IMG/VR virus record: IMGVR_UViG_3300032562_000003
Location: 186,001 to 250,000 of that record
Reading direction: 5' to 3' (one strand)
Length of the DNA: 64,000 bases
Shown: positions 1-64,000 of the stretch, in pieces
How the letters are laid out: each line of letters opens with the position of its first letter
Position numbering within the stretch: position 1 is the first letter of the stretch
Position numbers and translations under genes: made by a program
Notes under the pieces: generated by a model
Seen by the model: the letters and a program-made list of their open reading frames with translations, nothing else
What the model was told of the DNA's origin: nothing
Database searches by the model: none

Positions 1-11
1 ATTAGAAACAT

Positions 12-212
12 ATGAACTCTAAAGAATTAGACATCAAACCTGGAATGAAGATTAAATTTGATGGACCATGGTGGAATAATAAAGATATACACTATACTGT
101 AGTAGAAGCATCCTGGTATAACAAAGAAAAGGAATCTACCGCAGTACAACTCAAGCTTGAGGAAATTGATCATATTACAGTTGTTTCTAGAAACGGTATA
201 AAGATTGTATGA
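12..212 (+). CDS. hypothetical protein
   Basis: 66-aa ORF overlapping next gene by 4 nt (ATGA coupling). Confidence 0.6.
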   Translation: MNSKELDIKPGMKIKFDGPWWNNKDIHYTVVEASWYNKEKESTAVQLKLEEIDHITVVSRNGIKIV

Positions 213-1150
213 GTGACATAGTAGACATTGCCGACTTAGACGTAATCTACTTAAGTTACGATGAACCCCAGAAAGAGGAATTCTGGCTCAAGATTAAGAA
301 CATGGTTCCGTGGGCCAAGAGAGTCGATGGAGTAAAGGGCAGCGATGCGGCACACAAGGCAGCAGCAGAAGCTTCCGACACTGAACGCTTCATTCTAATT
401 GACGGTGACAATCTTCCTAACGAAGACTTCTTCAACATTCAGTTAGATTTTACAGATAAGGATCCTAGCTACAAGTTAGCACAATATCGTTGGCGAGCTA
501 TTAATGCTATTAACGGTCTTCGTTACGGTAACGGTGGTATCTCTAGCTGGACTAAGACATATGTAGCGAACATGCACACACATGAAAGTTCAGACGGTGA
601 TCCAACCACTACGGTAGATTTCTGCATGGATTCCAGTAACAATCTGTATTGGGCAATGCACGACTGTTATTCAGTAACTTACCCAAACTATACCCCTTTC
701 CAAGCCTGGAGAGCCGGATTTAGGGAGGGCGTAAAGATGGTTCTCGATAAGGGTGCAAAGCCCAGCATTGATGATTTTAAAGCTAGAGTGTCAAGTCGCA
801 ATCTAAACAATCTGACAATCTGGCACAACGTAGGTGCGGACGTAGAGAATGGTTATTGGGCAATATACGGTGCTCGGCTCGGAACGCAGATGACGATGCT
901 GACTGACTGGGATCACACCAATGTCATGTGGTTCGACAACTTTCCTGAGTTATGGGACAAGCACAAGAATAATCCGCATCATTACGCAGAAGTTATCGGA
1001 GAAGAACTTCAAGACAAGTTGGATTTGCCAATCTGTACGCTAAGTGCAGACCAAAGTAAGTTCTTCAAGAGACATTATAATGCAGATAAGTATAATTTAG
1101 GTCCTTTAGTTAAAGAGATGGACGTGATTCGTAAAATTGAAGGATGGTAA
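209..1150 (+). CDS. glycosyltransferase-like protein (GT-A-like, DGD motif)
   Basis: DVIYLSYDEP...RVDGVKGSDAAHKAAA...FILIDGDN; homologous to C-terminal module of 14063..16603. Confidence 0.6.
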   Translation: MSDIVDIADLDVIYLSYDEPQKEEFWLKIKNMVPWAKRVDGVKGSDAAHKAAAEASDTERFILIDGDNLPNEDFFNIQLDFTDKDPSYKLAQYRWRAINAINGLRYGNGGISSWTKTYVANMHTHESSDGDPTTTVDFCMDSSNNLYWAMHDCYSVTYPNYTPFQAWRAGFREGVKMVLDKGAKPSIDDFKARVSSRNLNNLTIWHNVGADVENGYWAIYGARLGTQMTMLTDWDHTNVMWFDNFPELWDKHKNNPHHYAEVIGEELQDKLDLPICTLSADQSKFFKRHYNADKYNLGPLVKEMDVIRKIEGW

Positions 1151-1153
1151 AAT

Positions 1154-2551
1154 ATGTCAAATAATGGTTATCAACAACATTTAGAAAATGTTAAAAATGA
1201 ACTAGATTCTGTTAGCAAAACATTCTGTGCTGCTAAGTGGAAACAAGTAACTATGCATCTACAAAATGGACACACGCATAGTTGCCACCATCCTAAAACG
1301 CATCATGTTCCTGTACAAGAAATTCAAATAAATCCTACTGCACTGCACAATAGTAATTATAAAAAATTACAAAGGAAGATGATGCTTGAAGGTGAGCGTC
1401 CAGCAGAATGTGATTATTGCTGGCGAGTAGAGGATCAAGGTGATAGCCATAGTGACAGAATATACAAGAGTGCAGATAAATGGGCTAATCCTTTTATACA
1501 GGATATCGCCAATAAGCCATGGGATGATGATGTTGATCCAAGCTATGTAGAAGTAAGCTTTGGTAATGTATGCAATTTCAAATGCAGTTATTGTGCACCT
1601 CATATCAGTAGTCAATGGATGGAAGAGATCGAACGGTTCGGACCTTATCCTACCACAGATAGGTTCAATAATCTAGATTGGTTGAAAAGCCAAAATATGA
1701 TGCCTATTCTCAATAGAGAAGAAAATCCATATGTAGAGGCTTTCTGGAAGTGGTGGCCAAAGATGTATAATAGTCTACAGCACTTCAGAATTACCGGAGG
1801 CGAGCCGCTACTAAACAAGAACACCTTCAAGGTGCTGGATTATATCATCGATAACCCTAATCCAAATCTAGAAGTTGCCATCAATACGAACATGAATGTT
1901 CCTGATGATATTTTCAATAGGTTCTTAGAAAAGATCAAGATAATATCTGAAGAAAAAAAACTGAAAAACATCAAGATATTCACAAGTGCTGAAGCACACG
2001 GTAAACAGAGTGAGTATATCAGGTTTGGCATGAACTATGAGCGTTGGCTAACTAATATTCATAAGACTTATAGAGAAGTTCCGGGTATACAGTTTACTAT
2101 CATGAGTACCTATAACTTTCTAAGTATAACTTCATATATTCCATTCCTCAAGGATATCTTAGATATCAAGAAAGAATATCATCGTTGGGATGATGTAAGA
2201 ACTCCTATGCTATTAGATATTCCTTATCTTAGATTTCCAACTCATCAGGCAGTATTCATCATAGAGCCTGAACAACTTCAGATGATCTACGATCAGGTGA
2301 CATTCATTTATCAAAACATAGAAAACAAAAACTGGTACGGTACTGCAAATCGCGGCTTTTTTGAACATGAGGCTGACAAGTTAAAACGAATCTATAACCT
2401 CACTAAAGATGATGTGGTTAATGAATGGACAAACACGAATCGCAAGAACTTCATCACTTTCGTTGATGAGCATGACACGCGCCGTGGTACGAATTTCTTA
2501 GAAACATTCCCTGAATATGAGAATGTTTATTATAAGTGGAAGAATATGTGA
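1154..2551 (+). CDS. radical SAM protein
   Basis: CxxxCxxC motif CNFKCSYC, ITGGEPLL, additional N-terminal Cys cluster (CAAKW, SCHH, CDYCW). Confidence 0.85.
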   Translation: MSNNGYQQHLENVKNELDSVSKTFCAAKWKQVTMHLQNGHTHSCHHPKTHHVPVQEIQINPTALHNSNYKKLQRKMMLEGERPAECDYCWRVEDQGDSHSDRIYKSADKWANPFIQDIANKPWDDDVDPSYVEVSFGNVCNFKCSYCAPHISSQWMEEIERFGPYPTTDRFNNLDWLKSQNMMPILNREENPYVEAFWKWWPKMYNSLQHFRITGGEPLLNKNTFKVLDYIIDNPNPNLEVAINTNMNVPDDIFNRFLEKIKIISEEKKLKNIKIFTSAEAHGKQSEYIRFGMNYERWLTNIHKTYREVPGIQFTIMSTYNFLSITSYIPFLKDILDIKKEYHRWDDVRTPMLLDIPYLRFPTHQAVFIIEPEQLQMIYDQVTFIYQNIENKNWYGTANRGFFEHEADKLKRIYNLTKDDVVNEWTNTNRKNFITFVDEHDTRRGTNFLETFPEYENVYYKWKNM

Positions 2552-3336
2552 TGCGTGTAGCACTATGCATAAGTGGTCAGCCGAGGACATGGAAAAAGAC
2601 ATATTCAAATTGGATAGAACATTTGTTACCTAATGTAGAGAAAGATATTTTCTTTCATCTATGGGATTATAATACTTTACCTACGATAGTATTACAGTCT
2701 GGTGTCCGTTCCCTCAAAGACGTACATATCACTGAAGAAGAAAAACAAGATATCATAGATACATATCAGCCAAAGAAATACAAGTTTGATAATAGAAATG
2801 TCAATCCAACACTGTTCGACAAAGATCCTAGTATACTAACTGAGTATGTGAATAATCCGATAGGATGGTGGTGTAGAAGCCAGTATTATAGTATATATTA
2901 TGCTGCTAATCTAAAACGACAATATGAGATCGAACACAACTTCGAATATGATGTTGTGTTTAGGATGCGGACTGATCTATACTTCATGGAAAATCTAAAC
3001 ATGCCCCGTGAAGTTCGTCCCAACTGTTTATATTCTAAGAGCAACGGATACGTGGATAATGTAGAATCATTTATGATCGGTGACACGTTTCATTTTGCTG
3101 ATAGCTATACGTATGACCAAGCAGCAGAATTTATTCATTCATTGCAGTTTATCGATAGTAATCATGTGGTGCCCCCGCACATACAATGTCCCCCGCCGGC
3201 GCCGGAAGTTGCACTATATCCTTTTTTATGTGCTAGTGGAATAAAAAACGTCAGTTGTCCTCAGAGTATAAAGATATTGAGAAGCCAAGAATATCTTGAT
3301 ATCAAGAAAGAGTTAGCATCATATGAAGTCATATAA
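2551..3336 (+). CDS. glycosyltransferase-like protein, paralogue 1 of 3
   Basis: MRVALCISGQPR...DIFFHLWD...LKRQYEIEHNFEYDVVFRMRTD; start moved to ATG 2551. Confidence 0.6.
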   Translation: MRVALCISGQPRTWKKTYSNWIEHLLPNVEKDIFFHLWDYNTLPTIVLQSGVRSLKDVHITEEEKQDIIDTYQPKKYKFDNRNVNPTLFDKDPSILTEYVNNPIGWWCRSQYYSIYYAANLKRQYEIEHNFEYDVVFRMRTDLYFMENLNMPREVRPNCLYSKSNGYVDNVESFMIGDTFHFADSYTYDQAAEFIHSLQFIDSNHVVPPHIQCPPPAPEVALYPFLCASGIKNVSCPQSIKILRSQEYLDIKKELASYEVI

Positions 3337-4189
3337 AATAGCAGTGTGTCTGAGCGGAGAGCCTCGCACATGGAACCATTGTAGCGAGAATATACTTGAA
3401 TTTTTCAAGAGTGATATCCATGACATAAAGTTTTTTGGACACACGTGGACAGACAGTGAATACACGAAAGAACATAGATTTTATGGTATAGAGAAATGTG
3501 AATCTTATCCTAAGGACGAGCTATACCAGAATATGATATCAGCTATAAACTACGAAAAATTATTGATCGAAGATAAAACTGTAATCGATGTCACTCCGAT
3601 ACCAAGCGTATTAAGTTTTGATGAATGTACTTTTGGTATGAAAGTAGCAGCTAACCTAGCTAAACCTACAGTATACGTTCACATGAGCTACAGTATCATG
3701 CAGGCTAACTGGCTCAAAACTATGTATGAAATAGAAAATGACATGCGTTTTGATCTAGTTGTCAGAGCAAGGCATGATAGTTATTATACACCGGGTACAA
3801 AGTTTGAGGATTACTTACCAGGTAGAATAGAACCAACTGCAATATATGGTTCGACAAATACATTCCCGATGGAATATTGGCAGAATCATTTTACTGATGT
3901 GTTATTCTTCGGTTCAAGTAGGGTGATGAATACTGTTTGTGATTTTTATAGATACTATAGTACAGGTAAATTCTGGGAATTATTAGATGCTAACTGGAAT
4001 GATCCTTATATAAAAATATGCGGATATAATGTCTGCTTATATAAATGGCTTATGCTAAAGAATATAAGAGTACAAGAAACAAACCTAATATTTAACACTT
4101 ATATATTTAGGAAAAAGGCAGCAGAATTGTATAGTTTACCGCAAGACGCAGATGCAATACTACAAGTAGAAAGAAATCTATTCAGATGA
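3323..4189 (+). CDS. glycosyltransferase-like protein, paralogue 2 of 3
   Basis: KIAVCLSGEPR...FFGHTW...YEIENDMRFDLVVRARHD. Confidence 0.6.
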   Translation: MKSYKIAVCLSGEPRTWNHCSENILEFFKSDIHDIKFFGHTWTDSEYTKEHRFYGIEKCESYPKDELYQNMISAINYEKLLIEDKTVIDVTPIPSVLSFDECTFGMKVAANLAKPTVYVHMSYSIMQANWLKTMYEIENDMRFDLVVRARHDSYYTPGTKFEDYLPGRIEPTAIYGSTNTFPMEYWQNHFTDVLFFGSSRVMNTVCDFYRYYSTGKFWELLDANWNDPYIKICGYNVCLYKWLMLKNIRVQETNLIFNTYIFRKKAAELYSLPQDADAILQVERNLFR

Positions 4190-5010
4190 AGATTGCTGTG
4201 TGTTTCAGTGGATTGATCAGAACAGGGATAAACTGTTATGTTAACATCACCCGTTACTTAGGAGATATGCTGCCGGATTGTGATTTTTTCCTGCACACCT
4301 GGGATTATGAAACTAATAAACCGTTTGCTAGAACACATTGGAATAATATTCGATTTATTCAACGCCCGGATGAAGCCTTATCTCAAGAAAAATTACAGAA
4401 ATTTATCGAATTATATAATCCGATAAGATACAAAGTAGATAGTTATTCAGAGTTCATGAATAGTCATATGACTAATAACCAATTTCCTATAGTATGGCAT
4501 ACTCTTTGTAGAAGCTTTGAGCTTTAAAGGCAGTACGAGATAGAGAACAATTTTAAATATGATGTAGTCATAAAGATCCGTCCTGATGTTATATTTCCTA
4601 CAGCTAAAAACTTTGGAAGTGAGCTATCTAACATAGACTTATCCAAATCGACGATTTATAGTGACCCGCACTGTGATAATATATTAGCTGATGTTTTTTG
4701 GGTTACAAACAGCAATGTTGCTGATATTATGATTGATCTGGTCAAAGAGCCTGGACACTCAGTGCATGATTCATCTGCTGCATTAAACAGATTTTTACAA
4801 AATAGGGGAATTATAAATCAACCATTGAGCAAAACTAATTTAGTTTGTTACACGATATATCGTTATGAGTCTTATATGTTTGATCCTATGACAAATTTTC
4901 GTGAGTGTTTTATGAATGATTTAATACATTATAGTTCTATATCAGAAGAAGAAATATATAAGGTTTTTCGGGATAACAATGAGAATAAATTATACGGAAC
5001 AATAAGATGA
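4186..5010 (+). pseudogene. glycosyltransferase-like paralogue 3 interrupted by a single in-frame TAA (4525-4527)
   Basis: ORFs 4186..4527 and 4729..5010 share one frame that is otherwise open; EL*RQYEIENNFKYDVVIKIRPD aligns to LKRQYEIEHNFEYDVVFRMRTD of paralogue 1. Confidence 0.75.
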
Positions 5011-5801
5011 TTGATTTTTTATATGCTAACGGATGTAGCTGGACAGCAGGAAACGGTATCGATGATGATCCGAGCTTATCAAACATACCATTAATAGAAA
5101 GATGGAACTATTTTTTGAAATGTGCCTGGCCGTCGGTAGTCGCAGAAAAGTTTGGAGTTGATCATATAAATGAAGCTCTTGGTGCAGGAAGCAATGCACG
5201 TATGGTTAGAACTACATGTGACTTTCTACGAAAGTATCCTAAAGAAAAATATAGTTCATTAGTAGTTATGTTAGGCTGGACAACTGTAGATAGGAGTGAA
5301 GTCTATTTACACGAAGGACAGAAAGAGGGGTGGTGTATGTTTAATGCTACGCAGCCGGTAAGTTCGCATGATGTACTCTTTAGACCTGACTTTAGTAATG
5401 ATTATTTAAAACTTATTGATGACTGGCAGAAAGACTATATTTTGAATGTATATTCACTTCGTGCCAATTACATCAGATTTTTTCAAGAAATGTATATTAT
5501 GAAAAATCTATTAGAAAACTTAGGTGTAAAGTACTTGTTTTTTAGTAGTCTGCCGTGGCGAACAGTATGGTTACCGGAATATAAAAAAATTAATATATCA
5601 AAACAATTTGAACAAGAAATTTCAGTATTGCAGAAACCATGCATTCTGAATACACGTTCATGTGATGAATCATTAAATGTGATGAGTCTTTTTTGCGTAG
5701 CTAATCAAATTCCAATGGCTGCTGATCATCATACTATGATAGAAGGTCACAGAAGATGGGCAGAGCATTTATATCAGGAGTTTAATAACATCTATGAATA
5801 A
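5007..5801 (+). CDS. SGNH/GDSL-like hydrolase/acyltransferase paralogue 1
   Basis: NGCSWTAG, GSN, GWTTVDR, C-terminal DHHTMIEGHRRWA. Confidence 0.65.
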   Translation: MIDFLYANGCSWTAGNGIDDDPSLSNIPLIERWNYFLKCAWPSVVAEKFGVDHINEALGAGSNARMVRTTCDFLRKYPKEKYSSLVVMLGWTTVDRSEVYLHEGQKEGWCMFNATQPVSSHDVLFRPDFSNDYLKLIDDWQKDYILNVYSLRANYIRFFQEMYIMKNLLENLGVKYLFFSSLPWRTVWLPEYKKINISKQFEQEISVLQKPCILNTRSCDESLNVMSLFCVANQIPMAADHHTMIEGHRRWAEHLYQEFNNIYE

Positions 5802-6597
5802 AGAAAAGATCGTGGTGTGCGGTGATAGTTTCAATGTCGGCATTGGACTAGTTGATATGGAAAAACAACGGTATGGTCAACTTGTCGCAGATAAGTTAGA
5901 ATATGATTTGGTCGTATTAGCTAGGGGCAGTGCGTCTAATTATGCAGTATTCCTCCAAGGTGTATATGCTAGTAAGATGCTGTCCAAACCAAAGTGCGTT
6001 ATTTTATGTGTAACTAGTTATGATAGGATCGAATGGTTAGAAGACGAATTTCAAAAGCATATAACATTAGACCTATCACATTTGAACTACCATCAGTATC
6101 CGCCGCATCATCATGCACAACCGCATCATGATCGACCGTTAGATTTTTATCTAAAAGATGATGCAAGCTATAATCCAAAGTTGCTCACTGAGCAGGTCGG
6201 GGCGATACCTGATTATCTACAGACATTAGAAAAACAAAAGAAAATGCCTAGCGATTATTACCAACGTCTACATTCACAATCACCTGAAAAACTAAAAATG
6301 TTATTAGAACATTATCTAACTGTTTGGTCTAACAATAATATCAAATCTGATTATGATAGAGGGTTGATACTGTCTGCATACACTAGAATAACAAACAGTG
6401 ATATACATTGCTTAGTGCTTGCAAGTGACGATAAGTTCGATGATCTGATACCTAAAAAAGATTTGATACATCATAATTGGGGAGAGCTGACTCTACAATA
6501 TCCTGATACTATAGGAAGTCAGCATGCAGATTATCCAGCACATGAATATACTGCACAGTTGATAATTGAAAGGTTATTAGAGAATGGCTACACCTGA
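5794..6597 (+). CDS. SGNH/GDSL-like hydrolase paralogue 2
   Basis: CGDSFNVG, GSASN, TSYDR, QHADYPAH. Confidence 0.6.
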   Translation: MNKEKIVVCGDSFNVGIGLVDMEKQRYGQLVADKLEYDLVVLARGSASNYAVFLQGVYASKMLSKPKCVILCVTSYDRIEWLEDEFQKHITLDLSHLNYHQYPPHHHAQPHHDRPLDFYLKDDASYNPKLLTEQVGAIPDYLQTLEKQKKMPSDYYQRLHSQSPEKLKMLLEHYLTVWSNNNIKSDYDRGLILSAYTRITNSDIHCLVLASDDKFDDLIPKKDLIHHNWGELTLQYPDTIGSQHADYPAHEYTAQLIIERLLENGYT

Positions 6598-7465
6598 TGA
6601 ATTGATTTTGATAACGAACGGTGATAGCTGGACGTTCGGGTGTGAGATAGTAGATCCTGCTTTAGTACAAAAACATCCAGGTAATCATCTGACTACTATC
6701 GACTATCTTCCTAAGAATGATAGTTATAGATTACCGCGGATATGGCCAACTAAGCTAGCAGAACTATTGAGATGTCGTGTGATAAACCTAGCTGAACCCG
6801 GAGATGATAATGCTAGTATCTTAGCTAGGACGCAAGAATATGTTTTGCACCTACTAAACCAAGGTATAAACCCGGATCGTCTGTTTATCATAGTAGGTTG
6901 GACTACGCCGGAACGCAGAGATTTTTGGTACAAGAGTGATGATGACAAAGAAAGCTACAAGTTTAGGCTCAATCCGCACATGACTGATCATAAACAAAAA
7001 CCATTAGCCAATCTTACTAAAACATATGTATTGAATTTTTGGAATCCTGAAGAATACATTACTAGGTATATTACTACAATATTGAACTTCCAGAATTTTT
7101 GCCTAACGAATAAAATCAGATTCTTAAACTTCAATGCTTTTTATAGATTGAATCAGATTAATATCGATCAGTGGCAAGACATCAATGTTGAAGAACAGAT
7201 AAACTCTTTAGGTTTAGGTAATATCAGTATATCAGATGATGATGTCCGTATCATTCATAAAATAAACTATAACACTATATGGAAAACGATAGATAGTATT
7301 AGGTACTATAACAAAGACATCACTAATAATTCATTCAAGACATATGTAGATGAAAACTGCGGAGAAGCTGGATATACTGGCTGGCATCCAAATGAACTAG
7401 GTCATACTGTTTGGGCTGATGAATTATTAAAATACATACAAGATCATGAGTTACTAAATATTTGA
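6584..7465 (+). CDS. SGNH/GDSL-like hydrolase paralogue 3
   Basis: NGDSWTFG, GDDN, GWTTPERR, WHPNELGHTVWA. Confidence 0.65.
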   Translation: MATPDELILITNGDSWTFGCEIVDPALVQKHPGNHLTTIDYLPKNDSYRLPRIWPTKLAELLRCRVINLAEPGDDNASILARTQEYVLHLLNQGINPDRLFIIVGWTTPERRDFWYKSDDDKESYKFRLNPHMTDHKQKPLANLTKTYVLNFWNPEEYITRYITTILNFQNFCLTNKIRFLNFNAFYRLNQINIDQWQDINVEEQINSLGLGNISISDDDVRIIHKINYNTIWKTIDSIRYYNKDITNNSFKTYVDENCGEAGYTGWHPNELGHTVWADELLKYIQDHELLNI

Positions 7466-7466
7466 C

Positions 7467-7916
7467 ATGAGTATAAATGAAATCAAAACTGTAGTCAAGC
7501 ACTGGGGTCATGAAGTCTGGATAGCAGATGGTGTCAGGACACCATATGCACTAAAGCGTATATTCTTCAAGGCTGGCAATAGAACAAGCTTGCAAGTACA
7601 TCAACAAAAATTCGAAACCAACTATGTTTTTTCCGGTACAGGAACATTGTACATAAGCAAAGAAAAATTTGATGTAGAACATTTTCTATCTAACCCGATG
7701 ACCGCAGAAGAAGTTTCTGAATACGAATCAACGTTTGATATCATTCGACTTGAACCTGGAGTATCATTCGACGTTCATCCGGGCTATGTTCACCGTGTCG
7801 TTGCTATTACAGACCTTGAATTCTTTGAAGCAAGTACAACAGAACTTGATGATGTGATAAGGCTTCAGGATGATCAAAATAGAACGCACGGTAGAATACA
7901 GCATGAGCACCGTTAA
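7467..7916 (+). CDS. cupin (mannose-6-phosphate isomerase-like)
   Basis: KHWGHEVW, TSLQVHQQKFETNY, HRVVA, EASTTELDDVIRLQDD. Confidence 0.8.
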   Translation: MSINEIKTVVKHWGHEVWIADGVRTPYALKRIFFKAGNRTSLQVHQQKFETNYVFSGTGTLYISKEKFDVEHFLSNPMTAEEVSEYESTFDIIRLEPGVSFDVHPGYVHRVVAITDLEFFEASTTELDDVIRLQDDQNRTHGRIQHEHR

Positions 7917-9462
7917 CACAGTAGTTATACCTACAGCCGGTATAGGCTCTAGGATGGGCAATCTGACTAAGAATCTAAACAAAGCACTGTTGCCCTACAA
8001 GAATAAACCGTTTCTATCACACATAATAGATCAGTTTCCCAAAGACACGCACTTCATCATTCCTGTTGGTTATCTGAGCCAGCAGGTTAAAGACTATTGC
8101 ACAGTAGCACATGATGATGTAAATATCACATTTGTTGATATCGATGACTATACCTCTAGTCGGAGTGGTACTGCCTACACACTGAAAAAATGTACTAACC
8201 TATTAGATAAACCATTCTGGTACATACCGTGTGACACTTATTTCGATACAGACTTGATATCAGAGATCAAAGATACAAGTAAAAACTACTATTTCACTAA
8301 ACAGGTAAGTGAAGATTTATCTGACCTATACACTATGTTCAAATTAGACAACTTGACGATCACTGATATGGTGTTTAAAGAACACTGCCCTGCTGATTAT
8401 GTTGCTTTTACTGGCGTGATGTATCTAGGTGATCATGTAGATTTCATCACCCGGTTAACCGAACTAAACAATAATGAGTTTATCTTTGTTATAGAAAAAG
8501 GTGAGTCTATTGTTAACCTAGACAGTTGGATCGATTTTGGCAATATAGAGAGTTATGCGAATGCAGTTAATAGCAGCCAAAAATTTGACTTTAGTAAAGA
8601 AGATGAGATCACCTACATAACCGATTCTAAAGTTATCAAATGGTGGGCGAATAAAACTATCACTGAGAACAAATATAAACGAACGCTAGATCATGATGGA
8701 ATATATCCCGACAATTGCAAGATTGTTGGCAACTATCTAGCATACGATTGGTATTCAGGAAAAACATTATACCAACACAATGATGTTGAGCATTTCAATA
8801 GTCTATTGAATTGGTTAGACAATAATGTCTGGCACCGGGCTGATGTTGACATCAAAGATGAATGCATAGAATTTTATAAAAATAAGACATTAGGTAGGAT
8901 CGAAAAATACTTGACCAAGTATAACACACAAGAAAAGGTTAGCAGTATTAACGGTGTTGACGTAAAGGACTATGCATATTACCTAAACAACATCGACTAT
9001 TCTTATCTTACTGAGACAGTGCAAGCATCTTATATACACGGTGATTTGCAGTTTGATAATATCGTAATAGGTAAAGACTTCAAGCTCATCGATTGGCGCC
9101 CTGATTTTGCAGGTAATACCAACACCGGCGACATATATTATGACTTAGCAAAACTCGCCGGCGGATTCATCATAAATTATAGTAAGATCAAAGAGAACAA
9201 CTTCAAGGTTGATATTAAAAACAATCATGTTACTTTAGAGATTCCTTATATAGATAACCACGAACAGTATTTCACCCTATTAAAAAAGTTTGTGAATGAA
9301 AAACAGTTAGAGTGGAAGAAAGTGGAATTATTGATTCCTATTATATTTTGGAATATGTCTCCATTACATACTAGTCCCTTCGACAAATTTCTCTGGTACT
9401 TAGGTATAAAATTGTTCCAAGAGTATGAAACTAAATACTCTAGCAATGAAGCAGTTTTATAG
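7903..9462 (+). CDS. bifunctional sugar nucleotidyltransferase / APH-choline-kinase-like phosphotransferase
   Basis: N-term VVIPTAGIGSRM...KALLP; C-term IHGDLQFDNI, IDWR, GDIYYDLAKL; start at ATG 7903. Confidence 0.8.
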   Translation: MSTVNTVVIPTAGIGSRMGNLTKNLNKALLPYKNKPFLSHIIDQFPKDTHFIIPVGYLSQQVKDYCTVAHDDVNITFVDIDDYTSSRSGTAYTLKKCTNLLDKPFWYIPCDTYFDTDLISEIKDTSKNYYFTKQVSEDLSDLYTMFKLDNLTITDMVFKEHCPADYVAFTGVMYLGDHVDFITRLTELNNNEFIFVIEKGESIVNLDSWIDFGNIESYANAVNSSQKFDFSKEDEITYITDSKVIKWWANKTITENKYKRTLDHDGIYPDNCKIVGNYLAYDWYSGKTLYQHNDVEHFNSLLNWLDNNVWHRADVDIKDECIEFYKNKTLGRIEKYLTKYNTQEKVSSINGVDVKDYAYYLNNIDYSYLTETVQASYIHGDLQFDNIVIGKDFKLIDWRPDFAGNTNTGDIYYDLAKLAGGFIINYSKIKENNFKVDIKNNHVTLEIPYIDNHEQYFTLLKKFVNEKQLEWKKVELLIPIIFWNMSPLHTSPFDKFLWYLGIKLFQEYETKYSSNEAVL

Positions 9463-10183
9463 TCTAAGTCAATATCCTGGCAAAACCGGAACTTATTACT
9501 ACAATTTGTTTTTTGATAAGTTTGGCATTGACGCAACCTATACGGCTTTAGCTTGTAATCCAAACGAGTTCGAAGATACTTTCAAGCACTTAACAAGCGA
9601 TCATACTACATATGGTATTAGCGTGAGTATGCCATATAAGAACACTGTAACTTATCTGTGTGATAATCTAGATAGTCTAGCACATAAGTATGGTATTTGC
9701 AATACCATAGCTGTGAATAATGGACATACCGTTGGCTACAATTGTGACATATACGGATTGATGGGTATCATATCTGAGATTTCAATCGATGATAAGATTT
9801 TGATACTAGGTGACGGATCGATAGGACAGATGTTCTATCATTATCTCATCGAAAACGATTATATGAATGTCAATATGTATAGCAGAAAAAACAACAACTG
9901 GCATGACAGACATGAACCGGCTGACATTATAATCAATTGTACTAGTTTAGGGACGAGTGAAGAGGCATCACCATTGCTATCAGTTCCTGATAAAACAAGA
10001 TGCGTAATTGATCTAGCACTACGTAAAACTATTTTATATGAACAAAGTTTGCAGAGTCAAGTAAAGTATATAAGTGGTCTGAGTTTTTATGCCCATCAAT
10101 TTCTAAAGCAGTTTGAGATATATACTGGTATGCATATCACGATTGATCAATTTAACGAGGCTACAGGAAATGATTATAGATAA
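9446..10183 (+). CDS. shikimate dehydrogenase-like (AroE-like) oxidoreductase
   Basis: SVSMPYK, ICNT, GYNCD, ILGDG, IINCTSLG, SGLSFYAHQ. Confidence 0.7.
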   Translation: MKQFYSLSQYPGKTGTYYYNLFFDKFGIDATYTALACNPNEFEDTFKHLTSDHTTYGISVSMPYKNTVTYLCDNLDSLAHKYGICNTIAVNNGHTVGYNCDIYGLMGIISEISIDDKILILGDGSIGQMFYHYLIENDYMNVNMYSRKNNNWHDRHEPADIIINCTSLGTSEEASPLLSVPDKTRCVIDLALRKTILYEQSLQSQVKYISGLSFYAHQFLKQFEIYTGMHITIDQFNEATGNDYR

Positions 10184-10661
10184 ACTCATTATCGATGTTG
10201 ATGGTGTATTAACATCCGGACACATGCTGTACAACAATTTAGGCAAAACTTTTAAAGTTTTCGGACCGCATGACAGAGATGGTCTCAAGCTGATCAGTAA
10301 GTATATAAATGATATCACTTTTATTACTGCGGATAAGACTGGATTTGACATCACTTACGCAAGAATTGTCACTGATTGGAAGTATCGGGATGATCAGTTA
10401 GTCTTAGTTCCGGAAGAATCTAGACTAGAATGGTTTATAGAAAATTGTAATTTCAACACAACCGCATATATCGCAGATGGATATCATGATGCTGTTATAT
10501 TAAAAAAAGTAGCTCTAGGCATCGCACCTAAGAGTGCTAGAATTGAAGCGAGAACTAGTGCTAAGTATGTGACACCGAGTGATGCTGCTAGCGGCGCAGT
10601 TCTTGATGCATGTTTATATATTGAAAAGATGATCAAAGGTTGGTGGTGGCGCCAACTATAA
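10170..10661 (+). CDS. HAD phosphatase, KdsC-like
   Basis: DVDGVLT, ITAD, YIADGYHD, GAVLD. Confidence 0.8.
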   Translation: MIIDKLIIDVDGVLTSGHMLYNNLGKTFKVFGPHDRDGLKLISKYINDITFITADKTGFDITYARIVTDWKYRDDQLVLVPEESRLEWFIENCNFNTTAYIADGYHDAVILKKVALGIAPKSARIEARTSAKYVTPSDAASGAVLDACLYIEKMIKGWWWRQL

Positions 10662-10681
10662 TCTATATGAAAGAATGATCG

Positions 10682-11686
10682 ATGGACTTGAAACGATTTA
10701 ATTTAGGTATAGGTCCGATGAGCAAAGAAATAGTTGAGCTATGTCTCAGCTATAGTCATCAGAACGACTATCCACTAATGATTATTGCTAGTCGCAATCA
10801 AGTAGACTATGATAGTGGCTATGCTATGAACACTAAAGAACTATCTGACCTAGTATTCAATAGTGAGTATTATGACCGAGATAGAATATTGCTGTGTAGA
10901 GACCACTGCGGACCTTACTTTAGTGATGCAGACAAAAATCTAGACCTCGAAACGGTAATAGAACGATGCATGAATACGATCAAAGCTGATGTCGATGCAA
11001 AATTCTACCTAATTCATATTGACGTGAGCAGAGTCGAGACTGACAAACAACGTGCTGTTGCAGAAAAGTTGTTTTCTTATGCTATGGCATTGAATCCGAA
11101 AATTATGTTTGAATTCGGTACCGAAGACAACACTGGTAATACGACAGAAACCTTGAACATGTTGAATATGCAACTAGAGTATGTCAAGCCTTGGCAAAAT
11201 AATATATGTTATATTGTTTCCCAGACTGGAAGCTTGACTAAACAAACTCAAGTAGGTACGTTCAATGTAGAACAAACACAAAAACTGATAAATGTAATAC
11301 ATCAGAATGGTTACATGTTCAAAGAACACAACGCTGACTACCTTACAGTTGACCAAGTAAAGTTACGTAAAAATACAGGAGTGGATGCATTAAATATTGC
11401 TCCGCAACTCGGTACTGTAGCTAGTAGTGTGTTATATACATTGGGTTTGGGTACAAAAGAATTAACTAAGTTCATTGATGTTGTGATAGAATCAGGATAT
11501 TATAAAAAATGGTGTACGGTTGATGTAGATAATGACAAAGACCGCTTTATCAGTTCAGCACACTATCTATTCGAACATCCATGTTGTAAAGAATTAAAAC
11601 AAGTAATAGATATGCGAGAATATAAAGCACTATTACAAGACCGATTGTTTTCTATTTTAGATGAATATAGATTAGGATACCATTAA
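10682..11686 (+). CDS. GatZ/KbaZ-like class II aldolase / ketose-phosphate epimerase
   Basis: IIASRNQVD..GY, RDHCGP, HID, EFGTE, KEHNADY, NIAPQLG. Confidence 0.65.
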   Translation: MDLKRFNLGIGPMSKEIVELCLSYSHQNDYPLMIIASRNQVDYDSGYAMNTKELSDLVFNSEYYDRDRILLCRDHCGPYFSDADKNLDLETVIERCMNTIKADVDAKFYLIHIDVSRVETDKQRAVAEKLFSYAMALNPKIMFEFGTEDNTGNTTETLNMLNMQLEYVKPWQNNICYIVSQTGSLTKQTQVGTFNVEQTQKLINVIHQNGYMFKEHNADYLTVDQVKLRKNTGVDALNIAPQLGTVASSVLYTLGLGTKELTKFIDVVIESGYYKKWCTVDVDNDKDRFISSAHYLFEHPCCKELKQVIDMREYKALLQDRLFSILDEYRLGYH

Positions 11687-11711
11687 TAGATTTAATGATA
11701 AGGGAATAACA

Positions 11712-11813
11712 ATGCATTTTATAAGAACATTAATCAATAAGATTAAACGTGAGATTCTATATAGAAAAAGGATTAAAGAACTAAGAAAAAGAGATCCCTT
11801 TATATACAAATAA
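11712..11813 (+). CDS. 33-aa basic peptide ending KRDPFIYK (below ORF-track cutoff)
   Basis: ATG 11712 to TAA 11813: MHFIRTLINKIKREILYRKRIKELRKRDPFIYK; fills gap before carbamoyltransferase. Confidence 0.65.
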   Translation: MHFIRTLINKIKREILYRKRIKELRKRDPFIYK

Positions 11814-11817
11814 TAGC

Positions 11818-13299
11818 ATGAATTATGTAGGTGTCAGTTGCGGGTTTCACGACGCTGGATTGAGTGTCATTGATGATGCTGGCAATATCCTATACGCCGG
11901 CCACAGTGAACGATACAGTAAGAAGAAGCATGACGCTGATCTTTGTTTAGGCTTATTAAAAGATGCCCACAAATATATAGATGGGCATTATGAGCTTCAT
12001 TATTATGAGAAGCCTTGGTTAAAGGTAATCCGCCAGCTCAGAGCTGGACAGAAGTTAGGACCTTTCTCTGCAAAGGATGTCATCGGTAAAAACATGATGG
12101 TTCGTTTTAGCCATGACGGAGAAGTGAAAACACACAATCATCACTTATCTCATGCTGCTGCTGGTTTTCAAACTAGTCCATTTGACCATGCTACTGTAGT
12201 CATTATTGATGCTATCGGCGAGTTAGATACGATTACTATCTGGGATGCGTATTATGATGATAACGGTAGAGCCGTATATAAGAGGCTTTGGGGAAAGCAA
12301 TATCCAGATTCTATCGGTTTATTCTATTCTGCTATGACTGCGAAAGTAGGACTGAAGCCATTAGATGAAGAATATATTCTTATGGGAATGGCTGCTTACG
12401 GTAAACCTATTCATGTTAATACGATTCAAAAAGCGTTGATTCATAATAGTGGTACATTATCTTTCAAAGAAAATCTACATACCGGGGTGAGAGATGATTT
12501 CCTCAAAGATGCTGATAATATGGATATAGCTTCATCTACTCAAGAACTTACTGAAAGTTTGATACACCATGTCATAGCAAAAGCTATTAATATCGGTAAA
12601 AGTCATAATCTTGTTTTTGGTGGAGGAGTCGCACTCAACTGTGCAGCAAATCGTAATCTAGGCGGATACTTCGATAACATCTGGATCATGCCTAATCCGG
12701 GTGATGCAGGAAACTCATTGGGTGCTGCTGCATTAGGTTATGGAAAACGAGTAAATTGGGTCGATGCCTTTTTAGGATATAATATAAAAGGCAAATATCC
12801 TATTAACAATGTAATTAACCAATTGTATACTAAGAAGATGGTTGGTGTTGCTAGCGGACGAGCCGAATTCGGTCCTAGAGCATTAGGCAATCGTTCACTA
12901 TTAGCAGATCCACGCGGCCCTGATATAAAGGATACAGTAAATGAAATCAAGCGAAGACAGCAGTTCAGACCCTTTGCGCCGGTCATTCTGGAGGAACTAT
13001 GTGGCGATTATTTTAATATGCCTTGCGGTTGGAACAACAGTAGGTATATGCAAGTCATCGCTCCTTGTAGGGCTCCTGACTTATTTCCTGCTATCGTTCA
13101 CGCTGACGGGACTTCTCGTGTACAGACAGTACCGAAAGACGGTTCGGGAATCAGAAGACTCTTAGAACGTTGGTATAATGAGACACGCTGTCCAATGCTA
13201 CTTAATACATCCCTAAATATTAGAGGTGAGCCTATGGTAAATGACCGGGCAGATGCTGATCGGTTCCAGCTACTATATGGGGTAAAAGTCTGCTCTTAA
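11818..13299 (+). CDS. carbamoyltransferase (NodU/CmcH/NolO family)
   Basis: GFHDAG, HHLSHAA, DAIGE, EYILMG, GGVALN, RAEFGPRALGNRS, HADGTSRVQTV, LNTSLN. Confidence 0.92.
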   Translation: MNYVGVSCGFHDAGLSVIDDAGNILYAGHSERYSKKKHDADLCLGLLKDAHKYIDGHYELHYYEKPWLKVIRQLRAGQKLGPFSAKDVIGKNMMVRFSHDGEVKTHNHHLSHAAAGFQTSPFDHATVVIIDAIGELDTITIWDAYYDDNGRAVYKRLWGKQYPDSIGLFYSAMTAKVGLKPLDEEYILMGMAAYGKPIHVNTIQKALIHNSGTLSFKENLHTGVRDDFLKDADNMDIASSTQELTESLIHHVIAKAINIGKSHNLVFGGGVALNCAANRNLGGYFDNIWIMPNPGDAGNSLGAAALGYGKRVNWVDAFLGYNIKGKYPINNVINQLYTKKMVGVASGRAEFGPRALGNRSLLADPRGPDIKDTVNEIKRRQQFRPFAPVILEELCGDYFNMPCGWNNSRYMQVIAPCRAPDLFPAIVHADGTSRVQTVPKDGSGIRRLLERWYNETRCPMLLNTSLNIRGEPMVNDRADADRFQLLYGVKVCS

Positions 13300-13302
13300 A
13301 GC

Positions 13303-13370
13303 ATAAATAGATGTGAGTCGCGGGACTGCAATCCCCACTCACTCTAATGCTAGAAGGAGCTATCAGCATG
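13303..13370 (+). promoter_or_regulatory. late promoter + conserved structured leader of HNH gene (copy 1)
   Basis: TAAATA 13304-09; GTGAGT/ACTCAC stem (13313-18/13337-42); AAGGAG SD; blocks shared with 24124..24194(-). Confidence 0.7.
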
Positions 13371-14030
13371 TCTATTTATCGTAAAATTTACGAACAGAAT
13401 TTTGGTCCCATACCCAAAGACGGTGACGGAAGAAGTTGCGATGTTCATCATATAGATGGTAACCGCAATAATAATGTACCGGAAAATTTAATCGCATTGT
13501 CTATACAAGATCATTACGATATTCATTATCAGCAAGGAGATTATGGTGCATGTTGGCTCATTTCAAGAAAGCTACGGTTGACGCCAGAGGAACTATCAGA
13601 CCTCGCCAAATTAACCGGCGCCAACCGCATCGCAAACGGCACACATCACTTTTTAAAAAGGCCAGATGGGTCATCGTTAGGAAAAGACAGTGTACTCAGA
13701 CAAACTGAAAACGGGACGAATGCTTTCTCTGGAGGAGAAGTTCAAAGAAAATCTAACGCTAAGCGAGTGAGGGAAGGAACTCACCATTTTCTTAGTGGTG
13801 ATATACAAAGAAGAACTCAACAAAGGTTGGTGGAGAACGGGACTCATCATTTAATGGGGAACGGAGAATTTCAACGAAATGTTCAGAAAACATTGTTAGA
13901 GAATGGAACTCACCACTTTCTTACGAATCATCCAAATAAAATTCAGGTAACTTGTCCGCATTGCAACAAAACTGGCGGAAAAACTAACATGCATCGATAC
14001 CATTTCGATAAGTGTAGGGTCTTAAAATAA
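13368..14030 (+). CDS. HNH homing endonuclease with GTHHF repeats and C-terminal Zn finger
   Basis: HHIDGNRNNNVPENL...HYDIH; repeats NGTHHFL; CPHC...HFDKC; start at ATG 13368 after SD. Confidence 0.85.
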   Translation: MSIYRKIYEQNFGPIPKDGDGRSCDVHHIDGNRNNNVPENLIALSIQDHYDIHYQQGDYGACWLISRKLRLTPEELSDLAKLTGANRIANGTHHFLKRPDGSSLGKDSVLRQTENGTNAFSGGEVQRKSNAKRVREGTHHFLSGDIQRRTQQRLVENGTHHLMGNGEFQRNVQKTLLENGTHHFLTNHPNKIQVTCPHCNKTGGKTNMHRYHFDKCRVLK

Positions 14031-14062
14031 TATGACATACTGTAATTAGTGTAAATATTGTT

Positions 14063-16603
14063 ATGGCAATTAGAGAAGTATTCTACTCCGGTTCCAAACC
14101 CAATGTCCATCCAAGAGAAAAATTTGCTGAATCACTAGAAGATGCTAGGAATCAGTGTACGACTGAGCATTTTTGGATTATCAACGAGTTTTGTGACTAC
14201 CGTAAATTTGATTGGGACTTTGATTTCGAGCTATTACCTGACGAAGATATTTGGGCAGAGGCACACGACAATGTATGGCCTAGCCAACATCAAAAAGATA
14301 GTGGTACATGGCTGTGTCCTAAGGTAGCCGGTGATTATACTATCTATCGAACCGATGTTCCCCCAATTCAACGCAAGAATGAAATCAATGATTTTTGGAT
14401 TATAGATCCGGCCCTGGATAAATCTAGGTTTGACTTTTCTTGGCACCCAGATCCTACGTCTCCTCCATACATATATCAATTCGGTACTCTGCTCGATGAA
14501 AACGACGGACCCAGATACGTCACTCCCTATAATGACGGAACCATAGTACATCTAGAACGCAAGGAGGTCATACTAGAAGACCTAGAGTTTTCGAAGTACT
14601 ACATCACTACTACATTGGAAGATTTAATCAACGACCACACTAATGAAATCTTTTGGGCATTGAATCCTGAAATTGATTATTCTGGGTTTGACTTTAAATG
14701 GGTCCCTGACAGTAAGAACGTATATCACATAAATGCATTTGGTACGAAAGACAATATAAACTCCCAGACTTACTTTGTTAATGGTAAGATGTGGGCACGT
14801 GGTTATCGGGACATTAACTACATTGAGGATAAGGTACTAGATGTACGAACCAAGATCGATATTTTCTTTGTCGATAAAGGAAATCCTCAGGCACAAGAAC
14901 GCTTTCAGCAATTATCTGAGCGTATGGGCAACGTAACTAAAACTAGATATCTGAACAGCTGGGTTGACACGATCAATCGTTGTGTGACTAAATCAACTAC
15001 CAATCTATGTTGGATTCTCAATAGTGAATTAGACTATTCGTCATTTGAGTTTGATTTCTATCCTAGCCCATGGCAGATGAACTTAGTTCATGTGTTTGGA
15101 ACTCAGTGGTCACACTGGGGAACAACCTTTATGGTTAACAAAAATACATTTGCTGATGATACCAAATATATAAAAGTCATTGAGCATTTGCCTAATATAA
15201 ATTTTGTAAAACGATCACCTGCTAAGGCAGTTGATTGTCTTTATGCTATAGTAATCATCGACCATGGTAACGGTGTTGATACAGTAAAAGATGATCTACT
15301 CAGTAAAAATCTGAGCGAAAGAAACATCATTGCTGTGAAATATGATACCAATTATCTAAAAACATTCAAGGAGGTACTCAGTAAATTAGATGTCAATCGT
15401 GAACATTATGTATGGATTTGTAGTAGCGTGTGTGATTATAGCAGATTTGATTTTAGCTATATCTGCGATCCGTACACCAAAGAACAACTCCACGTCTTCC
15501 CGAGCGGTAATCAAAAATTAGGAGACACGTTTCTAGTAAACGTCAACAAGCTGCGCAAATTGATAGCAGATATGCATCGTCTAGAAGACTATGAAAAGAT
15601 TAATTATAATCAACATCAAGTTGTCTCAAGATTGATGACACCCACAACTATCGAAGGTGCATATTTTCCAAATGAAACACATATGGATTATGCTAGAAAT
15701 TATGAATGGGATTTTCCTTATGTAACTCTAGTAACTGAAGAAAACTGGGATATGGATCCTGAAATTGATCCCGAACCTATGTGTCTTTGGTCACCCGAAC
15801 AGAAAGCAATCATTATTTCTAGTACAGGTGCAACTAGAGTTACGATTCCTCGCGAGGCTAAAAACTATGTCAAAAGTGAACTGTATGATTACCCGTATAT
15901 AAAGCGAGCAAAAAAACTAACCAAATCTAAACCGATGGACATAGTGTATCTCAGTAACGGTGAAGCCGGGGCCGAAAAAAACTGGGAGCATCTACTTCAA
16001 ATTACTAAAAACATACCAAATAGGGTAGTCAGAGTGGATGGAGTTAATGGTCGAGTTGCTGCATATCATGCTGCTGCCGAAGCCAGCGAGACACCATGGT
16101 TATTTACGGTATTCGCTAAGTTACACATCAATTCTAATTTTGATTGGTCATGGCAACCAGATCGAATGCAAGCACCTAAGCATTATATCTTTCATGCGAA
16201 GAATCCGGTCAATGGATTGATCTACGGTCACCAAGCGATGATCGCGTATAATAAGCAATTAGTGCTAGAGAATGACGGTTATGGACTAGACTTTACGTTG
16301 GATGACCTGCACGAAGTTGTTCCACTCATGTCCGGTACTGCAAACTATAACACTGATCCGTTCTCTACTTGGCGTACCGCATTCCGTGAAGTGGTCAAAT
16401 TGAAGGCCGAAGATACCGACATTGCCCGAGAGCGATTAGAAGCTTGGCTTACTAAAGCTGAAGGTGATTTTGCAGAATATAGCATCAAGGGTGCAAAAGA
16501 CGCAGAAGCCTATTACGATGAAGTTGATGGCGATTTTGATGCACTGCGATTGAGCTACGAGTGGGAATGGTTAAAATCACGCTTCGTGCAAAAATACGGT
16601 TGA
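14063..16603 (+). CDS. large multi-module glycosyltransferase-like protein
   Basis: about five repeated W..(D)Y..FDF.W.P modules; last module resembles 209..1150. Confidence 0.55.
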   Translation: MAIREVFYSGSKPNVHPREKFAESLEDARNQCTTEHFWIINEFCDYRKFDWDFDFELLPDEDIWAEAHDNVWPSQHQKDSGTWLCPKVAGDYTIYRTDVPPIQRKNEINDFWIIDPALDKSRFDFSWHPDPTSPPYIYQFGTLLDENDGPRYVTPYNDGTIVHLERKEVILEDLEFSKYYITTTLEDLINDHTNEIFWALNPEIDYSGFDFKWVPDSKNVYHINAFGTKDNINSQTYFVNGKMWARGYRDINYIEDKVLDVRTKIDIFFVDKGNPQAQERFQQLSERMGNVTKTRYLNSWVDTINRCVTKSTTNLCWILNSELDYSSFEFDFYPSPWQMNLVHVFGTQWSHWGTTFMVNKNTFADDTKYIKVIEHLPNINFVKRSPAKAVDCLYAIVIIDHGNGVDTVKDDLLSKNLSERNIIAVKYDTNYLKTFKEVLSKLDVNREHYVWICSSVCDYSRFDFSYICDPYTKEQLHVFPSGNQKLGDTFLVNVNKLRKLIADMHRLEDYEKINYNQHQVVSRLMTPTTIEGAYFPNETHMDYARNYEWDFPYVTLVTEENWDMDPEIDPEPMCLWSPEQKAIIISSTGATRVTIPREAKNYVKSELYDYPYIKRAKKLTKSKPMDIVYLSNGEAGAEKNWEHLLQITKNIPNRVVRVDGVNGRVAAYHAAAEASETPWLFTVFAKLHINSNFDWSWQPDRMQAPKHYIFHAKNPVNGLIYGHQAMIAYNKQLVLENDGYGLDFTLDDLHEVVPLMSGTANYNTDPFSTWRTAFREVVKLKAEDTDIARERLEAWLTKAEGDFAEYSIKGAKDAEAYYDEVDGDFDALRLSYEWEWLKSRFVQKYG

Positions 16604-16629
16604 CATGCAATGTCATATATGATTAAATA
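16600..16629 (+). promoter_or_regulatory. sigma70-type promoter overlapped by TAAATA late motif, driving tmRNA
   Basis: TTGACA(16600)-17 nt-TTAAAT(16623); TAAATA 16624-29. Confidence 0.6.
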
Positions 16630-16635
16630 GTATTT

Positions 16636-16965
16636 GTTCGTTGATACGGACTTAAAACCGGGGAAGACAGGGGTGCGATTCCCCTCGCCTCCACCAGTAA
16701 ACACACGATAACAGGACGCTGGCTCTGTGAAGCGGGATATCGGGGTAGCTGCCGAGAAGACGGGGAGAGCATCGTGTGTTTTCTTATGGGGGCGTATAGT
16801 ATCGATTCACGGCTAGTAGGAAAGTGGAGAACACGGTAAGAAACGACCGTCAATCAGTTCAAATTACTAAATGCAAACGAAAATGATGCATATGAAGGCC
16901 TTGCGTTAGCCGCATAAGTCTTTTGGGCTTTGCTAGTTGAGCCTCGAAACAGAATCAACTAGCAC
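16636..16965 (+). ncRNA. ssrA: circularly permuted (two-piece) tmRNA
   Basis: T-arm AGGGG-TGCGATT-CCCCT + CGCCTCC-ACCA (ends 16696) precedes GGGGGCG (16788), giving acceptor stem with G3.U70; tag ORF 16873-16917 ANENDAYEGLALAA*; terminal hairpin 16931-16964; outer ends approximate. Confidence 0.92.
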
Positions 16966-17037
16966 CTATAAAACCTTTAAATATGATATATCGTCCTATA
17001 GGTCATAAATAATTTTGACATGTTAGGAGAACAAATC

Positions 17038-17409
17038 ATGAAAAACAAGTCAATTATTGCAATCGCTGCATTGGTAGCACTAAGTTTGGCTGCACCTGCA
17101 TCCGCACACCACTCGTTCGCAATGTTCGACAACCAAAAGTCGGTGACATTGGAAGGAACAGTAAAAGAATTTCAATGGACTAATCCGCATTCTTGGATTC
17201 AACTAATTGTGACTGATTCCTCTGGTAAGCCAGTTGAATGGTCAATCGAAGGCGGTAGCCCAAATGGTCTATCACGTTCCGGTTGGAAGCGCACTTCATT
17301 GAAGTCCGGCGATAAGGCTGTCGTAGTTGTACATCCTCTTAAGGATGGCACGAACGGTGGCTCGCTCGTATCTGTTGCGGTTAATGGACAACCAATCGGC
17401 AGTCGTTAA
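17038..17409 (+). CDS. secreted DUF6152-like protein
   Basis: signal peptide then AHHSFAMFD...GTVKEFQWTNPHSWI; family name recalled, not searched; TAAATA upstream (~17006). Confidence 0.7.
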   Translation: MKNKSIIAIAALVALSLAAPASAHHSFAMFDNQKSVTLEGTVKEFQWTNPHSWIQLIVTDSSGKPVEWSIEGGSPNGLSRSGWKRTSLKSGDKAVVVVHPLKDGTNGGSLVSVAVNGQPIGSR

Positions 17410-17455
17410 TTCTTTATATAAGTGAAGTTAGTTGATGTTCATTACTAAATACAGT

Positions 17456-19465
17456 ATGGACATCAACGAACTTCATTCTTTTAAATTATCAGATGCGGTC
17501 AAATTCCACACCAAACTAAACCCAAAGCTTTGGAAGAATGACCAGCTTGATCCATTGGTCAGAGACCAATTATTAGTCATAGCAAAAGATTTTGTGAGCC
17601 AATTGGGCGTAGGTGATCTTGATGTGGTTGACGTAACTATATCTGGATCTAACGCAGCTTTCTCATATACTCCTCATTCTGACTTAGACCTTCACGTTGT
17701 TGTGAATATGAGCAAGCTACACGACGATGAAGTCTATCAGGAATTGTTCAGAGCAAAGAAAACTCTATATAACGATTCGCACGATATCACAGTGCATGGC
17801 ATTCCAGTCGAACTATATGCGCAGAATGCCGCAGAGCCGGTCGTATCATTAGGTGAATACAGCCTGCTTCATGACAAGTGGATCAAGATTCCTAAAAGAA
17901 AAACAGCCAATCTAGATCAAAATGCTACCAAAGCAAAGTACGATCAATTAACCGACCTAATCAGTCTAGCAGTAAAGACTAAAGATGAAGATCGTGTCAA
18001 CAAAGCTATTAAGCTAATTAAGAGATATCGCCAGGCAGGTCTTGACACAGGTGGCGAATTTAGTCCAGAAAATCTTGCATATAAAGCAATTCGTGCGCAA
18101 GGCGGAATCGATGACCTATATGCAGTGCGTGATTCTCTACACAGTAAAAAGCTAAGCATCGAAGAAGATGACCAGCTACTAGATAAACCAACCCTCACCG
18201 TAGATGAACTGGCTAGAAAACACGGTGTAGACCGAATGTCCATAGCAAAGCAACTGGACAAAGGTATAAAGGTCGAACTAGAACATACTAGTCATAAAGA
18301 CATTGCGCGAGAGATTGCATTGGATCATATCAGCGAGGATCCGAAGTATTATGACAAGTTAGCTAAGGCTTCTTTGGAGGAACAGACTTTAACTGAACTA
18401 GCAGATGCTCCTTATCCGTATACTCTAACTTCTAGCGGACCTCACATGCTAGAGTACCAATTTACAGCAGCAAATAATATAAAATATATAGTTGAACTTA
18501 AAGTTATGTACGGTGGAGTTAGTTTGCGATTTCATGCTGCGGGACAGTCTAGCAATGATGATAGATTTCGCATCACTAAAACCGGCGACTCTATTAAGGT
18601 AATGTCTACTATCGCTACAATTCTTCGTTCATACATAAAAGAAAATTCACCGTCTTCAATCTCATTTGGATGTTATGCAGACGAACCCACAAAGGTTAAG
18701 CTGTACACTAGTATGGCAAAACGTCTGTCAAAAGAGTTTCCATATGAAGTTGGTGGACCATATTCGTATAGAGATCCTACATACGGTAATTCTGTGGGAT
18801 TCAGATTGACCAAAAAAAAACAACAATCAGGTAACGTAAACAAAGACTCAGGATACATTCCAAACAGTGCCCAAAAGAATGATCCTGTATTATCTCTTGT
18901 CGATAAAGCAAGAGAAAGAATGGGCGAAGATGCATTATACGGTGGAAACTGTGGAATGTTCTCGTTGGCTTTAGCAAAAAAATTGAAAGAGGATGGAATC
19001 CCGGTCACGCTGGGTTTGCTGTTTAATGATGCTAATAATTTAGGAACCCCTTCTGATATTGTAGCCAACGAAGCTGACTTGTATCATGTTGTAGTTGAAT
19101 ATAACGGCAAATATTATGATGGCACAGGGGTCGTGACACCTAACACGCTGTTAGATATCGCCAAAGACCAGTACGGTGATGACAACCCGGGATGGTTTAC
19201 TGATGCTGATCCGTTTGATCCGAGCGTACAGCGAGTAATTCGTAGTGAAACAAACTGGAACAAGCCTGCGTCTACTTTCTATCAAGCGCTAACCGAAGCC
19301 TCAGGGTACATTCCAAGCAATTCCCAAAAGAACGATCCTCGTTTTAAAACCGCGCTTACGGTAGACGTGAAACCGAACGCAATAAAGAAAAATGCTAAGG
19401 CATTCGGATGGCTAACATCACGGGCAGGTATACCTCCACAAGCCAATCCTAACGGAAAGATTTAA
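17456..19465 (+). CDS. multi-domain head-type protein: Pol-beta nucleotidyltransferase + DUF5661-like + unknown + Cys-His-Asp hydrolase-like
   Basis: GSNAAFSYTPHSDLDLH; GIKVELEH...ALDHISEDPKYY; GGNCGMF...YHVVV...YYDG; TAAATA 17446-51. Confidence 0.6.
   Translation: MDINELHSFKLSDAVKFHTKLNPKLWKNDQLDPLVRDQLLVIAKDFVSQLGVGDLDVVDVTISGSNAAFSYTPHSDLDLHVVVNMSKLHDDEVYQELFRAKKTLYNDSHDITVHGIPVELYAQNAAEPVVSLGEYSLLHDKWIKIPKRKTANLDQNATKAKYDQLTDLISLAVKTKDEDRVNKAIKLIKRYRQAGLDTGGEFSPENLAYKAIRAQGGIDDLYAVRDSLHSKKLSIEEDDQLLDKPTLTVDELARKHGVDRMSIAKQLDKGIKVELEHTSHKDIAREIALDHISEDPKYYDKLAKASLEEQTLTELADAPYPYTLTSSGPHMLEYQFTAANNIKYIVELKVMYGGVSLRFHAAGQSSNDDRFRITKTGDSIKVMSTIATILRSYIKENSPSSISFGCYADEPTKVKLYTSMAKRLSKEFPYEVGGPYSYRDPTYGNSVGFRLTKKKQQSGNVNKDSGYIPNSAQKNDPVLSLVDKARERMGEDALYGGNCGMFSLALAKKLKEDGIPVTLGLLFNDANNLGTPSDIVANEADLYHVVVEYNGKYYDGTGVVTPNTLLDIAKDQYGDDNPGWFTDADPFDPSVQRVIRSETNWNKPASTFYQALTEASGYIPSNSQKNDPRFKTALTVDVKPNAIKKNAKAFGWLTSRAGIPPQANPNGKI
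18848..19339 (+). repeat. 39-nt direct repeat pair (18848-18886, 19301-19339) encoding SGYIP.(N/S).QKNDP
   Basis: 34/39 identical by manual alignment; brackets the Cys-His-Asp domain. Confidence 0.85.
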
Positions 19466-19466
19466 C

Positions 19467-20045
19467 ATGAAAATCAAAGATGTACTGAACGAAGGAATGA
19501 CGTTTAATCCTGTAGTAGAAAAATCTTTTACTAAAGGGGAACATGCCGGCGAAACGTATTGGACTGGTTCTGATTGGGAACGCAAAGAGAAACACGAATG
19601 TCCTGACTGCAAAGGTACAGGCAAGGGAACATATTCAAACGGCGAATTTCCTTGCGTATTCTGCGGCGGCAAAGGGTACGAAGAGGAAACTTTTTCAGAT
19701 GCGCCGGAGCTTTCGGTCAGTAACGCCAATGGTAAAATTATTCAAGAAATGTTAGGTTTGGATCCGGATTATTCAGGTGTCATTCATAATAAAGACTTAT
19801 CTAACATAATGCGTCGATTGATACTGCTTAAAAACAAAGGTGCTCAGCAGTACACCAGAGAGCCTAAACAAGAACGTGGCCCGACACATCAATGGACAGA
19901 TGACCATGGAATCACACATATAGGTCGCGGCCCAACGATGCACGACTATGGCCTCAGTCAAGATCAGATTAATAAGTACGTGGACAGACTCATTCAGATT
20001 ATTCAATTCGCACAAAAAAACAATGCGAGTTTGGGCTGGGGTTGA
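19467..20045 (+). CDS. protein with DnaJ-type zinc finger
   Basis: CPDCKGTG and CVFCGGKG. Confidence 0.65.
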   Translation: MKIKDVLNEGMTFNPVVEKSFTKGEHAGETYWTGSDWERKEKHECPDCKGTGKGTYSNGEFPCVFCGGKGYEEETFSDAPELSVSNANGKIIQEMLGLDPDYSGVIHNKDLSNIMRRLILLKNKGAQQYTREPKQERGPTHQWTDDHGITHIGRGPTMHDYGLSQDQINKYVDRLIQIIQFAQKNNASLGWG

Positions 20046-20076
20046 CATTTACCCAAATGCTTATTAATGTGCGGAC

Positions 20077-20346
20077 ATGATTACATTTCTAGACTCCATC
20101 GAAGCGCAGACTGTCCTAGTCGATCTAACTAAACAACTCAACCGACTTCCTTATAATTCCGACTTGCACAGGTTACATATTAATCTGTATGGTCTGATTT
20201 CAGAACTAAGCAAACTTGAGGTGTATGCAAGGAGAACCGGCCCCCGCTCTCGTTGGACTATCGCACGTAATAAGAAGAAGGCGGAGATCCAAACTGCCAT
20301 GTCCTACTTAGCTCAATTGCTACTCATTGCGCAGTTGATGGCTTGA
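20077..20346 (+). CDS. hypothetical protein
   Basis: 89-aa ORF in gap, TTGACA upstream at 20042. Confidence 0.6.
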   Translation: MITFLDSIEAQTVLVDLTKQLNRLPYNSDLHRLHINLYGLISELSKLEVYARRTGPRSRWTIARNKKKAEIQTAMSYLAQLLLIAQLMA

Positions 20347-20369
20347 AACATTCAGAAACAAAAAAGCGG

Positions 20370-20398
20370 TTGACTTAGCTTTCTAGCTGCGTTATTTT
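20370..20398 (+). promoter_or_regulatory. sigma70-type early promoter
   Basis: TTGACT-17 nt-TATTTT upstream of MoxR gene. Confidence 0.55.
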
Positions 20399-20469
20399 TA
20401 ATCATAGATTGACCAACAGGAAACAAATCTCAATCTCGTTTTTTAACAAACTTAAGGAGCTATATAAAC

Positions 20470-21570
20470 ATGTCTCGTGATATTGACACTCACACGATTA
20501 CTTCTACTCAGGCCCGAAAGGCCATCCTCACTGCTTTCAAGGCAAAGCGTCCTGTCTTCCTCTGGGGTCCTCCGGGCATCGGCAAGTCGGAAGTCGTTCA
20601 GGAAATCACTGACGAACTCGGTGGTATCATGTTTGATCTGCGTATGGCGCAGATGGAACCTACTGACATTCGCGGTATTCCCTTCTACAATAAGTACATC
20701 GGCAAGATGGATTGGGCTGAGCCCGTCGATCTGCCCAGTCAAGAAGTCGCCGATCAATATCCGATCGTCGTTCTGTTCCTCGATGAAATGAACTCTGCTC
20801 CCCCTTCGGTGCAAGCTGCTGGCTATCAGCTGGTTCTGAACCGTCGAGTCGGTAAGTACGTCCTCCCCGATAACGTCGTCATCGTTGCTGCTGGCAACCG
20901 TGACAGTGACAAGGGTGTCACGTATCGTATGCCCATGCCCCTTGCTAATCGCTTCGTTCACCTCGAAATGAAGTATGATTTCGCTTCTTGGCAGATTTGG
21001 GCGGTCAACAAGAACATTCACAAGGACGTTGTCGGCTATCTGTCTTTCTCTAAGCAAGACGGTTATGACTTCGACGCTAAGAGCTCCAGTCGAGCCTTCG
21101 CTACTCCTCGTTCTTGGACTTTCGTGAGCGATCTGCTCGTTGACGAACAAAACGTGGATAACGATACTCTGTTCAATCTCGTTGCCGGCGCGATCGGTGA
21201 TGGTCTCGCAACGAAGTTCATGGCTCACCGTCGAGTTGCTGGTCAGATGCCTGACCCGGCTGACATTCTTGAAGGTAGGGTCAAGGATCTTAAGGTCAAG
21301 GAAATCTCGGCTATGTACTCGTTGACGATCTCCATGTGCTATGAACTGAAGGACGCTCTCGAAAACAAGCGTGTGGACAACAAGAAGTTCCATGAAATGG
21401 GCAGCAACTTCATCGAATACATCATGAATAATTTCGAGACGGAACTGGTGGTCATGGGCGCTAAGATCGCCCTCAAGACTTACAAGCTGCCGCTTGAGCC
21501 CTCGCAACTGCGTAACTTTGATGAATTCTACAAGAAGTACGGCAAGTACATTGTAGAAGCTGGCAACTAA
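20470..21570 (+). CDS. MoxR-like AAA+ ATPase
   Basis: GPPGIGKS, LFLDEMNSA, AAGN, LANRFVHL; AAGGAG SD. Confidence 0.9.
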   Translation: MSRDIDTHTITSTQARKAILTAFKAKRPVFLWGPPGIGKSEVVQEITDELGGIMFDLRMAQMEPTDIRGIPFYNKYIGKMDWAEPVDLPSQEVADQYPIVVLFLDEMNSAPPSVQAAGYQLVLNRRVGKYVLPDNVVIVAAGNRDSDKGVTYRMPMPLANRFVHLEMKYDFASWQIWAVNKNIHKDVVGYLSFSKQDGYDFDAKSSSRAFATPRSWTFVSDLLVDEQNVDNDTLFNLVAGAIGDGLATKFMAHRRVAGQMPDPADILEGRVKDLKVKEISAMYSLTISMCYELKDALENKRVDNKKFHEMGSNFIEYIMNNFETELVVMGAKIALKTYKLPLEPSQLRNFDEFYKKYGKYIVEAGN

Positions 21571-21583
21571 GTCAGCGGCTCCT

Positions 21584-21617
21584 GGGGAGGGATTAGAGAC
21601 AGTCCCTCCCCTTTTTT
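21584..21617 (+). terminator. intrinsic terminator
   Basis: GGGGAGGGA/TCCCTCCCC stem followed by T6. Confidence 0.85.
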
Positions 21618-21627
21618 CTATTATCTA

Positions 21628-21656
21628 TTGCATATCATGCCGCATTCTGTTATATT
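21628..21656 (+). promoter_or_regulatory. sigma70-type early promoter
   Basis: TTGCAT-17 nt-TATATT. Confidence 0.55.
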
Positions 21657-21685
21657 GTCTTATAACTTAATCAAAGGACACATTC

Positions 21686-22975
21686 ATGAGCGCCGTAATT
21701 ACCCCTACTAAAAAGAGCAAGCGTACTCGCAGCAAGAAGTACGAAAATCTTATCGGTCCTATGGATCCTAAGATTGATGCTCAAGCCCGCGAACGTCTTG
21801 TTACGGCACGCATCGGTCTCCTTCTGCGTCATGCGTTTTTCGGCAACCTTGCTACTCGTCTTGCTCTTACTAATGCGGACGAATGGTGTCCGACTGCTGC
21901 GACCGACGGTCTGAGATTTTACTATAACTCTCGCTTCATCATGATGCTCAAGACGAAGGAAGTTGAATTCCTCGTTGGTCACGAAGTTCTGCACGTGGTC
22001 TACGATCACATGGGTCGTCGTGACAATCGTGATCCGGAAATCTGGAACATCGCTGATGACTATGCAGTCAACGCAGACTTGAAGCGTCACCGCGTGGGCG
22101 AATTTATTACTACTGTGCCTTGCTTGTATGAGTCTAAGTACGAAAACTGGGCCGCAGAAGCCATCTACGATGACCTCATGAAGAATGTCAAGTACATCAA
22201 TATTGAGGATCTCCTCGACAAGATGTTGGACGATCACGTTGACGGTGACGACGACGGCGACGGCCGCGCAGGCGGCGACAAACCTGGCAAGGGCCGCCCC
22301 AAGCTTTCTCAGGAAGAAAAGGACCGCATTCGTCAAGAGGTCCGTCAAGCGGTAATCAACGCTGCTTCTACGGCTGAGGCTGGCACTGTTCCGAAGGGCG
22401 TTGAACGCATGATCAAGCAACTGACTAGCCCGATCATGCCCTGGCGCGAATTGATCCAAACTAATCTGACCTCTGCTATCAAGTCTGATTATACTTGGAT
22501 GCGTCCTTCTCGTCGCAGCTGGCACATGGACGCTGTCATGCCCGGCATGAATCCTGGCGAAGAAATTGACGTTGACATTTATATCGACATGTCAGGTTCT
22601 ATCTCGCAGAAGCAAGGTATGCAGTTTCTTTCGGAAGTTGCCGGCATGATGGATGCGTTCGATGGCTACAGCCTTCGGGTCTCGACATTCGACACTAAGG
22701 TCTATAACACTCAAGAATTTTCTTCTGAAAACATGGAAAACATTGAGGAGTATCAACTGTTCGGTGGCGGTGGCACTGACTTTGACTGCGTATTCGATGA
22801 CCTTAAGGAAGCAGGACGAGTTCCGGCTCGTCTGATCGTCTTCACGGACGGGTATCCTTGCGGCAGCTGGGGCGATCAAAATTACTGTGATACGACTTGG
22901 ATCATTCACGGTGACCCCGATCCTCACCCGCCCTTCGGTCAATGGGCCATTTATGATGACCATCGCAAGTCCTAA
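21686..22975 (+). CDS. metallopeptidase-like (HExxH) + VWA domain protein (DUF2201-like), MoxR partner
   Basis: TAATDG, HEVLH, MIDAS-like DMSGS, GGGGTDF, VFTDG. Confidence 0.85.
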   Translation: MSAVITPTKKSKRTRSKKYENLIGPMDPKIDAQARERLVTARIGLLLRHAFFGNLATRLALTNADEWCPTAATDGLRFYYNSRFIMMLKTKEVEFLVGHEVLHVVYDHMGRRDNRDPEIWNIADDYAVNADLKRHRVGEFITTVPCLYESKYENWAAEAIYDDLMKNVKYINIEDLLDKMLDDHVDGDDDGDGRAGGDKPGKGRPKLSQEEKDRIRQEVRQAVINAASTAEAGTVPKGVERMIKQLTSPIMPWRELIQTNLTSAIKSDYTWMRPSRRSWHMDAVMPGMNPGEEIDVDIYIDMSGSISQKQGMQFLSEVAGMMDAFDGYSLRVSTFDTKVYNTQEFSSENMENIEEYQLFGGGGTDFDCVFDDLKEAGRVPARLIVFTDGYPCGSWGDQNYCDTTWIIHGDPDPHPPFGQWAIYDDHRKS

Positions 22976-23257
22976 CTTCAAGGGCATACTAAGCATCGGG
23001 GAAGTAATCTATGAATCCCCAGATAGCGGAAAGACGATCTACGCCAGAAAGCGTGGGTCGTCTGATCGCATTCTAGTACAAGATTTAAAATCTGAATTAG
23101 GACAGCAGAATCCGATTATAGAGCGCGTAAAAAACGTTGCGATATCATGTATGACATAGTAAGGCTAGCAGAAAACAACGTTGCACTAAACGACCAACTT
23201 GAAAAGCTGGAAATGTTATACGCACTTGTTAAGGCAGAAAACCGTGAAAACAATTGA
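22953..23257 (+). CDS. small protein requiring a -1 frame change at A_AAA_AAC (23129-23135)
   Basis: frame 0 IYESPDSGKTIYARK stops at 23159; -1 frame continues DIVRLAENNVALNDQLEKLEMLYALVK to TGA 23257. Confidence 0.6.
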
Positions 23258-23495
23258 CGACATTAACATAAATCAGTGGTTCATGGACCGAGAATTAAGT
23301 CATACCCCTGAACATTTTATAAGATCAAGCACTCCTTTTACTATCGAGTCGCGCATGTGGATTTTGGAAAGCCTTCAAGGCAGATTTTCTACACATTACC
23401 CCAACACATCGACCTATATTATGAATAGAATAGCACTTTGTCCATCGTTTGAAGATCCACAAGAAGCAGTGTTTTACGAACTCAAGTGGGGCTAG
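23244..23495 (+). CDS. small protein with C-terminal F.L.W-type motif
   Basis: likely GTG start 23244; ends SFEDPQEAVFYELKWG. Confidence 0.6.
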   Translation: MKTIDDININQWFMDRELSHTPEHFIRSSTPFTIESRMWILESLQGRFSTHYPNTSTYIMNRIALCPSFEDPQEAVFYELKWG

Positions 23496-24126
23496 GTCTT
23501 ACTAGTTCCCACCCTCCAGTAGCGTTAAGTCCTTTGTTATTTACAATACGACTAATTGCACCGGACTTGAGATTATAACATGTCCTTAATTGATAATTCG
23601 TCATTGATACTACCTCCCCGGTCATACGATTTTTCCAAGTTCTAACAGTATGGTCATACTGCGGATGTTTTTCTTTTTTCTTGGGGTCATTAACAAAATG
23701 ATGAGTCCCGGCAGCAAGTCTGTTTAATTGTCGTTTACTGGCAGCTTCCCTGTCCAACCAATTATGTGTTCCATTAAGAATGCGGTCTCTGTTTAGTTGC
23801 GCTTGGTGCTTGTTGGGCCCAACCCAAGGATGCTTGCCCGTTTTAACTAGCTTGTTAGCATTTTTTGTTGCGAGGGCTACTAGCTCATCGGGAAGTAAGT
23901 TGATCCTACTTGACATTTTTACACAAGCTGCCCAATCACCCTGTGAATAATGAATGTTGTAATGTTCTTGTATAGATACACATTTCAAGTTAGCAGGATT
24001 ATTATTGGAATGATTTCCGTCTATATGATGTATTTCATATGACCGACCCGACTCTTCCTTAGGAATTGGACCGTAGTGATGTTCATAGATATTACGGTAC
24101 TTGTTTGTACCACAATAAATACACAT
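23482..24126 (-). CDS. HNH homing endonuclease (paralogue of 13368..14030)
   Basis: YGPIPK...GRSYEIHHIDGNHSNNNPANL...HYNIHYSQGD; inverted relative to neighbours. Confidence 0.85.
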   Translation of the reverse strand: MCIYCGTNKYRNIYEHHYGPIPKEESGRSYEIHHIDGNHSNNNPANLKCVSIQEHYNIHYSQGDWAACVKMSSRINLLPDELVALATKNANKLVKTGKHPWVGPNKHQAQLNRDRILNGTHNWLDREAASKRQLNRLAAGTHHFVNDPKKKEKHPQYDHTVRTWKNRMTGEVVSMTNYQLRTCYNLKSGAISRIVNNKGLNATGGWELVRPSPT

Positions 24127-24194
24127 GCTGATTGCTACTTATAAGCTGTTAGAGTGAGTGGGTACTAGTAATACTGCGACTCACACTTATTTAT
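24124..24194 (-). promoter_or_regulatory. late promoter + conserved structured leader of HNH gene (copy 2)
   Basis: reverse complement ATAAATA-AG-TGTGAGTCGC...CCCACTCACTCTAA...ATCAGCATG matches copy 1. Confidence 0.7.
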
Positions 24195-24251
24195 CTTTTT
24201 TATACCAACACACCCTACTCACTAAATACTTTTAGCAAAGGAGAATTAATA

Positions 24252-24956
24252 ATGTCATTTATCCGCCATGTAGGGAAGCACGGAGACCGTAAGGTAGCAA
24301 TTGTATTTCGGGAAGTGCCCGGTGAACCCCATATGTGTCTAGTAGTGTATACGGAACTACTCAATCAGAATATTCACGATCCGATGATTCAATGCATCGA
24401 AAGCGATATTGGTCAAAGCAGTGAAGACCTAGCTAACGCACTTAACCGGTCTTACACCAAAGATGGACAACTTATTCTACAGAAGTTACATGCTGAAGGT
24501 ATGTTGAAGAAGGTTCAGACTGAACATATCGTTATGACACCTGCACCAAACACAAGAATCAAGCTCAATGAGCTTAATAAGATTCTAGACGAAATGAAGC
24601 AAGGTGAGCAAGCAGTAAAGAAGCTAGCTGAAATGGACAAGCAGATGGGTATGCAAGACCCAATGCAAGTCGCTAAGAGAATGCGCGGCGATAGTGAACC
24701 AAAGCCCACAGCACCAGTGGGGCTTCAAGCAAGCGGTGATGCTTTAGGTGATTCGGTATTAGCTAACAATCTTCGTCAACAAGCAGAACGCATGAGTGCA
24801 GAAGCTAAGGGGCTACTAACCGAAGCAGATCGGTTACTCAATGAAGCCCGGTCGTTAGATCCAACTGTAGTGCCACAAGCAACTACGGTTTCGGTAAAAA
24901 CATCCGAAGATAAGAAGACACGAGGTAGACCAAAGAAGGTCACCATTACCGCATAA
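24252..24956 (+). CDS. conserved phage hypothetical protein
   Basis: GGAG SD, TAAATA upstream, 234 aa. Confidence 0.75.
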   Translation: MSFIRHVGKHGDRKVAIVFREVPGEPHMCLVVYTELLNQNIHDPMIQCIESDIGQSSEDLANALNRSYTKDGQLILQKLHAEGMLKKVQTEHIVMTPAPNTRIKLNELNKILDEMKQGEQAVKKLAEMDKQMGMQDPMQVAKRMRGDSEPKPTAPVGLQASGDALGDSVLANNLRQQAERMSAEAKGLLTEADRLLNEARSLDPTVVPQATTVSVKTSEDKKTRGRPKKVTITA

Positions 24957-24970
24957 AGGCTAGTAAATAA

Positions 24971-25267
24971 ATGTCCCCTGAATTTATTCAAAAATGGGAG
25001 CGGTTAATTGAAGGTGTTGACAAGCAGACCTTTCCGTTACAGTTTGTCAAGAAGCTAATATTACGTTTACGCGGTAAAAAGCAACAGACAATTAATATTG
25101 CTAAGCTATTGGGTCAAGGAGTTGCTCCTGAGGAAATCGAAGAAGTGATAAGCAGAAAACTTATCGAACTTGGCGATGATGTGCTTAGTATTGAGTTTAT
25201 GTTAGATATACAAAGCATAGCAGAAACTGTTCAGCCTGAAACAGATAAACTATTGAATGGATTATGA
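24971..25267 (+). CDS. hypothetical protein
   Basis: 98-aa ORF coupled to DHFR. Confidence 0.7.
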   Translation: MSPEFIQKWERLIEGVDKQTFPLQFVKKLILRLRGKKQQTINIAKLLGQGVAPEEIEEVISRKLIELGDDVLSIEFMLDIQSIAETVQPETDKLLNGL

Positions 25268-25728
25268 AACTCAGTATTGCAGCGGACCCCAACGGTGGAA
25301 TAGGATATAAAAACAGATTGCCCTGGATTAAACTTCAGGGCGATTTGCCAAGATTTAAGTATTTAACCGATAACCAAACCGTAATTATGGGAAGAAACAC
25401 CTGGGATAGTCTTCCTATAAAACCGTTGTACAATAGGCACAATATAGTAGTTTCAAGTCAAACGTTTACCATGCCTGAAAAATCGGAATGCATTACATAC
25501 GCTGCCCTAATAAAAAACATGTCATCATTTGATGACGCATGGCTCATCGGAGGTGCTCAGCTTGTAAATGCATGTTGGGATTACGTAACCGAAGTTTATT
25601 TGTCTAAGACCTTTGCCCAATACGATTGTGATAAATTCATTGATTTGTTATACTTAACAGATCATTATTATATATTAGACAGCGATGTATTTCCTGACCA
25701 TGAGTATCAAATTTGGAAGCGTAAATGA
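25264..25728 (+). CDS. folA: dihydrofolate reductase
   Basis: GGIGYKNRLPW, DLPRFK, IMGRNTWDSLP, IGGA. Confidence 0.95.
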   Translation: MKLSIAADPNGGIGYKNRLPWIKLQGDLPRFKYLTDNQTVIMGRNTWDSLPIKPLYNRHNIVVSSQTFTMPEKSECITYAALIKNMSSFDDAWLIGGAQLVNACWDYVTEVYLSKTFAQYDCDKFIDLLYLTDHYYILDSDVFPDHEYQIWKRK

Positions 25729-26618
25729 AAGAATACTTAAACCTATTACAGGACATTTTAGATAATGGTGAATTACGAAATGACCGCACTGGTGTAGGCA
25801 CGATCAGTGTTTTCGGGCGCCAACTTCGCTTTGACTTGTCAAAAGGATTTCCGGCAGTAACGACAAAGAAACTTGCGTGGAACGCATGTAAGTCTGAATT
25901 ACTTTGGTTTTTAGAAGGAAGTAATGATGAACGAAGGTTATGTGAGATTCTACACGATACCAGAGAGTCAGGGTATAACACGATCTGGACAGGAAATGCT
26001 CAAGCAACTTACTGGGCAGATAAAAAGAGACACGTCGGAGACCTTGGACGAGTATACGGAGTCCAGTGGCGGCACTGGAGAACACCGCCGGATTACATCT
26101 ACGAACACGGAGACTTGCATGTCTCAAGTGGTCCAATTGCAGAAGTTGACCAAATAAAGAATCTAATCGAAGGCATCAAGAAAGACCCCAATGGTCGTCG
26201 CCACATCCTATCGGCGTGGAACGTAGGTGAATTAGATCAAATGGCACTTCCTCCGTGTCACGTTATGAGCCAGTACTATGTCAGTACGGGCAGAAAGCTA
26301 AGCTGTCATATGTACCAAAGGAGTGTGGATGTCTTTTTAGGCCTTCCCTTTAACATCGCAAGTTACGCTCTACTAACTAGCATGATTGCGCATGTATGTG
26401 ATCTGGAAGTAGGAGAGTTGATAATCTCTACTGGTGATACTCATATCTATCAAAATCATGTGGAACAAGTTAAGGAGCAGTTGTTAAGAGAACCGTATGC
26501 TTCTCCCATTCTTTATCTGAATCCAGATGTAAAAGATATTGACAAATTTACAATGGATGATATAGTGTTAGATGACTACATCAGCCACAGTACCATAAAG
26601 GCCGTTATGGCTGTATGA
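25725..26618 (+). CDS. thyA: thymidylate synthase
   Basis: DRTGVGT, ELLWF, LPPCH, YQRSVDVFLGLPFNIASY (Asn, dUMP-type), HIYQNH. Confidence 0.97.
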   Translation: MKEYLNLLQDILDNGELRNDRTGVGTISVFGRQLRFDLSKGFPAVTTKKLAWNACKSELLWFLEGSNDERRLCEILHDTRESGYNTIWTGNAQATYWADKKRHVGDLGRVYGVQWRHWRTPPDYIYEHGDLHVSSGPIAEVDQIKNLIEGIKKDPNGRRHILSAWNVGELDQMALPPCHVMSQYYVSTGRKLSCHMYQRSVDVFLGLPFNIASYALLTSMIAHVCDLEVGELIISTGDTHIYQNHVEQVKEQLLREPYASPILYLNPDVKDIDKFTMDDIVLDDYISHSTIKAVMAV

Positions 26619-26845
26619 AAACGAATTATAAGTATCTCATATATGAGTATTATTCTACTGCCTATGAACTTCCGGCGTCGTTGCAGTGGTGTTTGCCGCA
26701 AGATAAATCAGATTTCTTAGACCGTAATAGAATTGCGATAAATCATGAGCAATTACGGGACGCGCAGCGAGACCTAACAATACATAGAATATATGGAATT
26801 TTTACCCCTGAACTTTTAACTTTTTGGAAGCTTAAATTCGAATGA
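26615..26845 (+). CDS. small hypothetical protein
   Basis: coupled ORF; ends FTPELLTFWKLKFE. Confidence 0.6.
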   Translation: MKTNYKYLIYEYYSTAYELPASLQWCLPQDKSDFLDRNRIAINHEQLRDAQRDLTIHRIYGIFTPELLTFWKLKFE

Positions 26846-27168
26846 TTAACTTGACATTTAGCATCACTAATCCATTTTGGAATTCAGACTACTTTGCTTC
26901 TGTCTACGAGAAGCACGGCAAAATCTCCGAACATAAATGTTGGGAGATTCAAGGTATGAGAGACGATAGTATCCTAGCGGTTGATTTTAGAATCACATCT
27001 AGAGAAGATCATGCTGGTATTACTTTAGAATTGGGACTTGTGGGCCACCGTATTGCCTTCCAAATCTACGATAATCGGCATTGGAATTACGATGAACAAC
27101 GTTGGTACAATTACGGGGAAGAATTAGATGCCTGCGGAGTCGAAGATAATGAAGACGAGAAAACTTAA
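26842..27168 (+). CDS. hypothetical protein
   Basis: coupled ORF, 108 aa. Confidence 0.65.
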   Translation: MINLTFSITNPFWNSDYFASVYEKHGKISEHKCWEIQGMRDDSILAVDFRITSREDHAGITLELGLVGHRIAFQIYDNRHWNYDEQRWYNYGEELDACGVEDNEDEKT

Positions 27169-27325
27169 AGACGGCAGTGAAGTGCCAGAATTGGACAAGC
27201 CAGTCACTTTGCACGTAAAGACAAAGTGTCCAGAGAAGTGGTTGCTAATAGACATGGAAACTGATGAAGTTTACGTCGGTAGCGCAATTGGCCCGCTTCA
27301 TTGGGATAAGGTTGAGGAAGAATAG
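27149..27325 (+). CDS. small hypothetical protein
   Basis: MKTRKLKDGSEVPEL...; start moved to ATG 27149. Confidence 0.6.
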   Translation: MKTRKLKDGSEVPELDKPVTLHVKTKCPEKWLLIDMETDEVYVGSAIGPLHWDKVEEE

Positions 27326-28300
27326 TTGAAAGTCTTAGTAACTGGCGGATATGGTTTTATAGGCCATAACGTTGTTCAACAGTTAGAACATCTGGGTCAT
27401 TCAGTTGTCATAGTTGATAACTGTACAAATTATGATAGCATTCCATGGAAAGAACTGTTCTCACTTCAGAAAGAACGCAGTCAGTTTATAAAAACTAATG
27501 CAAACTATCGTTTAGATATAGAATCTAAAGTACTTAATAAGGTTTTTCAAACACATTGTCCCACCATAGTAATTCACTTAGCCAGCTTTCCTAGACAAAA
27601 GACGGTAAGCGCTGATCCTATTATGGGTGCAAGAACGATGATAGAAGGATTAGTGAATCTGTGCGAACTTAGTCGAGAGCATAAAGTAACCCGATTCGTA
27701 AACGTCAGCAGCAGTATGGTATATGGAGATTTTGTTGAAAATGTACCAGAAACAGCGCTATGTAACCCGCAAGGTCAATACGGTATTCTAAAACACGCAG
27801 GGGAAAAAATAGTACAAGATTGCACTGCACACGGGTACTTTGATCACACGATTGTTCGCCCTAGTGCAGTATATGGCCCTCGTGACGTTGAAGATAGAGT
27901 GGTTGCTAAGTTCATGTTAGCTGCCATCAGGGGTGAGACTTTAAATGTTAACGGCTCAAAAGAACATTTGGATTTTACTTATGTAGAAGATGCTGCCGCC
28001 GGCATAGTGGGAGCAGCATTAAGTGAAAACACTGCTAATAAAACTTACAATATAACACGAAGCCAAAGCCGTAGTCTACTGGAAGCTGCTGAGTTAGCTA
28101 TAAAAATTGCAGGTAAAGGCAATATTGTCATCAATCCCAAAAATCAAAATTATCCTAGTAGAGGGTCTCTCAACACCTTTGCGGCGCAAAGAGATTTTGG
28201 TTTTAATCCAAAAATAGATATCGAAGAAGGATTCCAACGATACTATGAGTATCTTACAAGTTCCCTTTACTGGTCTAGCAAGACAGTACAACAATCTTAA
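27326..28300 (+). CDS. NAD-dependent epimerase/dehydratase (SDR)
   Basis: VTGGYGFIG, SSSMVYG, YGILK, RPSAVYGP; TTG start. Confidence 0.92.
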   Translation: MKVLVTGGYGFIGHNVVQQLEHLGHSVVIVDNCTNYDSIPWKELFSLQKERSQFIKTNANYRLDIESKVLNKVFQTHCPTIVIHLASFPRQKTVSADPIMGARTMIEGLVNLCELSREHKVTRFVNVSSSMVYGDFVENVPETALCNPQGQYGILKHAGEKIVQDCTAHGYFDHTIVRPSAVYGPRDVEDRVVAKFMLAAIRGETLNVNGSKEHLDFTYVEDAAAGIVGAALSENTANKTYNITRSQSRSLLEAAELAIKIAGKGNIVINPKNQNYPSRGSLNTFAAQRDFGFNPKIDIEEGFQRYYEYLTSSLYWSSKTVQQS

Positions 28301-29321
28301 GGATGAGTTAGCATCAGCAACTCACGATGCCCTTAAGGAAGGAATCCTTGTTTCCGGGCCGCAAACTGAAATGTTTGAAGCTTGGTTGCGGGACCGATGC
28401 TGTGCCGAATTCGCGTTGGTAACTCATTCCGGAACACAAGCACTAGAGATTATTGCCCGAGCCGAATTGAATGTAGAAAAAGAATATCACTATCCAGTAT
28501 CAGATACTATTCGCATTCCTAATCTGACATATCCTGCAACTCTCAACGCTTTTTTGACTGCAGGATGGAATGTGGAATTAGTCGATGTTGATAAAAACGG
28601 ATTGATAACAGAATTCCCGCACAACATACATACTTGTTACGTAGGATTATACGGCGCCGCCGGCAGTAGAAGCTTAGCTAAATTTGAGCAAGTTGCAGAT
28701 ACTCATATAATAGTAGATGGCGCCCAGCATTGGTTAGCAGATCCTAGTAACATAGGTATCGCTATGGCAATTAGTTTTGATCCTACTAAAAATCTAAATG
28801 CCTCTGGTAATGGTGGTGCCATCGTCACTAATGACATAGAAATTTATAAGTTTGCTAAAGATTATGTGTCTAATGGCGGAAAGAGACATGAATGCGCAGG
28901 TACTAATAGTAAGATGAGCGAAATAGATTGCTCGCACCTATTAGTCAGATCCAAATATATAGACGGATGGCAAATCCGTCGAAAGAAAATTAGACAATAT
29001 TACTTGAATGCATTTAAGGATTTGCCCCTGCGCTGTCTAAGTAGAGACTTCATGTTTCATATGGATCAAAAATTTGTTATTGAAACCGACCGTCGGAATG
29101 AATTAGCAGCTTACCTTAATACAAATGGTATAGAAACGAAAGTTCATTATCCTTATGCTCTAAGTGAACTTCCTATTGCAAAGAACTTAGTCAAGCCAGA
29201 TTTCATTAGTACCGGCGTGATGCTTACTAGAGGTGTATTAAGTTTACCTATATATCCCGAGCTTACGGACAATGAAATTGAATATATTGCTAATACGGTA
29301 ATTACTTTTTACAGTATGTAA
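28245..29321 (+). CDS. DegT/DnrJ/EryC1/StrS sugar aminotransferase
   Basis: HSGTQAL, IVDGAQ, SFDPTKNL, GGAIVT, GTNSKMSE, LSLPIYP. Confidence 0.92.
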   Translation: MSILQVPFTGLARQYNNLKDELASATHDALKEGILVSGPQTEMFEAWLRDRCCAEFALVTHSGTQALEIIARAELNVEKEYHYPVSDTIRIPNLTYPATLNAFLTAGWNVELVDVDKNGLITEFPHNIHTCYVGLYGAAGSRSLAKFEQVADTHIIVDGAQHWLADPSNIGIAMAISFDPTKNLNASGNGGAIVTNDIEIYKFAKDYVSNGGKRHECAGTNSKMSEIDCSHLLVRSKYIDGWQIRRKKIRQYYLNAFKDLPLRCLSRDFMFHMDQKFVIETDRRNELAAYLNTNGIETKVHYPYALSELPIAKNLVKPDFISTGVMLTRGVLSLPIYPELTDNEIEYIANTVITFYSM

Positions 29322-29351
29322 TTTATTCAACAAAGTATAAATAAAGTTGTT

Positions 29352-29819
29352 ATGCTTTGGTTGCTTTCTTTTTTTCCGGGTCTTTTGATTCACCTGCTCT
29401 TGTTAGCAGGAGGCCTTGCCCTTTTGGTTTCCTATTTTCTCGGACCTATACCTTTTGTAAAGCAATATACTATTCCAATTCGTGTTTTAGGATACGTTCT
29501 AGTGTGTTTTGGTTTGTACTACGAAGGTGGACTGTCATACAAAAAAGACTTAGATTTACGTACAGCAAAAGTAGAAACTAAGATTGCAGTGGCTGCTGAA
29601 AAAAGCGCCAGCACAAACACTCAAATTCAAAATAAAGTGGACGCCGCCGAAAAGATCATTCACGAAAAGGGTGATGATATCATTAAATATATCGACAGAG
29701 AAGTTGTGAAGTATGATAATGCATGTGTAATTCCGCAAGAGGTAATTAAAGCACACAATATAGCAGCAACTATCAATGCTGAGGCGACCGAAGCACCATC
29801 TTCTGGAGCACCGCAATGA
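29352..29819 (+). CDS. inner-membrane spanin (Rz-like)
   Basis: N-terminal TM segments, coiled-coil periplasmic part, overlaps lipoprotein gene. Confidence 0.65.
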   Translation: MLWLLSFFPGLLIHLLLLAGGLALLVSYFLGPIPFVKQYTIPIRVLGYVLVCFGLYYEGGLSYKKDLDLRTAKVETKIAVAAEKSASTNTQIQNKVDAAEKIIHEKGDDIIKYIDREVVKYDNACVIPQEVIKAHNIAATINAEATEAPSSGAPQ

Positions 29820-30082
29820 AACCACTAATAATAACATTGCTCGCAGTAATGTTAACTGGATGTGCAACCGTAGTTGCTGCACCTAAATTTCCAGATAGGC
29901 CACCTGCGCTTTCTAAAGATTGCGAAGAACTATCATTGTTAGCGGAAAACGCTAAACTTAGTGATCTTTTAAAAGTGGTAACTGAAAATTATGTCAAGTA
30001 TCATATCTGTAAAAACCAAAACAAGGCTTGGAATAGCTGGTATGACGAACAAAAAAAGATATATCAATCTGCTATCAAGTAA
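29816..30082 (+). CDS. outer-membrane spanin lipoprotein (Rz1-like)
   Basis: lipobox LTGC, Pro-rich segment, CxxL...C. Confidence 0.7.
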   Translation: MKPLIITLLAVMLTGCATVVAAPKFPDRPPALSKDCEELSLLAENAKLSDLLKVVTENYVKYHICKNQNKAWNSWYDEQKKIYQSAIK

Positions 30083-30134
30083 GTAGAATTGTAACTTCCG
30101 TTAGATAAATACTTAATAACAACGGAAGGTCTCT

Positions 30135-30692
30135 ATGAGTACGACACCTCAATACAGTCAAGAAATTATTAATATTGGCGCAGCACCTAATGACCAACAA
30201 GGTGATCCGTTACGTGTTGCATTCAGTAAGATCAACAATAATTTCTCAACTCTGTTTCAGACCTTTGTAAATTCAACTATATCATATACATCCGGTAATG
30301 TTCCAGGACAAGTAATATTTGAGACACCGGTCTCTACGTTTACTGAGGGACAATTCTACATCAAGTCATACAATGACGGAACACCAGACAGCCAGACAAT
30401 TCAGCTATATGCACAAGTTAACGATGGCGGTAATGCAGTAAAATTTACTGGATATGGATCGACCTTTTTTGGAAACAGCGTATCACTCTATGACATGATT
30501 GTTGATTCGGGTAGCGGAAATGTACAAATACTGTCCAATCCTCTACTGTCAGCGGACTTAACACACTTCATTTCTTCTCAAATTATGTGGGTTGGTCCAA
30601 ATGTTCCGGGTGCATATATCTCCACAGAAAACTCCTTAAATTCGTCTCTGGCTACTGAAACAGTAGTAGACATCACCACAGAGCAACCGTAA
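30135..30692 (+). CDS. baseplate/tail-associated structural protein
   Basis: INIGAAPNDQQGDPLRVAFSKINNNF resembles T4 gp9/gp10-type N-terminus; TAAATA upstream. Confidence 0.6.
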   Translation: MSTTPQYSQEIINIGAAPNDQQGDPLRVAFSKINNNFSTLFQTFVNSTISYTSGNVPGQVIFETPVSTFTEGQFYIKSYNDGTPDSQTIQLYAQVNDGGNAVKFTGYGSTFFGNSVSLYDMIVDSGSGNVQILSNPLLSADLTHFISSQIMWVGPNVPGAYISTENSLNSSLATETVVDITTEQP

Positions 30693-31117
30693 TGAGAGCT
30701 TGGGAGTTTATAGTAGAAAGCGCACAGCCGTTACTTCCGGAACAACCAGGCTCTCCTACACCACCGGAAACTAAACTTTTACCAGACCAATTTGATGCTT
30801 TACCTGCAACGTATACTATACCAGGATTACCTAATCAGGATCCCTATCTACAGTATAGATTTGGTGTAGCTATTGCTGGAGCCAAAGGTGCTTCTGCCCG
30901 CAGGGATGACGGAGTAAGCAGCATGACTCGTGAAAGTCCTTTCGGCGAGGGTGAGATAGTAGTTAGTTATGGTCATGATGCTGGACCATACATTGATGAC
31001 GCACTAAAACAAATGGGACTGCGAGGCAAAAAGATGATTAGCAGCCCTACTAGTATTGAAACTAAGGATGTTGATAAAAGCAGTCCATTGAAGGCATTTA
31101 AAGGATACAAGAGATGA
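30692..31117 (+). CDS. putative internal head protein, paralogue A
   Basis: MRAWEFIVE N-terminus; YRFGVAIAGA; SPLKAFKGYKR. Confidence 0.5.
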   Translation: MRAWEFIVESAQPLLPEQPGSPTPPETKLLPDQFDALPATYTIPGLPNQDPYLQYRFGVAIAGAKGASARRDDGVSSMTRESPFGEGEIVVSYGHDAGPYIDDALKQMGLRGKKMISSPTSIETKDVDKSSPLKAFKGYKR

Positions 31118-31497
31118 GAGCGCACGAATTTATTACTGAATCTGACACACCTGCAAACCCTAAGGCATTTGCTGATGGTCAAATGGATGCTATCAAGGGC
31201 GCGATCAGCATGCCGGATATAAGCATCAATAAGTCAAACGGTAATCCTTATCTGGCTTGGCGTTTTGGTATTGCGATGGCCGGAGCTCCGGATTATCCAA
31301 CTCCGCCGGTTGGTCCGATGGCAGGCGACCCTCTACTTTCTACCTACACTGATGTTGAACTAGAAATAATCAATGTTGCTGCTAAAACAGTTGGTGCGGG
31401 CAGAGTAAAGAAACTGAGTGATAATCGTAGTACAGAGCTATCTAACACTCAAAAGAATAGCCCAATTAAAGCATTTAAGGGCTATAAGAAAAAATAA
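31114..31497 (+). CDS. putative internal head protein, paralogue B
   Basis: MRAHEFITE; WRFGIAMAGA; SPIKAFKGYKKK. Confidence 0.5.
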   Translation: MRAHEFITESDTPANPKAFADGQMDAIKGAISMPDISINKSNGNPYLAWRFGIAMAGAPDYPTPPVGPMAGDPLLSTYTDVELEIINVAAKTVGAGRVKKLSDNRSTELSNTQKNSPIKAFKGYKKK

Positions 31498-31526
31498 CTG
31501 AGTTGTTTTCATGAATAAGTAATTTC

Positions 31527-32231
31527 ATGACAACATCAGCAGACATCAATCAAACTCTAGACCTAGTTAAGCTACGTTTTTATAACGATTGGCTATACCA
31601 TGCTCATATCTATGATGAAGGTGAAAGCCAATTTCACGCTCAACTTACTAAACAAGTTGTGGAAACGTACATCGATCCGCTTAACCTGCCTAAGGATGCA
31701 CACATCTTAGATTTGGGATGCGGCACCGGATATTTTCTAGATGAAATGAAGGAACGCAACTATACTAATCTGGTCGGAGTGACACTAAGTCCTGGAGATA
31801 TCCAAGTTTGTGAAAATAAGGGTCATACGATCAAGAAGTATGATTTATCATTTCTGCCTCAAACTGACGGTTACTATGATGAATCAGTAGACTTTATTTT
31901 CTTGCGCCATGCATTGGAACATTCACCCTATCCTATTTTCTCTCTTATGGAGTACAATAGAGTTTTGAAGCAAGGATCAAAGATTTATATCGAAGTTCCT
32001 GCACCTGACTGCGAGCGTCAGCATGAGTTTAATCTCAATCACTATAGCATTTTAGGTTCTAACCAATTGGGTGCCCTTCTGATTAGATGTGGATTCAACA
32101 TTGATCAGTTTAATAATCTAGAGTTTGACTTGAATGTACCAGATGCGGAAGATCCTACTAAAACTAAAACTGTTAAAGAAAAGTACTTCTGCATAGTAGC
32201 TACTAAAGCTAGACCTCTGGATATCAAGTAA
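31527..32231 (+). CDS. class I SAM-dependent methyltransferase
   Basis: ILDLGCGTG, RHALEH, YIEVP. Confidence 0.88.
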   Translation: MTTSADINQTLDLVKLRFYNDWLYHAHIYDEGESQFHAQLTKQVVETYIDPLNLPKDAHILDLGCGTGYFLDEMKERNYTNLVGVTLSPGDIQVCENKGHTIKKYDLSFLPQTDGYYDESVDFIFLRHALEHSPYPIFSLMEYNRVLKQGSKIYIEVPAPDCERQHEFNLNHYSILGSNQLGALLIRCGFNIDQFNNLEFDLNVPDAEDPTKTKTVKEKYFCIVATKARPLDIK

Positions 32232-32287
32232 TGTAGGAAATGAATTTTCTACAAGCCATGATAAATACATTAAAGGGTTAGATATCA

Positions 32288-32849
32288 ATGGCATCATATA
32301 TTCAAACACCGTCGGGTTCAACCGCAAGAGTTGGTCCCATATTAACAGACAAAGTGAGAATTGCTACTACTTCATCGGCAATTGCGGTGAACGTAGGTAA
32401 TTCTAGTGTCACCGCAAATGTTACTGCATGTGAAGTAATTCCTGCAAATACAGTAGAGCGCAGCTTCCTGGTAGGACAAGGCAATTATATTGCCTATATT
32501 AATGTTAATGGCACCGCTGCACCGTTCTCGATAACGGAATTGGGAGCCCCTCATGTAAACACAGGATCTGAATAATGGACGCACCGGCCAAATTACAACC
32601 GCAAACACTACTATAAACAAGGGCACGACAGCAGCTTTTACTGTTAATAATTCATATATTACTAGTGCAAAAGATATGGTCATTGTAAACATCGCTAGCG
32701 GTGCATCTGTAAATTATTCAGTCAGTGTCAATTCTGTAAATGCCGCAGGTAGTTTTGTAATAGTAATTGATAACTGTGATGGTACAGGCTCGGGCTCTAA
32801 TGCCGCAGATACATTGGTAATCAATTTTGCTGTTATAAAGGTAAGTTAA
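32288..32849 (+). pseudogene. virion-type beta-rich protein broken by +1 frame change near 32570
   Basis: frame 0 stops 32575; start-less +1 frame 32571..32849 encodes NGRTGQITT...FTVNNSYI...VNIASG...INFAVIKVS. Confidence 0.55.
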
Positions 32850-32850
32850 C

Positions 32851-33129
32851 ATGTTTGATGCATTTAAACAAGCAAAACTACAAAATGCATATCAGACTAT
32901 GCGCAACTATCAATTGCCGCCGGAAAAAGAAACGACGATTGAAGAACTAAAACGTCTCAGTGGAAACGGCAGGGTAAATGGTGAAGTAGAACCAGTAGAC
33001 CCTGCCCTAAACACCAAAAAGCATCAATATATCCGGGACAACAATATTAGGCCCGGAGCTCCGGAATGGTTTAAAGTAATGTTTGCTAAACCACATCTTA
33101 CTGGTGAGGATCCCTTCTCAAAAAAGTAG
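32851..33129 (+). CDS. hypothetical protein
   Basis: 92-aa ORF upstream of terminase. Confidence 0.7.
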   Translation: MFDAFKQAKLQNAYQTMRNYQLPPEKETTIEELKRLSGNGRVNGEVEPVDPALNTKKHQYIRDNNIRPGAPEWFKVMFAKPHLTGEDPFSKK

Positions 33130-33150
33130 TATATTATACTAAATAATATC

Positions 33151-34698
33151 ATGAGCAATCAACCAACACTAATAAAAGATCCATATAAGAAGACGGTCTT
33201 CAAGAATAAAAAAGAACTTGAGGACTTCATGAAGTGTTGTGATCCTGAAACCGGATATCTATACTTTATGGATAACTTTTTCTACATTCAACATCCTACT
33301 AAAGGTAGTATGTTATATCACCCGTGGCCTTATCAAGAAAGATTGATAGAAACATACCACAAGTATAGATTCTCTATATCGCTAATGCCTAGACAGTCAG
33401 GTAAGTCAACATCCGCTGCTGGTTACCTACTTTGGTATGCAATGTTCGTTCCTGACTCTACGATTCTTATTGCAGCACACAAATATACTGGTGCACAAGA
33501 AATCATGCAGAGAATAAGGTATGCGTATGAAAACTGTCCAGATCACATAAAGGCAGGAGTCACTACATACAATAAGGGCTCTTTAGATTTTGAAAACGGT
33601 TCTCGTATTGTATCCGCCACTACTACTGAAAACACCGGTCGTGGTATGTCTATCACGCTGCTATATCTTGACGAATTTGCGTTCGTTAGACCTAGCATTG
33701 CTAAAGAATTTTGGACATCCATTACTCCTACGCTAGCAACTGGTGGTAAGGCAATCATCACGTCAACGCCAAACTCAGACGAAGACCAATTCGCGTTGAT
33801 TTGGAAGGGTGCAAATAAAACGGAAGATGAGTTCGGTAATACGACTGAGTTAGGTGTAAACGGATTCAGAGCATATCGAGCTTATTGGAAAGAGCAGCCA
33901 GGAAGAGATGAGAAATGGGCAAACGAGATCCGCGCCCAGTTAGGTGATGATCGTTTTGGTCGAGAAATAGATTGTAACTTCATCATTGCGGATGAAACCT
34001 TAATAAATCCAAATACACTGTTGATGTTAGATGGCATAGAACCTATAACTAGAATGGGACAAGTTCGCTGGTATAAGACACCAGAAAAGGGAAAGTTGTA
34101 TGTAGTTGCATTGGACCCCTCATTGGGTACTGGTGGAGATCCGGCTGCTATGCAAATATTTGAAGCCAGTACGACTACTCAAATAGGTGAGTGGAAGCAT
34201 AACAAAACTGATATTCCCAGTCAGATTAAGCTAATGGCACAGATCACCAAATACATAGCTGAATGCACTGGTGAGCCCAACAACATTTATTATTCTGTGG
34301 AAAATAACTCTATTGGTGAAGCGTCATTGATCTCACTGGCAGAATACGGAGAAGCCAACATTCAGGGTACGTTTATCAGTGAACCAGGTAAGAAACGTAA
34401 AGGATTCAACACTAGCCAAAAGCCCAAATTAGCAGCGTGTGCAAAATTCAAGACACTGTTAGAATCAAAAAAGATGACAATATATAGCCGATCGCTGATC
34501 AGCGAACTTAAGGCTTTTGTCGCAAACGGGGGCAGTTATGCTGCTAAGATCGGCGATACCGATGATTTAGTTATGTCATCCCTGTTAGCAGTTAGAATGA
34601 TGCAACAACTAGCGGATTTTCATGGTGATCTGGAATCTCAAATTCGTGACCATGACGAGTTTGTTGCTCCGCTTCCATTCTTTGCAATCTTTGGCTAA
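33151..34698 (+). CDS. terL: terminase large subunit (T4 gp17-like)
   Basis: PRQSGKST, LYLDEFAF, ITSTPN, ALDPSLG, DDLVM; no intein. Confidence 0.95.
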   Translation: MSNQPTLIKDPYKKTVFKNKKELEDFMKCCDPETGYLYFMDNFFYIQHPTKGSMLYHPWPYQERLIETYHKYRFSISLMPRQSGKSTSAAGYLLWYAMFVPDSTILIAAHKYTGAQEIMQRIRYAYENCPDHIKAGVTTYNKGSLDFENGSRIVSATTTENTGRGMSITLLYLDEFAFVRPSIAKEFWTSITPTLATGGKAIITSTPNSDEDQFALIWKGANKTEDEFGNTTELGVNGFRAYRAYWKEQPGRDEKWANEIRAQLGDDRFGREIDCNFIIADETLINPNTLLMLDGIEPITRMGQVRWYKTPEKGKLYVVALDPSLGTGGDPAAMQIFEASTTTQIGEWKHNKTDIPSQIKLMAQITKYIAECTGEPNNIYYSVENNSIGEASLISLAEYGEANIQGTFISEPGKKRKGFNTSQKPKLAACAKFKTLLESKKMTIYSRSLISELKAFVANGGSYAAKIGDTDDLVMSSLLAVRMMQQLADFHGDLESQIRDHDEFVAPLPFFAIFG

Positions 34699-34716
34699 GT
34701 TGGCATAAATATCATT

Positions 34717-36576
34717 ATGGCCACAGATTCAGAATCCTTTAACCGCGATTTGTACGACTTACTTAAAGTGAGAGGGTATAAACCTGTACCGCTCGATTCA
34801 AAAAACCAACGTGTTCCTGCATCGCAAAGTGCAGATGTTATGGAATTTACGTTTGTCAAGGATGACAAAGAGTATGGTAAAGCTTGGGTAAGTATCGATG
34901 ATGTACAAAATGTCATTGTGTATTATGATAGTGAACAACAAGATAGTCCCAATAATATAACACCGGGAGTCGAATACGATGATACCTGGACAGGGTTCTT
35001 AAAGAACCTTAAGACATGGGCACAACGTAGACAGCTTAGCTTCGAATTATCAAACAAAGATCGCTTGGGCGACGACATGAGACAACGGGAATATTACAAG
35101 ATGAAAGAAAAAGTTTCAGAAGGCTACTACCCGATGGGTAAGAAGGCCAGCTACAATGACGCAGTACCAAACGTAAAGATCATCCTACAGCACAATCGCA
35201 ATATCGAAGAAGGTGAACAGCGCTATCGCAACGTCGCTCGCATCTATCTAGAAAACGTCGATGGCGAAAGATTCTTAGCACCTACAAACAAGCCAGGTGT
35301 CGCACGAGTGTATGCACGTCATATTGCTGAAGGTGGTCTGCCTAATGATGAGCGCTGGAACCACATCAAGGGACTATGCGAAGAATACAACAAGATGGCA
35401 GGCTTTGTGAGAGCTACCCGTAATAAGCAATTTAACGAATCAGCACAAGCTTTAGTTAATGAGGGCTTAAATCATTATAATAAGTTGCGCGAAAACCTAA
35501 ACAAAATGACTGGTCATCGCGGATACACTGCATATTTCGAATCATGGACTCCTACTCTTATGGAAAACGAAAACGATTCGTCTTCTATAAATGAACTTTT
35601 CGTACAAGAAACTACTGACCCTCGCATCGAATCAGTAATGCCTATCCTTGCTCGCCTTCAGAAGAAGGTAAATGAAATGAGCGAAGTCAACGAACTAGCA
35701 GAGTGGGCTGATGGAATCGCTAACGAGCATCTGGAAGAAGTTTCTGATCCGTACAAGAAAGACGAAATGAAAGATTTCAAGACCCAACAGCGTCAAGGAT
35801 TAAAATCAACCAATCCGGATCTCAAAAATGTAGAGGATTTGGATGATATTGAAGAAGCTACTGGTACTGAAAAGATGTTAAGAAAGATACCAGGATTCAA
35901 GAGATATCAAGCTGGTGAAAAGTCTAAAGACAATAAAACTCTTGCTAATTTAATGTTACACGGAGAAATAGAAGGTGATTCTGCGACTGATCCTAAGGAC
36001 ATTAATTTAGGTAAGTCTGCGGCCCGTGCGGCACAAAGATTTGACAAAATCGCTAAAGGTAAAAAGCCATTCAGTAATGAAGAAGTAGAAGAAGCTTTAG
36101 AACCTTGGATGGGTAAGGACCTTGATACGCCTGCTTACCTTCGTAAGAAGAAGTATGACGATGCAAAGAAGGACGCAGAATTGGGCGGACCAAAACTTCG
36201 TAGAGTTAAGGACAATCCAGAAGAAGTAAAAGAAACTGCTTACGAAAAGGATCTAGCAGATCACGAACCTAGAAAGGTTTCTGGAGTTTATGGTGCAAAG
36301 TCTAAGTCCTTTAACAAGAAGTTTAAAAATCAAGCGGCACAAGACAAGTTTTTTGATCATCCAGATAACGAGGGCAACTACGAAATCCACTACGTGTCCA
36401 AAGTAGATGAAACGGTTGAAGAAGACTTAGATGCAAATCAAAAGCGCGCCGGACAACTTGGACCTACAGAAAAGGTCAAGAATAATAATATTGGCAAACT
36501 AGTAGGCGCAAATGAATCGACTGAATTCCCAGAAGAATTACAGCGTATTATGGACATTGCCCGTTTTAGACTATAA
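34717..36576 (+). CDS. large late hypothetical protein
   Basis: TAAATA upstream; 619 aa with acidic/low-complexity C-terminus. Confidence 0.75.
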   Translation: MATDSESFNRDLYDLLKVRGYKPVPLDSKNQRVPASQSADVMEFTFVKDDKEYGKAWVSIDDVQNVIVYYDSEQQDSPNNITPGVEYDDTWTGFLKNLKTWAQRRQLSFELSNKDRLGDDMRQREYYKMKEKVSEGYYPMGKKASYNDAVPNVKIILQHNRNIEEGEQRYRNVARIYLENVDGERFLAPTNKPGVARVYARHIAEGGLPNDERWNHIKGLCEEYNKMAGFVRATRNKQFNESAQALVNEGLNHYNKLRENLNKMTGHRGYTAYFESWTPTLMENENDSSSINELFVQETTDPRIESVMPILARLQKKVNEMSEVNELAEWADGIANEHLEEVSDPYKKDEMKDFKTQQRQGLKSTNPDLKNVEDLDDIEEATGTEKMLRKIPGFKRYQAGEKSKDNKTLANLMLHGEIEGDSATDPKDINLGKSAARAAQRFDKIAKGKKPFSNEEVEEALEPWMGKDLDTPAYLRKKKYDDAKKDAELGGPKLRRVKDNPEEVKETAYEKDLADHEPRKVSGVYGAKSKSFNKKFKNQAAQDKFFDHPDNEGNYEIHYVSKVDETVEEDLDANQKRAGQLGPTEKVKNNNIGKLVGANESTEFPEELQRIMDIARFRL

Positions 36577-36613
36577 CGCAATAAACTATTATATTACTTA
36601 CCCATTACTGGGG

Positions 36614-36650
36614 TAAATACATTGACATCTGATGAAGTATACGTTATATT
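36614..36650 (+). promoter_or_regulatory. TAAATA late motif + sigma70 promoter for SSB
   Basis: TAAATA 36614; TTGACA(36622)-17 nt-TATATT(36645). Confidence 0.65.
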
Positions 36651-36734
36651 TCATCATATGTTAGTTGTCTCCAAACAACGACATTAAAACATACTCAGGC
36701 TCAACTTAGGCACATTTAAAAGGAGAAAATAAAA

Positions 36735-37715
36735 ATGGCTAGTCTAGCAGAAATCCGTGCGCGGTTAACGGCACAAGAAAATCGCAGTCAGACCAAGGCT
36801 TCTGGCACTCAATCAGATAACGCAATCTATCCTTTCTGGAATATTGACGAAGGAGCAACTGCTTCTATTCGTCTGTTGCCAGACGGCAATCCTACTAACG
36901 AATTCTTTTGGGTAGAACGTCAAGTTATCAAGCTTCCGTTCAATGGCGTTAAGGGTGATTCCAACATGAAGCAAGTTACTGTACAAGTTCCTTGCGTCGA
37001 GATGTATGGCGATAATTGCCCGGTTCTCGCAGAAGTTCGTCCGTGGTACAAAGACGACACTCTTAAGGACCTTGCTAACAAGTATTGGAAGAAGCGTTCA
37101 TATCTTTATCAAGGCTTTGTTCGCCAAAATCCACTAGGTGATGATCAAACTCCAGCGAACCCAATTCGTCGCTTCATCATCTCCCCGCAAATTCAGACTA
37201 TTATCAAGGCATCTTTGATGGATCCGGAACTTGATGAATTGCCAACCGACTACGTTCACGGTCTTGACTTCAACATCAAGAAGACTTCTAAGGGCGGTTA
37301 TGCAGACTATTCAACTTCCACTTGGTCTCGTAAGGAGTCACCGCTTACGGAAGCCGAGCAAGCAGCGATTGATTCGTTTGGGTTGTACAATCTCGCTGAC
37401 TTCTTGCCAAAGAAGCCAAGCGAAGCCGAACTTCGGGTCATTAAGGAGATGTTTGAAGCATCAGTTGATGGACGCCCGTATGACACTGATAAGTGGGGCG
37501 CATATTATCGTCCGTATGGCATTGAAGCTCCGTCCAGCACCGCACAAGCACAAACTGCTTCTGCTGCACCTAGTGCACCGACTACGGTAGCATCTGCGCC
37601 AATCGATGAGCCTCCTTTCGAAGTAGATCAACCAATCGTTGTTCCTACTGCACCAACGAGCGATAAGGCACAGGACATTCTAAAGATGATCCGCGAAAGA
37701 CAGAATAAGGCCTAA
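36735..37715 (+). CDS. single-stranded DNA-binding protein (T4 gp32-like)
   Basis: RLLPDGN, CVEMYGDNCPV, YWKKRSY, G.DF.IKKT, YADYSTS; AAGGAG SD. Confidence 0.88.
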   Translation: MASLAEIRARLTAQENRSQTKASGTQSDNAIYPFWNIDEGATASIRLLPDGNPTNEFFWVERQVIKLPFNGVKGDSNMKQVTVQVPCVEMYGDNCPVLAEVRPWYKDDTLKDLANKYWKKRSYLYQGFVRQNPLGDDQTPANPIRRFIISPQIQTIIKASLMDPELDELPTDYVHGLDFNIKKTSKGGYADYSTSTWSRKESPLTEAEQAAIDSFGLYNLADFLPKKPSEAELRVIKEMFEASVDGRPYDTDKWGAYYRPYGIEAPSSTAQAQTASAAPSAPTTVASAPIDEPPFEVDQPIVVPTAPTSDKAQDILKMIRERQNKA

Positions 37716-37720
37716 TTAGG

Positions 37721-37750
37721 TTTGGGGAGGAGAAATCCTCCCCAAAATTC
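37721..37750 (+). terminator. GAAA-tetraloop hairpin/terminator
   Basis: TTTGGGGAGGA-GAAA-TCCTCCCCAAA after gp32 stop; weak T-tail. Confidence 0.65.
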
Positions 37751-37767
37751 TGGCTAAGGAGAATACC

Positions 37768-37998
37768 ATGACCAATTCAGATGATAGATACCGTGCAATA
37801 AAGCAAGGTAAAAAACTGTTGGAGGAACTGTGTGATCCAGGCAAAACTCCAAGAGTTCCGAGTATAGTAAGAGACCGGGCGCGGAGCGTACTAAGACATT
37901 TTCCGAATGACTATGAATTAGACCAAATCGCAGTGAATAGTCCCGAATTACTCGAAAAATTATCAGTTAATGATAAGATGAAACAGATTGTAAGATAG
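37768..37998 (+). CDS. small conserved hypothetical protein
   Basis: GGAG SD; DDRYRAI...LRHFP. Confidence 0.7.
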   Translation: MTNSDDRYRAIKQGKKLLEELCDPGKTPRVPSIVRDRARSVLRHFPNDYELDQIAVNSPELLEKLSVNDKMKQIVR

Positions 37999-38007
37999 GA
38001 TATATAC

Positions 38008-39081
38008 TTGACAACTAAACCTTTCGACCTCAGCAAGTTCCGTAAAGACATTACTAAGGCCATCGATGGTCTCAGCATTGGATTTAATGATCCCACTGAT
38101 TGGATCAGCACAGGAAACTATGCACTTAACTACCGCATCAGCAGCGAATTTGACAAGGGAATTCCTCTTGGAAAAGTAACCGTATTTGCTGGTGAATCAG
38201 GAGCCGGCAAATCATATATTTGTTCCGGAAATATTGTACGACATGCCCAAGAACAGGGCATTTACGTAGTTCTAATTGATAGCGAAAACGCACTAGACGA
38301 ATCATGGCTACAGGCACTTGGTGTAGACACTAGTGCAGAAAAGCTACTAAAGCTTAATATGGCAATGATTGATGATGTTGCAAAGACGATCAGCGAGTTC
38401 ATGAAGGGCTATAAGGGAATGAGCGAAACGGATCGCCCTAAGGTTCTTTTCGTTATCGACTCACTTGGTATGTTGCTTACTCCTACTGATGTAAATCAGT
38501 TTGAGGCAGGCGATATGAAGGGTGATATGGGTCGTAAGCCTAAGGCTCTTACATCTTTGGTACGTAATTGTGTTAACATGTTCGGTTCATGTAATGTAGG
38601 ATTAGTGGCCACAAATCACACATATGCATCACAAGATATGTTTGATCCTGATGACAAGATTTCAGGTGGACAAGGCTTTATCTATGCGTCTTCTATCGTA
38701 GTTGCGATGAAGAAGCTAAAGCTTAAAGAGGACGAGGACGGAAACAAGATTTCACAAGTGCGTGGCATTCGTGCAGCTTGTAAGGTCATGAAAACTCGTT
38801 ATGCAAAGCCTTTTGAAAACGTACAAGTTAAGATTCCGTATGACACAGGAATGAGTCCGTATTCGGGATTAACTGAGATGTTTGAAGGTATGGAGATTTT
38901 CAAGAAAGAAGGAAACTCTCTCGTCTACACTAAGCTTGACGGGTCTATCATTAAGAAGTTCCGAAAGGGATGGGAACGAAATGATGACGGTTGCCTAGAT
39001 ACTGTTATGGAAGAATTCCACAAAAGGGCAGATACTGCACTAAGTACTGTCGCTAGCGAGGAAGAGGAAGTAGCAGAATGA
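38008..39081 (+). CDS. uvsX: RecA/UvsX recombinase
   Basis: AGESGAGKS, LIDSENALD, VIDSLG, NHTY, SGGQGFIYASS; TTG start. Confidence 0.93.
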   Translation: MTTKPFDLSKFRKDITKAIDGLSIGFNDPTDWISTGNYALNYRISSEFDKGIPLGKVTVFAGESGAGKSYICSGNIVRHAQEQGIYVVLIDSENALDESWLQALGVDTSAEKLLKLNMAMIDDVAKTISEFMKGYKGMSETDRPKVLFVIDSLGMLLTPTDVNQFEAGDMKGDMGRKPKALTSLVRNCVNMFGSCNVGLVATNHTYASQDMFDPDDKISGGQGFIYASSIVVAMKKLKLKEDEDGNKISQVRGIRAACKVMKTRYAKPFENVQVKIPYDTGMSPYSGLTEMFEGMEIFKKEGNSLVYTKLDGSIIKKFRKGWERNDDGCLDTVMEEFHKRADTALSTVASEEEEVAE

Positions 39082-39359
39082 GCAACTTAAGTTTGGTTAA
39101 TGAAATTTGGAAGGTACTTAGACCTAATATTGAAGCAGGTGACATTAGTACTGCCGCAGAAGTGTTGGTCAATTATCTAGTTGATGAAGACTACTCTCCT
39201 AATGAAATTAAGCAAGCATTTCGAGGAGACTCGGACATTAAGGATGCACTGTCTTTCTATCTAGAAACCCCAGAAGATGGCTTATATCATCAAGTTAAAG
39301 AAGAATTATTTTACGATGAGTACTATGACGATGAAGATGGGTATGACGAGGACTACTGA
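39078..39359 (+). CDS. hypothetical protein (acidic C-terminus)
   Basis: coupled ORF. Confidence 0.7.
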   Translation: MSNLSLVNEIWKVLRPNIEAGDISTAAEVLVNYLVDEDYSPNEIKQAFRGDSDIKDALSFYLETPEDGLYHQVKEELFYDEYYDDEDGYDEDY

Positions 39360-39817
39360 TGTCCTGGTATAGCCGAATTACCGGCGATCTATCCGTTCTC
39401 CCTGACTTCATCTCTCATTACGAGAATGAGCTAGTCTCTGCCAAACAAGATGTTAAGGTGTATGGCAATGTAGAGAAAAACATTGCCGCACTTCCTGGAA
39501 TAACTGAGTACCGTTTCAACCAACTCCAAGAAATCGAAGCGGTACTCAATTTTCTAAACATCCAGCTTCGCAAGATTCGTAGAAAACACTTTCAAAAATA
39601 TCTTGAAGGTTATGCTCGTGCGTTAACGTCACGGGACGCAGAGAAGTATGTTGACGGTGAACAAGAAGTCATCGATTTTGAAGTTCTCATAAATGAAGTT
39701 GCACTACTTCGCAACAAATGGTTGGGCGTGCTTAAAGCAATCGAATCTAAAAACTTCATGCTGGGTCATGTGGTGCGTCTACGTACCGCAGGCATGGAAG
39801 ACATTAGCATTGGGTAA
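39359..39817 (+). CDS. uvsY: recombination mediator UvsY-like
   Basis: helical ~150 aa, LTSRDAEKYVDGE, position after uvsX. Confidence 0.7.
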   Translation: MSWYSRITGDLSVLPDFISHYENELVSAKQDVKVYGNVEKNIAALPGITEYRFNQLQEIEAVLNFLNIQLRKIRRKHFQKYLEGYARALTSRDAEKYVDGEQEVIDFEVLINEVALLRNKWLGVLKAIESKNFMLGHVVRLRTAGMEDISIG

Positions 39818-39878
39818 CAAGTTTATTGTATTAATGTAACAAGTATTCTATTATAAGAATAATAAGGAAATCAAAAAG

Positions 39879-40634
39879 ATGCACCCAGCATTCACTTCTC
39901 TAGATGATACTAACGAAGATGATGACTTCTTCGCTTCGTTAACCGCAACTACACAAGCAAAGCAATCTGCGGAAATGTTTACTACAAAAGAAGACGTTTT
40001 GGTTCTTAGTTGTGTATTGTATAGATTAAAAACAACCGCTACCACTGAAGAAGACAAAAATTATTGGAACGCATTTGGTCTACTTTCTGTACCCACAGAC
40101 AAAATTACACAAGACGATAGAATACTAGCAGACCACGTTCGTTCTTATTTTAATAGTAAGTTAGTATTGGCTAGAATACGAGGTGAATCTCTATCTAAGT
40201 ACAGAACTGATCTATCTAAATTTTTAAATACAGCTTATTCTATCGCTGACGGATACATGTATCCTATTAACTTTGCCGGATTGATATACAAGCTTCCTTA
40301 CTTTCATGAATATGATCAGGGTTTGTATGAAGTATTTGGCGGCGACTATTACAATCTTCGTGGACCTGGTAATCGATTAAGTGGCAACAAAACTCTGACA
40401 TTTATCAAGCGATTGGATCCTCATCGTAGACTGCTTGCGGTTGAAGATTTTTGGTTTTCGGACGAACACGGTAACCGAATATTGCTAACGATTGACAAGA
40501 AGAATCCACTCACTCCATTGTTCGAAACTGTTCTTAATCATAAGGTCAAGATTGAGGCAAATTATGATCCTCGTCATAAGGACACCCTCAATTTTTATCA
40601 AGCTAACTCTTGGAAATTCGTTTCGGTCGATTAA
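39879..40634 (+). CDS. hypothetical protein
   Basis: 251-aa ORF with AAGGA SD. Confidence 0.7.
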   Translation: MHPAFTSLDDTNEDDDFFASLTATTQAKQSAEMFTTKEDVLVLSCVLYRLKTTATTEEDKNYWNAFGLLSVPTDKITQDDRILADHVRSYFNSKLVLARIRGESLSKYRTDLSKFLNTAYSIADGYMYPINFAGLIYKLPYFHEYDQGLYEVFGGDYYNLRGPGNRLSGNKTLTFIKRLDPHRRLLAVEDFWFSDEHGNRILLTIDKKNPLTPLFETVLNHKVKIEANYDPRHKDTLNFYQANSWKFVSVD

Positions 40635-40640
40635 TTTTGG

Positions 40641-40669
40641 TTGACACCGCATAACTCTGTTGCTATGAT
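40641..40669 (+). promoter_or_regulatory. sigma70-type early promoter
   Basis: TTGACA-17 nt-TATGAT. Confidence 0.7.
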
Positions 40670-40694
40670 TTAAAGATAGCAAAGGAGCTACGAC

Positions 40695-40901
40695 ATGGGC
40701 TACAAGAATCTTCCTGAACGTGATGCTAAATGGCAACCGCGTAAGGGCCTTGAAGGTCCGTTCGTGTATCCTAATGGTCGGGTGATCTACTACGATCCTA
40801 AGGAAGGTGCTTATTGGGATCCGACGACTGATTTTTATCTGTCATATGAGGAATCGTCCTCGCTACAAAATTCTGTCTTTGACATTATTCGTGGAAAATA
40901 A
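40695..40901 (+). CDS. small hypothetical protein
   Basis: AAGGAG SD; GLEGPF...YYDPKEGAYWDP. Confidence 0.75.
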   Translation: MGYKNLPERDAKWQPRKGLEGPFVYPNGRVIYYDPKEGAYWDPTTDFYLSYEESSSLQNSVFDIIRGK

Positions 40902-40902
40902 A

Positions 40903-41058
40903 ATGACGTTCGAAGAATGGTGGCAACAGGTACACCTGCCGAGTTATGCGTATTCAAACATTACCGATGAAGAATTAGATGCTGCGCAATCGGCAGCACG
41001 ATCTGCATGGGAAGCCGCATATGATTTTGGTTATGATCAAGGCCGAATAAATAATTGA
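40903..41058 (+). CDS. small hypothetical protein
   Basis: MTFEEWW...AWEAA; start moved to ATG 40903. Confidence 0.6.
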   Translation: MTFEEWWQQVHLPSYAYSNITDEELDAAQSAARSAWEAAYDFGYDQGRINN

Positions 41059-41093
41059 GCACGATCAATGGTGCATGAAAGGGTTGATTTAAA

Positions 41094-42299
41094 GTGAATT
41101 ACGAATTCCCTGTAATTAAGAATATCTCAGAGGTGCTTCCTGCGATTAAGGATGCTCCTGAGTTCGTTGTGGCTGAGCGTGACGGCTATACCGTCATCAA
41201 CTACAACGTAATGATGTCAGATACCTTTCCCACCATTAACGTCGCTGGCGGTTCTGCTAAGATGCGTGCAGAACGCTCTTTGCACAATATGCTGCGGCGT
41301 GAGTGTCGCGGTATCATCTTCTGTTCGAAGACCGGAGACCTTCTGCGGCGTCCCCTGCATAAATTTTTCAATGTCAACGAAAGAGAAGAAACCCAAGACC
41401 ATGTTTTGGATCTGTCTCGTCCGCACGTTATTCTTGAAAAGCTTGACGGCTCTATGCTAGTTCCTTTCATGCTCAACGACGAAGTTCGTTGGGGTACTAA
41501 GATGGGTCTGACTGACGTTGCTGCTCCTGTTGAGGAATTCGTTAAAAATAATCCTAAGTACGAGGAATTCGCTCGCGTTTATCTAACTCAATCTTTCATC
41601 ACCCCTATCTTTGAATGGTGTTCGCGTAAGCAACGCATCGTCATCGATTACGGGAGCAAAGATCACTTAGTCCTTATCGCTCTCCGTTTTAATGACACAG
41701 GTGAGTATGTTAAGTATGATAAAATGACCTTTATTGCTAAGAACTGGAATCTCCCAGTCGTAAAGGCTTTCGAGCCTGCTACGGATATGAATGAATTTAT
41801 GGCTTATGTTGCTGGTCTGAAAGATATGGAAGGCTTTGTGATTCGTTTCGATGACGGTCACATGGTTAAGGCTAAGTGTGACTGGTACGTTCAAATTCAT
41901 AAGGCTAAGGAAGCCATTCTGCAAGATCGTAATATCGTGGAAATGATCCTGAGCAACACCCTCGATGATGTTAAGGCTCATCTTCTTACTGAAGATCGAG
42001 TTCGCCTGGAAGAATTTGAGGATAAGGTTGTCACTCGCATCAAGTATCTGGCTCGTGAACTGCATGACAATGTGGCTCATATTCGTGCCCGAAACGTTGA
42101 TCGTAAGAACTTTGCGCTGAACGAATCTCAAAATTTTGATTCGCTCATGAAAGCAGCGATCTTCTCGCTGTTTGACTGTTGTACTATTGAGTCTGCCCAG
42201 GAACATATTACTAAAACTGTGGCTATCAAACTGTCGAGCAACAAGAGCTATGACCTGATTAAGGACGTTTGGTTTAAAGGAATTAAACATAATGACTAA
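41094..42299 (+). CDS. rnlA: RNA ligase (T4 Rnl1-like)
   Basis: RECRG, PLHKFFN, motif I EKLDGS, FEW, EGFVI, KAKCDWY. Confidence 0.9.
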   Translation: MNYEFPVIKNISEVLPAIKDAPEFVVAERDGYTVINYNVMMSDTFPTINVAGGSAKMRAERSLHNMLRRECRGIIFCSKTGDLLRRPLHKFFNVNEREETQDHVLDLSRPHVILEKLDGSMLVPFMLNDEVRWGTKMGLTDVAAPVEEFVKNNPKYEEFARVYLTQSFITPIFEWCSRKQRIVIDYGSKDHLVLIALRFNDTGEYVKYDKMTFIAKNWNLPVVKAFEPATDMNEFMAYVAGLKDMEGFVIRFDDGHMVKAKCDWYVQIHKAKEAILQDRNIVEMILSNTLDDVKAHLLTEDRVRLEEFEDKVVTRIKYLARELHDNVAHIRARNVDRKNFALNESQNFDSLMKAAIFSLFDCCTIESAQEHITKTVAIKLSSNKSYDLIKDVWFKGIKHND

Positions 42300-42574
42300 G
42301 CAATATCGACTAAGAGAAATATTCAATTACAATACCACTGGACCTACATACTTTGTTGTAGAAGAAAAGAAGCTTTTTGTCTGGAAGAATGTATATGGTG
42401 ACGCTTGTTCTTTATCTGTATTGTGGCCGCGATTCCTTTCCGTATGATGAAGCCAAACAAAGGCTAGAAAATTGTATCGAACAAGCAGCACTAGACGAAG
42501 AAGCCAGTAACCGGTATAAGGCATTTAAGCCTCGTATTCTGACTCCGCCTCTACCGGACAAGGAACCGGAATAA
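42292..42574 (+). CDS. small hypothetical protein, possibly frame-broken (42292..42447 and +1 frame to 42574)
   Basis: ATG 42292 ORF of 51 aa overlaps +1 frame ending PPLPDKEPE. Confidence 0.4.
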
Positions 42575-42580
42575 TTTTGG

Positions 42581-42609
42581 TTGATACCTTGCGTCATTCA
42601 GTGCATAAT
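42581..42609 (+). promoter_or_regulatory. sigma70-type early promoter
   Basis: TTGATA-17 nt-CATAAT, preceded by AATTTTGG as at 40633. Confidence 0.6.
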
Positions 42610-42634
42610 GCACTTTGTAATGAAGGATAAATAC

Positions 42635-43102
42635 ATGCCTAAGTGTAACATTCTCGTCGGTCTTCCCGCTAGTGGCAAGAGCACCTTTTTGGAAAAGGTG
42701 CAGGCTCGTAATGTCGCGTCTTCGGACAATATCATCGACCAAATTGCTAAGGAACGAGGTTCCACGTACAACGAGGTCTTTGCTGACGCTATGAGCATCG
42801 CTGATGCCCAGTTTTGGAAGCAAATCAAAGCGTACTGCGAAGCCGGTGAGGACTTTGATGTTGATCGTACTAACATGTCGGTCAAGAGCCGTAAGCGCAT
42901 CATTGACATTCTCAAGCCCTATGGCTACACTATCGACGCTATCGTGTTTGAGAAGCCCGACGACGCTGAATGGAATCGCCGCCTGAATTCTCGTATCGGT
43001 AAGACTATTCCGAAACACGTTCTGACTCTTATGGAACAGAATTTTGTCATGCCCACTGAGGCCGAAGGATTTTCTGAGATTCGAGTGTACGCTGCGAGTT
43101 GA
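42635..43102 (+). CDS. P-loop kinase (polynucleotide kinase-like, AAA_33)
   Basis: GLPASGKST, SSD, VDRTN, RLNSR.GK.IP; start ATG 42635. Confidence 0.82.
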   Translation: MPKCNILVGLPASGKSTFLEKVQARNVASSDNIIDQIAKERGSTYNEVFADAMSIADAQFWKQIKAYCEAGEDFDVDRTNMSVKSRKRIIDILKPYGYTIDAIVFEKPDDAEWNRRLNSRIGKTIPKHVLTLMEQNFVMPTEAEGFSEIRVYAAS

Positions 43103-43127
43103 CAGCAGCAAAATGTTCTGTTATATT
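43099..43127 (+). promoter_or_regulatory. sigma70-type early promoter
   Basis: TTGACA-17 nt-TATATT. Confidence 0.7.
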
Positions 43128-43158
43128 GAAATATAAAACAATCGACAAAGGATAACGC

Positions 43159-44169
43159 ATGTCTCGAATTTTGATCAAGAGAGGTGAATACCGTAACCAG
43201 CCGGTCGTCAACACTCATTTCACTTTGGTGAAGGGTTTTCAAATCGGAAAAAAGGGCAGCTACGTCACCGTAAAGAATGACGGGCACTTCTCTGTTGCTA
43301 TCGACACCATCAAAATTAAGGTAAATTATATCTCTGACATTGAGTTTGTTGATGGTGAACCAGTAGAAGCCGCTCCGGCGGAAATCGAGACCGACGAACA
43401 GGCGATGGATCGCATTGCTGCTCGATTTAAGATCCTTGACGAAATGTCTGCTGCGTGTATTAACGGTGACATTCGTGCGATGATCGTGTCTGGTCCACCT
43501 GGCGTAGGCAAGTCACACGGTGTTGAAATGCAACTTGAGCGGGCTTCTATGTTCGACAAGATCGCTGGAAATCGCATTAAGCATACTGTGGTTAAGGGTG
43601 CTATGACTGCGCTGGGTCTTTACGCCCAGCTATACAAGTACAGTGACAAGAAAAATGTGCTAGTATTTGATGACTGCGACAGCGTGTTCGGTGATGAATT
43701 GTCACTGAACATTCTGAAGGCGGCGCTGGATTCTGGACGTCATCGAAAGATTTGTTGGAATTCGGATTCTCGTCTGCTTCGTGATGAAGGCATTCCGAAT
43801 TCCTTTAACTTCAACGGGTCTGCTATCTTTATCACTAACCTTAAGTTTGACAGCGTGAAGTCTAAGCGTATGCAAGATCACCTTGAAGCGCTGGAATCTC
43901 GTTGTCACTTCTTGGATCTGACTATCGATTCTCAGCGTGACAAAATGTTGCGCATTCGGCAAGTGGATCGTGATGTTGAAAATGGTCTGTTTGGTAGCTA
44001 CAACTTTGCTGATGATCAAGGCGCCGAGATTTTCAAGTTTATGGAAGATAACGAGTTGAAGCTAAGAGAACTGTCCATTCGAATGGCGCTCAAAATCGCT
44101 GATCTAGTTAAGATTTCTCCCAACAACTGGAAATCTCTTGCGCTGAGCACTTGTACTAAGCGTAATTAA
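43159..44169 (+). CDS. AAA-family ATPase
   Basis: GPPGVGKS, LVFDDCD, FITN, ALESR. Confidence 0.8.
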   Translation: MSRILIKRGEYRNQPVVNTHFTLVKGFQIGKKGSYVTVKNDGHFSVAIDTIKIKVNYISDIEFVDGEPVEAAPAEIETDEQAMDRIAARFKILDEMSAACINGDIRAMIVSGPPGVGKSHGVEMQLERASMFDKIAGNRIKHTVVKGAMTALGLYAQLYKYSDKKNVLVFDDCDSVFGDELSLNILKAALDSGRHRKICWNSDSRLLRDEGIPNSFNFNGSAIFITNLKFDSVKSKRMQDHLEALESRCHFLDLTIDSQRDKMLRIRQVDRDVENGLFGSYNFADDQGAEIFKFMEDNELKLRELSIRMALKIADLVKISPNNWKSLALSTCTKRN

Positions 44170-44192
44170 CAAAAACTGAATTTTAGTGAATT

Positions 44193-44237
44193 AAAATCCC
44201 TTTGCCTTACATTATTTATGCATGACAAAGGGATTTT
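44193..44237. terminator. 12-bp inverted repeat (bidirectional terminator-like)
   Basis: AAAATCCCTTTG / CAAAGGGATTTT with 21-nt loop, T-run downstream. Confidence 0.6.
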
Positions 44238-44241
44238 TTAA

Positions 44242-44575
44242 ATGGCTATACCTCCTCCGCCATACAGCGGTATTAATGGCTTATATGTACAGATTGATAA
44301 GCACGTTGATGACACTAAAGCAAACTACGACGGAAATGCGCGTCCAGGCCAACTAGTAGTCGATACTAGTGATTATTCTTTGTACATAGGTAATTCAAAC
44401 GGTGTTCTAAATTTAGTAACCGGCGGCGGAGGTGGCGGATCCTTCGGTAACCTAACGGCCAGCAATGTCACTATTAATACGATAACTTCAGGTAACCCGA
44501 CAATTGTACGCAACGGGAATGTTCCAGCTATACTATGATCCGACTACTGGCGAAATTGTCTATTATCAAACATAA
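44242..44575 (+). pseudogene. short tail-fibre-like protein with +1 frame break near 44520
   Basis: GQLVVDTSDYSLYIGN and Gly run; +1 frame gives FQLYYDPTTGEIVYYQT* (to 44575). Confidence 0.5.
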
Positions 44576-44625
44576 TAGGTAACCTTAACTATTGCTTTTT
44601 ATCGCAAGTATGTCATAATGCTAAG

Positions 44626-45618
44626 ATGAACTATAAAGAACACCTCCTGCATTTTTTCCTTCAAGGTAAAATAAGCTTAAGTCAATACGACTATAAGTTC
44701 ATGTCGAATCTTCAACAGATGATTCACGCGAACCATAGGATTACGACTAATCAGGTTGAACTGTTCGATAAACTGGTCAGTAAATATCGTAAACAGTTGA
44801 TTAAGACCGAATTTAATGTAGATACACTGAAGTCGTTGCCATGGAAAACTTCAGTTGTACAAAGCACCGAAGAGTATACCAGCGCCAAAGTCAGTTTGGT
44901 AGGCAATGAATTAACTATTAAGCTACCCTTCAACAAAACGTTCATTTCAGAATTCAGAGATATAAAGTACAACACATTCGAATGGAACAAAGATCGAAAA
45001 GTGTACACTGCACCATTCAGCACGACTGCATTGCATGTTGCTGCTACTAAGTTACAGAAATATTTTTCTGTAGTTAGGTTTTGTGATACCTTACAAGCCA
45101 TACTAGATCAACTTAAGCAGTATGAGGCCGCCACAGTTTGGGACCCGACTTTGGTAAAAGTGGGGAATTCATATTTTATTGCAGCGTGCAATCCGATCAT
45201 AGCTGATGTACTCTCTGATGTGGAATTAAATACTGAACCTAAAACTCTGTATACGCTATCTAATGCGGGTGTTAAGGTTGATCCTGCCTTGCTTACAGAA
45301 CCAAAATTGAAGTTTGCACATGAATATTCTACGCAAGTGGACTTATGTGATCTTACGTCGCTCATATCTTGGTTACAAGAGTTAGATTGTAAAAATGTAA
45401 TTTTGGGTAGAGGAATCACATTAAATAAGCAGGTATATAATGAGTTGACACTCAAGTTAAATGAGGCAAACATCTACTATAGGTCCTTGCAAGGTGCAAC
45501 CTTAACCAAAGCAGACGTGCTAATTCAACCAACCTCAACATTAACGATAGATCGCGGCTTTAGAGATTTAGGTAAAATAGTAACCCTATCAAATTCAAAT
45601 CCAGTAGTAGTTAAATAA
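44626..45618 (+). CDS. conserved hypothetical protein upstream of UvsW
   Basis: 330-aa ORF. Confidence 0.7.
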   Translation: MNYKEHLLHFFLQGKISLSQYDYKFMSNLQQMIHANHRITTNQVELFDKLVSKYRKQLIKTEFNVDTLKSLPWKTSVVQSTEEYTSAKVSLVGNELTIKLPFNKTFISEFRDIKYNTFEWNKDRKVYTAPFSTTALHVAATKLQKYFSVVRFCDTLQAILDQLKQYEAATVWDPTLVKVGNSYFIAACNPIIADVLSDVELNTEPKTLYTLSNAGVKVDPALLTEPKLKFAHEYSTQVDLCDLTSLISWLQELDCKNVILGRGITLNKQVYNELTLKLNEANIYYRSLQGATLTKADVLIQPTSTLTIDRGFRDLGKIVTLSNSNPVVVK

Positions 45619-45671
45619 CGAAATCTCATTATCAACAGGCTATGGAGAAGGAAAGACCCAAGGAATAAACA

Positions 45672-46697
45672 TTGAAAACAGCAACAATAGAAATTAAGGA
45701 CGAAGTAAACGTTAAAATTTTAGGACTTGAGTTAGATGTAAGGCGCGCTCTCATGAAAAAATTTGAGTACGAGAAGCCCGGTGCCAGATATCAACCAGCA
45801 GTTCGATTGGGTAGATGGAATGGTAAGATCAGCTATTTTTCTTTAGCAGGGAGTACCTATCTAAATCTACTGGATGAAATCATTCCGATACTAATCGATT
45901 ACGGCTATGACATAGTACTAGACGACAAGAGAAAAAATCACTTAGACCTAAAGTTTGACCTGATAAACGAGAATACTTTTGCTAACATATGCTGGCCCGC
46001 CGGACATGAACGTGAAGGTCAACCTATAATTCTGCGTGATTATCAAGTGGAAATCGTCAATAACTTTTTAGCCAATCCACAGTCACTTCAAGAAATAGCA
46101 ACAGGCGCTGGCAAGACATTAATGACAGCCGCATTGTCTAAAAGTATTGAGCCATATGGTCGATCTATCGTAGTTGTTCCCAACAAGTCGTTGGTAGTAC
46201 AAACCGAAGCAGATTACAAAAATCTTCAACTTGAGGTAGGCGTGTACTTTGGTGATCGAAAGGATTACGGTAAAACACATACCATCTGTACATGGCAATC
46301 ACTGAACAATTTGCTCAAGGTTAAAGCTGAACAAGATCCTAACAAGGATCCTGATATGGAAGACTTTTTCTTTGATGATGTTGTTTGTGTCATGGTTGAT
46401 GAATGTTTTCACGGAGAATCAGTGGTGCTAACCCCGGTTGGATATGTACCCATCAAGGACATTAAAGCCGGAGATAAAGTAATCAATTATTGTGAACAGT
46501 CCGGAACCTTCAAGGAAGATACAGTGGTAAAACAACAGCACAATCTTACTGTGTCGTCCACTGAAAAAATGTATGAGATGGAATTTGATAACGGACGTGT
46601 AATTAGGGTTACTGGAAATCATCAATTTCTAACAAATCTAGGCTGGTGCCGGGCTGACGAACTTACTGAAAATCACGAAATAGTAAATAAAACATAA
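45672..46697 (+). CDS. uvsW: UvsW-like SF2 helicase N-extein (244 aa) fused to split-intein N-half (46404-46694, 97 aa)
   Basis: LRDYQ, ATGAGKT, VMVDE|CFHGES (block A Cys1), TGNHQF (block B); TTG start. Confidence 0.92.
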   Translation: MKTATIEIKDEVNVKILGLELDVRRALMKKFEYEKPGARYQPAVRLGRWNGKISYFSLAGSTYLNLLDEIIPILIDYGYDIVLDDKRKNHLDLKFDLINENTFANICWPAGHEREGQPIILRDYQVEIVNNFLANPQSLQEIATGAGKTLMTAALSKSIEPYGRSIVVVPNKSLVVQTEADYKNLQLEVGVYFGDRKDYGKTHTICTWQSLNNLLKVKAEQDPNKDPDMEDFFFDDVVCVMVDECFHGESVVLTPVGYVPIKDIKAGDKVINYCEQSGTFKEDTVVKQQHNLTVSSTEKMYEMEFDNGRVIRVTGNHQFLTNLGWCRADELTENHEIVNKT

Positions 46698-46703
46698 ATA
46701 CAT

Positions 46704-47645
46704 ATGGCTAAGGCAGGAGTATTCATGAAAATTACATATGAACAATGGAAAGATCGGTTAAACAAGCGACTAGCAGAACATAACCAACAGGTAAGGGTCG
46801 TTACTTTTGGAAAATCAACACTAGAATTATCAACCGGCGAGATATTAATACAGCCCGAGTTTAATAATTTTAAAAAGAGGGTAATGAATTCCAAGACTGA
46901 TCTTTGGGTGAAGAATATGGATTTGCTTCTATCCGGATTAATATCTGATCGGGAAGTCAAGGCTAAGCTTGCTGCAATTGGTGGCGAAGCCGTTCATAAA
47001 TTACATCCTGAACTTAGTAGTCGCAATTTAAATACAGGTGTGCCGTGGAATAAAGGGAAAACAGGACTACAAACTTCTTGGGCGAAGGGTTTGACTAAAC
47101 AAACCGACAGTCGGGTTGCTGCTAGAGTAAATAGCGGGGAAGCAAACGGTATGTATGGTGTAAAAATGTCTGACCAGGATAAAAAATTCCGATCGGATAT
47201 AATGAAGGATAAAATTTTATATGGAGACTTTACCCCAAATTCCAACAATAGAAACACGCACTGGGAAGCAACGTTTAACAGAAAGAAATATAGATCGAGT
47301 TGGGAAGCGTTGTTTCAGTATATGTATCAGGATGCAGCGTATGAAACATTGAGATTAGAATACATTATCAACGGTAATCGAAAAATATACATAGTTGATT
47401 TTGTTGATTATAAAACCAAACAGGTAGTAGAAGTGAAGCCGACGGAGTTATGCCGAGGTAAGATATTTGACGCAAAAATGGTTGCCCTTAAAGAGTGGGC
47501 AGATCAAAATGGGTTTAGTGTCATTGTCGCAACACGGGAATGGCTATTGAATAATAGCTGCCCTTCCGACCTCTCTGGATTTGATGAAAAAACCGCAACA
47601 AAGATAAGGAAGTTATATGAAGCTAATAAGAAAAACCGAAATTGA
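46704..47645 (+). CDS. free-standing homing endonuclease (PD-(D/E)XK/TnsA-like, NUMOD3-like repeats) between intein halves
   Basis: PWNKGK, GEANGMYG, YRSSWE, YIVDF...VEVKP; TAAATA immediately upstream. Confidence 0.75.
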   Translation: MAKAGVFMKITYEQWKDRLNKRLAEHNQQVRVVTFGKSTLELSTGEILIQPEFNNFKKRVMNSKTDLWVKNMDLLLSGLISDREVKAKLAAIGGEAVHKLHPELSSRNLNTGVPWNKGKTGLQTSWAKGLTKQTDSRVAARVNSGEANGMYGVKMSDQDKKFRSDIMKDKILYGDFTPNSNNRNTHWEATFNRKKYRSSWEALFQYMYQDAAYETLRLEYIINGNRKIYIVDFVDYKTKQVVEVKPTELCRGKIFDAKMVALKEWADQNGFSVIVATREWLLNNSCPSDLSGFDEKTATKIRKLYEANKKNRN

Positions 47646-48453
47646 TAAACCTGACGAAGTGTTCAATCTCCACATTGAAAATGATCATAATTACATAGTT
47701 GACGGTGCAGTAGTATCCAACTGTCACATGGCAAAAGCTGATGTTCTCAAGCAAATGCTTACTGGGGTATTCGCTGATGTTCCTATTCGCTGGGGATTAA
47801 CCGGTACCATACCTAAAGCCGAAATGGATCGCGCTTCGATTCTAGTATCTCTTGGGCCAGTCATCGGGAAGTTAGCAGCAAGTGAGCTACAAGATCGAGG
47901 TGTTCTTGCAAGTTGTCACGTTAACATAGTGCAGCTTAAAGATACTTCGGAGTTTACAAACTATCAAAGCGAGTTAAAGTTTCTACTAGAGGACGGCCAT
48001 CGTTTAGACAAAATCGCTGATCTTGTACGAGCCGTCAATAAAACAGGCAACACATTGGTTTTGGTTGATAGAGTAAATGCAGGTAAAGAACTAGTCAGCA
48101 GACTACAAAATTCAGTGTTTGTTAATGGTGGAACAAAACTAACAGAACGCAAAGAAGAATACGATGAGGTTGCGATCAGTGATGATAAGATAATTGTAGC
48201 TACATATGGTGTTGCGGCTGTGGGCATCAACATTCCTCGAATCTTTAATTTGGTTCTCATCGAACCAGGCAAATCATTTGTACGAGTTATACAGAGCATT
48301 GGTCGTGGCATAAGAAAAGCAGAAGACAAAGACCACGTGCAGATTTGGGACGTTACTAGTACGTGTAAGTTTGCAAAGAGGCATTTAACCCAGCGTAAGG
48401 CTTTTTATAAAGAGGCTAAATATCCCTTTACTATAGAGAAACTGGATTACTAA
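47617..48453 (+). CDS. uvsW: split-intein C-half (47617-47721, 35 aa) fused to UvsW C-extein (243 aa)
   Basis: MKLIRK...VFNLHIENDHNYIVDGAVVSN|CHMAK; helicase motifs GLTGT, VGINIP, QSIGRGIR; TAAGGA SD. Confidence 0.92.
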   Translation: MKLIRKTEIDKPDEVFNLHIENDHNYIVDGAVVSNCHMAKADVLKQMLTGVFADVPIRWGLTGTIPKAEMDRASILVSLGPVIGKLAASELQDRGVLASCHVNIVQLKDTSEFTNYQSELKFLLEDGHRLDKIADLVRAVNKTGNTLVLVDRVNAGKELVSRLQNSVFVNGGTKLTERKEEYDEVAISDDKIIVATYGVAAVGINIPRIFNLVLIEPGKSFVRVIQSIGRGIRKAEDKDHVQIWDVTSTCKFAKRHLTQRKAFYKEAKYPFTIEKLDY

Positions 48454-48457
48454 AATG

Positions 48458-48486
48458 TTGACTTTTACACACATTGTTGCTAGAAT
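48458..48486 (+). promoter_or_regulatory. sigma70-type promoter
   Basis: TTGACT-17 nt-TAGAAT. Confidence 0.6.
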
Positions 48487-48492
48487 AACACT

Positions 48493-48996
48493 ATGAGAAT
48501 TTTATCACTGGACACCAACGAGGCATATAATCTAGAACATCTACCGGAAGAAATTGATGATTTGCGATTTGCAATATTAGACAACTCTACTCCCACAAAC
48601 GTAGACTATCATTTTATTCCTCTTATTTTTCTAGAATCATTTAATTCACCGGCACTGGTTTTAAAAATTGGTGAGAGAACAATCAAGATGCCGGTCGACT
48701 GGCAAGTCTTGATAGGTGAACAAGAACACGGTGACCTAGAGACTCTACCCTTATCAAGCTTGAATGATCGTGGATTTCATGCATTTCAATTTAATCCGTT
48801 GACTTCTCATTCCCCGACATTTTTACCAATTGAAATTGTTGATATCTATACAGACGTGACATGGTATGCACCGAGATTACGTAATGGACAATTTTTAGCA
48901 GTACCAATCGATGATGGACCTAAACCAAGGTGTGTTTACTTTGTCAAGGAAATCAGCAGGAACTGTGAGACTGTAGACTATAGCCAAGCATTTTAA
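48493..48996 (+). CDS. conserved hypothetical protein
   Basis: 167-aa ORF. Confidence 0.75.
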   Translation: MRILSLDTNEAYNLEHLPEEIDDLRFAILDNSTPTNVDYHFIPLIFLESFNSPALVLKIGERTIKMPVDWQVLIGEQEHGDLETLPLSSLNDRGFHAFQFNPLTSHSPTFLPIEIVDIYTDVTWYAPRLRNGQFLAVPIDDGPKPRCVYFVKEISRNCETVDYSQAF

Positions 48997-49005
48997 GGAG
49001 AGAAA

Positions 49006-49152
49006 ATGATTAAGACAGACGAACTTGAAAAGTTTCAGGACAACAACAAGGATTTCGATATCGTAGGTGTTATTAGAACACTTTATCCGAAGATAGAAAT
49101 AAAGGTCTTGCTAGACTTAACTGCAAAGGATGATACGTATGAAGTGGTTTGA
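49006..49152 (+). CDS. 48-aa hypothetical protein (below ORF-track cutoff)
   Basis: AAGGAG SD then ATG 49006: MIKTDELEK...DLTAKDDTYEVV. Confidence 0.6.
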   Translation: MIKTDELEKFQDNNKDFDIVGVIRTLYPKIEIKVLLDLTAKDDTYEVV

Positions 49153-49456
49153 TCGATGGTTTGCTAAAATGTGTCGCCGGGTCTGGGACGAGCCACAAGA
49201 TGAATTTATATCTTCTCCCAAAGCACGGTTAGTTTCTAACAGTAGACGTACTCCGGGACGTACTCCGGAAGGAAATTGCATCAATTTCACTGTCTTTAAG
49301 GCTGACGGAGGATTCATTGTACAATACATGTCAGACGCATCATACGCTAATGTCACGTCTGCAAATCATATGCCCAAACTAACTATAGTCCCGCATGGAA
49401 CAGATTTGGGTCAGACTGTTGCACATATCATAACTCTGGAAGCGCTAAAGAACTAA
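49139..49456 (+). CDS. hypothetical protein
   Basis: MKWFDRWF...; start moved to ATG 49139. Confidence 0.65.
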   Translation: MKWFDRWFAKMCRRVWDEPQDEFISSPKARLVSNSRRTPGRTPEGNCINFTVFKADGGFIVQYMSDASYANVTSANHMPKLTIVPHGTDLGQTVAHIITLEALKN

Positions 49457-50043
49457 TGGCAAAGGAGCAGGTTCCCGTAGACGAAACGTTGCCCGATCAG
49501 GACCTAGTTCTATTTGACGTTTTGGCTGCTATAGACAGAAAAGACTATGGGTACTATGATAGATTAACAGCCGCACAACAAAAGAAAATTGTTCCATTTG
49601 TTTTAATGCATTGGGTCAGTGCAGTAAAAGCTAACAGAGATATCCAGCGCTATTACGTTCAAAGTACCGACTATCATGCCAATAAACATTTCTTTAACGA
49701 GAATGTACAAGAGCATCCTAAATTGCTTTGGATGATGCTGTGTGCATCTAGTCCGGGTATAGGCAAACAATTCCATCAGTGGGTACCCCAAATCAAAGAA
49801 CGTGTAGTTAAATTACGCGAAAACGCAAAGCCTAAAGAAATTAAGGAATATTTCAAGAAGATTTATCCTAAATCAAGTGATGCAGACGTTGCCCTAATCA
49901 CTGAGGTTTACATTGAAAATCACAAGAAAAAGATGTATCTTGCTGATAAGTTCCCTACATTAAAGTACGACGAGATTGAGTTGTTAAGTGACCTTATTAC
50001 AGACGACGACATTGAACACTACGAAAAAGCCTGGGGAAACTAA
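49456..50043 (+). CDS. possible clamp-loader small subunit (gp62-like)
   Basis: LFDVLAAID.K, HPKLLW; weak recalled similarity. Confidence 0.4.
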   Translation: MAKEQVPVDETLPDQDLVLFDVLAAIDRKDYGYYDRLTAAQQKKIVPFVLMHWVSAVKANRDIQRYYVQSTDYHANKHFFNENVQEHPKLLWMMLCASSPGIGKQFHQWVPQIKERVVKLRENAKPKEIKEYFKKIYPKSSDADVALITEVYIENHKKKMYLADKFPTLKYDEIELLSDLITDDDIEHYEKAWGN

Positions 50044-50719
50044 ACCAGAATTTAGTTGTGAGTTTTGCAATCGTGGGTTTCAGAAAGAAACGACCATGAT
50101 GAATCACCTATGCGAAAATAAACGCAGATGGCAAGATAAGGACTTAGCTGGAAACAGAATTGGCTTTCATTCTTGGTTACGCTTCTACAAAAAGAACACG
50201 GCTTCCAAAAAGACAAAAACATATTTGGACTTTACAAAAAGTGCATATTACCTTGCTTTCGTTAAGTTCGGTCACTATTGCGTGAACGTTAACGTACTTA
50301 ATGTCAACGCTTATGCGGATTGGTTGCTAAAGAACGATGTTAAGATTGACAGTTGGTGCAGCGATACGAATTATACTAAATTCATCATTGATTATCTAAA
50401 AACCGAAGACCCCCTAGACGCGATTGCTCGCAGCATAGAAACCTGTATTGCTAAGGCCAACGAAGAAGGTATTCAAAGCAAAGACTATCTTCGCTACGGC
50501 AATCGTAACAAGCTATGTCACATTATAACTACGGGTAAAATCAGTCCATGGATGTTATATCAATGCCCTAGTGGCATCGATTTACTAGAAAGTTTTGACG
50601 AACTACAACAGAAGATGGTTCTAGATTACATTAATCCAGAACAATGGGCAATTAAATTTAGACGAAGCGCTGATAGAGTACCTCAAGTAAAATCTCTGTT
50701 AACTTCGGCCGGATTTTAA
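49988..50719 (+). CDS. C2H2-like zinc-finger hypothetical protein
   Basis: CEFCNRGF...HLC; start uncertain. Confidence 0.6.
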   Translation: MTLLQTTTLNTTKKPGETKPEFSCEFCNRGFQKETTMMNHLCENKRRWQDKDLAGNRIGFHSWLRFYKKNTASKKTKTYLDFTKSAYYLAFVKFGHYCVNVNVLNVNAYADWLLKNDVKIDSWCSDTNYTKFIIDYLKTEDPLDAIARSIETCIAKANEEGIQSKDYLRYGNRNKLCHIITTGKISPWMLYQCPSGIDLLESFDELQQKMVLDYINPEQWAIKFRRSADRVPQVKSLLTSAGF

Positions 50720-50997
50720 TGATGTACTATCAACAGGATATAAATCCGTTCAGTGAACCACCAAGTTTTGCGTATATATACGGTAAGACATATTACATAG
50801 TATATACATTTAATATTGCAGAATGTAAAGAATGGTGTACGCGAATGTTTGGAGAATCAGGTAATGATCAAACCATTTCAGCTAGATGGTATGATCCAGA
50901 ATTAGTAAGTGGCACTGGTGCTCGGTACAAGATACCCAATGCGTTCTACCTAAGAGATGAAAAAGACCTGTTATGGTTTAACATGAGATGGTCATGA
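50719..50997 (+). CDS. small F.L.W-motif family protein
   Basis: ends LRDEKDLLWFNMRWS. Confidence 0.65.
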   Translation: MMYYQQDINPFSEPPSFAYIYGKTYYIVYTFNIAECKEWCTRMFGESGNDQTISARWYDPELVSGTGARYKIPNAFYLRDEKDLLWFNMRWS

Positions 50998-51188
50998 CGG
51001 AGATAACTGTTGTAAAGTTAAATACCGAAAATACCGATAATCTGCGAGAAGTAGAAAATTGGGCAATTAGCAATTGTCCTACATTTTTAGGATTGGAACT
51101 GGATTGCGGGTTATATGGTTTTACCTACACTGAGTTTTATTTTGAAACCGACAAAGATGCGGTTATGTTTTCATTGAGGTGGTTATGA
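50988..51188 (+). CDS. small F.L.W-motif family protein
   Basis: ends FETDKDAVMFSLRWL. Confidence 0.65.
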   Translation: MVMTEITVVKLNTENTDNLREVENWAISNCPTFLGLELDCGLYGFTYTEFYFETDKDAVMFSLRWL

Positions 51189-51400
51189 ACACTGCTGATC
51201 TTGAGCGCCGCCTATTTGATATGTACGCCTTTGCTGAATATACTCCTGCTTTGATAGAACAAATAAAAGATGAGATAATGCAAATTTATCCGGAACTAGA
51301 TGATGTTATCATAACAGTTGACTCAGATTACAATATGAGTGTCCGACTGGTAATACACGATGAAGCTATTTTAGCTTGGTTTATGCTTAAGTATCAATGA
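51179..51400 (+). CDS. small F.L.W-motif family protein
   Basis: ends IHDEAILAWFMLKYQ. Confidence 0.6.
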   Translation: MVMNTADLERRLFDMYAFAEYTPALIEQIKDEIMQIYPELDDVIITVDSDYNMSVRLVIHDEAILAWFMLKYQ

Positions 51401-51699
51401 TTTATAGAGAACATTATAATCAGCAGGTTAGAGTAGTAGATTATGATTCATCTATTAAAGAACAAATGAATTGGCAAGAAACCAAACCGGGTTGGTATGA
51501 GGCAGTAGTCATACATAACGGAACAACCTATCAAGCACAGCATCGAAAGCACGACGAAGTAGTACAATGGTTATATGATAACATAGACATGTGCGAGCGG
51601 CATTGCAGATGGGCTGTGGATCCTAGTAACAATCCTAATGCTACTAGAGTTAAGTTTAGATATGAGAAAGATTATATGTGGTTTAAGTTGCGATGGTAG
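51397..51699 (+). CDS. small F.L.W-motif family protein
   Basis: ends FRYEKDYMWFKLRW. Confidence 0.65.
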   Translation: MIYREHYNQQVRVVDYDSSIKEQMNWQETKPGWYEAVVIHNGTTYQAQHRKHDEVVQWLYDNIDMCERHCRWAVDPSNNPNATRVKFRYEKDYMWFKLRW

Positions 51700-51905
51700 A
51701 ACAACGAAAAATACGGAAAAAGATATGGTTATACGGTGAATGGCATGATATGACATTCATTCTGTTGCCACAAACTAAGGAATTAGAAGACTGGTGCAAC
51801 CAGTATTATCGAACCAAACGAGAATACTTAGGTGCATGGTTTAAAACACATTCACATATTGTCATGGACGAGAAAACTTATGTCCATTGGAAGCTATGTG
51901 AATAG
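51693..51905 (+). CDS. small F.L.W-motif family protein
   Basis: ends MDEKTYVHWKLCE. Confidence 0.6.
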   Translation: MVEQRKIRKKIWLYGEWHDMTFILLPQTKELEDWCNQYYRTKREYLGAWFKTHSHIVMDEKTYVHWKLCE

Positions 51906-51968
51906 TTATCCGAATTACTTGAATCACACCATAATGTAAAGTATGTTTAAATTTGAAAGGTACTAACT

Positions 51969-52517
51969 ATGGCACATATTATGCTTGACATGGAGACGCT
52001 GGACACAGCGCCAACCACTGTCATTCTAACTATCGGACTCGTTAAGTTTGATCCGCGCGGGTCAGGCGTAATCGAGAAACTAGAACTTCGTCCAACCATT
52101 GACGAACAAACAGATACTTTTGGTCGAAGCATCAGTGACGACACCCTTCGTTGGTGGAGTACTCAGAGCGCAGAAGCGATCAACGAATCTATGGGAGACC
52201 AGGACAGAATCTCTTACAAAGAATGTATGGAAAAGCTGTACAAGTTTTGTTGGAATCAACAGGCTATCTGGTCCAACGGCGCAGGGTTCGATGTGGTGGT
52301 AGCAGAGAATGCATTCCGTGAATTAGACATGCGTATTCCCTGGCCCTTTTGGACTATTCGTGACTGTCGTACAATCTACGATCTTGCAGGTGTGTCGTTG
52401 AAAGATGACGGGCACGTCACTACTCACAAAGCAGTAGAAGATGCCGAACGCCAGGCTATCGTGGTTCAACGTGCTTACCAAAAGTTAATTAAGGCTGGCT
52501 TTACTCATATCAAATGA
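51969..52517 (+). CDS. DEDDh 3'-5' exonuclease (RNase T/Rv2179c-like)
   Basis: MLDMETL, WSNGAGFD, RDCRT, HKAVEDA. Confidence 0.88.
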   Translation: MAHIMLDMETLDTAPTTVILTIGLVKFDPRGSGVIEKLELRPTIDEQTDTFGRSISDDTLRWWSTQSAEAINESMGDQDRISYKECMEKLYKFCWNQQAIWSNGAGFDVVVAENAFRELDMRIPWPFWTIRDCRTIYDLAGVSLKDDGHVTTHKAVEDAERQAIVVQRAYQKLIKAGFTHIK

Positions 52518-53095
52518 GAATAGATTCAGACATTGACATTGATTTGGGAAATCGTGACGCAGTGTTGTCACTGATTAAGCATGTCCATGCTGCAATGCGA
52601 AAAGTCAATCCTATCAGAAAGCACCCGTCTGGTATATATCCCACAGATATTCCTTATGATCCCGTGTATGACATGGCTGCAATCGATTATGCAGAAGCAG
52701 AAGCCCGTGGCTATTTTAAGATTGATTTACTGAATGTTTACGTATATAATATGGTCAAAGATGAAGAACATCTAATTAGGTTAATGCAAGAACCGGATTG
52801 GTCAATGCTCAATGATAAAAATATCGTTGAGCAACTGATTCACTTGAATAGCCAATTTGAAGCAGTTAGACGAATGCCGGAGCCTATAAACTCTATTCCT
52901 AGGCTGGCCATGTTTCTTGCAGCAATTAGACCTGCGAAGCGACACTTGCTTAATAAGACCTGGAAAGAAATAAACGAGACTGTTTGGGAAAAGGATCAGA
53001 CTGGTTATGCTTATAAACGTAGCCACGCGATTAGTTACAGTCACTTAGTGGTGGTACACATGAATTTACTAAAAGAAAACAGTGAGAAAGTTTAA
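52514..53095 (+). CDS. minimal DNA polymerase III alpha (DnaE)-like protein
   Basis: DIDID, KHPSG, GYFKIDLL, AAIRP, YAYKRSHAISY in 193 aa. Confidence 0.75.
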   Translation: MRIDSDIDIDLGNRDAVLSLIKHVHAAMRKVNPIRKHPSGIYPTDIPYDPVYDMAAIDYAEAEARGYFKIDLLNVYVYNMVKDEEHLIRLMQEPDWSMLNDKNIVEQLIHLNSQFEAVRRMPEPINSIPRLAMFLAAIRPAKRHLLNKTWKEINETVWEKDQTGYAYKRSHAISYSHLVVVHMNLLKENSEKV

Positions 53096-53124
53096 ATAAA
53101 TACTACATACAATGGAGTATTTAT
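53096..53124 (+). promoter_or_regulatory. hairpin pairing late promoter with SD of downstream endonuclease
   Basis: ATAAATACT (53096-104) / AGTATTTAT (53116-124); GGAG 53114-17; ATG 53125. Confidence 0.75.
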
Positions 53125-53814
53125 ATGGGAAGACCAAAAGGTTCAAAGAACAAGATTCAATCAGGTATTGCTTATCCTCGAAAATGCAATCATTGCGATT
53201 ATGTATCTAATAATCCACAGATGTGGCATTATCACGACAAGACACACCAAATGATACCTGATGGAACTAGGTGTCAGTTTGGCTGTGGGAATACCGCAAG
53301 ATTTAGGAATACCAAAGGAACTTATTCCTGCTCTAAAATATCACAACACTGTCCGGGTTATTTAGAGAAACATTCCGAAAGAATTAAAGAACACTGGCAA
53401 AGACCGGAAGCAGTAGCTAGAAAAGAAGAAACTGCAAGGTCACTACGAAAACGTTTACACAATAATGAAAATTATGAAAAGGTGTCTAATACTAGACGCA
53501 AAAAGTTTGGAACATACGATCCGGAACGAGCGGTAGATTATCGCCACTACGCCCGGCTTGTCCGGGCTCGGGCCCAAAAATGGGCTACTGAAAATGGGCA
53601 TGTTTTGGGAAAACAGACTTATCATGTTGATCATCGGTTTAGTGTATTAGACGCATGGAAGAACAACTTACCGGAGCATATAGTTAATCACCCTGCCAAT
53701 CTTCGCATACTTGAAGCAAGGGTAAACTCAAGTAAAGGGTCAAAAAGCGAGTTGACTCTTGACGAATTATATACTATGATCGAAGAACATGATACACGAA
53801 ATGATGACACCTAA
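53125..53814 (+). CDS. putative HNH-type homing endonuclease with Cys-rich N-terminus
   Basis: CNHC, CQFGCG, C-terminal HVDHRFS...HPANLRIL...NSSKG. Confidence 0.7.
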   Translation: MGRPKGSKNKIQSGIAYPRKCNHCDYVSNNPQMWHYHDKTHQMIPDGTRCQFGCGNTARFRNTKGTYSCSKISQHCPGYLEKHSERIKEHWQRPEAVARKEETARSLRKRLHNNENYEKVSNTRRKKFGTYDPERAVDYRHYARLVRARAQKWATENGHVLGKQTYHVDHRFSVLDAWKNNLPEHIVNHPANLRILEARVNSSKGSKSELTLDELYTMIEEHDTRNDDT

Positions 53815-53876
53815 GCAAGTGCTTTCTAGGAACAAAATTTTAGAAGTTGACGTTCAAGTTTCCATAATGGAACAAA

Positions 53877-54224
53877 ATGCGTAATCACATTCGAGAAATG
53901 TGTGAAAAGCATTTCAACGAACCAGTACTGGTAGACACTGAGGTTGTGCGGTTGATTGGATACGCCGAAGACAAACACGATGCCTATCTGATCATGAAAA
54001 AGGCAGACGGATCTGTCTACTGGCACAGTGCAGTAGGTGGATACATATTTCTTGATTGCCTAAAAAGTCAAGGATATGTCATCTCAACTGAGGGTGAACC
54101 GTGGGATGATTTTTACAGGTTGGACTGCCAGTTGGAGTTTAGCAGTTGTCCCAAAGAAAAAGAATTCTTAATAGACCTGAGACCAGAGCAAGGTTGGGAA
54201 TGGGAAACTGATGACAGTGAATGA
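53877..54224 (+). CDS. hypothetical protein
   Basis: 115-aa ORF. Confidence 0.65.
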   Translation: MRNHIREMCEKHFNEPVLVDTEVVRLIGYAEDKHDAYLIMKKADGSVYWHSAVGGYIFLDCLKSQGYVISTEGEPWDDFYRLDCQLEFSSCPKEKEFLIDLRPEQGWEWETDDSE

Positions 54225-54495
54225 AGAAATTCTAGTTATTACAGCAGAAGAATGTGCCGAGGTAACACAGATAGTAACTAAATCACTTCGATTTGGTTTG
54301 GACTCTAACTTTACTGGTCCGACTAATAGACAGCTACTGGCTAATGAGTTAGGTGATCTATTGTGCATGGTAGACTTATTGGTATCACGAGGAATTATCT
54401 CAGCAGACCAACTAGAGATATCAAAGGCAGCTAAGCTAGAACGTCTAAAAATCTGGTCTAACATTTTTGCAGGAAAAGGAGATGAAATTAATTAA
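54211..54495 (+). CDS. MazG-like NTP pyrophosphohydrolase
   Basis: EECAEV...ELGDLL. Confidence 0.75.
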   Translation: MTVNEEILVITAEECAEVTQIVTKSLRFGLDSNFTGPTNRQLLANELGDLLCMVDLLVSRGIISADQLEISKAAKLERLKIWSNIFAGKGDEIN

Positions 54496-54730
54496 CATTA
54501 GGTTAGTATTACAGGCCATCTGGGACGGTGTAAAGTGGTTACCTATTACAATTGGTGTTGTTGCGTTGATATTTAGTGAAATATATGCGTTAAGACATTT
54601 TGGATATGTTGCGACCGCCATCATATTTGGACTGATAGTACTGATAACAGTCATTGTAGTTAGATATGTGCAACTATACGACGAAGACAAAATGGGTAAA
54701 GAAAAAATGATGGATGTGTTAAAGCGATGA
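54482..54730 (+). CDS. small membrane protein (2 TM)
   Basis: two hydrophobic segments. Confidence 0.6.
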   Translation: MKLINIRLVLQAIWDGVKWLPITIGVVALIFSEIYALRHFGYVATAIIFGLIVLITVIVVRYVQLYDEDKMGKEKMMDVLKR

Positions 54731-55224
54731 AATTAGAACTCTTAAAAGAAAACGATCCGCAACTATTAGAAGTTTCCGAATTATGGGATTTTGAAGTTGA
54801 CGGTGATCCGACCGATCTAGTAAAGGAAATGGTTCGTGTTCTAACTGAAAACGGGGGCGTCGGTCTTGCCGCTCCGCAGTGCGGAATTAAGAAGCGTATC
54901 TTTATCATGGGTAACTTTACTAAGATGGTTGTCTGCATCAATCCAAAGATTGTCGCGTTATCAGAGGAACGAGACTTTTCGCTTGAAGGCTGTCTAAGCT
55001 TTCCTAATCTTTACCTTAAGGTAAAGAGGCCCGCCGGCGCCATGGTTGAATATCAAACGACCACAGGAGAAACCAAACAAGAAGAAATTTCTGGGTTTAT
55101 GGCCCGTGTTTTCCTTCATGAGTATGATCATCTGATGGGAATAACATTTGATCAGCGTGTGGGTGATCTTAGTATGAAAATGGCTAAAGAAAAGAGAACC
55201 AAAGACGCAAAAAAAGGCCGCTAG
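54727..55224 (+). CDS. def: peptide deformylase
   Basis: GVGLAAPQ, EGCLS, HEYDHL. Confidence 0.96.
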   Translation: MKLELLKENDPQLLEVSELWDFEVDGDPTDLVKEMVRVLTENGGVGLAAPQCGIKKRIFIMGNFTKMVVCINPKIVALSEERDFSLEGCLSFPNLYLKVKRPAGAMVEYQTTTGETKQEEISGFMARVFLHEYDHLMGITFDQRVGDLSMKMAKEKRTKDAKKGR

Positions 55225-55601
55225 GGCAAACGCTTAACCAGTGTGATGCTCTTTCTTTTAGCCCGCTTTTTAGTAAATTCAGTAATGCTAACTACGGGTC
55301 CGTGAAGAACGATCAAACTCTTGTTATTGAATGTTCGAATGTATGGTCTAAAGATAGCCCATTCTTCTTTGAGAAATATGTTGATGGGGATCGATCTATT
55401 CGATTCCCACCACCATATATCACCTAATTCTAAAAACTTAGCTCGCAACTCAGACTGAACTATTGCACCATAGTCATAGAGCGTAGTGACCATATCATCC
55501 CTGTTTTGAATGATGCCCACATAATCTTGTTGCGCATAGGAACACACCGAAATAAACGGGTGATTTTCACTTAATTTCTTGAAAAATTCGTTGCTGCTCA
55601 T
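55221..55601 (-). CDS. conserved hypothetical protein
   Basis: 126 aa; TAAATA on minus strand just upstream (~55612-17). Confidence 0.75.
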   Translation of the reverse strand: MSSNEFFKKLSENHPFISVCSYAQQDYVGIIQNRDDMVTTLYDYGAIVQSELRAKFLELGDIWWWESNRSIPINIFLKEEWAIFRPYIRTFNNKSLIVLHGPVVSITEFTKKRAKRKSITLVKRLP

Positions 55602-55689
55602 ACTATACTATATTTACACTATTTTGCCCAAAGATAATATTTTCATATTTCTAAGACTAAATATATGATGATAGGGATAACAAGTAACC

Positions 55690-56469
55690 ATGGCTTATAG
55701 TACTCAAGTATTCGTGTATGTCCAACGCCAGATTGTTGTCCTACTAGTAGGTAACTCAGCGAGAATATACATGCCCCAGTACGCCAAACCACTAACGCTA
55801 CACAGAGGTGTGGACAATAAAATCCAATTTCAGTTTCTCAATCAGGAACAAAAGCCCGTCGACATTACAGGTAAATCAATCACCTGCAGAGTTATCAGCT
55901 ATGACGGTAATGCTGTATTAATTAACAAAGCCTTAGATTTGGATCTTCCTCTTACTGGAATTGCGTCTTTGAATTTAAATGCGGCTGACATCGAGGACAT
56001 TCCTGCGCAGAAATGTCACTATTCTCTAGAGATTCCTATCGGAGACTTCGGATATCCGGTCTTCGTGGATCAAAATGCAGGCGCAAGGGGCGATATGAAT
56101 ATTGTCAATTCTGTGCTTCCTGCATTTGTCCCTTCATCCAATGTTACTATTCCGTCTGGTCAAGCCTTTCCTAATCTAAACAATAATGCTGAATGGTCTG
56201 TTCCTGCGAATTCAAGAGCATACTATAGTAGTGTCATAAACACAGAAGACAATCCTATACTCACTATACAGGCTAGCTATGACCAATACAATGGTGATGT
56301 GACAATTGAAGGATCTACCCAACCTGACGCTGATTGGTATCCTATTCTTAACAATACATACGAGGATGTTACTGATACTTTTGGATACACTATAAAAGGT
56401 TTCCATCCGTTTGTTCGTATGGTATTTTCTAGCAACGCCGGCGCGGTCACCAATATTCTATCTCGCTAA
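55690..56469 (+). CDS. putative virion structural protein (BppU-like beta-sandwich)
   Basis: TAAATA upstream; NQEQKPVDITG motif. Confidence 0.5.
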   Translation: MAYSTQVFVYVQRQIVVLLVGNSARIYMPQYAKPLTLHRGVDNKIQFQFLNQEQKPVDITGKSITCRVISYDGNAVLINKALDLDLPLTGIASLNLNAADIEDIPAQKCHYSLEIPIGDFGYPVFVDQNAGARGDMNIVNSVLPAFVPSSNVTIPSGQAFPNLNNNAEWSVPANSRAYYSSVINTEDNPILTIQASYDQYNGDVTIEGSTQPDADWYPILNNTYEDVTDTFGYTIKGFHPFVRMVFSSNAGAVTNILSR

Positions 56470-56516
56470 GTTACCGTATTACTTGAGTTTTACTCAGTAA
56501 GTGTTACAATACCTTT

Positions 56517-57494
56517 ATGTTTAATATTCTGTCAGTAATTCCGGGAAAAAAGAAGACTACCGGTAGTGGCTGGATTAGCTTTAATGCACCGTGCTGTCAT
56601 CATCGCGGTCATAAAGCAGATAAACGTATGCGCGGCGGAATCAAGTTTATAACAGACGTTAACTGGTCGTTTCATTGCTTTAACTGCGATTACAAGTGCG
56701 GATTTACCTTAGGTAAACAAATTAGTAAGAATCTACGACAATTATTGCTTTGGTGCGGTGTCGGTGACAGTGAGATTACTAAATGGAATTTTGAGAGCCT
56801 TCAGCATCGAGATTTAGTAGACCTATATACGATAAAGAAAAATCTCAAGAAAGTAAGATTTAATGAGATACCGCTACCACAAAATGCTATAATGATTGAT
56901 TCTGCCTGTCCTGAGCATAAACCTTTTATAGACTATCTTTCCACAAGAGGATTTCAACCAAACGATTATCCATTTTTAATCACTCCTAAAGATGAAGGTA
57001 GAAATGCTAATAGAATTATCATTCCATATACTTTCAATAATAAAGTTGTCGGTCATATAAGCAGATATCTAGATGACAGATTTCCCAAATATATTAAGGA
57101 GCAACAACCCGGATTCGTATTTGGCTTCGACTTACAAAAACCAGAATGGGAAGTATGTATCGTTGTTGAGGGCATATTTGACGCACTCAGTATCAATGGC
57201 TGCGCACTAACTCATGATACTATAAGCGACGAACAAGCAGAGGTTCTTCGTCGCCTTAATAAACGTATTATTGTAGTTCCTGATTTGGATAAGACAGGGC
57301 TAGCTATATGTGACCGAGCGCTAGATTTGGGTTTTCAGGTGAGTATACCAAATTGGGCCGAAGGAATAAAAGACACCAATGATGCTGTTAGAAAGTATGG
57401 AAGACTTCCTACTCTGCTAAGTATATTGCAAAGCGCAACTACTAGCAAAATCAAGCTTAAGATGCAACGGAGAACGCTTGACAAAAGAATATAA
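56517..57494 (+). CDS. DNA primase (T4 gp61-like)
   Basis: Zn finger PCC...HCFNC, TOPRIM VEGIFD and PDLD, KDTNDA. Confidence 0.88.
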   Translation: MFNILSVIPGKKKTTGSGWISFNAPCCHHRGHKADKRMRGGIKFITDVNWSFHCFNCDYKCGFTLGKQISKNLRQLLLWCGVGDSEITKWNFESLQHRDLVDLYTIKKNLKKVRFNEIPLPQNAIMIDSACPEHKPFIDYLSTRGFQPNDYPFLITPKDEGRNANRIIIPYTFNNKVVGHISRYLDDRFPKYIKEQQPGFVFGFDLQKPEWEVCIVVEGIFDALSINGCALTHDTISDEQAEVLRRLNKRIIVVPDLDKTGLAICDRALDLGFQVSIPNWAEGIKDTNDAVRKYGRLPTLLSILQSATTSKIKLKMQRRTLDKRI

Positions 57495-58887
57495 CATAGA
57501 CGTACAGACGCTCTTTCTACGTATGATGGTAACCAACGCCGAGTTATATACTCGCGTCATAAACATCATGAATCCAAATAATTTTGATAGGACGCTGAGA
57601 GCATCCGCAGAATTCTTGGTAGAACACGCTACCAAATATAATGTTATGCCGGATCCTATTCAGATCAAGGCTACGACTGGTGTTAGCATAGAACCTATAC
57701 CAGAGCTTACTGATGGACACTATGATTGGTTTCTAGAAGAATTCGAATCATTCACTAAGAGACAAGAGCTTGAGCGAGCCATTCTTAAAGCAGCGGATAT
57801 GCTAGAGAAGGGCGACTTTAATCCAATTGAAAAATTAATAAAAGATGCTATTCAGATTTCATTGCAACGAGATATGGGTACAGACTACTTTGCTGATCCA
57901 AAAGAGCGACTAAACAAATACTTCAATGCAGGTGGTCAAGTAAGCACAGGTTGGCCACAGCTTGATCGTGTCATGTATGGTGGCATGAGTCGAGGAGAGT
58001 TGAACATCTTTGCAGGTGGTTCGGGCTCGGGTAAATCATTGGTGATGATGAATCTGGCTCTAAACTGGCTACAGCAAGGGTTAAGCGGAGTATACATAAC
58101 GCTAGAACTATCAGAAGAATTGACTTCGCTACGTACTGATGCCATGTTGACTAGCATGAGTACAAAAGATATTCGAAAGGATATGGATACTGCTGAGCTA
58201 AAAGTCAAGATGGTTGCTAGAAAGTCTGGTAAGTATCGTGTTAAGGGTCTTCCGGCACAGTCTAACGTAAATGATATTCGAAGCTATCTAAAAGAAGTTC
58301 AGATTCAGACTGGCATCAAAGTAGATTTTGTGATGATCGATTATCTCGATCTAGTCATGCCAGTCTCCGTAAAAGTAAATCCTAATGATCAGTTTATCAA
58401 GGACAAGTATGTTTCAGAAGAACTACGTAATCTAGCTAAGGAATTAGGTGTTCTGATGGTTACGGCATCGCAGTTGAATCGTTCGGCAGTTGAAGAAATT
58501 GAGTTCGATCACTCACACATTGCTGGTGGTATTTCAAAGATCAACACAGCAGACTATGTGTTTGGTATTTTCACTTCCAGGTCAATGCGTGAACGCGGAA
58601 AGTATCAAATTCAGTGTATGAAGTCTCGTAGTTCCACTGGAGTGGGTCAAAAGATCGACTTAGAATATAACATCGAAACCATGAGAATAACCGACGAAGA
58701 TCCAGAAAATGATTACAAACCACAACCGTCTGCTAATGACATTATCAGTAAAATAAAAACAACTAGCCAAGTTGGCTCAGTAGACGCAGCGGTACATGCA
58801 ACTGTAGAAGCAGCACCAAAGCACGTAGTTGCAGATGTCAAATCTGCACAATTAAAATCGTTGTTAAATTCTCTCAAGAAATCATAA
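57478..58887 (+). CDS. replicative DnaB-like helicase (T4 gp41-like)
   Basis: GGSGSGKS, LELSEE, MIDYLDL, TASQLNR, MKSRS; no intein; TTG start. Confidence 0.93.
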   Translation: MTKEYNIDVQTLFLRMMVTNAELYTRVINIMNPNNFDRTLRASAEFLVEHATKYNVMPDPIQIKATTGVSIEPIPELTDGHYDWFLEEFESFTKRQELERAILKAADMLEKGDFNPIEKLIKDAIQISLQRDMGTDYFADPKERLNKYFNAGGQVSTGWPQLDRVMYGGMSRGELNIFAGGSGSGKSLVMMNLALNWLQQGLSGVYITLELSEELTSLRTDAMLTSMSTKDIRKDMDTAELKVKMVARKSGKYRVKGLPAQSNVNDIRSYLKEVQIQTGIKVDFVMIDYLDLVMPVSVKVNPNDQFIKDKYVSEELRNLAKELGVLMVTASQLNRSAVEEIEFDHSHIAGGISKINTADYVFGIFTSRSMRERGKYQIQCMKSRSSTGVGQKIDLEYNIETMRITDEDPENDYKPQPSANDIISKIKTTSQVGSVDAAVHATVEAAPKHVVADVKSAQLKSLLNSLKKS

Positions 58888-58912
58888 ATACTGTCAGTAG
58901 GATCTTTACCCA

Positions 58913-59161
58913 ATGCAAAAGAAAACAAAAAGCCTTCTTGAGGAATTACAAGCATATGGTGAAAACCGTGATGTCAATCATATTATTGAGTCTCGGGCTT
59001 CCAATATTATTACCAGTGCTATCAATCTAATTGAATTGATGAATCGTAATTATTCTCCTGAAAAAGCAGAATTTCTTGAAAAGAAATTGCTTAGCGCTAT
59101 CAAAGGTAAAGATCAAGCAAGATTTTCGAAGTCCATAAGGAGGAATCATGAAGATAAATGA
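58913..59161 (+). CDS. hypothetical late protein
   Basis: TAAATA upstream. Confidence 0.7.
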   Translation: MQKKTKSLLEELQAYGENRDVNHIIESRASNIITSAINLIELMNRNYSPEKAEFLEKKLLSAIKGKDQARFSKSIRRNHEDK

Positions 59162-60485
59162 GTTTAATTCACCTAAGCAAGTAGATGAGGGTCTATTGAG
59201 CAACGTATTTGGAGATTACGGAGCATCTACTATTACGAATACACTCGGTAAGTACGCTGAGCCAATGATGAAACGGGCACAACAGAATTTAACCCAGAAA
59301 AACTTCATCAATAGCTTTCTTAAGAGTGCATCAACGGCTTTGGCTAATGTAGCTGCTCCTGCCACTAGGGTATCAGCAGCACCAGCTGCCCCGACAGGGT
59401 CTGCGGGTCCAACAGCAGCATCTTCTGCCCCGACAGGGTCTGCGGGTCCAACAGCAGCATCTTCTGCCCCGACTGCTGCAACTGCAACTACACAAAATAC
59501 AGCATCCACAGACCCTTATGAAAACCTTAAAGGACAAGTACGTAGTATTCAACCTACACCAAATGCAAAGCCTCTTCCGGCTAATATGGTTGCAAGCTTG
59601 CAAGGAGATATGCAAAAATTAGCTAAGGGTGATAAGGAAAGTGGCGCCTTTGCTGCTAATAAGATTTTAAAATTTGCAAATGCTGGATACGATGTCAGTA
59701 AGCTAGCACCAGCATGGACAGCAAGCAGCAAGGCAGGTGAAAGGTTCTTGACCCAGAGTGTATATCGCGCTATAAGTAAAATGCTTAAGGAACACGGACT
59801 GGTTTGGGCTAATCTAGGTCTTCGTATTAGGTTGACTGAAAGTGTTAAAGGATCTGGAGTCTTTATAAGCACTTGCAAGCCAGTTTCCGTCGTAGTCTCA
59901 CCGTATGATAGATTAAATTACGTACTTGAAAGTATCATATCAGAATATGATCCTACTTTGGCTAGAACTACCGGCAATGCACCAAAACCAACTGCGCCTA
60001 AAGCGGTTAATACTCCTAGATTCGGCACAAAGCCTGCGTCATCGGCCGCCGCACCAAAGACGGTAGCGCCACAGGCCGCCGCACCAAAGACGGTAGCGCC
60101 ACAGGCCGCCGCACCAAAGACGGCGCCACCACAACCCGCTGCCCCTAAAGGAAAACCTTCTCAGATATTGAATAGCTGGTTTTATAACTATATGCACGGA
60201 GTAAACATTAATGATAACCAACAAAAGCTAATCAGTGATTTACTTAGCCAAGTAGATGCTACGTATAGCAAAGACAAGGGCAATGAAGCACTCCAAAAAT
60301 TGGCATTATTAGCGTTCAAACTTACAGCCGCAGCTAAACCTGAATTAATAAAAAATACCCCATCTACATCAGGGTCACTCTCTACTTCTTCGGAACAAAT
60401 AAAGGCCTCGTTGGACTCACTAAAAAACAAAAACCCAGCTGAATATAAAAAAATTATAGCAGACATTAATCAAACAGCACAATGA
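59148..60485 (+). CDS. late protein with Ala/Pro-rich tandem repeats
   Basis: MKINEF start; two repeat tracts. Confidence 0.7.
   Translation: MKINEFNSPKQVDEGLLSNVFGDYGASTITNTLGKYAEPMMKRAQQNLTQKNFINSFLKSASTALANVAAPATRVSAAPAAPTGSAGPTAASSAPTGSAGPTAASSAPTAATATTQNTASTDPYENLKGQVRSIQPTPNAKPLPANMVASLQGDMQKLAKGDKESGAFAANKILKFANAGYDVSKLAPAWTASSKAGERFLTQSVYRAISKMLKEHGLVWANLGLRIRLTESVKGSGVFISTCKPVSVVVSPYDRLNYVLESIISEYDPTLARTTGNAPKPTAPKAVNTPRFGTKPASSAAAPKTVAPQAAAPKTVAPQAAAPKTAPPQPAAPKGKPSQILNSWFYNYMHGVNINDNQQKLISDLLSQVDATYSKDKGNEALQKLALLAFKLTAAAKPELIKNTPSTSGSLSTSSEQIKASLDSLKNKNPAEYKKIIADINQTAQ
59386..59473 (+). repeat. 39-nt tandem repeat x2.3 (APTGSAGPTAASS)
   Basis: perfect copies at 59386 and 59425, partial at 59464. 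Confidence 0.95.
60044..60123 (+). repeat. 30-nt tandem repeat x2.7 (AAAPKTVAPQ)
   Basis: perfect copies at 60044 and 60074, partial at 60104. Confidence 0.95.
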
Positions 60486-61627
60486 GTGACCTCAGGGCCT
60501 TAATAGATAAACTGGAATCCATCAACACCGTAGTTGTTGAAGGCAAAGGTCATTTGGATCATCCTGAAGATTTAGTTTTTTTAGGGGATGAGGAAGGTGC
60601 AAAACGCGCAATATCTGCAATAGAAGCAACTGTAAATCAACCAAACTCTATAACTATCAAATGGGACGGGTATCCTGCGCTTATATTCGGTCGAGGATCT
60701 GATGGAAAATTCTCCATCATGGATAAGCACATGTTTAATAAAAAGGACGGCACTGGTAGAGCAGTATACAGTCCTGAACAATTTATGGAATATGATCGGG
60801 CCAGAGGAGTAGACAGAGGAAATCTATACCATCTGATTGGTACTATTTGGTCTGGTTTGGAAAAAGATGATCGCGGTGGAAATGGTTACTACTGGGGTGA
60901 TCTTTTATTTAGCAGTCCACTTAAGGATGAAAATGGGGTATTCAAGTTTAGAGCCAATCCTAATGGAATTGCATATACAGTAGATGTAAACAGCGACGTT
61001 GGTAAACTACTAGCAGGAAAAGCCGCTGGTATTGCTGTCCACCAGTTTATACCGGCTCAGTCGGCGTCAACTGATGAGGCTGTTTCATTGAACGGATCAT
61101 TGGGTAATCTACAAAATGCTTCTAATGTAGCTATAGTACCTAGTAAGATGCCGATTACACCTAAATTAAAAATGCCAGCTAGACTCAAGAACGTAGCAGA
61201 AAGAGAACTACAGCAGTATGGACCATCAATCAAAGATTTGATGAATACTGCCCCTCAGGCTAGAAATACATTCAATCAACTTTTTACAGTTTACATCAAC
61301 AAGAAAATTGTGTCAGGTAGTCTTACTAATTTAATAAAAGACTTTTTAGAGTATGTAAAAGCTAGACCTATGTCCGACGCCATGAAGCAAAAAATTCTAG
61401 AACATCTAGAAGTAAACAAAGAAGGCCTAGTAGGTGCCTTCAAAGTTTGGATATCATTGTACAATCTTAAAATGAATGTAGTGAAACAATTAGACGCATC
61501 AGCTACACATAGTCCCGTAAAGGGATATTTGCAGGATGGATCACAGACACATGAGGGTTTCGTCGCACAAGGTCTTAAGTTTGTTGATCGTATGGGATTT
61601 TCTCGTCAAAATCTTCAAGGCCGATAA
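60482..61627 (+). CDS. DUF6267-like protein with ligase-like KWDG motif
   Basis: GHLDHPED, TIKWDGYPA, YYWGDLLF, HEGFV, KFVDR. Confidence 0.6.
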   Translation: MSDLRALIDKLESINTVVVEGKGHLDHPEDLVFLGDEEGAKRAISAIEATVNQPNSITIKWDGYPALIFGRGSDGKFSIMDKHMFNKKDGTGRAVYSPEQFMEYDRARGVDRGNLYHLIGTIWSGLEKDDRGGNGYYWGDLLFSSPLKDENGVFKFRANPNGIAYTVDVNSDVGKLLAGKAAGIAVHQFIPAQSASTDEAVSLNGSLGNLQNASNVAIVPSKMPITPKLKMPARLKNVAERELQQYGPSIKDLMNTAPQARNTFNQLFTVYINKKIVSGSLTNLIKDFLEYVKARPMSDAMKQKILEHLEVNKEGLVGAFKVWISLYNLKMNVVKQLDASATHSPVKGYLQDGSQTHEGFVAQGLKFVDRMGFSRQNLQGR

Positions 61628-61708
61628 CCCAAAACCGACTTTTTTGTTGCCAGGCATAAATATTAATATGGAACAGCAGGTTCCAAATATTAATAAGGAT
61701 CCATCAAG

Positions 61709-62092
61709 ATGGCACAATTTACAAAGACACATGGTGATTTTCAACCAGTACTACACATTGACTCACCAGCATATACAACTGGCGCTCTTAACGCTGTAAC
61801 TTCAGGCGTAGCTGTACAACCACAGGGCCCAAAGCTTGACTACTTCACTTCTACTGCTACTGGCCACTTGACTGGCGCCCAAGTTCTAACCATTGTTCAG
61901 ACTCTTGAGCAACTTGCAACAGTACACATCTATCAGTTCACAACTGGTGGCTCAAACGACACCTTCGCTGCTGCTCTTTACCCAGCATCAGCTTGGACTG
62001 CTTCTGCAATCGACACTGCTCTAACCGCAGCTGGCGTAACTGGTACAACTACTGCAACCGGCGCAACTTTCGTTGCTGGTTCAGACCTCTAA
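61709..62092 (+). CDS. putative virion protein
   Basis: TAAATA upstream, Thr/Ala-rich, AAGGA SD. Confidence 0.6.
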   Translation: MAQFTKTHGDFQPVLHIDSPAYTTGALNAVTSGVAVQPQGPKLDYFTSTATGHLTGAQVLTIVQTLEQLATVHIYQFTTGGSNDTFAAALYPASAWTASAIDTALTAAGVTGTTTATGATFVAGSDL

Positions 62093-62117
62093 TATAAAAA
62101 GTTATTATTAACTAACG

Positions 62118-62150
62118 AAGCCCGGAAATAATATTATTTCCGGGCTTTTT
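62118..62150 (+). terminator. perfect 30-bp palindrome / intrinsic terminator
   Basis: AAGCCCGGAAATAAT-ATTATTTCCGGGCTT + TTT. Confidence 0.85.
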
Positions 62151-62168
62151 GTTGCTCTAAATAACACT

Positions 62169-62609
62169 ATGCATAGAATTCGGTGCTATACGTTATTTGA
62201 CATCACCCAAACTGGAGTGATGAATCGTTCTAGACCGAATGTGGATGACATTGACGGTTGGCTACGTAAACGTAATACACAATGCAATTTCGATACAGTA
62301 CTTCAGATTATATCTTTAAGATCGCAGCCTGAGGTAACTAAATTACCTACTAAAATAGAAATGAGTGAATCTGAATTTGAAAAATTTGGGTTTGCATATG
62401 AGATGCAAGATAAATTTAGTTACTGCTGGAGTTTCGAGTTTGAGATTCAACACACTAGCGTATTTGAAAATGGAATTGTACCGTTGGGATCATTGTACAG
62501 CGATTGTGACGGAGTACCGATGATAGTTTGCGGAGAACAGAATGTTCCCACTTCATCCTTTTTAAATACTACAGTAGAGTTAAAAAATATCTATTTTGAG
62601 ATAATGTAA
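62169..62609 (+). CDS. hypothetical late protein
   Basis: TAAATA upstream. Confidence 0.7.
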   Translation: MHRIRCYTLFDITQTGVMNRSRPNVDDIDGWLRKRNTQCNFDTVLQIISLRSQPEVTKLPTKIEMSESEFEKFGFAYEMQDKFSYCWSFEFEIQHTSVFENGIVPLGSLYSDCDGVPMIVCGEQNVPTSSFLNTTVELKNIYFEIM

Positions 62610-62610
62610 T

Positions 62611-63099
62611 ATGAAAAATGTGGTAAAACTAGCTAAATTTTTTGACGAAGAATTGAATTCTAACCTCAGTGAAGTGTTAGTTACTAAATACCAATTTGGA
62701 GAATATGGTCTATTTGGTAAATATTTAGTTAAACTCACACCTGCAGGTTGGTATAAAGTAGTTGTATTAAAAAATAAAGACGCCCATGAGTTTACTACAC
62801 TAAGAAATGCTGTTACCTGGTGTACATTGCAGCATGCTGATTTGGGAAAACAAGCAAGAAGGTTACAACAACTAGATGCAAAACTTAGTAGCTTGCAAGT
62901 AGAGATTACTCTACATAAAAATATGAGCAGAACATCAACCAATGTTTACACTAAACAAATGTATAGAATGAAGTTACAGGAAGACACCTTTCAGAAAAAA
63001 CAAGTAGTCAATGAAGTCAATTCTTTCATAAATAGTTCTATGATGATTCAGGCTCGTAAGTTTGACAAGTCAAAAGAACGTAAATTTACATACCGATGA
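62611..63099 (+). CDS. hypothetical protein
   Basis: 162-aa ORF. Confidence 0.65.
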   Translation: MKNVVKLAKFFDEELNSNLSEVLVTKYQFGEYGLFGKYLVKLTPAGWYKVVVLKNKDAHEFTTLRNAVTWCTLQHADLGKQARRLQQLDAKLSSLQVEITLHKNMSRTSTNVYTKQMYRMKLQEDTFQKKQVVNEVNSFINSSMMIQARKFDKSKERKFTYR

Positions 63100-63130
63100 T
63101 AAATATTACAATCAACAGGAAGATTAACTT

Positions 63131-63838
63131 ATGAAACTTAACGATTTAGACAAGAATAACGTTGCTGAAAGAGCACTTAAGGAATCCTTTTCTATGAATT
63201 TTGACGTATCGAACTTAGACCGCGCAAAAACCCGTGCTATGTTAAAGAAGGTTACTGGTCTGATCAACGAATCAAGACGATCACCTAATTTTCATAAAGC
63301 ACAGAACAATCCAACTTATTTGAAGTTGAAGTTTATGGAGCAGGCTCTAACTCAGCATTTACCTTATGCTAAGTCTCCTCGCATCGTATTTGAAAATGAA
63401 GAAGTAGAGAAGTCACAGGTCATTCTTGCTGCACAAGATATGGTTGACACTGTACAAAAGTACTATGAAGATGTCAATGATATGCTTGTTAAGGAACTTC
63501 CGGCACTGGTCGATTCGATTCAATCAGAAATTGGTGTCAACGAAAGCACACAATTCAATCAGCAAGTGTCCGAAGCACTTACTACTCTCAATAGCACTCT
63601 ACAAGAAACAAAGGCTGCGCTTCAAGGTGCGCTAGGCACACTCACTGGTCAAGGCGGCGAAGATGCATTTGCAACCAACGAACCTGAGCTTGGAGCTGAC
63701 ATGGGTGCAGAGTTAGGAGCCGACTTAGGTGGCGAACTTGGTGACGAAGAAGATTTAGATATGGATCTCTCTGAACCAAAGTCTGATGAGGAAGAACTTC
63801 CACCTAGATTCAGCGGTGCAGGCCGCCCAAAGCGATAA
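63131..63838 (+). CDS. acidic coiled-coil late protein (scaffold/core-like)
   Basis: TAAATA upstream; ELGAD repeats; acidic tail. Confidence 0.5.
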   Translation: MKLNDLDKNNVAERALKESFSMNFDVSNLDRAKTRAMLKKVTGLINESRRSPNFHKAQNNPTYLKLKFMEQALTQHLPYAKSPRIVFENEEVEKSQVILAAQDMVDTVQKYYEDVNDMLVKELPALVDSIQSEIGVNESTQFNQQVSEALTTLNSTLQETKAALQGALGTLTGQGGEDAFATNEPELGADMGAELGADLGGELGDEEDLDMDLSEPKSDEEELPPRFSGAGRPKR

Positions 63839-63842
63839 TTTA

Positions 63843-64000
63843 ATGTTTCTTTTTGAATTCGATCAGGATAGCGCACAAGTCGCAAAAATTGTTGCGCTAA
63901 CCAATCAATTGAAAGATGATGTAGAAAACGGCGAAGTTGATAGTGACAATTTTACCGTTGATGAATTGCTGGATTACTTTCAACAATATGACGTTATTCT
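63843..64000 (+). CDS. hypothetical protein, truncated by window end
   Basis: ATG 63843 MFLFEFDQD..., open to 64000. Confidence 0.6.
   Translation, partial: MFLFEFDQDSAQVAKIVALTNQLKDDVENGEVDSDNFTVDELLDYFQQYDVI

What the first reader, a model, noticed from the sequence alone, without database searches (positions are those of the whole stretch)
7467..13299. Complete-looking pathway for an unusual activated (keto)sugar plus carbamoylation
Seen: a tightly coupled run of cupin isomerase, nucleotidyltransferase-kinase fusion, AroE-like dehydrogenase, KdsC-like phosphatase, GatZ-like epimerase/aldolase and carbamoyltransferase. Established: these folds act in sugar-phosphate and nucleotide-sugar metabolism, and similar sets occur in bacterial capsule loci. 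Inference: the phage makes a non-host sugar donor to glycosylate its virion, remodel the host surface or modify DNA; the product is unknown.
Basis: partly seen in the sequence, partly recalled or inferred. Interest (0 to 1): 0.6.

Follow-up and report, generated by a model that had tools for sequence, protein, structure and literature searches.

The report
Phage sugar-activation cassette in glycosylation island
A widespread freshwater jumbo phage carries a conserved but uncharacterised five-enzyme route to an activated rare sugar, set in a larger block of its own soluble glycosyltransferases and tailoring enzymes beside its tail-fibre genes, so it probably builds its own glycan, most likely on virion proteins.

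Summary
The six ORFs exist as described, are tightly packed, conserved and under strong purifying selection. Five of them (cupin isomerase, nucleotidyltransferase-kinase fusion, shikimate-dehydrogenase-like reductase, KdsC-like phosphatase, GatZ-like enzyme) form a cassette. I found the cassette in 80 polysaccharide loci of very diverse bacterial and archaeal MAGs. The carbamoyltransferase is an optional add-on.

The nearest characterised system is the phage Afh route to UDP-arabinose: isomerase, bifunctional kinase/pyrophosphorylase, HAD phosphatase. It follows the same logic as nucleotide-heptose synthesis. The likely steps are ketose phosphate, then C4 epimer, then aldose phosphate, then 1,n-bisphosphate, then sugar-1-phosphate, then NDP-sugar. 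The sugar itself is unresolved; a talo- or galacto-configured hexose or heptose is my guess.

The island runs from before the window start to 16603. It adds a GT-A-like protein, a twitch radical SAM enzyme, three GT6-like paralogs, three SGNH-like proteins and a repeat protein. All are predicted soluble, and the island lies directly downstream of Ser/Thr-rich tail-fibre genes.

No pyrimidine hydroxylase or hydroxymethylase and no lipid-linked export machinery was found in the 259-kb record, which is about 73% complete. Virion glycosylation is favoured (about 0.45), but the target is unproven.

The parts
209..1150 (+). GT-A-fold, DxD-bearing glycosyltransferase-like protein (313 aa), a core gene of this phage group
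   Evidence: No Pfam, NCBIfam or PHROG hit. More than 8000 metagenome homologues, the top 120 at 80% identity or above. AF2 model pLDDT 80. Foldseek best match is the PBCV-1 A64R capsid glycosyltransferase 2p6w, E 2e-4. VIA Z about 10 to GT-A glycosyltransferases over residues 2-168, but also Z about 9 to MobA and IspD. The DGD motif is conserved.
1154..2551 (+). Radical SAM enzyme with an N-terminal twitch domain
   Evidence: NF033640 N_Twi_rSAM, 343.8 bits against a cut-off of 170. PF04055. Always adjacent to the GT-A-like gene, including in Ralstonia phage RsoM2USA.
2536..3336 (+). DUF7796 / GT6-like GT-A glycosyltransferase, paralog 1 (likely start at 2551)
   Evidence: PF25072 sub-threshold. 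phrog_13607 9e-19. Atlas clusters named DUF7796 / capsular polysaccharide biosynthesis. AF2 pLDDT 72. Foldseek match to BoGT6a 4cj8 and the human ABO transferases, E 2e-6, TM about 0.5.
3323..4189 (+). DUF7796 / GT6-like paralog 2
   Evidence: Paralogous to 2536-3336. Invariant Cys, Ser-Gly, Arg, His, Trp, Lys, Glu, Asp and Arg-x-Asp positions in alignment A3.
4186..5010 (+). DUF7796 / GT6-like paralog 3, one reading frame broken by an in-frame TAA at 4525-4527
   Evidence: A single frame aligns to the intact L012 and L005 homologues; L005 has Lys at that codon. The same TAA context is present in three other assemblies.
5007..5801 (+). DUF6071 protein, SGNH/GDSL-like; candidate O-acyl transferase or esterase
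   Evidence: PF19547, 53 bits. Weakly paralogous to 6584-7465. The Gly-x-Ser-x motif near the N-terminus was read by eye.
5794..6597 (+). Conserved 267-aa protein with an N-terminal GDS motif; possible third SGNH-like protein (unverified)
   Evidence: No family hit. Conserved in L005, L008 and L012. Motif read by eye only.
6584..7465 (+). DUF6071 / SGNH-like protein
   Evidence: PF19547, 47.8 bits; Lipase_GDSL 7e-4, sub-threshold.
7467..7916 (+). Cupin resembling type II phosphomannose isomerase; proposed ketose-P to aldose-P isomerase
   Evidence: PF01050 at its cut-off, TIGR01479 8e-5, Lyx_isomer 2e-3. Present in 69 of 80 cellular cassette loci.
7870..9462 (+). Bifunctional sugar-1-P nucleotidyltransferase (N-terminal, LicC/MurU/GlmU-like) and APH/choline-kinase-fold kinase (C-terminal)
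   Evidence: Aligns over residues 18-429 with the AfhE-type protein TH1_060 of Shewanella phage Thanatos-1 (22% identity, E 7e-15), including the kinase His-x-Asp...Asn and Ile-Asp motifs. More than 1362 metagenome homologues.
9425..10183 (+). Shikimate-dehydrogenase-family NAD(P) oxidoreductase of the SdhL (HI0607) type
   Evidence: PF08501, 51.7 bits. TIGR00507 below its cut-off. Catalytic Lys and Asp kept, N-terminal motif collinear with HI0607. In cellular cassettes a FabG-like SDR replaces it, and the two never co-occur (46 against 16 loci, 0 with both).
10170..10661 (+). KdsC/YrbI-type HAD phosphatase (ORF as listed starts at 10113 with TTG)
   Evidence: TIGR01670 3e-15 and the KDN-9-P phosphatase model 2e-11, both below cut-off. 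The Asp-x-Asp-Gly-x-x-Thr motif was read by eye. Present in 61 of 80 cellular loci.
10682..11686 (+). Short (334 aa) GatZ/KbaZ-like class-II-aldolase-fold enzyme; proposed C4 epimerase of a ketose phosphate
   Evidence: PF08013, 60 bits. PDB matches 3txv and 2fiq. The Asp-His, Glu and His set that PMC11907403 predicts by modelling for GatZ is conserved; Glu44 and Lys279 are not. Present in 69 of 80 cellular loci.
11818..13299 (+). NodU/CmcH-family O-carbamoyltransferase (accessory tailoring step)
   Evidence: PF16861 158 bits, PF02543 112 bits, phrog_1601 3e-91. Only 6 of 80 cellular loci carry it. Absent from the P0039 and L008 phage contexts.
13347..14030 (+). HNH homing endonuclease; an insertion, not part of the pathway
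   Evidence: PF13392, phrog_12324 5e-48. Absent at this place in L005 and L012. Paralogs elsewhere in the genome.
14063..16603 (+). 846-aa protein: five degenerate repeats carrying an aromatic-Asp/Glu-aromatic ... Pro-Asp motif, plus a C-terminal copy of the 209-1150 domain that lacks the DGD motif
   Evidence: No family hit. Repeats found by motif scan. The C-terminal domain aligns with 209-1150. The repeat number varies between relatives: a tblastn span of about 1650 aa in L005, 1040 aa in the P0016 context. The top BFVD structural matches of the 209-1150 model are large uncharacterised phage proteins.

Best explanation
Layer 1, chemistry (about 0.7). Genes 7467-11686 are a self-contained route from a central ketose phosphate to a nucleoside-diphosphate sugar.
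1. The GatZ-like enzyme inverts C4 of a ketose phosphate by Zn-dependent retro-aldol/aldol chemistry, for example fructose-6-P to tagatose-6-P, or sedoheptulose-7-P to manno-heptulose-7-P.
2. The PMI-type cupin isomerises the ketose phosphate to an aldose phosphate.
3. The kinase domain of the fusion phosphorylates the anomeric position.
4. The KdsC-type phosphatase removes the terminal phosphate.
5. The nucleotidyltransferase domain makes the NDP-sugar.
6. The SdhL-type oxidoreductase performs an obligatory redox step whose position is not resolved.
The carbamoyltransferase then O-carbamoylates the sugar or the finished glycan. The steps are inferred from family membership and from the experimentally characterised Afh and nucleotide-heptose logic. 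None was shown here, and the identity of the sugar is open.

Layer 2, use (about 0.45). The donor feeds the phage's own soluble GT-A-type transferases: 209-1150, the GT6-like paralogs 2536-5010, and perhaps the 846-aa protein. Together with the twitch radical SAM enzyme and the SGNH-like enzymes they would assemble and tailor a glycan in the cytoplasm on a phage protein. The most likely acceptor is the set of Ser/Thr-rich tail-fibre proteins encoded immediately upstream. This would be a phage counterpart of the autonomous capsid glycosylation of chloroviruses.
For: - The cassette is conserved as a unit. The fusion was found in 80 loci of diverse bacterial and archaeal MAGs, with the cupin in 69, GatZ-like in 69, KdsC-like in 61 and SDH-like in 48.
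- The SDH-like gene and a FabG-like SDR never occur together: 46 loci, 16 loci, 0 with both, and 18 mostly short loci with neither. The SDR usually sits between the GatZ-like and cupin genes, whereas the SDH-like gene lies next to the fusion. This makes a redox step integral.
- Neighbours in these loci are GT1/GT4, GT2, Wzx flippase, methyltransferases and NAD-dependent epimerases, so the product is a glycan building block.
- The fusion has the same architecture as AfhE, and pairwise homology with the AfhE-type protein of phage Thanatos-1 (E 7e-15). PMC13326640 describes the isomerase, bifunctional kinase/pyrophosphorylase and HAD phosphatase steps.
- GatZ and KbaZ are C4 epimerases converting F6P to Tag6P (PMC11907403). 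The phage protein keeps the Asp-His, Glu and His set that this paper predicts by modelling.
- Purifying selection on the genes.
- Transferases: the DUF7796 model matches GT6 enzymes. The 209-1150 model has a GT-A fold, with PBCV-1 A64R as best Foldseek match.
- No transmembrane segment in any island protein, and no polytopic membrane protein in the record.
- Position: the island directly follows tail-fibre genes (phrog_8469, phrog_1800) whose products are 24-29% Ser+Thr against a genome mean of 13%.
- The order fibre-like gene, two small ORFs, GT-A-like, radical SAM, GT-like is kept in the 55% relative L012. It is also kept in cultured Ralstonia phage RsoM2USA, where it abuts the tail/baseplate module, some of whose proteins (ORF356, 359, 361) were identified in virions by mass spectrometry.
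- A second NDP-sugar pair (dehydratase-type SDR plus DegT aminotransferase, 27326-29321) and a methyltransferase point to a hetero-glycan rather than a single DNA substituent.
Against: - No enzyme activity, product or acceptor has been observed. Every assignment rests on remote homology.
- Several hits are below curated cut-offs: AroE, KdsC, and the separate domains of the fusion.
- The cupin assignment is weak, with PF01050 exactly at threshold. It could instead be an NDP-sugar epimerase.
- The GatZ-like protein is about 90 residues shorter than GatZ and lacks two second-shell residues. It could be an aldolase rather than an epimerase.
- The role of the oxidoreductase is unexplained.
- The best PDB match of the nucleotidyltransferase domain is LicC, so a CDP-linked phospho-sugar or polyol is possible.
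- Synteny with fibre genes is only circumstantial.
- The GT-A fold of 209-1150 is equally close to the MobA and IspD nucleotidyltransferases.
- The closest characterised homologue of the fusion works in DNA glycosylation.
- The record is about 73% complete, so missing DNA-modification genes cannot be excluded.
Confidence: 0.45

Rival explanations
1. DNA hypermodification. The NDP-sugar is transferred to a modified base in phage DNA, as in the Afh system of RB69, DLP3, HY126 and Thanatos, to block restriction.
For: - The only characterised homologue of the fusion (AfhE type) serves DNA arabinosylation.
- The same genome carries FolE, QueD and a QueE-like radical SAM enzyme flanked by two GT-B-like genes at 62.6-68.3 kb. 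This could mark a 7-deazapurine modification that gets glycosylated.
- In the P0039 relative, a PTPS gene lies 3 kb from the sugar cluster.
- The 209-1150 protein is unusually conserved.
Against: - The only thymidylate-synthase homologue keeps Asp169 and Asn177 and sits next to DHFR, so it is a normal dTMP synthase.
- No TGT/DpdA, no QueC above cut-off and no SIS isomerase were found. No Tet/JBP match was found either, but that search rang in no control genome and is uninformative.
- The deazapurine block is never within 10 kb of the island in 80 relatives.
- Three SGNH-like genes, four or more GT-A-type genes and a second amino-sugar pathway fit a complex glycan better than a base substituent.
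- The record is incomplete, so absence is weak evidence.
Confidence: 0.17
2. Host-surface remodelling. The phage feeds an unusual sugar into the host's LPS, capsule or S-layer glycan during infection, for example for superinfection exclusion or to prevent trapping of progeny.
For: - In cellular genomes the cassette sits in surface-polysaccharide loci with Wzx flippases.
- Serotype conversion by phage glycosyltransferases and acetyltransferases is well known (my own knowledge).
Against: - No island protein has a transmembrane segment.
- The 258.9-kb record has no polytopic membrane protein that could act as flippase, polymerase or polyprenyl-phosphate transferase.
- No canonical GT2 was found.
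- The phage brings its own set of soluble transferases.
- The phage appears to be a lytic T4-like jumbo type, where conversion is less expected (inference).
Confidence: 0.12
3. The activated product is not a glycosyl donor but a CDP- or NDP-linked phospho-polyol or phospho-sugar, following LicA/LicC or CDP-ribitol/CDP-glucitol logic. It would be transferred as a phosphodiester decoration. In this reading the SDH-like enzyme reduces the ketose phosphate to an alditol phosphate.
For: - The best PDB match of the nucleotidyltransferase domain is CTP:phosphocholine cytidylyltransferase LicC.
- JGI names for homologues include choline kinase and phosphocholine cytidylyltransferase-like.
- This gives the obligatory reductase a natural role.
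Against: - A cupin isomerase would then be superfluous, yet it is as conserved as the other genes.
- AfhE, the characterised relative, makes a true sugar-1-phosphate and a UDP-sugar.
- The associated transferases have glycosyltransferase folds (GT6-like, GT-A) rather than LicD or TagF folds.
Confidence: 0.2
4. The island makes a diffusible small molecule, such as a carbamoylated glycoside or an aminoglycoside- or nucleoside-like metabolite, rather than a macromolecular decoration.
For: - The NodU/TobZ-type carbamoyltransferase, radical SAM enzyme, DegT aminotransferase and SDH-like enzyme are all common in antibiotic gene clusters (family names; the rest is my own knowledge).
Against: - No scaffold-forming enzyme (cyclase, PKS or NRPS) and no exporter is present.
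- The cassette's cellular context is polysaccharide assembly.
- The island is syntenic with fibre genes.
Confidence: 0.05

Closest known systems
Afh-type UDP-arabinose pathway of T-even-like phages (RB69, DLP3, HY126, Thanatos): Ara5P isomerase + bifunctional AfhE + HAD phosphatase AfhF (PMC13326640)
   Same: - A phage-encoded route from a pentose- or hexose-phosphate pool to an NDP-sugar.
- The same fused LicC/MurU-like nucleotidyltransferase and APH-fold kinase, homologous to ours at 22% identity, E 7e-15.
- An isomerase in front and a HAD phosphatase that trims the bisphosphate.
   Different: - The isomerase is a cupin, not a SIS protein.
- The phosphatase is KdsC-type and unrelated in sequence to the ORF just downstream of the Thanatos fusion gene, which I took for its HAD phosphatase without testing it.
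- Two extra carbon-skeleton steps (GatZ-like, SDH-like) and a carbamoyltransferase are present.
- No 5-hydroxycytosine synthase and no adjacent GT-B DNA transferase.
Nucleotide-activated heptose synthesis: GmhA, HldE or HddA kinase, GmhB, HldC or HddC (my own knowledge)
   Same: - Identical logic: ketose-7-P, then aldose-7-P, then 1,7-bisphosphate, then 1-phosphate, then NDP-sugar.
- The nucleotidyltransferase domain gives a weak HddC hit (6e-10).
- A KdsC-type phosphatase would fit a terminal phosphate on an exocyclic chain.
   Different: Every enzyme belongs to a different family: cupin instead of SIS, APH-fold kinase instead of PfkB or GHMP kinase, KdsC-type instead of GmhB-type HAD. There are also extra epimerase and redox steps.
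GatZ/KbaZ fructose-6-P / tagatose-6-P C4 epimerases (PMC11907403)
   Same: A Pfam PF08013 match above the cut-off. The catalytic Asp-His and the Glu and His metal ligands that the paper predicts by modelling are conserved.
   Different: The protein is 334 aa against about 420. Glu44 and Lys279 are replaced. Only about 130 residues align by HMM. It sits in a biosynthetic cassette rather than a catabolic operon.
Virus-encoded autonomous glycosylation: chlorovirus PBCV-1 (A64R and others), mimivirus fibril glycans, mycobacteriophage virion glycosylation (my own knowledge; the A64R structure appears)
   Same: Soluble virus-encoded GT-A transferases together with virus-encoded sugar-nucleotide pathways. 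A64R is the best Foldseek match of the 209-1150 model.
   Different: Those cases have demonstrated glycans; here none has been observed. The partner set is different: twitch radical SAM, GT6-like paralogs, SGNH-like proteins and a carbamoyltransferase. The structural similarity is modest (TM 0.3-0.4, Z 9-10).
NodU/NolO/TobZ/CmcH O-carbamoyltransferases and the 'Nol-like carbamoyltransferase' genes of cyanophages (phrog_1601)
   Same: Both Pfam domains are well above their cut-offs, and phrog_1601 scores 3e-91.
   Different: The NodU equivalog scores far below its cut-off (122 against 1000 bits). The substrate is unknown. Here the gene is genomically linked to a defined sugar cassette.
HI0607-type shikimate-dehydrogenase-like proteins (SdhL, PDB 1npy)
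   Same: The N-terminal substrate-loop motif is collinear, and the catalytic Lys and Asp are kept.
   Different: The physiological substrate of SdhL is itself unknown (my own knowledge). Here the context argues for a sugar or sugar-phosphate substrate, as with the family member 5-ketofructose reductase 7cok.

Membership tests
Afh-type phage UDP-arabinose / 5-hydroxycytosine arabinosylation system | Bifunctional N-terminal sugar-1-P nucleotidyltransferase and C-terminal APH-fold kinase (AfhE architecture) | tested here: met
   Domain hits. End-to-end alignment with Thanatos-1 TH1_060, E 7e-15.
Afh-type phage UDP-arabinose / 5-hydroxycytosine arabinosylation system | SIS-family arabinose-5-P isomerase | tested here: not met
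   No PF01380 match in the 258.9-kb record, and the controls rang. A cupin occupies the isomerase slot.
Afh-type phage UDP-arabinose / 5-hydroxycytosine arabinosylation system | Thymidylate-synthase homologue with Asp169 changed to Asn (5-hydroxy-dCMP synthase) | tested here: not met
   There is a single ThyA homologue at window 25725-26618. It keeps the Gln-Arg-Ser-x-Asp and Pro-Phe-Asn motifs and lies next to DHFR. The record is about 73% complete.
Afh-type phage UDP-arabinose / 5-hydroxycytosine arabinosylation system | GT-B DNA glycosyltransferases clustered with the sugar genes | tested here: not met
   The island holds only GT-A-type proteins. Two sub-threshold GT-B-like genes lie about 120 kb away.
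GatZ/KbaZ-like (PF08013) C4 epimerases | Pfam match above the gathering score | tested here: met
   60.2 bits against a cut-off of 26.7. The best aligned stretch covers residues 16-129.
GatZ/KbaZ-like (PF08013) C4 epimerases | Catalytic Asp87-His88 and metal ligands Glu171 and His257 (predicted by modelling in PMC11907403) | tested here: met
   MAFFT alignment with Salmonella KbaZ and 40 cassette homologues. The Asp-His-Cys-Gly-Pro, Gly-Thr-Glu and Glu-His-Asn motifs are conserved.
GatZ/KbaZ-like (PF08013) C4 epimerases | Family-specific second-shell residues Glu44 and Lys279, and a length of about 420 aa | tested here: not met
   Ile and Asn occupy those columns, and the protein is 334 aa.
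AroE shikimate dehydrogenase (TIGR00507) | Score above the curated cut-off, and the Ser-x-Ser carboxylate-binding motif | tested here: not met
   100.6 bits against a cut-off of 200.2. The motif region is collinear with HI0607 SdhL instead.
AroE shikimate dehydrogenase (TIGR00507) | Catalytic Lys and Asp dyad | tested here: met
   Lys in the Ser-Met-Pro-Tyr-Lys motif and Asp in the Asn-Cys-Asp motif align with the dyad of 2hk7 and 1npy.
KdsC (Kdo-8-P phosphatase, TIGR01670) | Score above the curated cut-off | tested here: not met
   56.4 bits against a cut-off of 106.95. It belongs to the YrbI-type HAD subfamily only in the broad sense.
NodU/CmcH carbamoyltransferase family | Both Carbam_trans_N and Carbam_trans_C domains above their cut-offs | tested here: met
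   112.2 and 158.1 bits. The NodU equivalog itself is not met: 122 bits against a cut-off of 1000.
Virus-encoded virion glycosylation machinery | A glycan demonstrated on a virion protein | not testable with these tools
   Only synteny with fibre genes and the soluble GT-A-type enzymes are available.
Lipid-linked surface-polysaccharide assembly (Wzx/Wzy type) | Polytopic membrane flippase, polymerase or initiating phosphotransferase | tested here: not met
   A hydropathy scan found no ORF with more than 5 hydrophobic 19-mers in the record and none in the island.

The most novel reading that the evidence does not exclude
The cupin / NT-kinase / SdhL-or-SDR / KdsC-like / GatZ-like cassette is a previously uncharacterised route to a rare C4-epimerised (talo- or galacto-configured) hexose or heptose nucleotide, widely distributed across prokaryotes, CPR bacteria and DPANN archaea included. 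An abundant lineage of freshwater jumbo phages has captured it. They have wired it to their own soluble GT-A and GT6-like transferases, a twitch radical SAM enzyme and acyl and carbamoyl tailoring enzymes. With these they build a virus-specified complex glycan on their Ser/Thr-rich tail fibres. This would be a bacteriophage equivalent of the autonomous glycosylation of giant viruses.
Probability: 0.3. Interest if true: 0.8.

Novelty: new variant of a known kind. Interest (0 to 1): 0.62.

Why it matters
If the model holds, it defines an orphan nucleotide-sugar pathway present in many uncultured bacterial and archaeal lineages, so one biochemical reconstitution would annotate hundreds of loci.

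It would also extend virus-autonomous glycan synthesis from giant eukaryotic viruses and a few mycobacteriophages to abundant freshwater jumbo phages. Glycosylated fibres or virions would bear on host recognition, on particle stability and on how phage particles interact with grazers and surfaces.

It further shows that the AfhE-type bifunctional enzyme, recently described for DNA arabinosylation, belongs to a much larger family whose main habitat is glycan biosynthesis. Finally, it gives a testable link between a twitch radical SAM enzyme and glycosyltransferases that is conserved up to a cultured Ralstonia phage.

Tried and rejected
- Megablast of the 5.8-kb region against GenBank phages found nothing.
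- PDB sequence searches gave only chance hits for the cupin, the radical SAM enzyme and the extra 'u274' cassette gene.
- The two small conserved ORFs upstream of the window (family A4) looked GT8-like to me by eye. Pfam, PHROGs, hhalign against A2 and A3, and a PDB profile search give no support. I therefore leave them unclassified.
- Full-text searches found no paper describing the cassette, DUF6071, DUF7796 or NF033640 in this context. This is absence in the held library only.
- The Listeria 'phage' records with a GatZ-like hit carry an ordinary 422-aa GatZ-like gene. I judged its neighbours to look like a PTS-type operon from ORF sizes alone, so they gave no pathway clue.
- The Tet/JBP search was uninformative because the control genomes did not ring.
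- I considered that the FolE/QueD/QueE and GT-B block might be physically linked to the island. In 80 relatives it never lies within 10 kb.
- No RNA run holds the region, so expression could not be examined. Read laying, complex prediction and the large representative-protein search were not used because no claim here depends on them.
Its repeats are described from sequence only.

Full report
**What is there**

The window is bases 186001-250000 of a 258.9-kb IMG/VR phage record that CheckV rates about 73% complete. The record carries T4-like replication and packaging genes. Its terminase is only about 50% identical to that of any isolate, the closest being PA5oct-like and Phosso-like jumbo phages. 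Twenty lake and freshwater metagenome runs from 17 studies hold the 5.8-kb region at near identity, so this is a recurrent freshwater phage.

Several matches fall below curated cut-offs: AroE, KdsC, and the separate domains of the fusion. The cupin's PF01050 score sits exactly at threshold. Relatives at about 78%, 55%, 50% and 30% identity of the fusion exist. Against the 78% relative, dN/dS is 0.04-0.08 where computable and dS is saturated. The genes are real and constrained.

**The cassette**

I scanned one genome per prokaryotic species with an alignment of fusion homologues. This returned 80 loci in MAGs and SAGs, spanning Planctomycetota, Verrucomicrobiota, Bdellovibrionota, many CPR bacteria, Pelagibacterales, SAR86, DPANN archaea and Thaumarchaeota. 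Some sit on contigs of 0.4-1.9 Mb.

tblastn of the window proteins against these loci found:
- the cupin in 69 loci;
- the GatZ-like gene in 69;
- the KdsC-like gene in 61;
- the SDH-like gene in 48;
- the carbamoyltransferase in only 6;
- the other island genes in 0-2.

De novo clustering of the ORFs showed that the SDH-like gene (46 loci) and a FabG-like short-chain dehydrogenase (16 loci) never co-occur; 18 mostly short loci have neither. The SDR usually sits between the GatZ-like and cupin genes, while the SDH-like gene lies next to the fusion. This is non-orthologous displacement, so a redox step is integral to the pathway.

The commonest neighbours are methyltransferases, GT1/GT4, GT2, NAD-dependent epimerases/dehydratases, Wzx-type flippases and B12-radical SAM enzymes. 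The five genes are therefore an old, portable module that supplies a building block to surface-glycan loci. I found no paper describing the module.

**How it probably works**

The closest characterised system is the Afh route to UDP-arabinose in RB69, DLP3, HY126 and Thanatos (PMC13326640):
- an isomerase makes arabinose-5-P;
- the bifunctional AfhE (N-terminal LicC/MurU-like pyrophosphorylase, C-terminal APH-fold kinase) makes the 1,5-bisphosphate and later the UDP-sugar;
- a HAD phosphatase removes the terminal phosphate.

The window's fusion aligns from residue 18 to 429 with the AfhE-type protein of Thanatos-1 (22% identity, E 7e-15). The alignment includes the kinase catalytic motifs. The same logic underlies nucleotide-heptose synthesis (my own knowledge).

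GatZ and KbaZ were long called aldolase chaperones. They are C4 epimerases that interconvert fructose-6-P and tagatose-6-P by a proposed Zn-dependent retro-aldol/aldol mechanism (PMC11907403). The phage protein and the cassette consensus keep the Asp-His pair and the Glu and His ligands that this paper predicts by modelling. They do not keep Glu44 or Lys279, and the protein is about 90 residues shorter.

The cupin carries the type II phosphomannose-isomerase signature in a variant form (motif read by eye). The SDH-like protein keeps the catalytic Lys and Asp, but its substrate loop is collinear with HI0607 SdhL rather than AroE. One family member, 7cok, reduces 5-ketofructose.

The most economical reading is this sequence:
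1. ketose phosphate;
2. C4 epimer (GatZ-like);
3. aldose phosphate (cupin);
4. aldose-1,n-bisphosphate (kinase domain);
5. aldose-1-phosphate (KdsC-type phosphatase);
6. NDP-sugar (nucleotidyltransferase domain).

One further oxidoreduction occurs at a position I cannot place. Starting from fructose-6-P, this gives a talo- or galacto-hexose. Starting from sedoheptulose-7-P, it gives a heptose via manno-heptulose-7-P. The KdsC-type phosphatase and a weak HddC hit lean slightly towards a heptose, but that is inference. Nothing indicates a keto-sugar end product. The carbamoyltransferase is a genuine NodU/CmcH-family enzyme and acts as an optional tailoring step.

**The larger island**

The same conserved block also contains:
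- a 313-aa protein at 209-1150;
- a radical SAM enzyme of the N-terminal-twitch family NF033640, 344 bits;
- three DUF7796 paralogs;
- two DUF6071/SGNH-like proteins, plus a third candidate;
- after an inserted HNH endonuclease, an 846-aa repeat protein.

Details on these:
- The 209-1150 protein has more than 8000 metagenomic homologues, the best 120 at 80% identity or above. Its model (pLDDT 80) has a GT-A fold with a conserved DGD motif. The best Foldseek match is the PBCV-1 capsid glycosyltransferase A64R. VIA Z is about 10 to many GT-A enzymes, although MobA and IspD score nearly as well.
- The DUF7796 model (pLDDT 72) matches the retaining GT6 enzymes BoGT6a and the human ABO transferases (E 2e-6, TM about 0.5).
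- The third DUF7796 paralog is broken by an in-frame TAA that is also present in three other assemblies.
- The 846-aa protein holds five degenerate repeats and a C-terminal copy of the 209-1150 domain without the DGD motif. The number of repeats differs between relatives.
- No island protein has a hydrophobic segment that could span a membrane.

**Where the glycan goes**

Directly upstream of the window lie three fibre-type genes (phrog_8469, phrog_1800, phrog_14394). Their products are 24-29% Ser+Thr against a genome mean of 13%. Two small conserved ORFs follow, which I could not classify.

The order fibre-like gene, two small ORFs, GT-A-like, twitch radical SAM, GT-like is retained in two places. 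One is the 55% relative L012. The other is cultured Ralstonia phage RsoM2USA, which lacks the sugar cassette. There the block abuts the baseplate, sheath and structural module, several of whose proteins (ORF356, 359, 361) were identified in virions by mass spectrometry.

The window also encodes a second sugar-nucleotide pair, a dehydratase-type SDR plus a DegT aminotransferase, and a methyltransferase. Several sugars, several soluble transferases, and acyl and carbamoyl tailoring fit a complex glycan on a cytoplasmic acceptor. The fibres are the obvious candidate. This rests on synteny and composition only.

**Rivals**

DNA glycosylation is the function of the only characterised homologue of the fusion. 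However, the sole thymidylate-synthase homologue keeps Asp169 and Asn177 and sits next to DHFR. No SIS, TGT or above-threshold QueC gene was found, and the Tet/JBP search was uninformative. A conserved block of FolE, QueD and a QueE-like gene, flanked by two GT-B-like genes at 62.6-68.3 kb of the genome, is intriguing, but it never lies near the island in 80 relatives. Because the record is incomplete, I leave this rival at about 0.17.

Host-surface remodelling lacks any membrane component in the record. A CDP-linked phospho-polyol product remains possible on the strength of the LicC similarity. It would, however, make the equally conserved cupin redundant.

**Verdict**

The cassette appears to be an undescribed variant of the isomerase, kinase, phosphatase and pyrophosphorylase scheme. 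Its embedding in a phage glycosylation island next to fibre genes is new as far as I could find.

Noticed in passing
Outside the window: G000:C1 62.6-68.3 kb, minus strand (L102:6663-12342): A conserved block of six genes: GT-B-like (445 aa), QueE-like radical SAM, HhH-GPD glycosylase-like (152 aa), PTPS/QueD, GTP cyclohydrolase I and GT-B-like (391 aa). These are 7-deazapurine precursor genes flanked by two glycosyltransferase-like genes. The block is syntenic in relatives of the 391-aa gene, which matched at least 599 viral contigs (80 loci inspected). No DpdA/TGT and no clear QueC is present in the record.
   Followed up: partly
window 27326-29321 (+) and 31527-32231 (+): A second nucleotide-sugar pair: an NAD-dependent epimerase/dehydratase and a DegT/EryC1-type aminotransferase, which together would make an amino-deoxy sugar. 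A SAM methyltransferase lies nearby. These sit about 14 kb downstream of the island.
   Followed up: partly
window 25264-26618 (+): DHFR followed by a fully canonical thymidylate synthase (346 bits, Asp169 and Asn177 kept). The phage therefore makes ordinary dTMP.
   Followed up: yes
window 4186-5010 (+), stop at 4525-4527: The third GT6-like (DUF7796) paralog is one frame interrupted by a TAA where the 78% relative has Lys. The same stop occurs in three other assemblies of this phage, so it is a real nonsense mutation or a split gene.
   Followed up: yes
window 13347-14030 (+); also window 23482-24126 (-) and genome 131551-132186: An HNH homing endonuclease is inserted between the carbamoyltransferase and the 846-aa gene, and is absent there in relatives. 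Paralogs at 43-53% identity lie elsewhere in the genome.
   Followed up: partly
Loci L019-L098 (cellular MAGs): In the cellular cassettes the SDH-like reductase and a FabG-like SDR are mutually exclusive (46, 16, 0 with both). In 13 loci an extra unclassifiable 274-aa gene sits between the GatZ-like and cupin genes. Methyltransferases and B12-radical SAM genes are frequent neighbours.
   Followed up: partly
L008:12468-16980: In the 50% relative, which lacks the cupin, SDH-like, KdsC-like, GatZ-like and carbamoyltransferase genes next to the fusion, three further radical SAM paralogs lie a few kb downstream.
   Followed up: no
window 17020-17409 (+) and 17432-19465 (+): Directly after the island lie a DUF6152 protein with a signal-peptide-like N-terminus (the only hydrophobic segment in the neighbourhood) and a 677-aa protein with DUF5661 and DUF6934. 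Their functions are unknown.
   Followed up: no
L015 (Marine virus AG-345-E15, 6160-21947): A marine virus carries a distant version of the cassette (fusion 30%, GatZ-like 31%, cupin, carbamoyltransferase, two DUF7796 genes). It is embedded among a GHMP kinase, a separate nucleotidyltransferase, two 4,6-dehydratase-type SDRs, a 2OG oxygenase, an APH kinase and a GT4. This is a still larger viral sugar island.
   Followed up: partly

What the first reader, a model, noticed from the sequence alone, without database searches (positions are those of the whole stretch)
16636..16965. Phage-encoded circularly permuted (two-piece) tmRNA
Seen: the 3' acceptor half (T-arm + CCA at 16696) lies upstream of the 5' half (GGGGGCG at 16788). 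The stem has the alanine G3.U70 pair, the T-loop is the non-canonical TGCGATT, and the tag reads ANENDAYEGLALAA. The halves can cross-pair (TTGATACGG with CCGTCAA). Established: permuted tmRNAs are typical of alphaproteobacteria and a few beta-proteobacterial and cyanobacterial lineages, and standard tools often miss them. Inference: the phage carries its own ribosome-rescue RNA, which points to an alphaproteobacterial host. No smpB is in this window.
Basis: partly seen in the sequence, partly recalled or inferred. Interest (0 to 1): 0.8.

Follow-up and report, generated by a model that had tools for sequence, protein, structure and literature searches.

The report
Mosaic two-piece tmRNA in lake jumbo phage
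An uncultured freshwater jumbo phage carries a complete, circularly permuted ribosome-rescue RNA (tmRNA); phages are already known to carry these, but this copy is stitched together from modules found in unrelated phages, so it does not reveal the host.

Summary
ARAGORN calls a permuted tmRNA (tag ANENDAYEGLALAA). Rfam gives tmRNA_permuted 113.8 bits (threshold 47) and alpha_tmRNA 78.2 bits (threshold 50). The window is phage DNA: large terminase, UvsX, DnaB and RNA ligase. It is an uncultured lake jumbo phage found on contigs of 259-314 kb.

Covariation across 27 related tmRNAs supports the acceptor stem (G3.U70 in 27/27), the T stem, two inter-piece helices and PK1 stem 1. No smpB lies in the window.

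Phage two-piece tmRNAs are already documented (53 of 133 unique phage tmRNAs in PMC9004378), so this is a new member of a known kind.

Two things are new. First, the tmRNA sits in a conserved slot of a jumbo-phage clade whose other members mostly carry beta-type tmRNAs. Second, this copy is a mosaic:
- The acceptor piece, intervening sequence, 5' domain and PK1 are 92-100% identical to those of aquatic T4-like myophages.
- The tag has no close relative.
- The 3' pseudoknot matches a beta-type tmRNA of an Alcaligenes phage.

The inference of an alphaproteobacterial host is therefore weak. Expression and processing could not be tested, because no RNA run was listed.

The parts
16600..16628 (+). 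Sigma-70-like promoter candidate: -35 TTGACA (16600-16605), 17-nt spacer, TG (16620-16621) and -10 TTAAAT (16623-16628). The predicted start lies at about 16635.
   Evidence: Read from the sequence. The tool's strict scan did not list it, because the -10 hexamer lacks A at position 2. A TTGAC-N17-TAnnnT motif ending about 7 nt before the acceptor piece recurs in 7 of 18 related tmRNA loci of both classes. This part is inferred, not shown.
16635..16696 (+). Acceptor piece (3' half of the tRNA-like domain). It holds the helix I strand (16635-16639), helix III strands (16658-16660 and 16663-16665), the T stem-loop (16669-16685, loop TGCGATT), the acceptor 3' strand (16686-16692), discriminator A (16693) and an encoded CCA (16694-16696).
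   Evidence: Rfam RF04321 alignment and ARAGORN. Covariation gives the T stem 100% paired, helix I 85% and helix IIIb 97%. The piece is 62/62 identical in L026 and L031.
16697..16787 (+). Intervening sequence (91 nt), predicted to be removed on processing. It folds into a long hairpin that brings CCA next to G1.
   Evidence: It lies between CCA and the 5' strand. MFE hairpin is -29.1 kcal/mol. It is 89/91 identical in L026 and unrelated in L031. Removal is inferred by analogy with known two-piece tmRNAs (PMC11915505).
16788..16872 (+). 5' part of the coding piece. It holds the acceptor 5' strand GGGGGCG (16788-16794, G3 = 16790), a D-loop-like stretch with TCGA (16795-16805), helix III and I partner strands (16806-16812 and 16829-16833), PK1 stem 1 (16834-16837/16846-16849) and the A-rich leader ending TAAAT before the resume codon.
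   Evidence: Rfam alignment. Covariation gives the acceptor stem 100% paired with 4 extra pair types, G.U in 27/27 sequences, and PK1 stem 1 at 78%. The co-fold recovers the 7-bp intermolecular acceptor stem.
16873..16917 (+). Tag reading frame: resume codon GCA, 14 codons reading ANENDAYEGLALAA, then stop TAA.
   Evidence: ARAGORN and the sequence itself. No close relative exists among the collected tmRNAs (best 33/44). The drop from 231/237 identity on its 5' side to 31/45 within it, against L026, gives Fisher p = 2e-8.
16918..16965 (+). 3' tail with a pseudoknot-like element (PK2). Stem 1 is GGGC (16925-16928) with GCCT (16941-16944). Stem 2 is GCTAGTTGA (16932-16940) with TCAACTAGC (16955-16963). 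The loop carries the conserved AACAGAA motif. No T-run terminator follows.
   Evidence: The alpha_tmRNA model extends to 16963. The fold gives a 10-bp hairpin. Stem 1 pairs in 77-85% of cells. Stem 2 pairs in only 57-68%, with one slid control reaching 60%. It matches the beta-type tmRNA tail of the Alcaligenes phage at 32/35 with one compensatory pair change. No terminator was found.
14063..16603 (+). Context only: an 846-aa protein of unknown function whose stop codon overlaps the -35 hexamer. It serves as the synteny anchor for the tmRNA slot in this jumbo-phage clade.
   Evidence: No Pfam or PHROG family. It is 100% identical on six IMG/VR contigs, and homologues at 55-70% are followed by a permuted tmRNA.

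Best explanation
This is a working, phage-encoded, circularly permuted ssrA gene.

Proposed mechanism:
1. Host RNA polymerase transcribes a precursor of about 330 nt, starting near 16635 from a sigma-70-like promoter (inferred).
2. The 91-nt intervening hairpin holds CCA next to G1.
3. Host RNase P cuts 5' of G16788, and host tRNA 3'-end enzymes trim back to CCA at 16696. This leaves an acceptor piece of 62 nt and a coding piece of about 178 nt (inferred by analogy with known two-piece tmRNAs).
4. The two pieces stay together through the 7-bp acceptor stem and helices I and III (supported by covariation).
5. Host alanyl-tRNA synthetase charges the RNA through G3.U70. Host SmpB and EF-Tu deliver it to ribosomes stalled on broken mRNAs.
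6. Translation resumes at GCA 16873, adds ANENDAYEGLALAA and stops at TAA. The ribosome is released and the tagged peptide goes to host ClpXP-type proteases through the C-terminal LAA.

The likely benefit to the phage is keeping ribosomes available and recycling amino acids while host mRNAs are being degraded or cleaved by defence nucleases (inferred).

In evolutionary terms, the gene occupies a slot conserved in a freshwater jumbo-phage clade. It was rebuilt by recombination from modules circulating among unrelated phages.
For: Gene identity:
- ARAGORN permuted call with tag.
- RF04321 at 113.8 bits and RF01849 at 78.2 bits, both full length.

Structure, from 27 distinct related tmRNAs:
- Acceptor stem and T stem pair in 100% of cells with compensatory changes, and G3.U70 is invariant.
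- Helix I pairs at 85%, helix IIIb at 97% and PK1 stem 1 at 78%, all well above slid controls.
- The co-fold recovers the intermolecular acceptor stem and a stable hairpin in the intervening sequence.

Phage origin:
- Hallmark phage genes in the window, and jumbo-phage terminase relatives.
- The same 375 nt are identical on six IMG/VR contigs and present in at least 20 lake or freshwater metagenome runs.

Conserved slot: 55-70% relatives of the upstream 846-aa protein have a permuted tmRNA downstream, while the 40% outgroup has none.

Replacement and mosaic:
- The tmRNA tree splits 95/95 into a jumbo-clade class B and a class A that holds the window, alphaproteobacterial genomes, Caulobacter phages and T4-like phages.
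- An AU test rejects a single jumbo clade (p = 0.006).
- The protein tree puts the window inside the class-B carriers with 100/100 support.
- Best matches differ by module, with a sharp breakpoint at the tag (p = 2e-8).

Dependence on host SmpB: no smpB in the window or in 908 kb of phage loci around related tmRNAs.

Precedent: phage two-piece tmRNAs are documented (PMC9004378), as are tmRNAs in huge phages (PMC7162821).
Against: - No expression or processing data exist. No RNA-seq run holding the gene was listed.
- The promoter is a hand-read match that the tool's strict scan did not list, and no terminator was found.
- The six contigs are identical, so they say nothing about selection on this exact copy.
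- PK1 stem 2 was not resolved.
- Support for PK2 stem 2 is weak: 57-68% paired, with one slid control at 60%.
- The alpha-specific helices of RF01849 are missing or mismatched in the window.
- smpB could lie in the roughly 200 kb of the genome outside the window.
- The AU test was run after the tree had been seen, although the group was defined independently by synteny.
- The benefit to the phage is inference only.
Confidence: 0.78

Rival explanations
1. The gene is a recently captured passenger. It is a structurally intact tmRNA, but it is not expressed or not used by the phage, and it persists only because it arrived recently by recombination.
For: - The exact copy is known only from one near-clonal phage population, so selection on it cannot be measured.
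- The mosaic structure shows recent recombination.
- No canonical promoter or terminator was called by the scan.
- No RNA data were available.
Against: - A permuted tmRNA is kept in the same slot across a diverged phage clade whose neighbouring protein is only 55-70% identical.
- All functional determinants are intact: G3.U70, ACCA, the resume context and the LAA end.
- Helices covary across the family.
- A promoter-like motif recurs at the same distance in both classes.
Confidence: 0.1
2. The RNA manipulates host trans-translation rather than simply adding rescue capacity. It could compete with host tmRNA for SmpB, or replace the host tag with a phage-chosen tag, changing which proteins are degraded and by which adaptor or protease.
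For: - The tag is the one module with no close relative. It diverges sharply between otherwise near-identical RNAs: ANENDAYEGLALAA, ANENFVSQEFALAA (L026) and ANDNSAFETRLAA (L031).
- No smpB is carried, so the RNA must draw on host SmpB.
- A tRNA-like-domain-only phage tmRNA that inhibits host tmRNA is on record (PMC4131195, PMC11915505).
- Selective tagging of host proteins has been proposed for Melnitz (PMC9004378).
Against: - The tag keeps the usual AN(D/E)N start and ALAA end expected of an ordinary degradation tag.
- The full mRNA-like domain is present, unlike the decoy form.
- Tag divergence may simply reflect recombination or weak constraint on the middle residues.
Confidence: 0.1
3. 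The locus is an integration-site remnant: a phage attP or a piece of host ssrA picked up by imprecise prophage excision.
For: tmRNA genes are common integration sites, and ssrA fragments do occur in prophages (PMC4383910, PMC9004378).
Against: - The gene is complete, with both pieces, the tag and both pseudoknot regions.
- No integrase lies among the ten neighbouring genes scanned.
- The genome is a T4-terminase-type jumbo phage.
Confidence: 0.02

Closest known systems
Two-piece (circularly permuted) tmRNA of Alphaproteobacteria, Rfam RF01849 (type case Caulobacter crescentus, as cited in PMC9004378 and PMC11915505)
   Same: The gene order is the same: acceptor piece, intervening sequence, coding piece. 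It also shares G3.U70, an encoded CCA, a long tag of 13-14 residues ending in LAA or VAA, and the AACAGAA motif in the 3' pseudoknot loop. It passes the family's gathering score as the best match in its clan. Four alphaproteobacterial genomes share its T-arm.
   Different: It is phage-borne. Its T-loop is UGCGAUU rather than the model consensus GGCgGUA, and the alpha-specific extended helices are deleted or mismatched. Its 3' pseudoknot matches a beta-type tmRNA.
Two-piece tmRNAs of aquatic T4-like myophages (the published Melnitz and pelagimyophage group, PMC9004378; here contigs L026, L031, L040 and others)
   Same: L026 and L031 are the closest relatives for the acceptor piece (62/62), the 5' domain (45/46) and PK1 (35/38 and 35/37). 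L026 also matches the intervening sequence at 89/91. Both sit in lytic phages with no nearby smpB.
   Different: The genomic context differs. Those phages have tmRNA-hydrolase-gp33-gp59, while the window has p846-tmRNA-DUF6152-p677. The tag and 3' tail differ. No glutamine riboswitch is present here, unlike Melnitz. The Melnitz, HTVC008M and Mosig sequences themselves were not retrieved, and blastn found no cultured-phage match beyond the T-arm and the PK2 element.
Beta-type permuted tmRNAs (RF01850) in this phage's own genomic relatives and in Alcaligenes phage vB_Af_QDWS595
   Same: Relatives L047, L048, L051, L056, L058 and L083 have the tmRNA in the same slot, downstream of the p846 homologue. 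The window's PK2 tail is 32/35 identical to the Alcaligenes-phage tail, with one compensatory change.
   Different: Most have a GGGCCWG acceptor stem, 10-residue tags such as ANDSQFALAA, a clear terminator hairpin and sometimes an extra element after PK1. They fall on the other side of a 95/95 split in the tmRNA tree.
Permuted tmRNAs of Caulobacter phages (phiCbK-like, CcrColossus, CcrBL10)
   Same: The T-arm and acceptor 3' strand are the same, at 92-97% over 36 nt. Rfam calls them permuted (82-84 bits), and CcrColossus also passes alpha_tmRNA at 53.5 bits. They are large phages.
   Different: Beyond the T-arm they are only distantly related. They lie next to tRNA genes, are missed by ARAGORN and are unannotated in GenBank.
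One-piece tmRNAs of mycobacteriophages and Bacillus phage G, and the tRNA-like-domain-only form of phage DS6A (PMC4131195)
   Same: They are phage-encoded ssrA genes without an accompanying smpB in the cited lists.
   Different: They have standard, non-permuted gene order. DS6A lacks a tag reading frame and acts as an inhibitor.

Membership tests
tmRNA, permuted (two-piece) form (Rfam RF04321) | Covariance-model score at or above the curated gathering score, over the full model | tested here: met
   113.8 bits against 47, model positions 1-213 of 213, E = 2e-21
tmRNA, permuted (two-piece) form (Rfam RF04321) | Gene order permuted: the T-arm and acceptor 3' strand with CCA lie upstream of the acceptor 5' strand and the tag reading frame | tested here: met
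   CCA at 16694-16696, GGGGGCG at 16788-16794 and the tag at 16873-16917
tmRNA, permuted (two-piece) form (Rfam RF04321) | Alanine identity: a 7-bp acceptor stem with G3.U70, discriminator A and CCA | tested here: met
   7/7 pairs. G.U is invariant in 27/27 relatives, and four other positions show compensatory changes
tmRNA, permuted (two-piece) form (Rfam RF04321) | Tag reading frame with an alanine resume codon, an in-frame stop and a hydrophobic C-terminus (LAA type) | tested here: met
   GCA at 16873, ANENDAYEGLALAA, TAA stop
tmRNA, permuted (two-piece) form (Rfam RF04321) | Pseudoknot PK1 just upstream of the resume codon | tested here: inconclusive
   Stem 1 (16834-16837/16846-16849) pairs in 78% of cells with covariation. 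Stem 2 was not resolved with these tools.
tmRNA, permuted (two-piece) form (Rfam RF04321) | The transcript is cleaved into two pieces that stay base-paired, is charged with alanine, and binds SmpB | not testable with these tools
   No RNA run was listed. The inter-piece helices are supported by covariation only.
Alphaproteobacterial subtype (Rfam RF01849) | Score at or above the gathering score, and best among the clan's tmRNA and tRNA models | tested here: met
   78.2 bits against 50. Lower-scoring overlapping clan matches were dropped.
Alphaproteobacterial subtype (Rfam RF01849) | Subtype-specific helices and the T-loop of the model consensus | tested here: not met
   Two outer helices are marked non-canonical or deleted in the alignment. 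The T-loop is UGCGAUU against the consensus GGCgGUA. The model's 5' hairpin pairs in only 50% of cells.
Alphaproteobacterial subtype (Rfam RF01849) | All modules share one ancestry with alphaproteobacterial tmRNAs | tested here: not met
   The PK2 tail's only close match is a beta-type tmRNA (32/35). The rest groups with class A, which includes the alphaproteobacterial genomes.
Betaproteobacterial subtype (Rfam RF01850) | Best-scoring clan model at or above its gathering score of 84 | tested here: not met
   Only alpha_tmRNA survived clan competition for the window. The window's own score under the beta model is not shown by the tool.
Riboswitch-linked phage ssrA (Melnitz type, PMC9004378) | [quoted passage not shown] | tested here: not met
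   No other Rfam family at E <= 1 in 16450-17150
tRNA-like-domain-only phage tmRNA decoy (DS6A type, PMC4131195) | No tag reading frame or mRNA-like domain | tested here: not met
   A full coding piece with the tag and both pseudoknot regions is present

The most novel reading that the evidence does not exclude
Phage tmRNA genes may form their own gene pool, evolving by swapping modules between unrelated phage lineages that meet in the same waters. The modules are the tRNA-like domain, the intervening sequence, the tag and the 3' pseudoknot. The lineages involved are jumbo, T4-like and N4-like phages.

On this reading the window's gene is an alpha/beta chimera sitting in a slot that ancestrally held a beta-type gene. 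The tag would be the module under the fastest turnover, because it sets how the phage redirects host proteolysis. An ssrA subtype would then say little about a phage's host.
Probability: 0.35. Interest if true: 0.5.

Novelty: new member of a known kind. Interest (0 to 1): 0.35.

Why it matters
Phage-encoded tmRNAs are part of how large phages take over translation, but nobody has shown what they do during infection. This locus does not open a new category, because standard tools find it and the class is described.

It adds two useful points:
- An uncultured, recurrent lake jumbo-phage clade keeps a tmRNA in one fixed slot. The RNA there changes subtype and is rebuilt from modules shared with T4-like and N4-like phages.

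The near-identical RNA cores carrying different tags also offer a natural test set for what the tag does for a phage.

Tried and rejected
1. Host or donor search. Most were ordinary one-piece tmRNAs of many phyla, and only five clean permuted calls came up, four in Alphaproteobacteria and one in a bin labelled Verrucomicrobiales. None was close to the window. That T-arm is therefore not lineage-diagnostic, and no donor was found.

2. Downstream DUF6152 gene as a host clue. Homologues at 69-87% identity occur in unrelated phyla, so the gene is uninformative.

3. RNA evidence. No RNA run was listed. Read laying was not used, because only DNA contigs were on offer and they cannot show processing.

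4. T4-type late promoter. TATAAATA is not enriched in the window (2 matches against 6 expected), and the locus has a one-mismatch version only.

5. Extra inter-piece helix in the MFE co-fold (GGAAGAC 16662-16668 with GUCUUUU 16918-16924). Rejected because L031 has an identical acceptor piece but lacks the partner sequence.

6. Apparent similarity of the upstream 200 nt to marine contig L005. It was spurious, since tblastn finds no p846 homologue there.

7. Link to cultured Melnitz or pelagimyophage tmRNAs. blastn of the window's and L005's tmRNAs against 50,697 phage records hits only the Caulobacter-phage T-arm and the Alcaligenes-phage PK2 element. L031's gp59 is only about 40% identical to any cultured phage.

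8. The foundational two-piece tmRNA papers (PMC516066 and PMC16621) are not held. Subtype definitions therefore rest on the Rfam models and on PMC11915505.

9. My recollection that the phiCbK genome paper reported a tmRNA was wrong. That paper does not contain the word.

Full report
**The observation.**
- The T stem-loop is at 16669-16685, with loop TGCGATT.
- The acceptor 3' strand CGCCTCC is at 16686-16692, followed by A and CCA ending at 16696.
- Ninety-one bases downstream, the complementary 5' strand GGGGGCG sits at 16788-16794, with G16790 opposite T16690 (G3.U70).
- A reading frame from GCA at 16873 encodes ANENDAYEGLALAA and ends at TAA 16915-16917.

ARAGORN calls a permuted tmRNA with that tag. 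Rfam gives tmRNA_permuted at 113.8 bits (gathering 47, E = 2e-21) and alpha_tmRNA at 78.2 bits (gathering 50), both over the full model. A permissive rescan of the locus finds no other RNA family, so there is no riboswitch.

**The window is phage DNA.** Almost all long ORFs are on the + strand at about 40% G+C. They include a large terminase, a UvsX-like recombinase, a DnaB-like helicase and a T4-type RNA ligase. The terminase is about 50% identical to those of jumbo phages: Sinorhizobium phage Phosso, Pseudomonas PA5oct and Agrobacterium Atu_ph07. No GenBank phage matches the locus at the DNA level beyond about 36 nt of the T-arm.

The upstream 846-aa protein is 100% identical on six IMG/VR contigs, the longest 258,859 bp. 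The 375-nt tmRNA region is identical on all of them. The downstream protein also occurs on a 314,240-bp contig. At least 20 lake or freshwater metagenome runs hold the locus. This is an uncultured, recurrent freshwater jumbo phage.

**Structure.** I collected 27 distinct permuted tmRNAs from viral contigs, annotated phages and bacterial genomes. I removed the intervening sequences, aligned the two pieces and counted pairs against slid-partner controls.

| Element | Cells paired | Note |
|---|---|---|
| Acceptor stem | 100% | Compensatory changes; G3.U70 in 27/27 |
| T stem | 100% | Compensatory changes |
| Helix I (16635-16639 with 16829-16833) | 85% | Eight extra pair types |
| Helix IIIb (16663-16665 with 16806-16808) | 97% | |
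| PK1 stem 1 (16834-16837 with 16846-16849) | 78% | |
| 5' hairpin of the alpha model | 50% | |

So the halves do cross-pair, but by the acceptor stem and helices I and III.

A thermodynamic co-fold recovers the intermolecular acceptor stem. It also shows that the 91-nt intervening sequence forms a -29 kcal/mol hairpin that brings CCA next to G1. After the stop codon, a pseudoknot-like element (16925-16963) carries the AACAGAA loop motif seen in all relatives of both classes. Its stem 2 has only weak covariation support, at 57-68% with one slid control at 60%.

**Expression signals.** The sequence has TTGACA at 16600-16605, a 17-nt spacer, TG, and TTAAAT at 16623-16628. That would start transcription at about 16635, which is the first position of the Rfam model. 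The tool's strict scan does not list it. A similar TTGAC-N17-TAnnnT motif ends about 7 nt before the acceptor piece in 7 of 18 related loci of both classes. There is no T-run terminator. No RNA run holding the gene was listed, so transcription and processing remain inferred.

**smpB.** A profile of 21 SmpB proteins taken from bacterial ssrA loci finds nothing in any frame of the window (best E = 0.47). One of those proteins was verified as PF01668 at 199.6 bits. The profile also finds nothing in 908 kb of phage DNA around related tmRNAs. The RNA must therefore rely on host SmpB, unless smpB lies in the unseen part of the genome.

**Relatives of the phage against relatives of the RNA.** Phages whose homologue of the 846-aa protein is 55-70% identical also carry a permuted tmRNA just downstream.
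- In six of them Rfam calls it beta-type: RF01850 at 97-119 bits against a gathering score of 84, with tags such as ANDSQFALAA and ANDESYALAA.
- Three more pass only the general model or are marginal.
- The 40% outgroup has no tmRNA near the gene.

By contrast, the window's nearest RNA relatives are L026, L031 and L040. These contigs carry hydrolase, the gp33 late-transcription coactivator and the gp59 helicase loader downstream of the tmRNA. That marks them as aquatic T4-like myophages with the gene order reported for Melnitz (PMC9004378).

An IVS-free tmRNA tree splits 95/95 into class B and class A. Class B holds ten jumbo-clade phages. Class A holds the alphaproteobacterial genomes, Caulobacter phages, T4-like phages, the window and L006. 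An AU test rejects a single jumbo-phage tmRNA clade (p = 0.006). The test came after the tree was seen, although the group was defined by synteny. In the 846-aa protein tree the window lies inside a 100/100 clade of class-B carriers, and L006 pairs with a class-B phage (94/99). The simplest reading is that a beta-type gene in a conserved slot was replaced.

**Mosaic.** Best matches differ by module.

| Module | Best match |
|---|---|
| Acceptor piece | 62/62 (L026, L031) |
| Intervening sequence | 89/91 (L026); unrelated in L031 |
| 5' domain | 45/46 (L026, L031) |
| PK1 | 35/38 (L026) and 35/37 (L031) |
| Tag ORF | Nothing above 75% |
| PK2 tail | 32/35, only with Alcaligenes phage vB_Af_QDWS595 |

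The identity drop against L026 at the resume codon is abrupt: 231/237 before it and 31/45 within the tag (Fisher p = 2e-8).

The Alcaligenes phage is an N4-like phage of a betaproteobacterium. It carries an unannotated beta-type permuted tmRNA (RF01850 at 93.8 bits, tag ANDNVYAAAA). Its stem 2 differs from the window's by one compensatory pair. L017 is the converse chimera, with a class-B body and a class-A acceptor stem and T-arm.

**Host.** The alpha-type call is sound at the level of the tRNA-like domain.
- It scores best with RF01849.
- Its T-arm is shared with Caulobacter phages.
- Its T-arm is shared with four alphaproteobacterial genomes.

It does not carry over to the host, for three reasons. 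The phage's genomic relatives carry beta-type genes. The gene itself is chimeric. And Melnitz is a published case of an alpha-type ssrA in a phage of a non-alphaproteobacterial host (PMC9004378). The host is unresolved.

**What is known, and the verdict.** Two-piece tmRNAs are established in three bacterial lineages, and Rfam has a merged permuted model (PMC11915505). Phage tmRNAs have long been listed (PMC4131195). Huge phages carry tmRNAs and sometimes SmpB (PMC7162821). A jumbo Sinorhizobium phage has one (PMC11242549). Fifty-three of 133 unique phage tmRNAs were two-piece, mostly aquatic (PMC9004378).

The finding is therefore a new member of a known kind, found by standard tools. Its added value is the conserved slot with subtype turnover, the module-level mosaic, and the warning about host prediction. 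Function in trans-translation is very likely. What it does for the phage is inferred.

Noticed in passing
L047:9916-9990, L058:11608-11684, L161:1544-1620: Suppressor-type tRNAs sit next to the permuted tmRNA in two relatives of this phage (anticodon CTA, amber) and in the Alcaligenes phage (TTA, ochre). Stop-codon read-through would send ribosomes to mRNA ends and raise the need for tmRNA, so the pairing may be functional. The window itself has no tRNA in 64 kb.
   Followed up: no
L053:9999-10361, L050:10834-11148, L049:12694-12999: In three relatives the tmRNA intervening sequence is 340-373 nt long, against 91 nt here. It contains an ORF of 101-120 aa with no Pfam family, meaning a protein gene is nested between the two halves of a permuted tmRNA gene.
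   Followed up: partly
L162:3908-3950: A 40-nt copy of the window's PK2 element (16924-16963), 100% identical, stands alone on another viral contig. It lies after an ORF and upstream of a tRNA cluster, and no tmRNA is detectable there at E <= 1. It is either a tmRNA remnant or an independent hairpin module.
   Followed up: partly
L001:2974-3267 (JX100810.1), L002:2981-3299 (MH588544.1), L161:1194-1541 (OK149171.2): Permuted tmRNA genes are present but unannotated in the GenBank records of Caulobacter phages CcrColossus and CcrBL10 and of Alcaligenes phage vB_Af_QDWS595. The T-arm match suggests about 25 more phiCbK-like records share this. ARAGORN misses the Caulobacter-phage copies.
   Followed up: yes
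L017:5020-5360 (and L038): A converse chimera: the coding-piece body and terminator resemble the class-B (beta-type) jumbo-phage tmRNAs, but the acceptor stem and T-arm are class A, identical to those of the marine and freshwater T4-like phage tmRNAs L005 and L010. The tag is ANDNYYYEDLRLAA.
   Followed up: partly
window:17038-17409: A secreted DUF6152 protein (signal peptide, HH motif) is inserted between the tmRNA and the conserved 677-aa gene in this phage only. It is 69-87% identical to cellular proteins of several phyla, so it is probably a recently acquired moron.
   Followed up: partly
window:20470-22975: A MoxR-like AAA ATPase and a DUF2201 metallopeptidase/VWA protein form a pair in a stretch of higher G+C (0.46-0.47 against about 0.40). 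Long antisense ORFs overlap both genes.
   Followed up: no
window:13347-14030: An HNH homing-endonuclease-like gene lies 2.6 kb upstream of the tmRNA slot. Such genes can promote local recombination between co-infecting phages.
   Followed up: no
L049 and L053 tag ORFs: Two class-B relatives encode tags ending in VNA (ANDSQYLVAVNA, ANDSQFLQAVNA) instead of the usual LAA, which is unusual for a ClpX degron.
   Followed up: no

Follow-up and report, generated by a model that had tools for sequence, protein, structure and literature searches.

The locus described here raises the question of whether a T4-like phage strings several unrelated, enzyme-like modules into one late-made polypeptide so that they can be packed, cut apart and passed on to the next host. 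The gene (P0001, positions 17456..19465 of the + strand, stop codon included) encodes a modular ("polyvalent") protein of 669 aa and lies in a window of 64,000 nucleotides, i.e., the whole stretch of DNA that was analysed, which corresponds to positions 186,001 to 250,000 of IMG/VR virus record IMGVR_UViG_3300032562_000003. We lean towards the view that the product is a polyvalent effector polyprotein that would be made late, packed in the prohead, cut by the S77 protease of the phage and ejected.

The Gene, Its Genome and Its Promoter

The source genome, known from lake metagenomes, belongs to a T4-like phage and is 259 kb or longer. It encodes a gp23 capsid protein (PF07068, 327 bits) and an S77 (gp21-type) prohead protease (gene at C1:129736-130398; PF03420, 89 bits, C1:129871-130317), and its gp23 homologue has LLAE|SSAG at the propeptide boundary, where such a site is expected. 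An S77 gene is also present in three of the five other records that bear relatives of the 669-aa gene, the remaining two being just 29-33% complete. Five IMG/VR contigs carry the identical gene, as do 20 DNA runs of lake or freshwater origin from 19 studies. The region had no megablast match among GenBank phages, tblastn detected no paralogues of any module or of the tail in the phage's own 259 kb, and no variants that had gained or lost the cassette were seen in the contigs of four lake metagenomes. The sequence-only reading had labelled the product a head polyprotein, a term that its gene context does not bear out: the neighbours are nucleotide-metabolism and accessory genes (tmRNA, CobS-like, ThyA), and the head module is ~70 kb away.

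The reading frame runs without interruption from a TTG at 17432 to the stop codon at 19463-19465. Its true start is ATG 17456, and the equivalent Met begins 109 of 120 relatives. Within the alternative upstream start codons lies a T4-type late-promoter-like motif, ACTAAATAC (17444..17452, +), the TAAATA core of which (17446-17451) ends 4 nt upstream of the ATG. TAAATA occurs 66 times within 60 nt upstream of ORFs genome-wide, as compared to 8.5 expected, and it is also found upstream of the genes for portal, baseplate wedge, tail-fibre-like and virion proteins and TerL. The arrangement TAAATA-N3-6-ATG opens an ORF of at least 50 aa in 22 of 47 cases versus 18% for random ATGs (p = 8e-6), and orthologues of the 669-aa gene show the same arrangement, which is kept in 42 of 47 distinct relatives. 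The late promoter claimed earlier is upheld by a motif that is both enriched and conserved, and late transcription of the gene is predicted at the promoter level. A core so close to the ATG implies a leaderless or near-leaderless late mRNA, and, more tentatively, the gene may be one of ~20 with leaderless late transcripts in this phage; a literature search on leaderless late promoters of the T4 type returned nothing relevant. A scan for sigma-70 promoters and terminators stayed at chance level. Another candidate promoter, TATATAAG near 17415, was rejected for its mismatch to the motif of this genome. As an exact 8-mer, TATAAATA is scarce in the genome (13 copies), and nTAAATA(C) was taken as the motif instead.

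Modules of the 669-Residue Protein

Four modules had been distinguished before, and our analysis confirms them as a nucleotidyltransferase, a DUF5661 domain, a DUF6934-like domain and a Cys-His-Asp domain. Module 1 (aa 1-237; 17456..18166, +) is a Pol-beta-superfamily nucleotidyltransferase with a helical C-terminal subdomain and matches PHROG 36119 at 8e-44. All four residues of its G64-S65...D76-x-D78 motif are invariant. Foldseek retrieved Pol-beta nucleotidyltransferases only, with E from 1e-3 (AAD(9), AadA, CdnE/CdnD and TENT5), and VIA-align gave Z values of 5.1-5.5 to TENT5, AadA and CdnD; a wide VIA-align search with the N-terminal model was dominated by helical bundles. Pfam NTP_transf_2 reached an E of 0.06 at best, and the closest Atlas clusters bear NTP_transf_2. 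Both the G-S...D-x-D signature and the alpha/beta core fold that mark the Pol-beta class are found in this module. Phages S-CRM01 and Cr30 carry free-standing homologues in replication-type regions, and a place in the virion is therefore not a given for this enzyme. The module ends in junction 1, LSIEE (aa 233-237; 18152..18166, +), a low-confidence linker with pLDDT <50 over residues 234-241, which is nevertheless well conserved among 120 relatives (L233 in 118, I235 in 112, E236 in 113 and E237 in 97).

Module 2 (aa 238-309; 18167..18382, +) is a DUF5661 helical domain recognised by PF18905 over residues 250-304 (3.3e-13; 50.2 bits, above the gathering cut-off of 27). DUF5661 stands alone in many viral contigs and is present in just 7 of 44 tail-bearing relatives; a literature search found no relevant mention of it. 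Junction 2, ASLEEQTLTE (aa 305-314; 18368..18397, +), contains two (L)xE sites, in ASLEE (aa 305-309) and TLTE (aa 311-314), and its pLDDT drops below 50 over residues 308-312. The LEE that closes DUF5661 is conserved, and in minimal relatives (P0103) the tail follows directly after it. Module 3 (aa 315-460; 18398..18835, +) is DUF6934-like, with no function assigned. PF22028 scores 21.6 bits on residues 322-428 (2.4e-4), under its gathering cut-off of 27, and the closest Atlas clusters are DUF6934, so that this module is a distant DUF6934 member at best. Modules of this type occur in 43 of 123 relatives, in as many as four tandem copies, and module 3 also has free-standing viral relatives.

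Module 4 (aa 478-614; 18887..19297, +) is a papain/transglutaminase-like domain with a Cys-His-Asp triad, encoded at 18950-18952 (C499), 19085-19087 (H544) and 19118-19120 (D555) on the + strand. A word-based search gave four relatives, for which reason an exhaustive search of representatives was used; it yielded 184 representative homologues, mostly free-standing and 140-170 aa long. Among 134 homologues, C499 is kept in 130, H544 in 134 and D555 in 133. In the AlphaFold2 model (pLDDT 94), the Cys lies at the N-terminus of a helix and the His and Asp on strands next to each other. All Pfam models stay under their cut-offs on this module: residues 494-560 give a weak YunG-like match (PF24591, 17.7 bits versus a cut-off of 27), which recurs in 15 of 100 module-4 relatives, and Transglut_core (PF01841) matches 1 of 100. 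Neither the whole protein nor either of the two module alignments gave more than chance-level matches in sequence and profile searches of the PDB (cutinase, an SH2 domain, DrrA at E 0.96). Foldseek against the PDB found nothing under E 0.5 for module 4, and the fold was recognised only with VIA-align (Z of 6.8 to protein-glutaminase, 5.3 to SseI, 5.1 to vasohibin, 5.1 to NAT and 4.9 to PMT-C3) and an Atlas search that retrieved Transglut_core families and YunG-like proteins. Module 4 could be a deamidase, a peptidase or an acyl-transferase.

A direct repeat brackets this module. Copy 1 (18837..18886, +), a partial duplicate of the first 13 codons of the tail, encodes SGYIPNSAQKNDP; copy 2 (19290..19339, +), which runs across the ALTE|A junction into the genuine beginning of the tail, encodes SGYIPSNSQKNDP. 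The 39-nt repeat reported previously (18848-18886 versus 19301-19339; 34 of 39 nt identical) is indeed there and extends to 42 identities over 50 nt (18837-18886 versus 19290-19339). Third-codon identity is 85% between the two copies versus 18-45% between orthologous tails, which argues for duplication or conversion at the DNA level and agrees with the earlier suggestion of insertion by duplication or recombination. A duplicated start of the tail motif precedes module 4 in every module-4 gene that reaches that point, and the bracketed arrangement is also seen in the diverged genes P0002 and P0122. The Cys-His-Asp module is a captured whole gene; its cassette would have been inserted after the 13th tail codon, with duplication of those codons. 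Copy 1 reads V-N-K|D, with another residue in place of the Glu at which cutting would occur, and modules 3 and 4 may therefore stay joined.

Family Architecture and the Conserved Tail

More than 1,565 relatives of the protein were found. They follow a bookend plan, with the nucleotidyltransferase at the N-terminus, a basic tail of 55 aa at or near the C-terminus and variable cargo between or after the two. The cargo types seen in relatives include ART-PolyVal, GNAT, cytidine deaminase, ParB_N, M48, GIY-YIG, GGCT and DUF6934 repeats; the hallmark domains of polyvalent proteins are found among the 44 tail-bearing relatives (ART-PolyVal in 7, GNAT in 7, ParB_N in 2 and M48 in 1) and the 669-aa protein has none of them. 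Minimal relatives of 368 aa consist of nucleotidyltransferase, DUF5661 and tail, and the 47 distinct complete tail-bearing ORFs from IMG/VR, all of which start with the nucleotidyltransferase, range from 302 to 1,385 aa. At 27 syntenic loci, where CobS is 76-87% (mostly 84-87%) identical, the complete ORFs come in 13 different lengths from 555 to 1,162 aa. The domain-architecture comparison that had been proposed found variation, in both the length and the content of the gene at one syntenic locus; the invariance that would have counted against the earlier reading is not seen, and the swapping of cargo that had been suspected is demonstrated among close relatives. The comparisons likewise support the view of the 669-aa protein as a concatenation of modules that are known elsewhere as free-standing phage genes. 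The features that define the family, a universal N-terminal nucleotidyltransferase and an ultra-conserved 55-aa tail, were absent from the sequence-only reading. The family, not described before, belongs to T4-like phages from lakes and other waters, most of them jumbo phages, and with more than 1,500 relatives and occurrences in many lake metagenomes it is a very common one.

The basic C-terminal tail, ASGYIPSNSQKNDPRFKTALTVDVKPNAIKKNAKAFGWLTSRAGIPPQANPNGKI (aa 615-669, 55 aa; 19298..19462, +), begins after L612-T613-E614|A615, in which ALTE represents aa 611-614. In 125 sequences, the residues upstream of SGYIP are V, I or L at P3 (115 sequences), Glu at P1 (115) and Ala at P1' (114). Tails are 76-87% identical in amino acids while their third-codon positions are near saturation; the latter rules out recent DNA exchange as the cause of conservation, and the pattern of substitutions indicates that the tail is under very strong purifying selection. 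It is paired with a nucleotidyltransferase N-terminus in all 47 of the 47 ORFs. The tail is among the most constrained peptides of these genomes and has no function assigned to it, which makes it a defined experimental target.

Junction Motifs and the Prohead Protease

In T4, gp21 cleaves after L/I-x-E, and its cut in gp22 is at a Glu-Ala bond (PMC9026906). The module junctions of the family have a conserved (I/L/V)-x-Glu that is usually followed by Ala or Ser and, as sequence motifs, they match the gp21 site; the Glu-ending linkers noticed at the outset (LSIEE, ASLEE, TLTE and ALTE) are all there. The N-terminal MDINE (17456..17470, +) follows the pattern M-D-(L/I)-x-E|L, with M1, E5 and L6 invariant and L or I at position 3 in 114 of 120 relatives, and is possibly a short propeptide that ends in a gp21-type site. 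Within the 669-aa protein, [IL]xE occurs 10 times, which is about chance and no enrichment, so that the signal resides in family-wide conservation at the junctions. There, [ILVM]xE[ASG] precedes 11 of 13 starts of DUF6934 modules, as compared to a background of 5.9%, and GK(I/L)xE joins 20 of 22 post-tail extensions. In the wider family, hxE follows module 4 in 16 of 30 embedded copies versus 18 of 103 free-standing ones (p = 2e-4). The motif is a short one, and some of this conservation could be structural, e.g., a helix cap at the edge of a module.

A Proposed Mechanism and Its Alternatives

Under the reading that we favour, whole free-standing phage genes would be captured in frame as cargo between, and sometimes after, the fixed ends, and successive modules would be connected by short exposed linkers ending in (I/L/V)-x-Glu. 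With a late promoter of the T4 type right up against its start codon, the gene would yield the protein along with virion parts. The precursor would then enter the prohead core, as T4 Alt and the internal proteins do, where the gp21-type S77 protease of the phage would cut the junctions and free the modules, and possibly also the tail peptide and the 5-residue N-terminal piece. The freed pieces would be ejected with the DNA and act on targets of host defence or takeover before any phage gene is expressed, and cargo would turn over by recombination at conserved junction or tail sequences. The steps of packaging, cutting and injection are proposed by analogy with T4 Alt, the internal proteins and polyvalent proteins, and any enzymatic activity of the modules is likewise presumed. 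The metabolic and accessory neighbourhood of the gene and the absence of Glu between modules 3 and 4 both speak against a packaged effector, as does the lack of similarity to head-internal proteins of T4 described below. If the proposal holds, it would provide a sequence-only rule by which to recognise the packed and injected proteins of uncultured T4-like phages, and a catalogue of the enzymes with which they strike first, comprising ADP-ribosyltransferases along with acetyltransferases, deaminases and the 184 representative clusters of a new Cys-His-Asp family. It would also be nature's equivalent of the delivery system engineered from the T4 targeting sequence, and would show clearly how genes are captured at junctions that are protease sites. 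More tentatively, and as less likely than not, we suggest a general "load-cut-inject" system in which any gene placed between the nucleotidyltransferase head and the tail, behind (I/L/V)-x-Glu, would be packed in the prohead, excised by the prohead protease and passed to the new host, the tail, perhaps together with the head, being the capsid-targeting device. The locus would in that case amount to an arsenal of injected enzymes with hypervariable content, and packaged effectors could be read straight from metagenomes by means of the junction rule.

It is also conceivable, and in our estimate unlikely, that the protein stays out of the virion altogether and works late, as a cytoplasmic multi-enzyme inside the already infected cell, in roles such as anti-abortive-infection, superinfection exclusion or the modification of nucleotides or proteins. 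The hxE motif would then be a linker or helix-capping feature, and the tail a docking or regulatory peptide for a host or phage partner, or else a substrate or regulator of the nucleotidyltransferase. Such a role is consistent with neighbours that are metabolic and accessory rather than head genes, with the replication-type settings of the free-standing nucleotidyltransferases of S-CRM01 and Cr30, and with the invariable pairing of tail and nucleotidyltransferase, which would also fit a functional coupling; in addition, neither Pfam nor PHROG searches linked the protein to known head-internal proteins, be it Alt, the internal proteins or the capsid-targeting sequence of T4. However, ART, GNAT and deaminase domains, which are typical of host takeover or anti-defence, would make little sense as late-only products unless carried to the next cell, for which T4 Alt is the precedent, and hxE is enriched at embedded modules and not at free-standing ones. 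Moreover, hxE flanks unrelated types of module with a P3/P1 pattern and a free P2, as a protease site would.

Cutting of the linkers by the Cys-His-Asp module itself, in the manner of viral polyproteins, strikes us as highly improbable. Its fold class does include cysteine peptidases (vasohibin, CPR-C4, LapG and NlpC/P60), and autoproteolysis by peptidase domains has been proposed for polyvalent proteins (PMC5512222), but within the bookend family module 4 is found in four other proteins only, whereas the junction motif and the tail are universal; most relatives of module 4 are free-standing proteins of 150 aa with nothing to process, and in structure it comes closest to protein deamidases and glutaminases. 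That the fused ORF and its repeat are an assembly artefact, a chimeric join at the repeat, has a negligible chance of being right: break points of the assembly graph do fall within the tail region (19414-19455) in two runs, but single contigs of different studies and years cover the whole gene with zero differences, the gene recurs in the five IMG/VR contigs and the 20 runs of 19 studies, and the bracketed arrangement is repeated in the diverged P0002 and P0122.

Comparison with Known Systems

For the polyvalent proteins of phages and conjugative elements, packaging and delivery with DNA have been predicted and autoproteolysis by a metallopeptidase domain has been proposed (Iyer, Burroughs, Anand, de Souza & Aravind 2017, PMC5512222). 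Like them, the 669-aa protein joins unrelated conflict-type domains, here four modules, in one polypeptide of a portal-terminase phage, and the architectures of its family are combinatorial, with ART-PolyVal, GNAT, ParB-like and zincin peptidase domains in relatives; a literature search on ART-PolyVal returned nothing relevant. Unlike them, the family is framed by a fixed N-terminal nucleotidyltransferase and a fixed 55-aa tail, its junctions match the site of a prohead protease acting in trans, and its carriers are T4-like phages.

In T4-like phages, the cargo behind a conserved targeting peptide varies, and the T4 internal proteins are encoded one protein per gene with an N-terminal signal of 10 residues, or 7 in Alt. 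T4 Alt is processed at both ends, with an N-propeptide of 7 residues, and is ejected (PMC9026906). The 669-aa protein shares with Alt and IPI-III a T4-like genome with S77 protease and gp23, a late-type promoter and (L/I)-x-Glu at termini and junctions, all of which are known here at the level of sequence. It differs from them in lacking sequence similarity, in an N-terminus that has just the 5-residue MD(I/L)xE, in the chaining of several enzymes in one precursor with internal sites, and in a conserved peptide that is C-terminal and 55 residues long.

Many head-internal proteins of phiKZ, 201phi2-1 and SPN3US are cut after Glu, in S/A-x-E or A-x-E (PMC9026906, PMC10052503). These ejection and inner-body proteins likewise belong to large phages with gp21-like proteases and a three-residue motif, but P3 is Ala or Ser in these phages and Ile, Leu or Val in the 669-aa family, and they are neither cassette polyproteins nor homologous to the 669-aa protein. 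For module 4, the best fold matches are protein-glutaminase, SseI, PMT-C3, vasohibin and arylamine N-acetyltransferase, and its Cys-His-Asp triad is near-invariant; Z to these papain/transglutaminase-like enzymes is just 4.9-6.8 and sequence identity ~10%. MuF-fused effectors and polymorphic toxins combine a conserved carrier with exchangeable enzymatic cargo through recombination at conserved junctions (PMC9503650). The 669-aa family also joins a conserved carrier to exchangeable cargo, but its carrier is an enzyme plus a tail peptide, in contrast to the structural head protein of MuF fusions, and its cargo is internal and multiple instead of a single C-terminal tip.

Modular Architecture and Cargo Turnover

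The gene at 17456-19465 (+) encodes a modular protein of 669 aa built from captured genes, in which a fixed head-and-tail frame holds cargo that turns over rapidly at a conserved locus. The four distinguishable modules of the sequence-only reading were borne out by matches to PHROG 36119 (residues 15-234, 8e-44), DUF5661 (residues 250-304, 3e-13), DUF6934 (residues 322-428, 2e-4, below cut-off) and, weakly, a YunG-like family (residues 494-560). Module 1 carries an invariant G64-S65...D76-x-D78, and its AlphaFold2 model (pLDDT 75) matches only Pol-beta nucleotidyltransferases with a helical second domain, led in Foldseek by AAD(9) (E 1e-3) and followed by AadA, CdnE/CdnD, TENT5 and ANT(4'), with VIA-align Z values of 5.1-5.5. 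Module 4 was not settled by family scans, and an exhaustive representative search was used, which returned 184 representative clusters; most of these proteins stand alone and are 140-170 aa long. Its triad is near-invariant among 134 homologues (C499 in 130, H544 in all 134, D555 in 133), and the model (pLDDT 94) puts the Cys at a helix start, with His and Asp on neighbouring strands. The best fold matches are protein-glutaminase (Z 6.8), the deamidase SseI (5.3), vasohibin and arylamine N-acetyltransferase (both 5.1) and PMT-C3 (4.9), with NlpC/P60, transglutaminases, OspI and TecA lower, and Transglut_core families and YunG-like proteins come up in an Atlas search as well; the Z values are middling and the list is coherent. 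"Cys-His-Asp hydrolase" is a fair description, and the enzyme may be a deamidase, a peptidase or an acyl-transferase.

More than 1,565 relatives were returned by a word-based search, and the family frame was drawn from local alignments and from an IMG/VR scan that used just the tail as query. The nucleotidyltransferase is N-terminal in all 47 complete tail-bearing ORFs. The tail has the consensus ASGYIPSEKEKNDPRFKTALTVDVKPDSIKKNAKAFGWKTSRAGIPPTAKPSGKI; in 87 of 119 proteins the final 54-55 residues start at the SGYIP Ser. Cargo lies between nucleotidyltransferase and tail or is appended behind the tail, and comprises DUF6934 (up to four tandem copies), ART-PolyVal, GNAT, cytidine deaminase, ParB_N, M48, GIY-YIG and GGCT domains; minimal members have 302-370 aa. 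DUF5661 is cargo too, since only 7 of 44 tail-selected members have it. Free-standing viral relatives exist for each of the four modules. By eye, HExxH zincin-like segments (HEMQH/HELQH) were also seen between DUF5661 and tail in two relatives (P0002, aa 640-650; P0014, aa 612-622); polyvalent proteins have the zincin as their hallmark peptidase. One IMG/VR contig of 524,565 bp (3300027749_002876) carries two distinct genes with the tail, of 806 and 680 aa, so some phages may encode two such polyproteins unless this contig is chimeric.

At 27 syntenic loci the gene is followed by orf89, a CobS/MoxR-like AAA ATPase (76-87% identical, mostly 84-87%) and a DUF2201 metallopeptidase-VWA protein (67-80%, mostly 70-80%), the last two being a highly conserved pair that sits right beside the hypervariable gene at 20470-22975 (+); upstream, an 846-aa ORF is found at 11 loci, those whose fetched flank reached that far. 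Because complete ORFs at this one conserved locus come in 13 different lengths, from 555 to 1,162 aa, the architecture is clearly not invariant among relatives, and the earlier proposal of swappable cargo holds. A 192-aa ORF (19467-20045, +) with two DnaJ-type CxxCxGxG zinc-finger motifs and no Pfam match is probably co-transcribed with the gene, as it starts 1 nt past the stop codon; it was seen at just 4 of those 27 loci. On either side of the locus lies an HNH_3 homing-endonuclease-like gene (13347-14030, +; 23482-24126, -), with a similar HNH gene upstream in one syntenic locus (L014); these genes may promote local recombination.

The Tail Repeat and Capture of Module 4

The direct repeat that brackets module 4 was confirmed at 34/39 identical positions and extends to 42/50 (18837-18886 versus 19290-19339). 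It consists of the tail's first 13 codons, duplicated ahead of the module; the full bracket recurs in P0002 and P0122, and in the N-terminally truncated sequences P0121 and P0123 the downstream copy alone is visible. The fused module covers the full length of its free-standing relatives, and for this reason it is a complete captured gene. Orthologous tails are 76-87% identical as protein versus only 18-45% at third-codon positions; it is selection on the peptide that maintains the tail, and not a recent exchange of DNA. In the gene under study the two copies agree at 11 of 13 third positions and each reads QKNDP; in P0002 each reads EKNDP. This suggests, though 13 codons are not proof, that the gene duplicated its own tail when the module was inserted, or that the copies were later converted. 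Unitigs assembled from lake metagenomes break inside the tail-coding region (19414-19455) with alternative continuations, and it seems that phages found together have stretches of this sequence in common. Elsewhere, a free-standing module-4 homologue (P0127) adjoins a 242-aa gene that matches ART-PolyVal faintly (locus L098, 2067-2795); such modules as adjacent separate genes are a possible source of cassettes.

Junction Motifs

All four Glu-ending linkers noted previously (LSIEE, ASLEE, TLTE and ALTE) were found. They mean little without comparison to relatives, because the 10 occurrences of [IL]xE in this protein are at about chance level and five lie inside domains. Their weight comes from conservation across the family. 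Before the tail (n = 125), P3 is V/I/L and P1 is Glu in 115 sequences each and P1' is Ala in 114, with P2 and P4-P8 free to vary; LSIEE following the nucleotidyltransferase is nearly invariant, as is an N-terminal M-D-(L/I)-x-E-L; in minimal members the conserved LEE that ends DUF5661 abuts the tail directly. Full DUF6934 modules are preceded by [ILVM]xE[ASG] in 11 of 13 cases, a motif that 5.9% of random windows contain, and by hxE-Leu in the remaining two, and 20 of 22 distinct post-tail extensions are joined via GK(I/L)xE. In the module-4 family, distant multidomain proteins included, hxE stands behind the module in 16 of 30 embedded copies versus 18 of 103 that are free-standing (Fisher p = 2e-4), so that it belongs to the linker and not to the fold. 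The junctions after modules 1 (LSIEE) and 2 (ASLEE/TLTE) are the sole internal model segments with pLDDT below 50.

These motifs match the published specificity of T4 gp21, which cleaves after L/I-x-E; gp22 is cut at a Glu-Ala bond, and Alt is shortened at both ends, by 7 residues at the N-terminus (PMC9026906). In the present phage the gp23 homologue has LLAE|SSAG at the expected propeptide boundary and the scaffold protein is rich in gp21-type sites. Between modules 3 and 4 the site reads Lys-Asp instead of Glu-Ala, so these modules may stay joined if cleavage occurs.

Start Codon and Late Promoter

The reading frame is open from 17432. The start codon is placed at ATG 17456, because 109 of 120 relatives begin at the equivalent Met and a promoter-like motif falls in the upstream codons. 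The T4 late promoter is TATAAATA. Within 60 nt before ORFs of the whole genome, TAAATA occurs 66 times (8.5 expected) and ATAAATA 43 times (3.0 expected), either 14-32 nt upstream of the start and followed by a Shine-Dalgarno sequence or 3-6 nt before the ATG without one. Given this enrichment and its presence at structural and terminase genes (portal, baseplate wedge subunit, tail-fibre-like protein, several virion proteins, large terminase), the motif behaves like the T4 late promoter. TAAATA-N3-6-ATG opens an ORF of at least 50 aa in 22 of 47 cases, versus 18% for random ATGs (p = 8e-6).

The gene under study reads ACTAAATAC-AGT-ATG and its orthologues GATAAATACAGTATG and GCTAAATACTACATG. 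Late, probably leaderless transcription looks to be a conserved family trait at the promoter level, since TAAATA lies 4-7 nt before the ATG in 42 of 47 distinct complete IMG/VR relatives, at exactly 4 nt in 35 of these. Some 20 genes genome-wide carry TAAATA 3-6 nt before the ATG (peak 5) with no Shine-Dalgarno sequence, examples in the window being 14063, 33151 (TerL), 34717, 46704 and 62169. In this T4-like phage the abutting motif thus hints at late mRNAs that are leaderless, of which no report was found in the literature searched. Between the gene and an upstream tmRNA, a DUF6152 protein of 129 aa (4e-39; 17020-17409, +) is encoded whose N-terminus resembles a signal peptide; a separate late-type motif, ATAAATA, precedes its ATG by 8 nt.

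The Phage Genome and its Occurrence

The IMG/VR record is 258,859 bp long (estimated completeness 73%). Its genes include one for a major capsid protein of T4 type (PF07068, 327 bits) and one for a prohead protease of the S77 gp21 type (PF03420, 89 bits). The S77 gene was also found in 3 of 5 records with relatives, the remaining two being only 29-33% complete; it is thus present in this phage and in all the relatives checked whose records are complete enough. An assembly artefact was ruled out, as the identical region occurs in 20 lake/freshwater metagenome runs from 19 studies and is spanned without any difference by contigs of different studies and years. The large terminase is ~50% identical to those of the jumbo phages Phosso, PA5oct and Atu_ph07. 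Directly upstream of the gene the phage carries a permuted tmRNA, in two pieces and of alphaproteobacterial type (16596-17008, +; tmRNA_permuted 113.8 bits, alpha_tmRNA 78 bits), with ANENDAYEGLALAA as the tag predicted by ARAGORN; its type, together with terminase relatives from Sinorhizobium/Agrobacterium phages, hints at an alphaproteobacterial host. The portal gene (locus L013; G000:C1:133415-136474, -) is unusually long at 1,019 aa, and residues 468-555, downstream of the portal match at 46-340, form an HNH-endonuclease-like segment that may be an inserted endonuclease or intein.

Possible Functions and Precedents

The family combines a conserved late-type promoter with conserved protease-type junction motifs. 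We lean, by a modest degree, towards a precursor that would be packed into the prohead, then cut by the S77 protease and then ejected. The main rival is a late cytoplasmic enzyme whose tail serves as a docking or regulatory peptide; the non-structural gene context speaks for it, as does the fact that in S-CRM01 and Cr30 free-standing homologues of the nucleotidyltransferase lie in replication-type regions, and we regard it as rather doubtful. Module 4, with its papain/transglutaminase-like fold, might instead process the polyprotein itself; this is unlikely, since few family members have the module whereas all have the junctions.

Polyvalent proteins, T4 Alt and the internal proteins, and gp21 processing are already known as concepts. 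In the literature searched we found no mention of DUF5661 and no description of a family with nucleotidyltransferase and tail bookends, of prohead-protease-type junctions between cargo modules, or of a late promoter abutting the start codon. The polyvalent proteins of Iyer et al. 2017 (PMC5512222) share the theme of a multi-module protein whose modules have free-standing viral relatives; in that account, Pol-beta nucleotidyltransferase domains occur only in the versions from conjugative elements.
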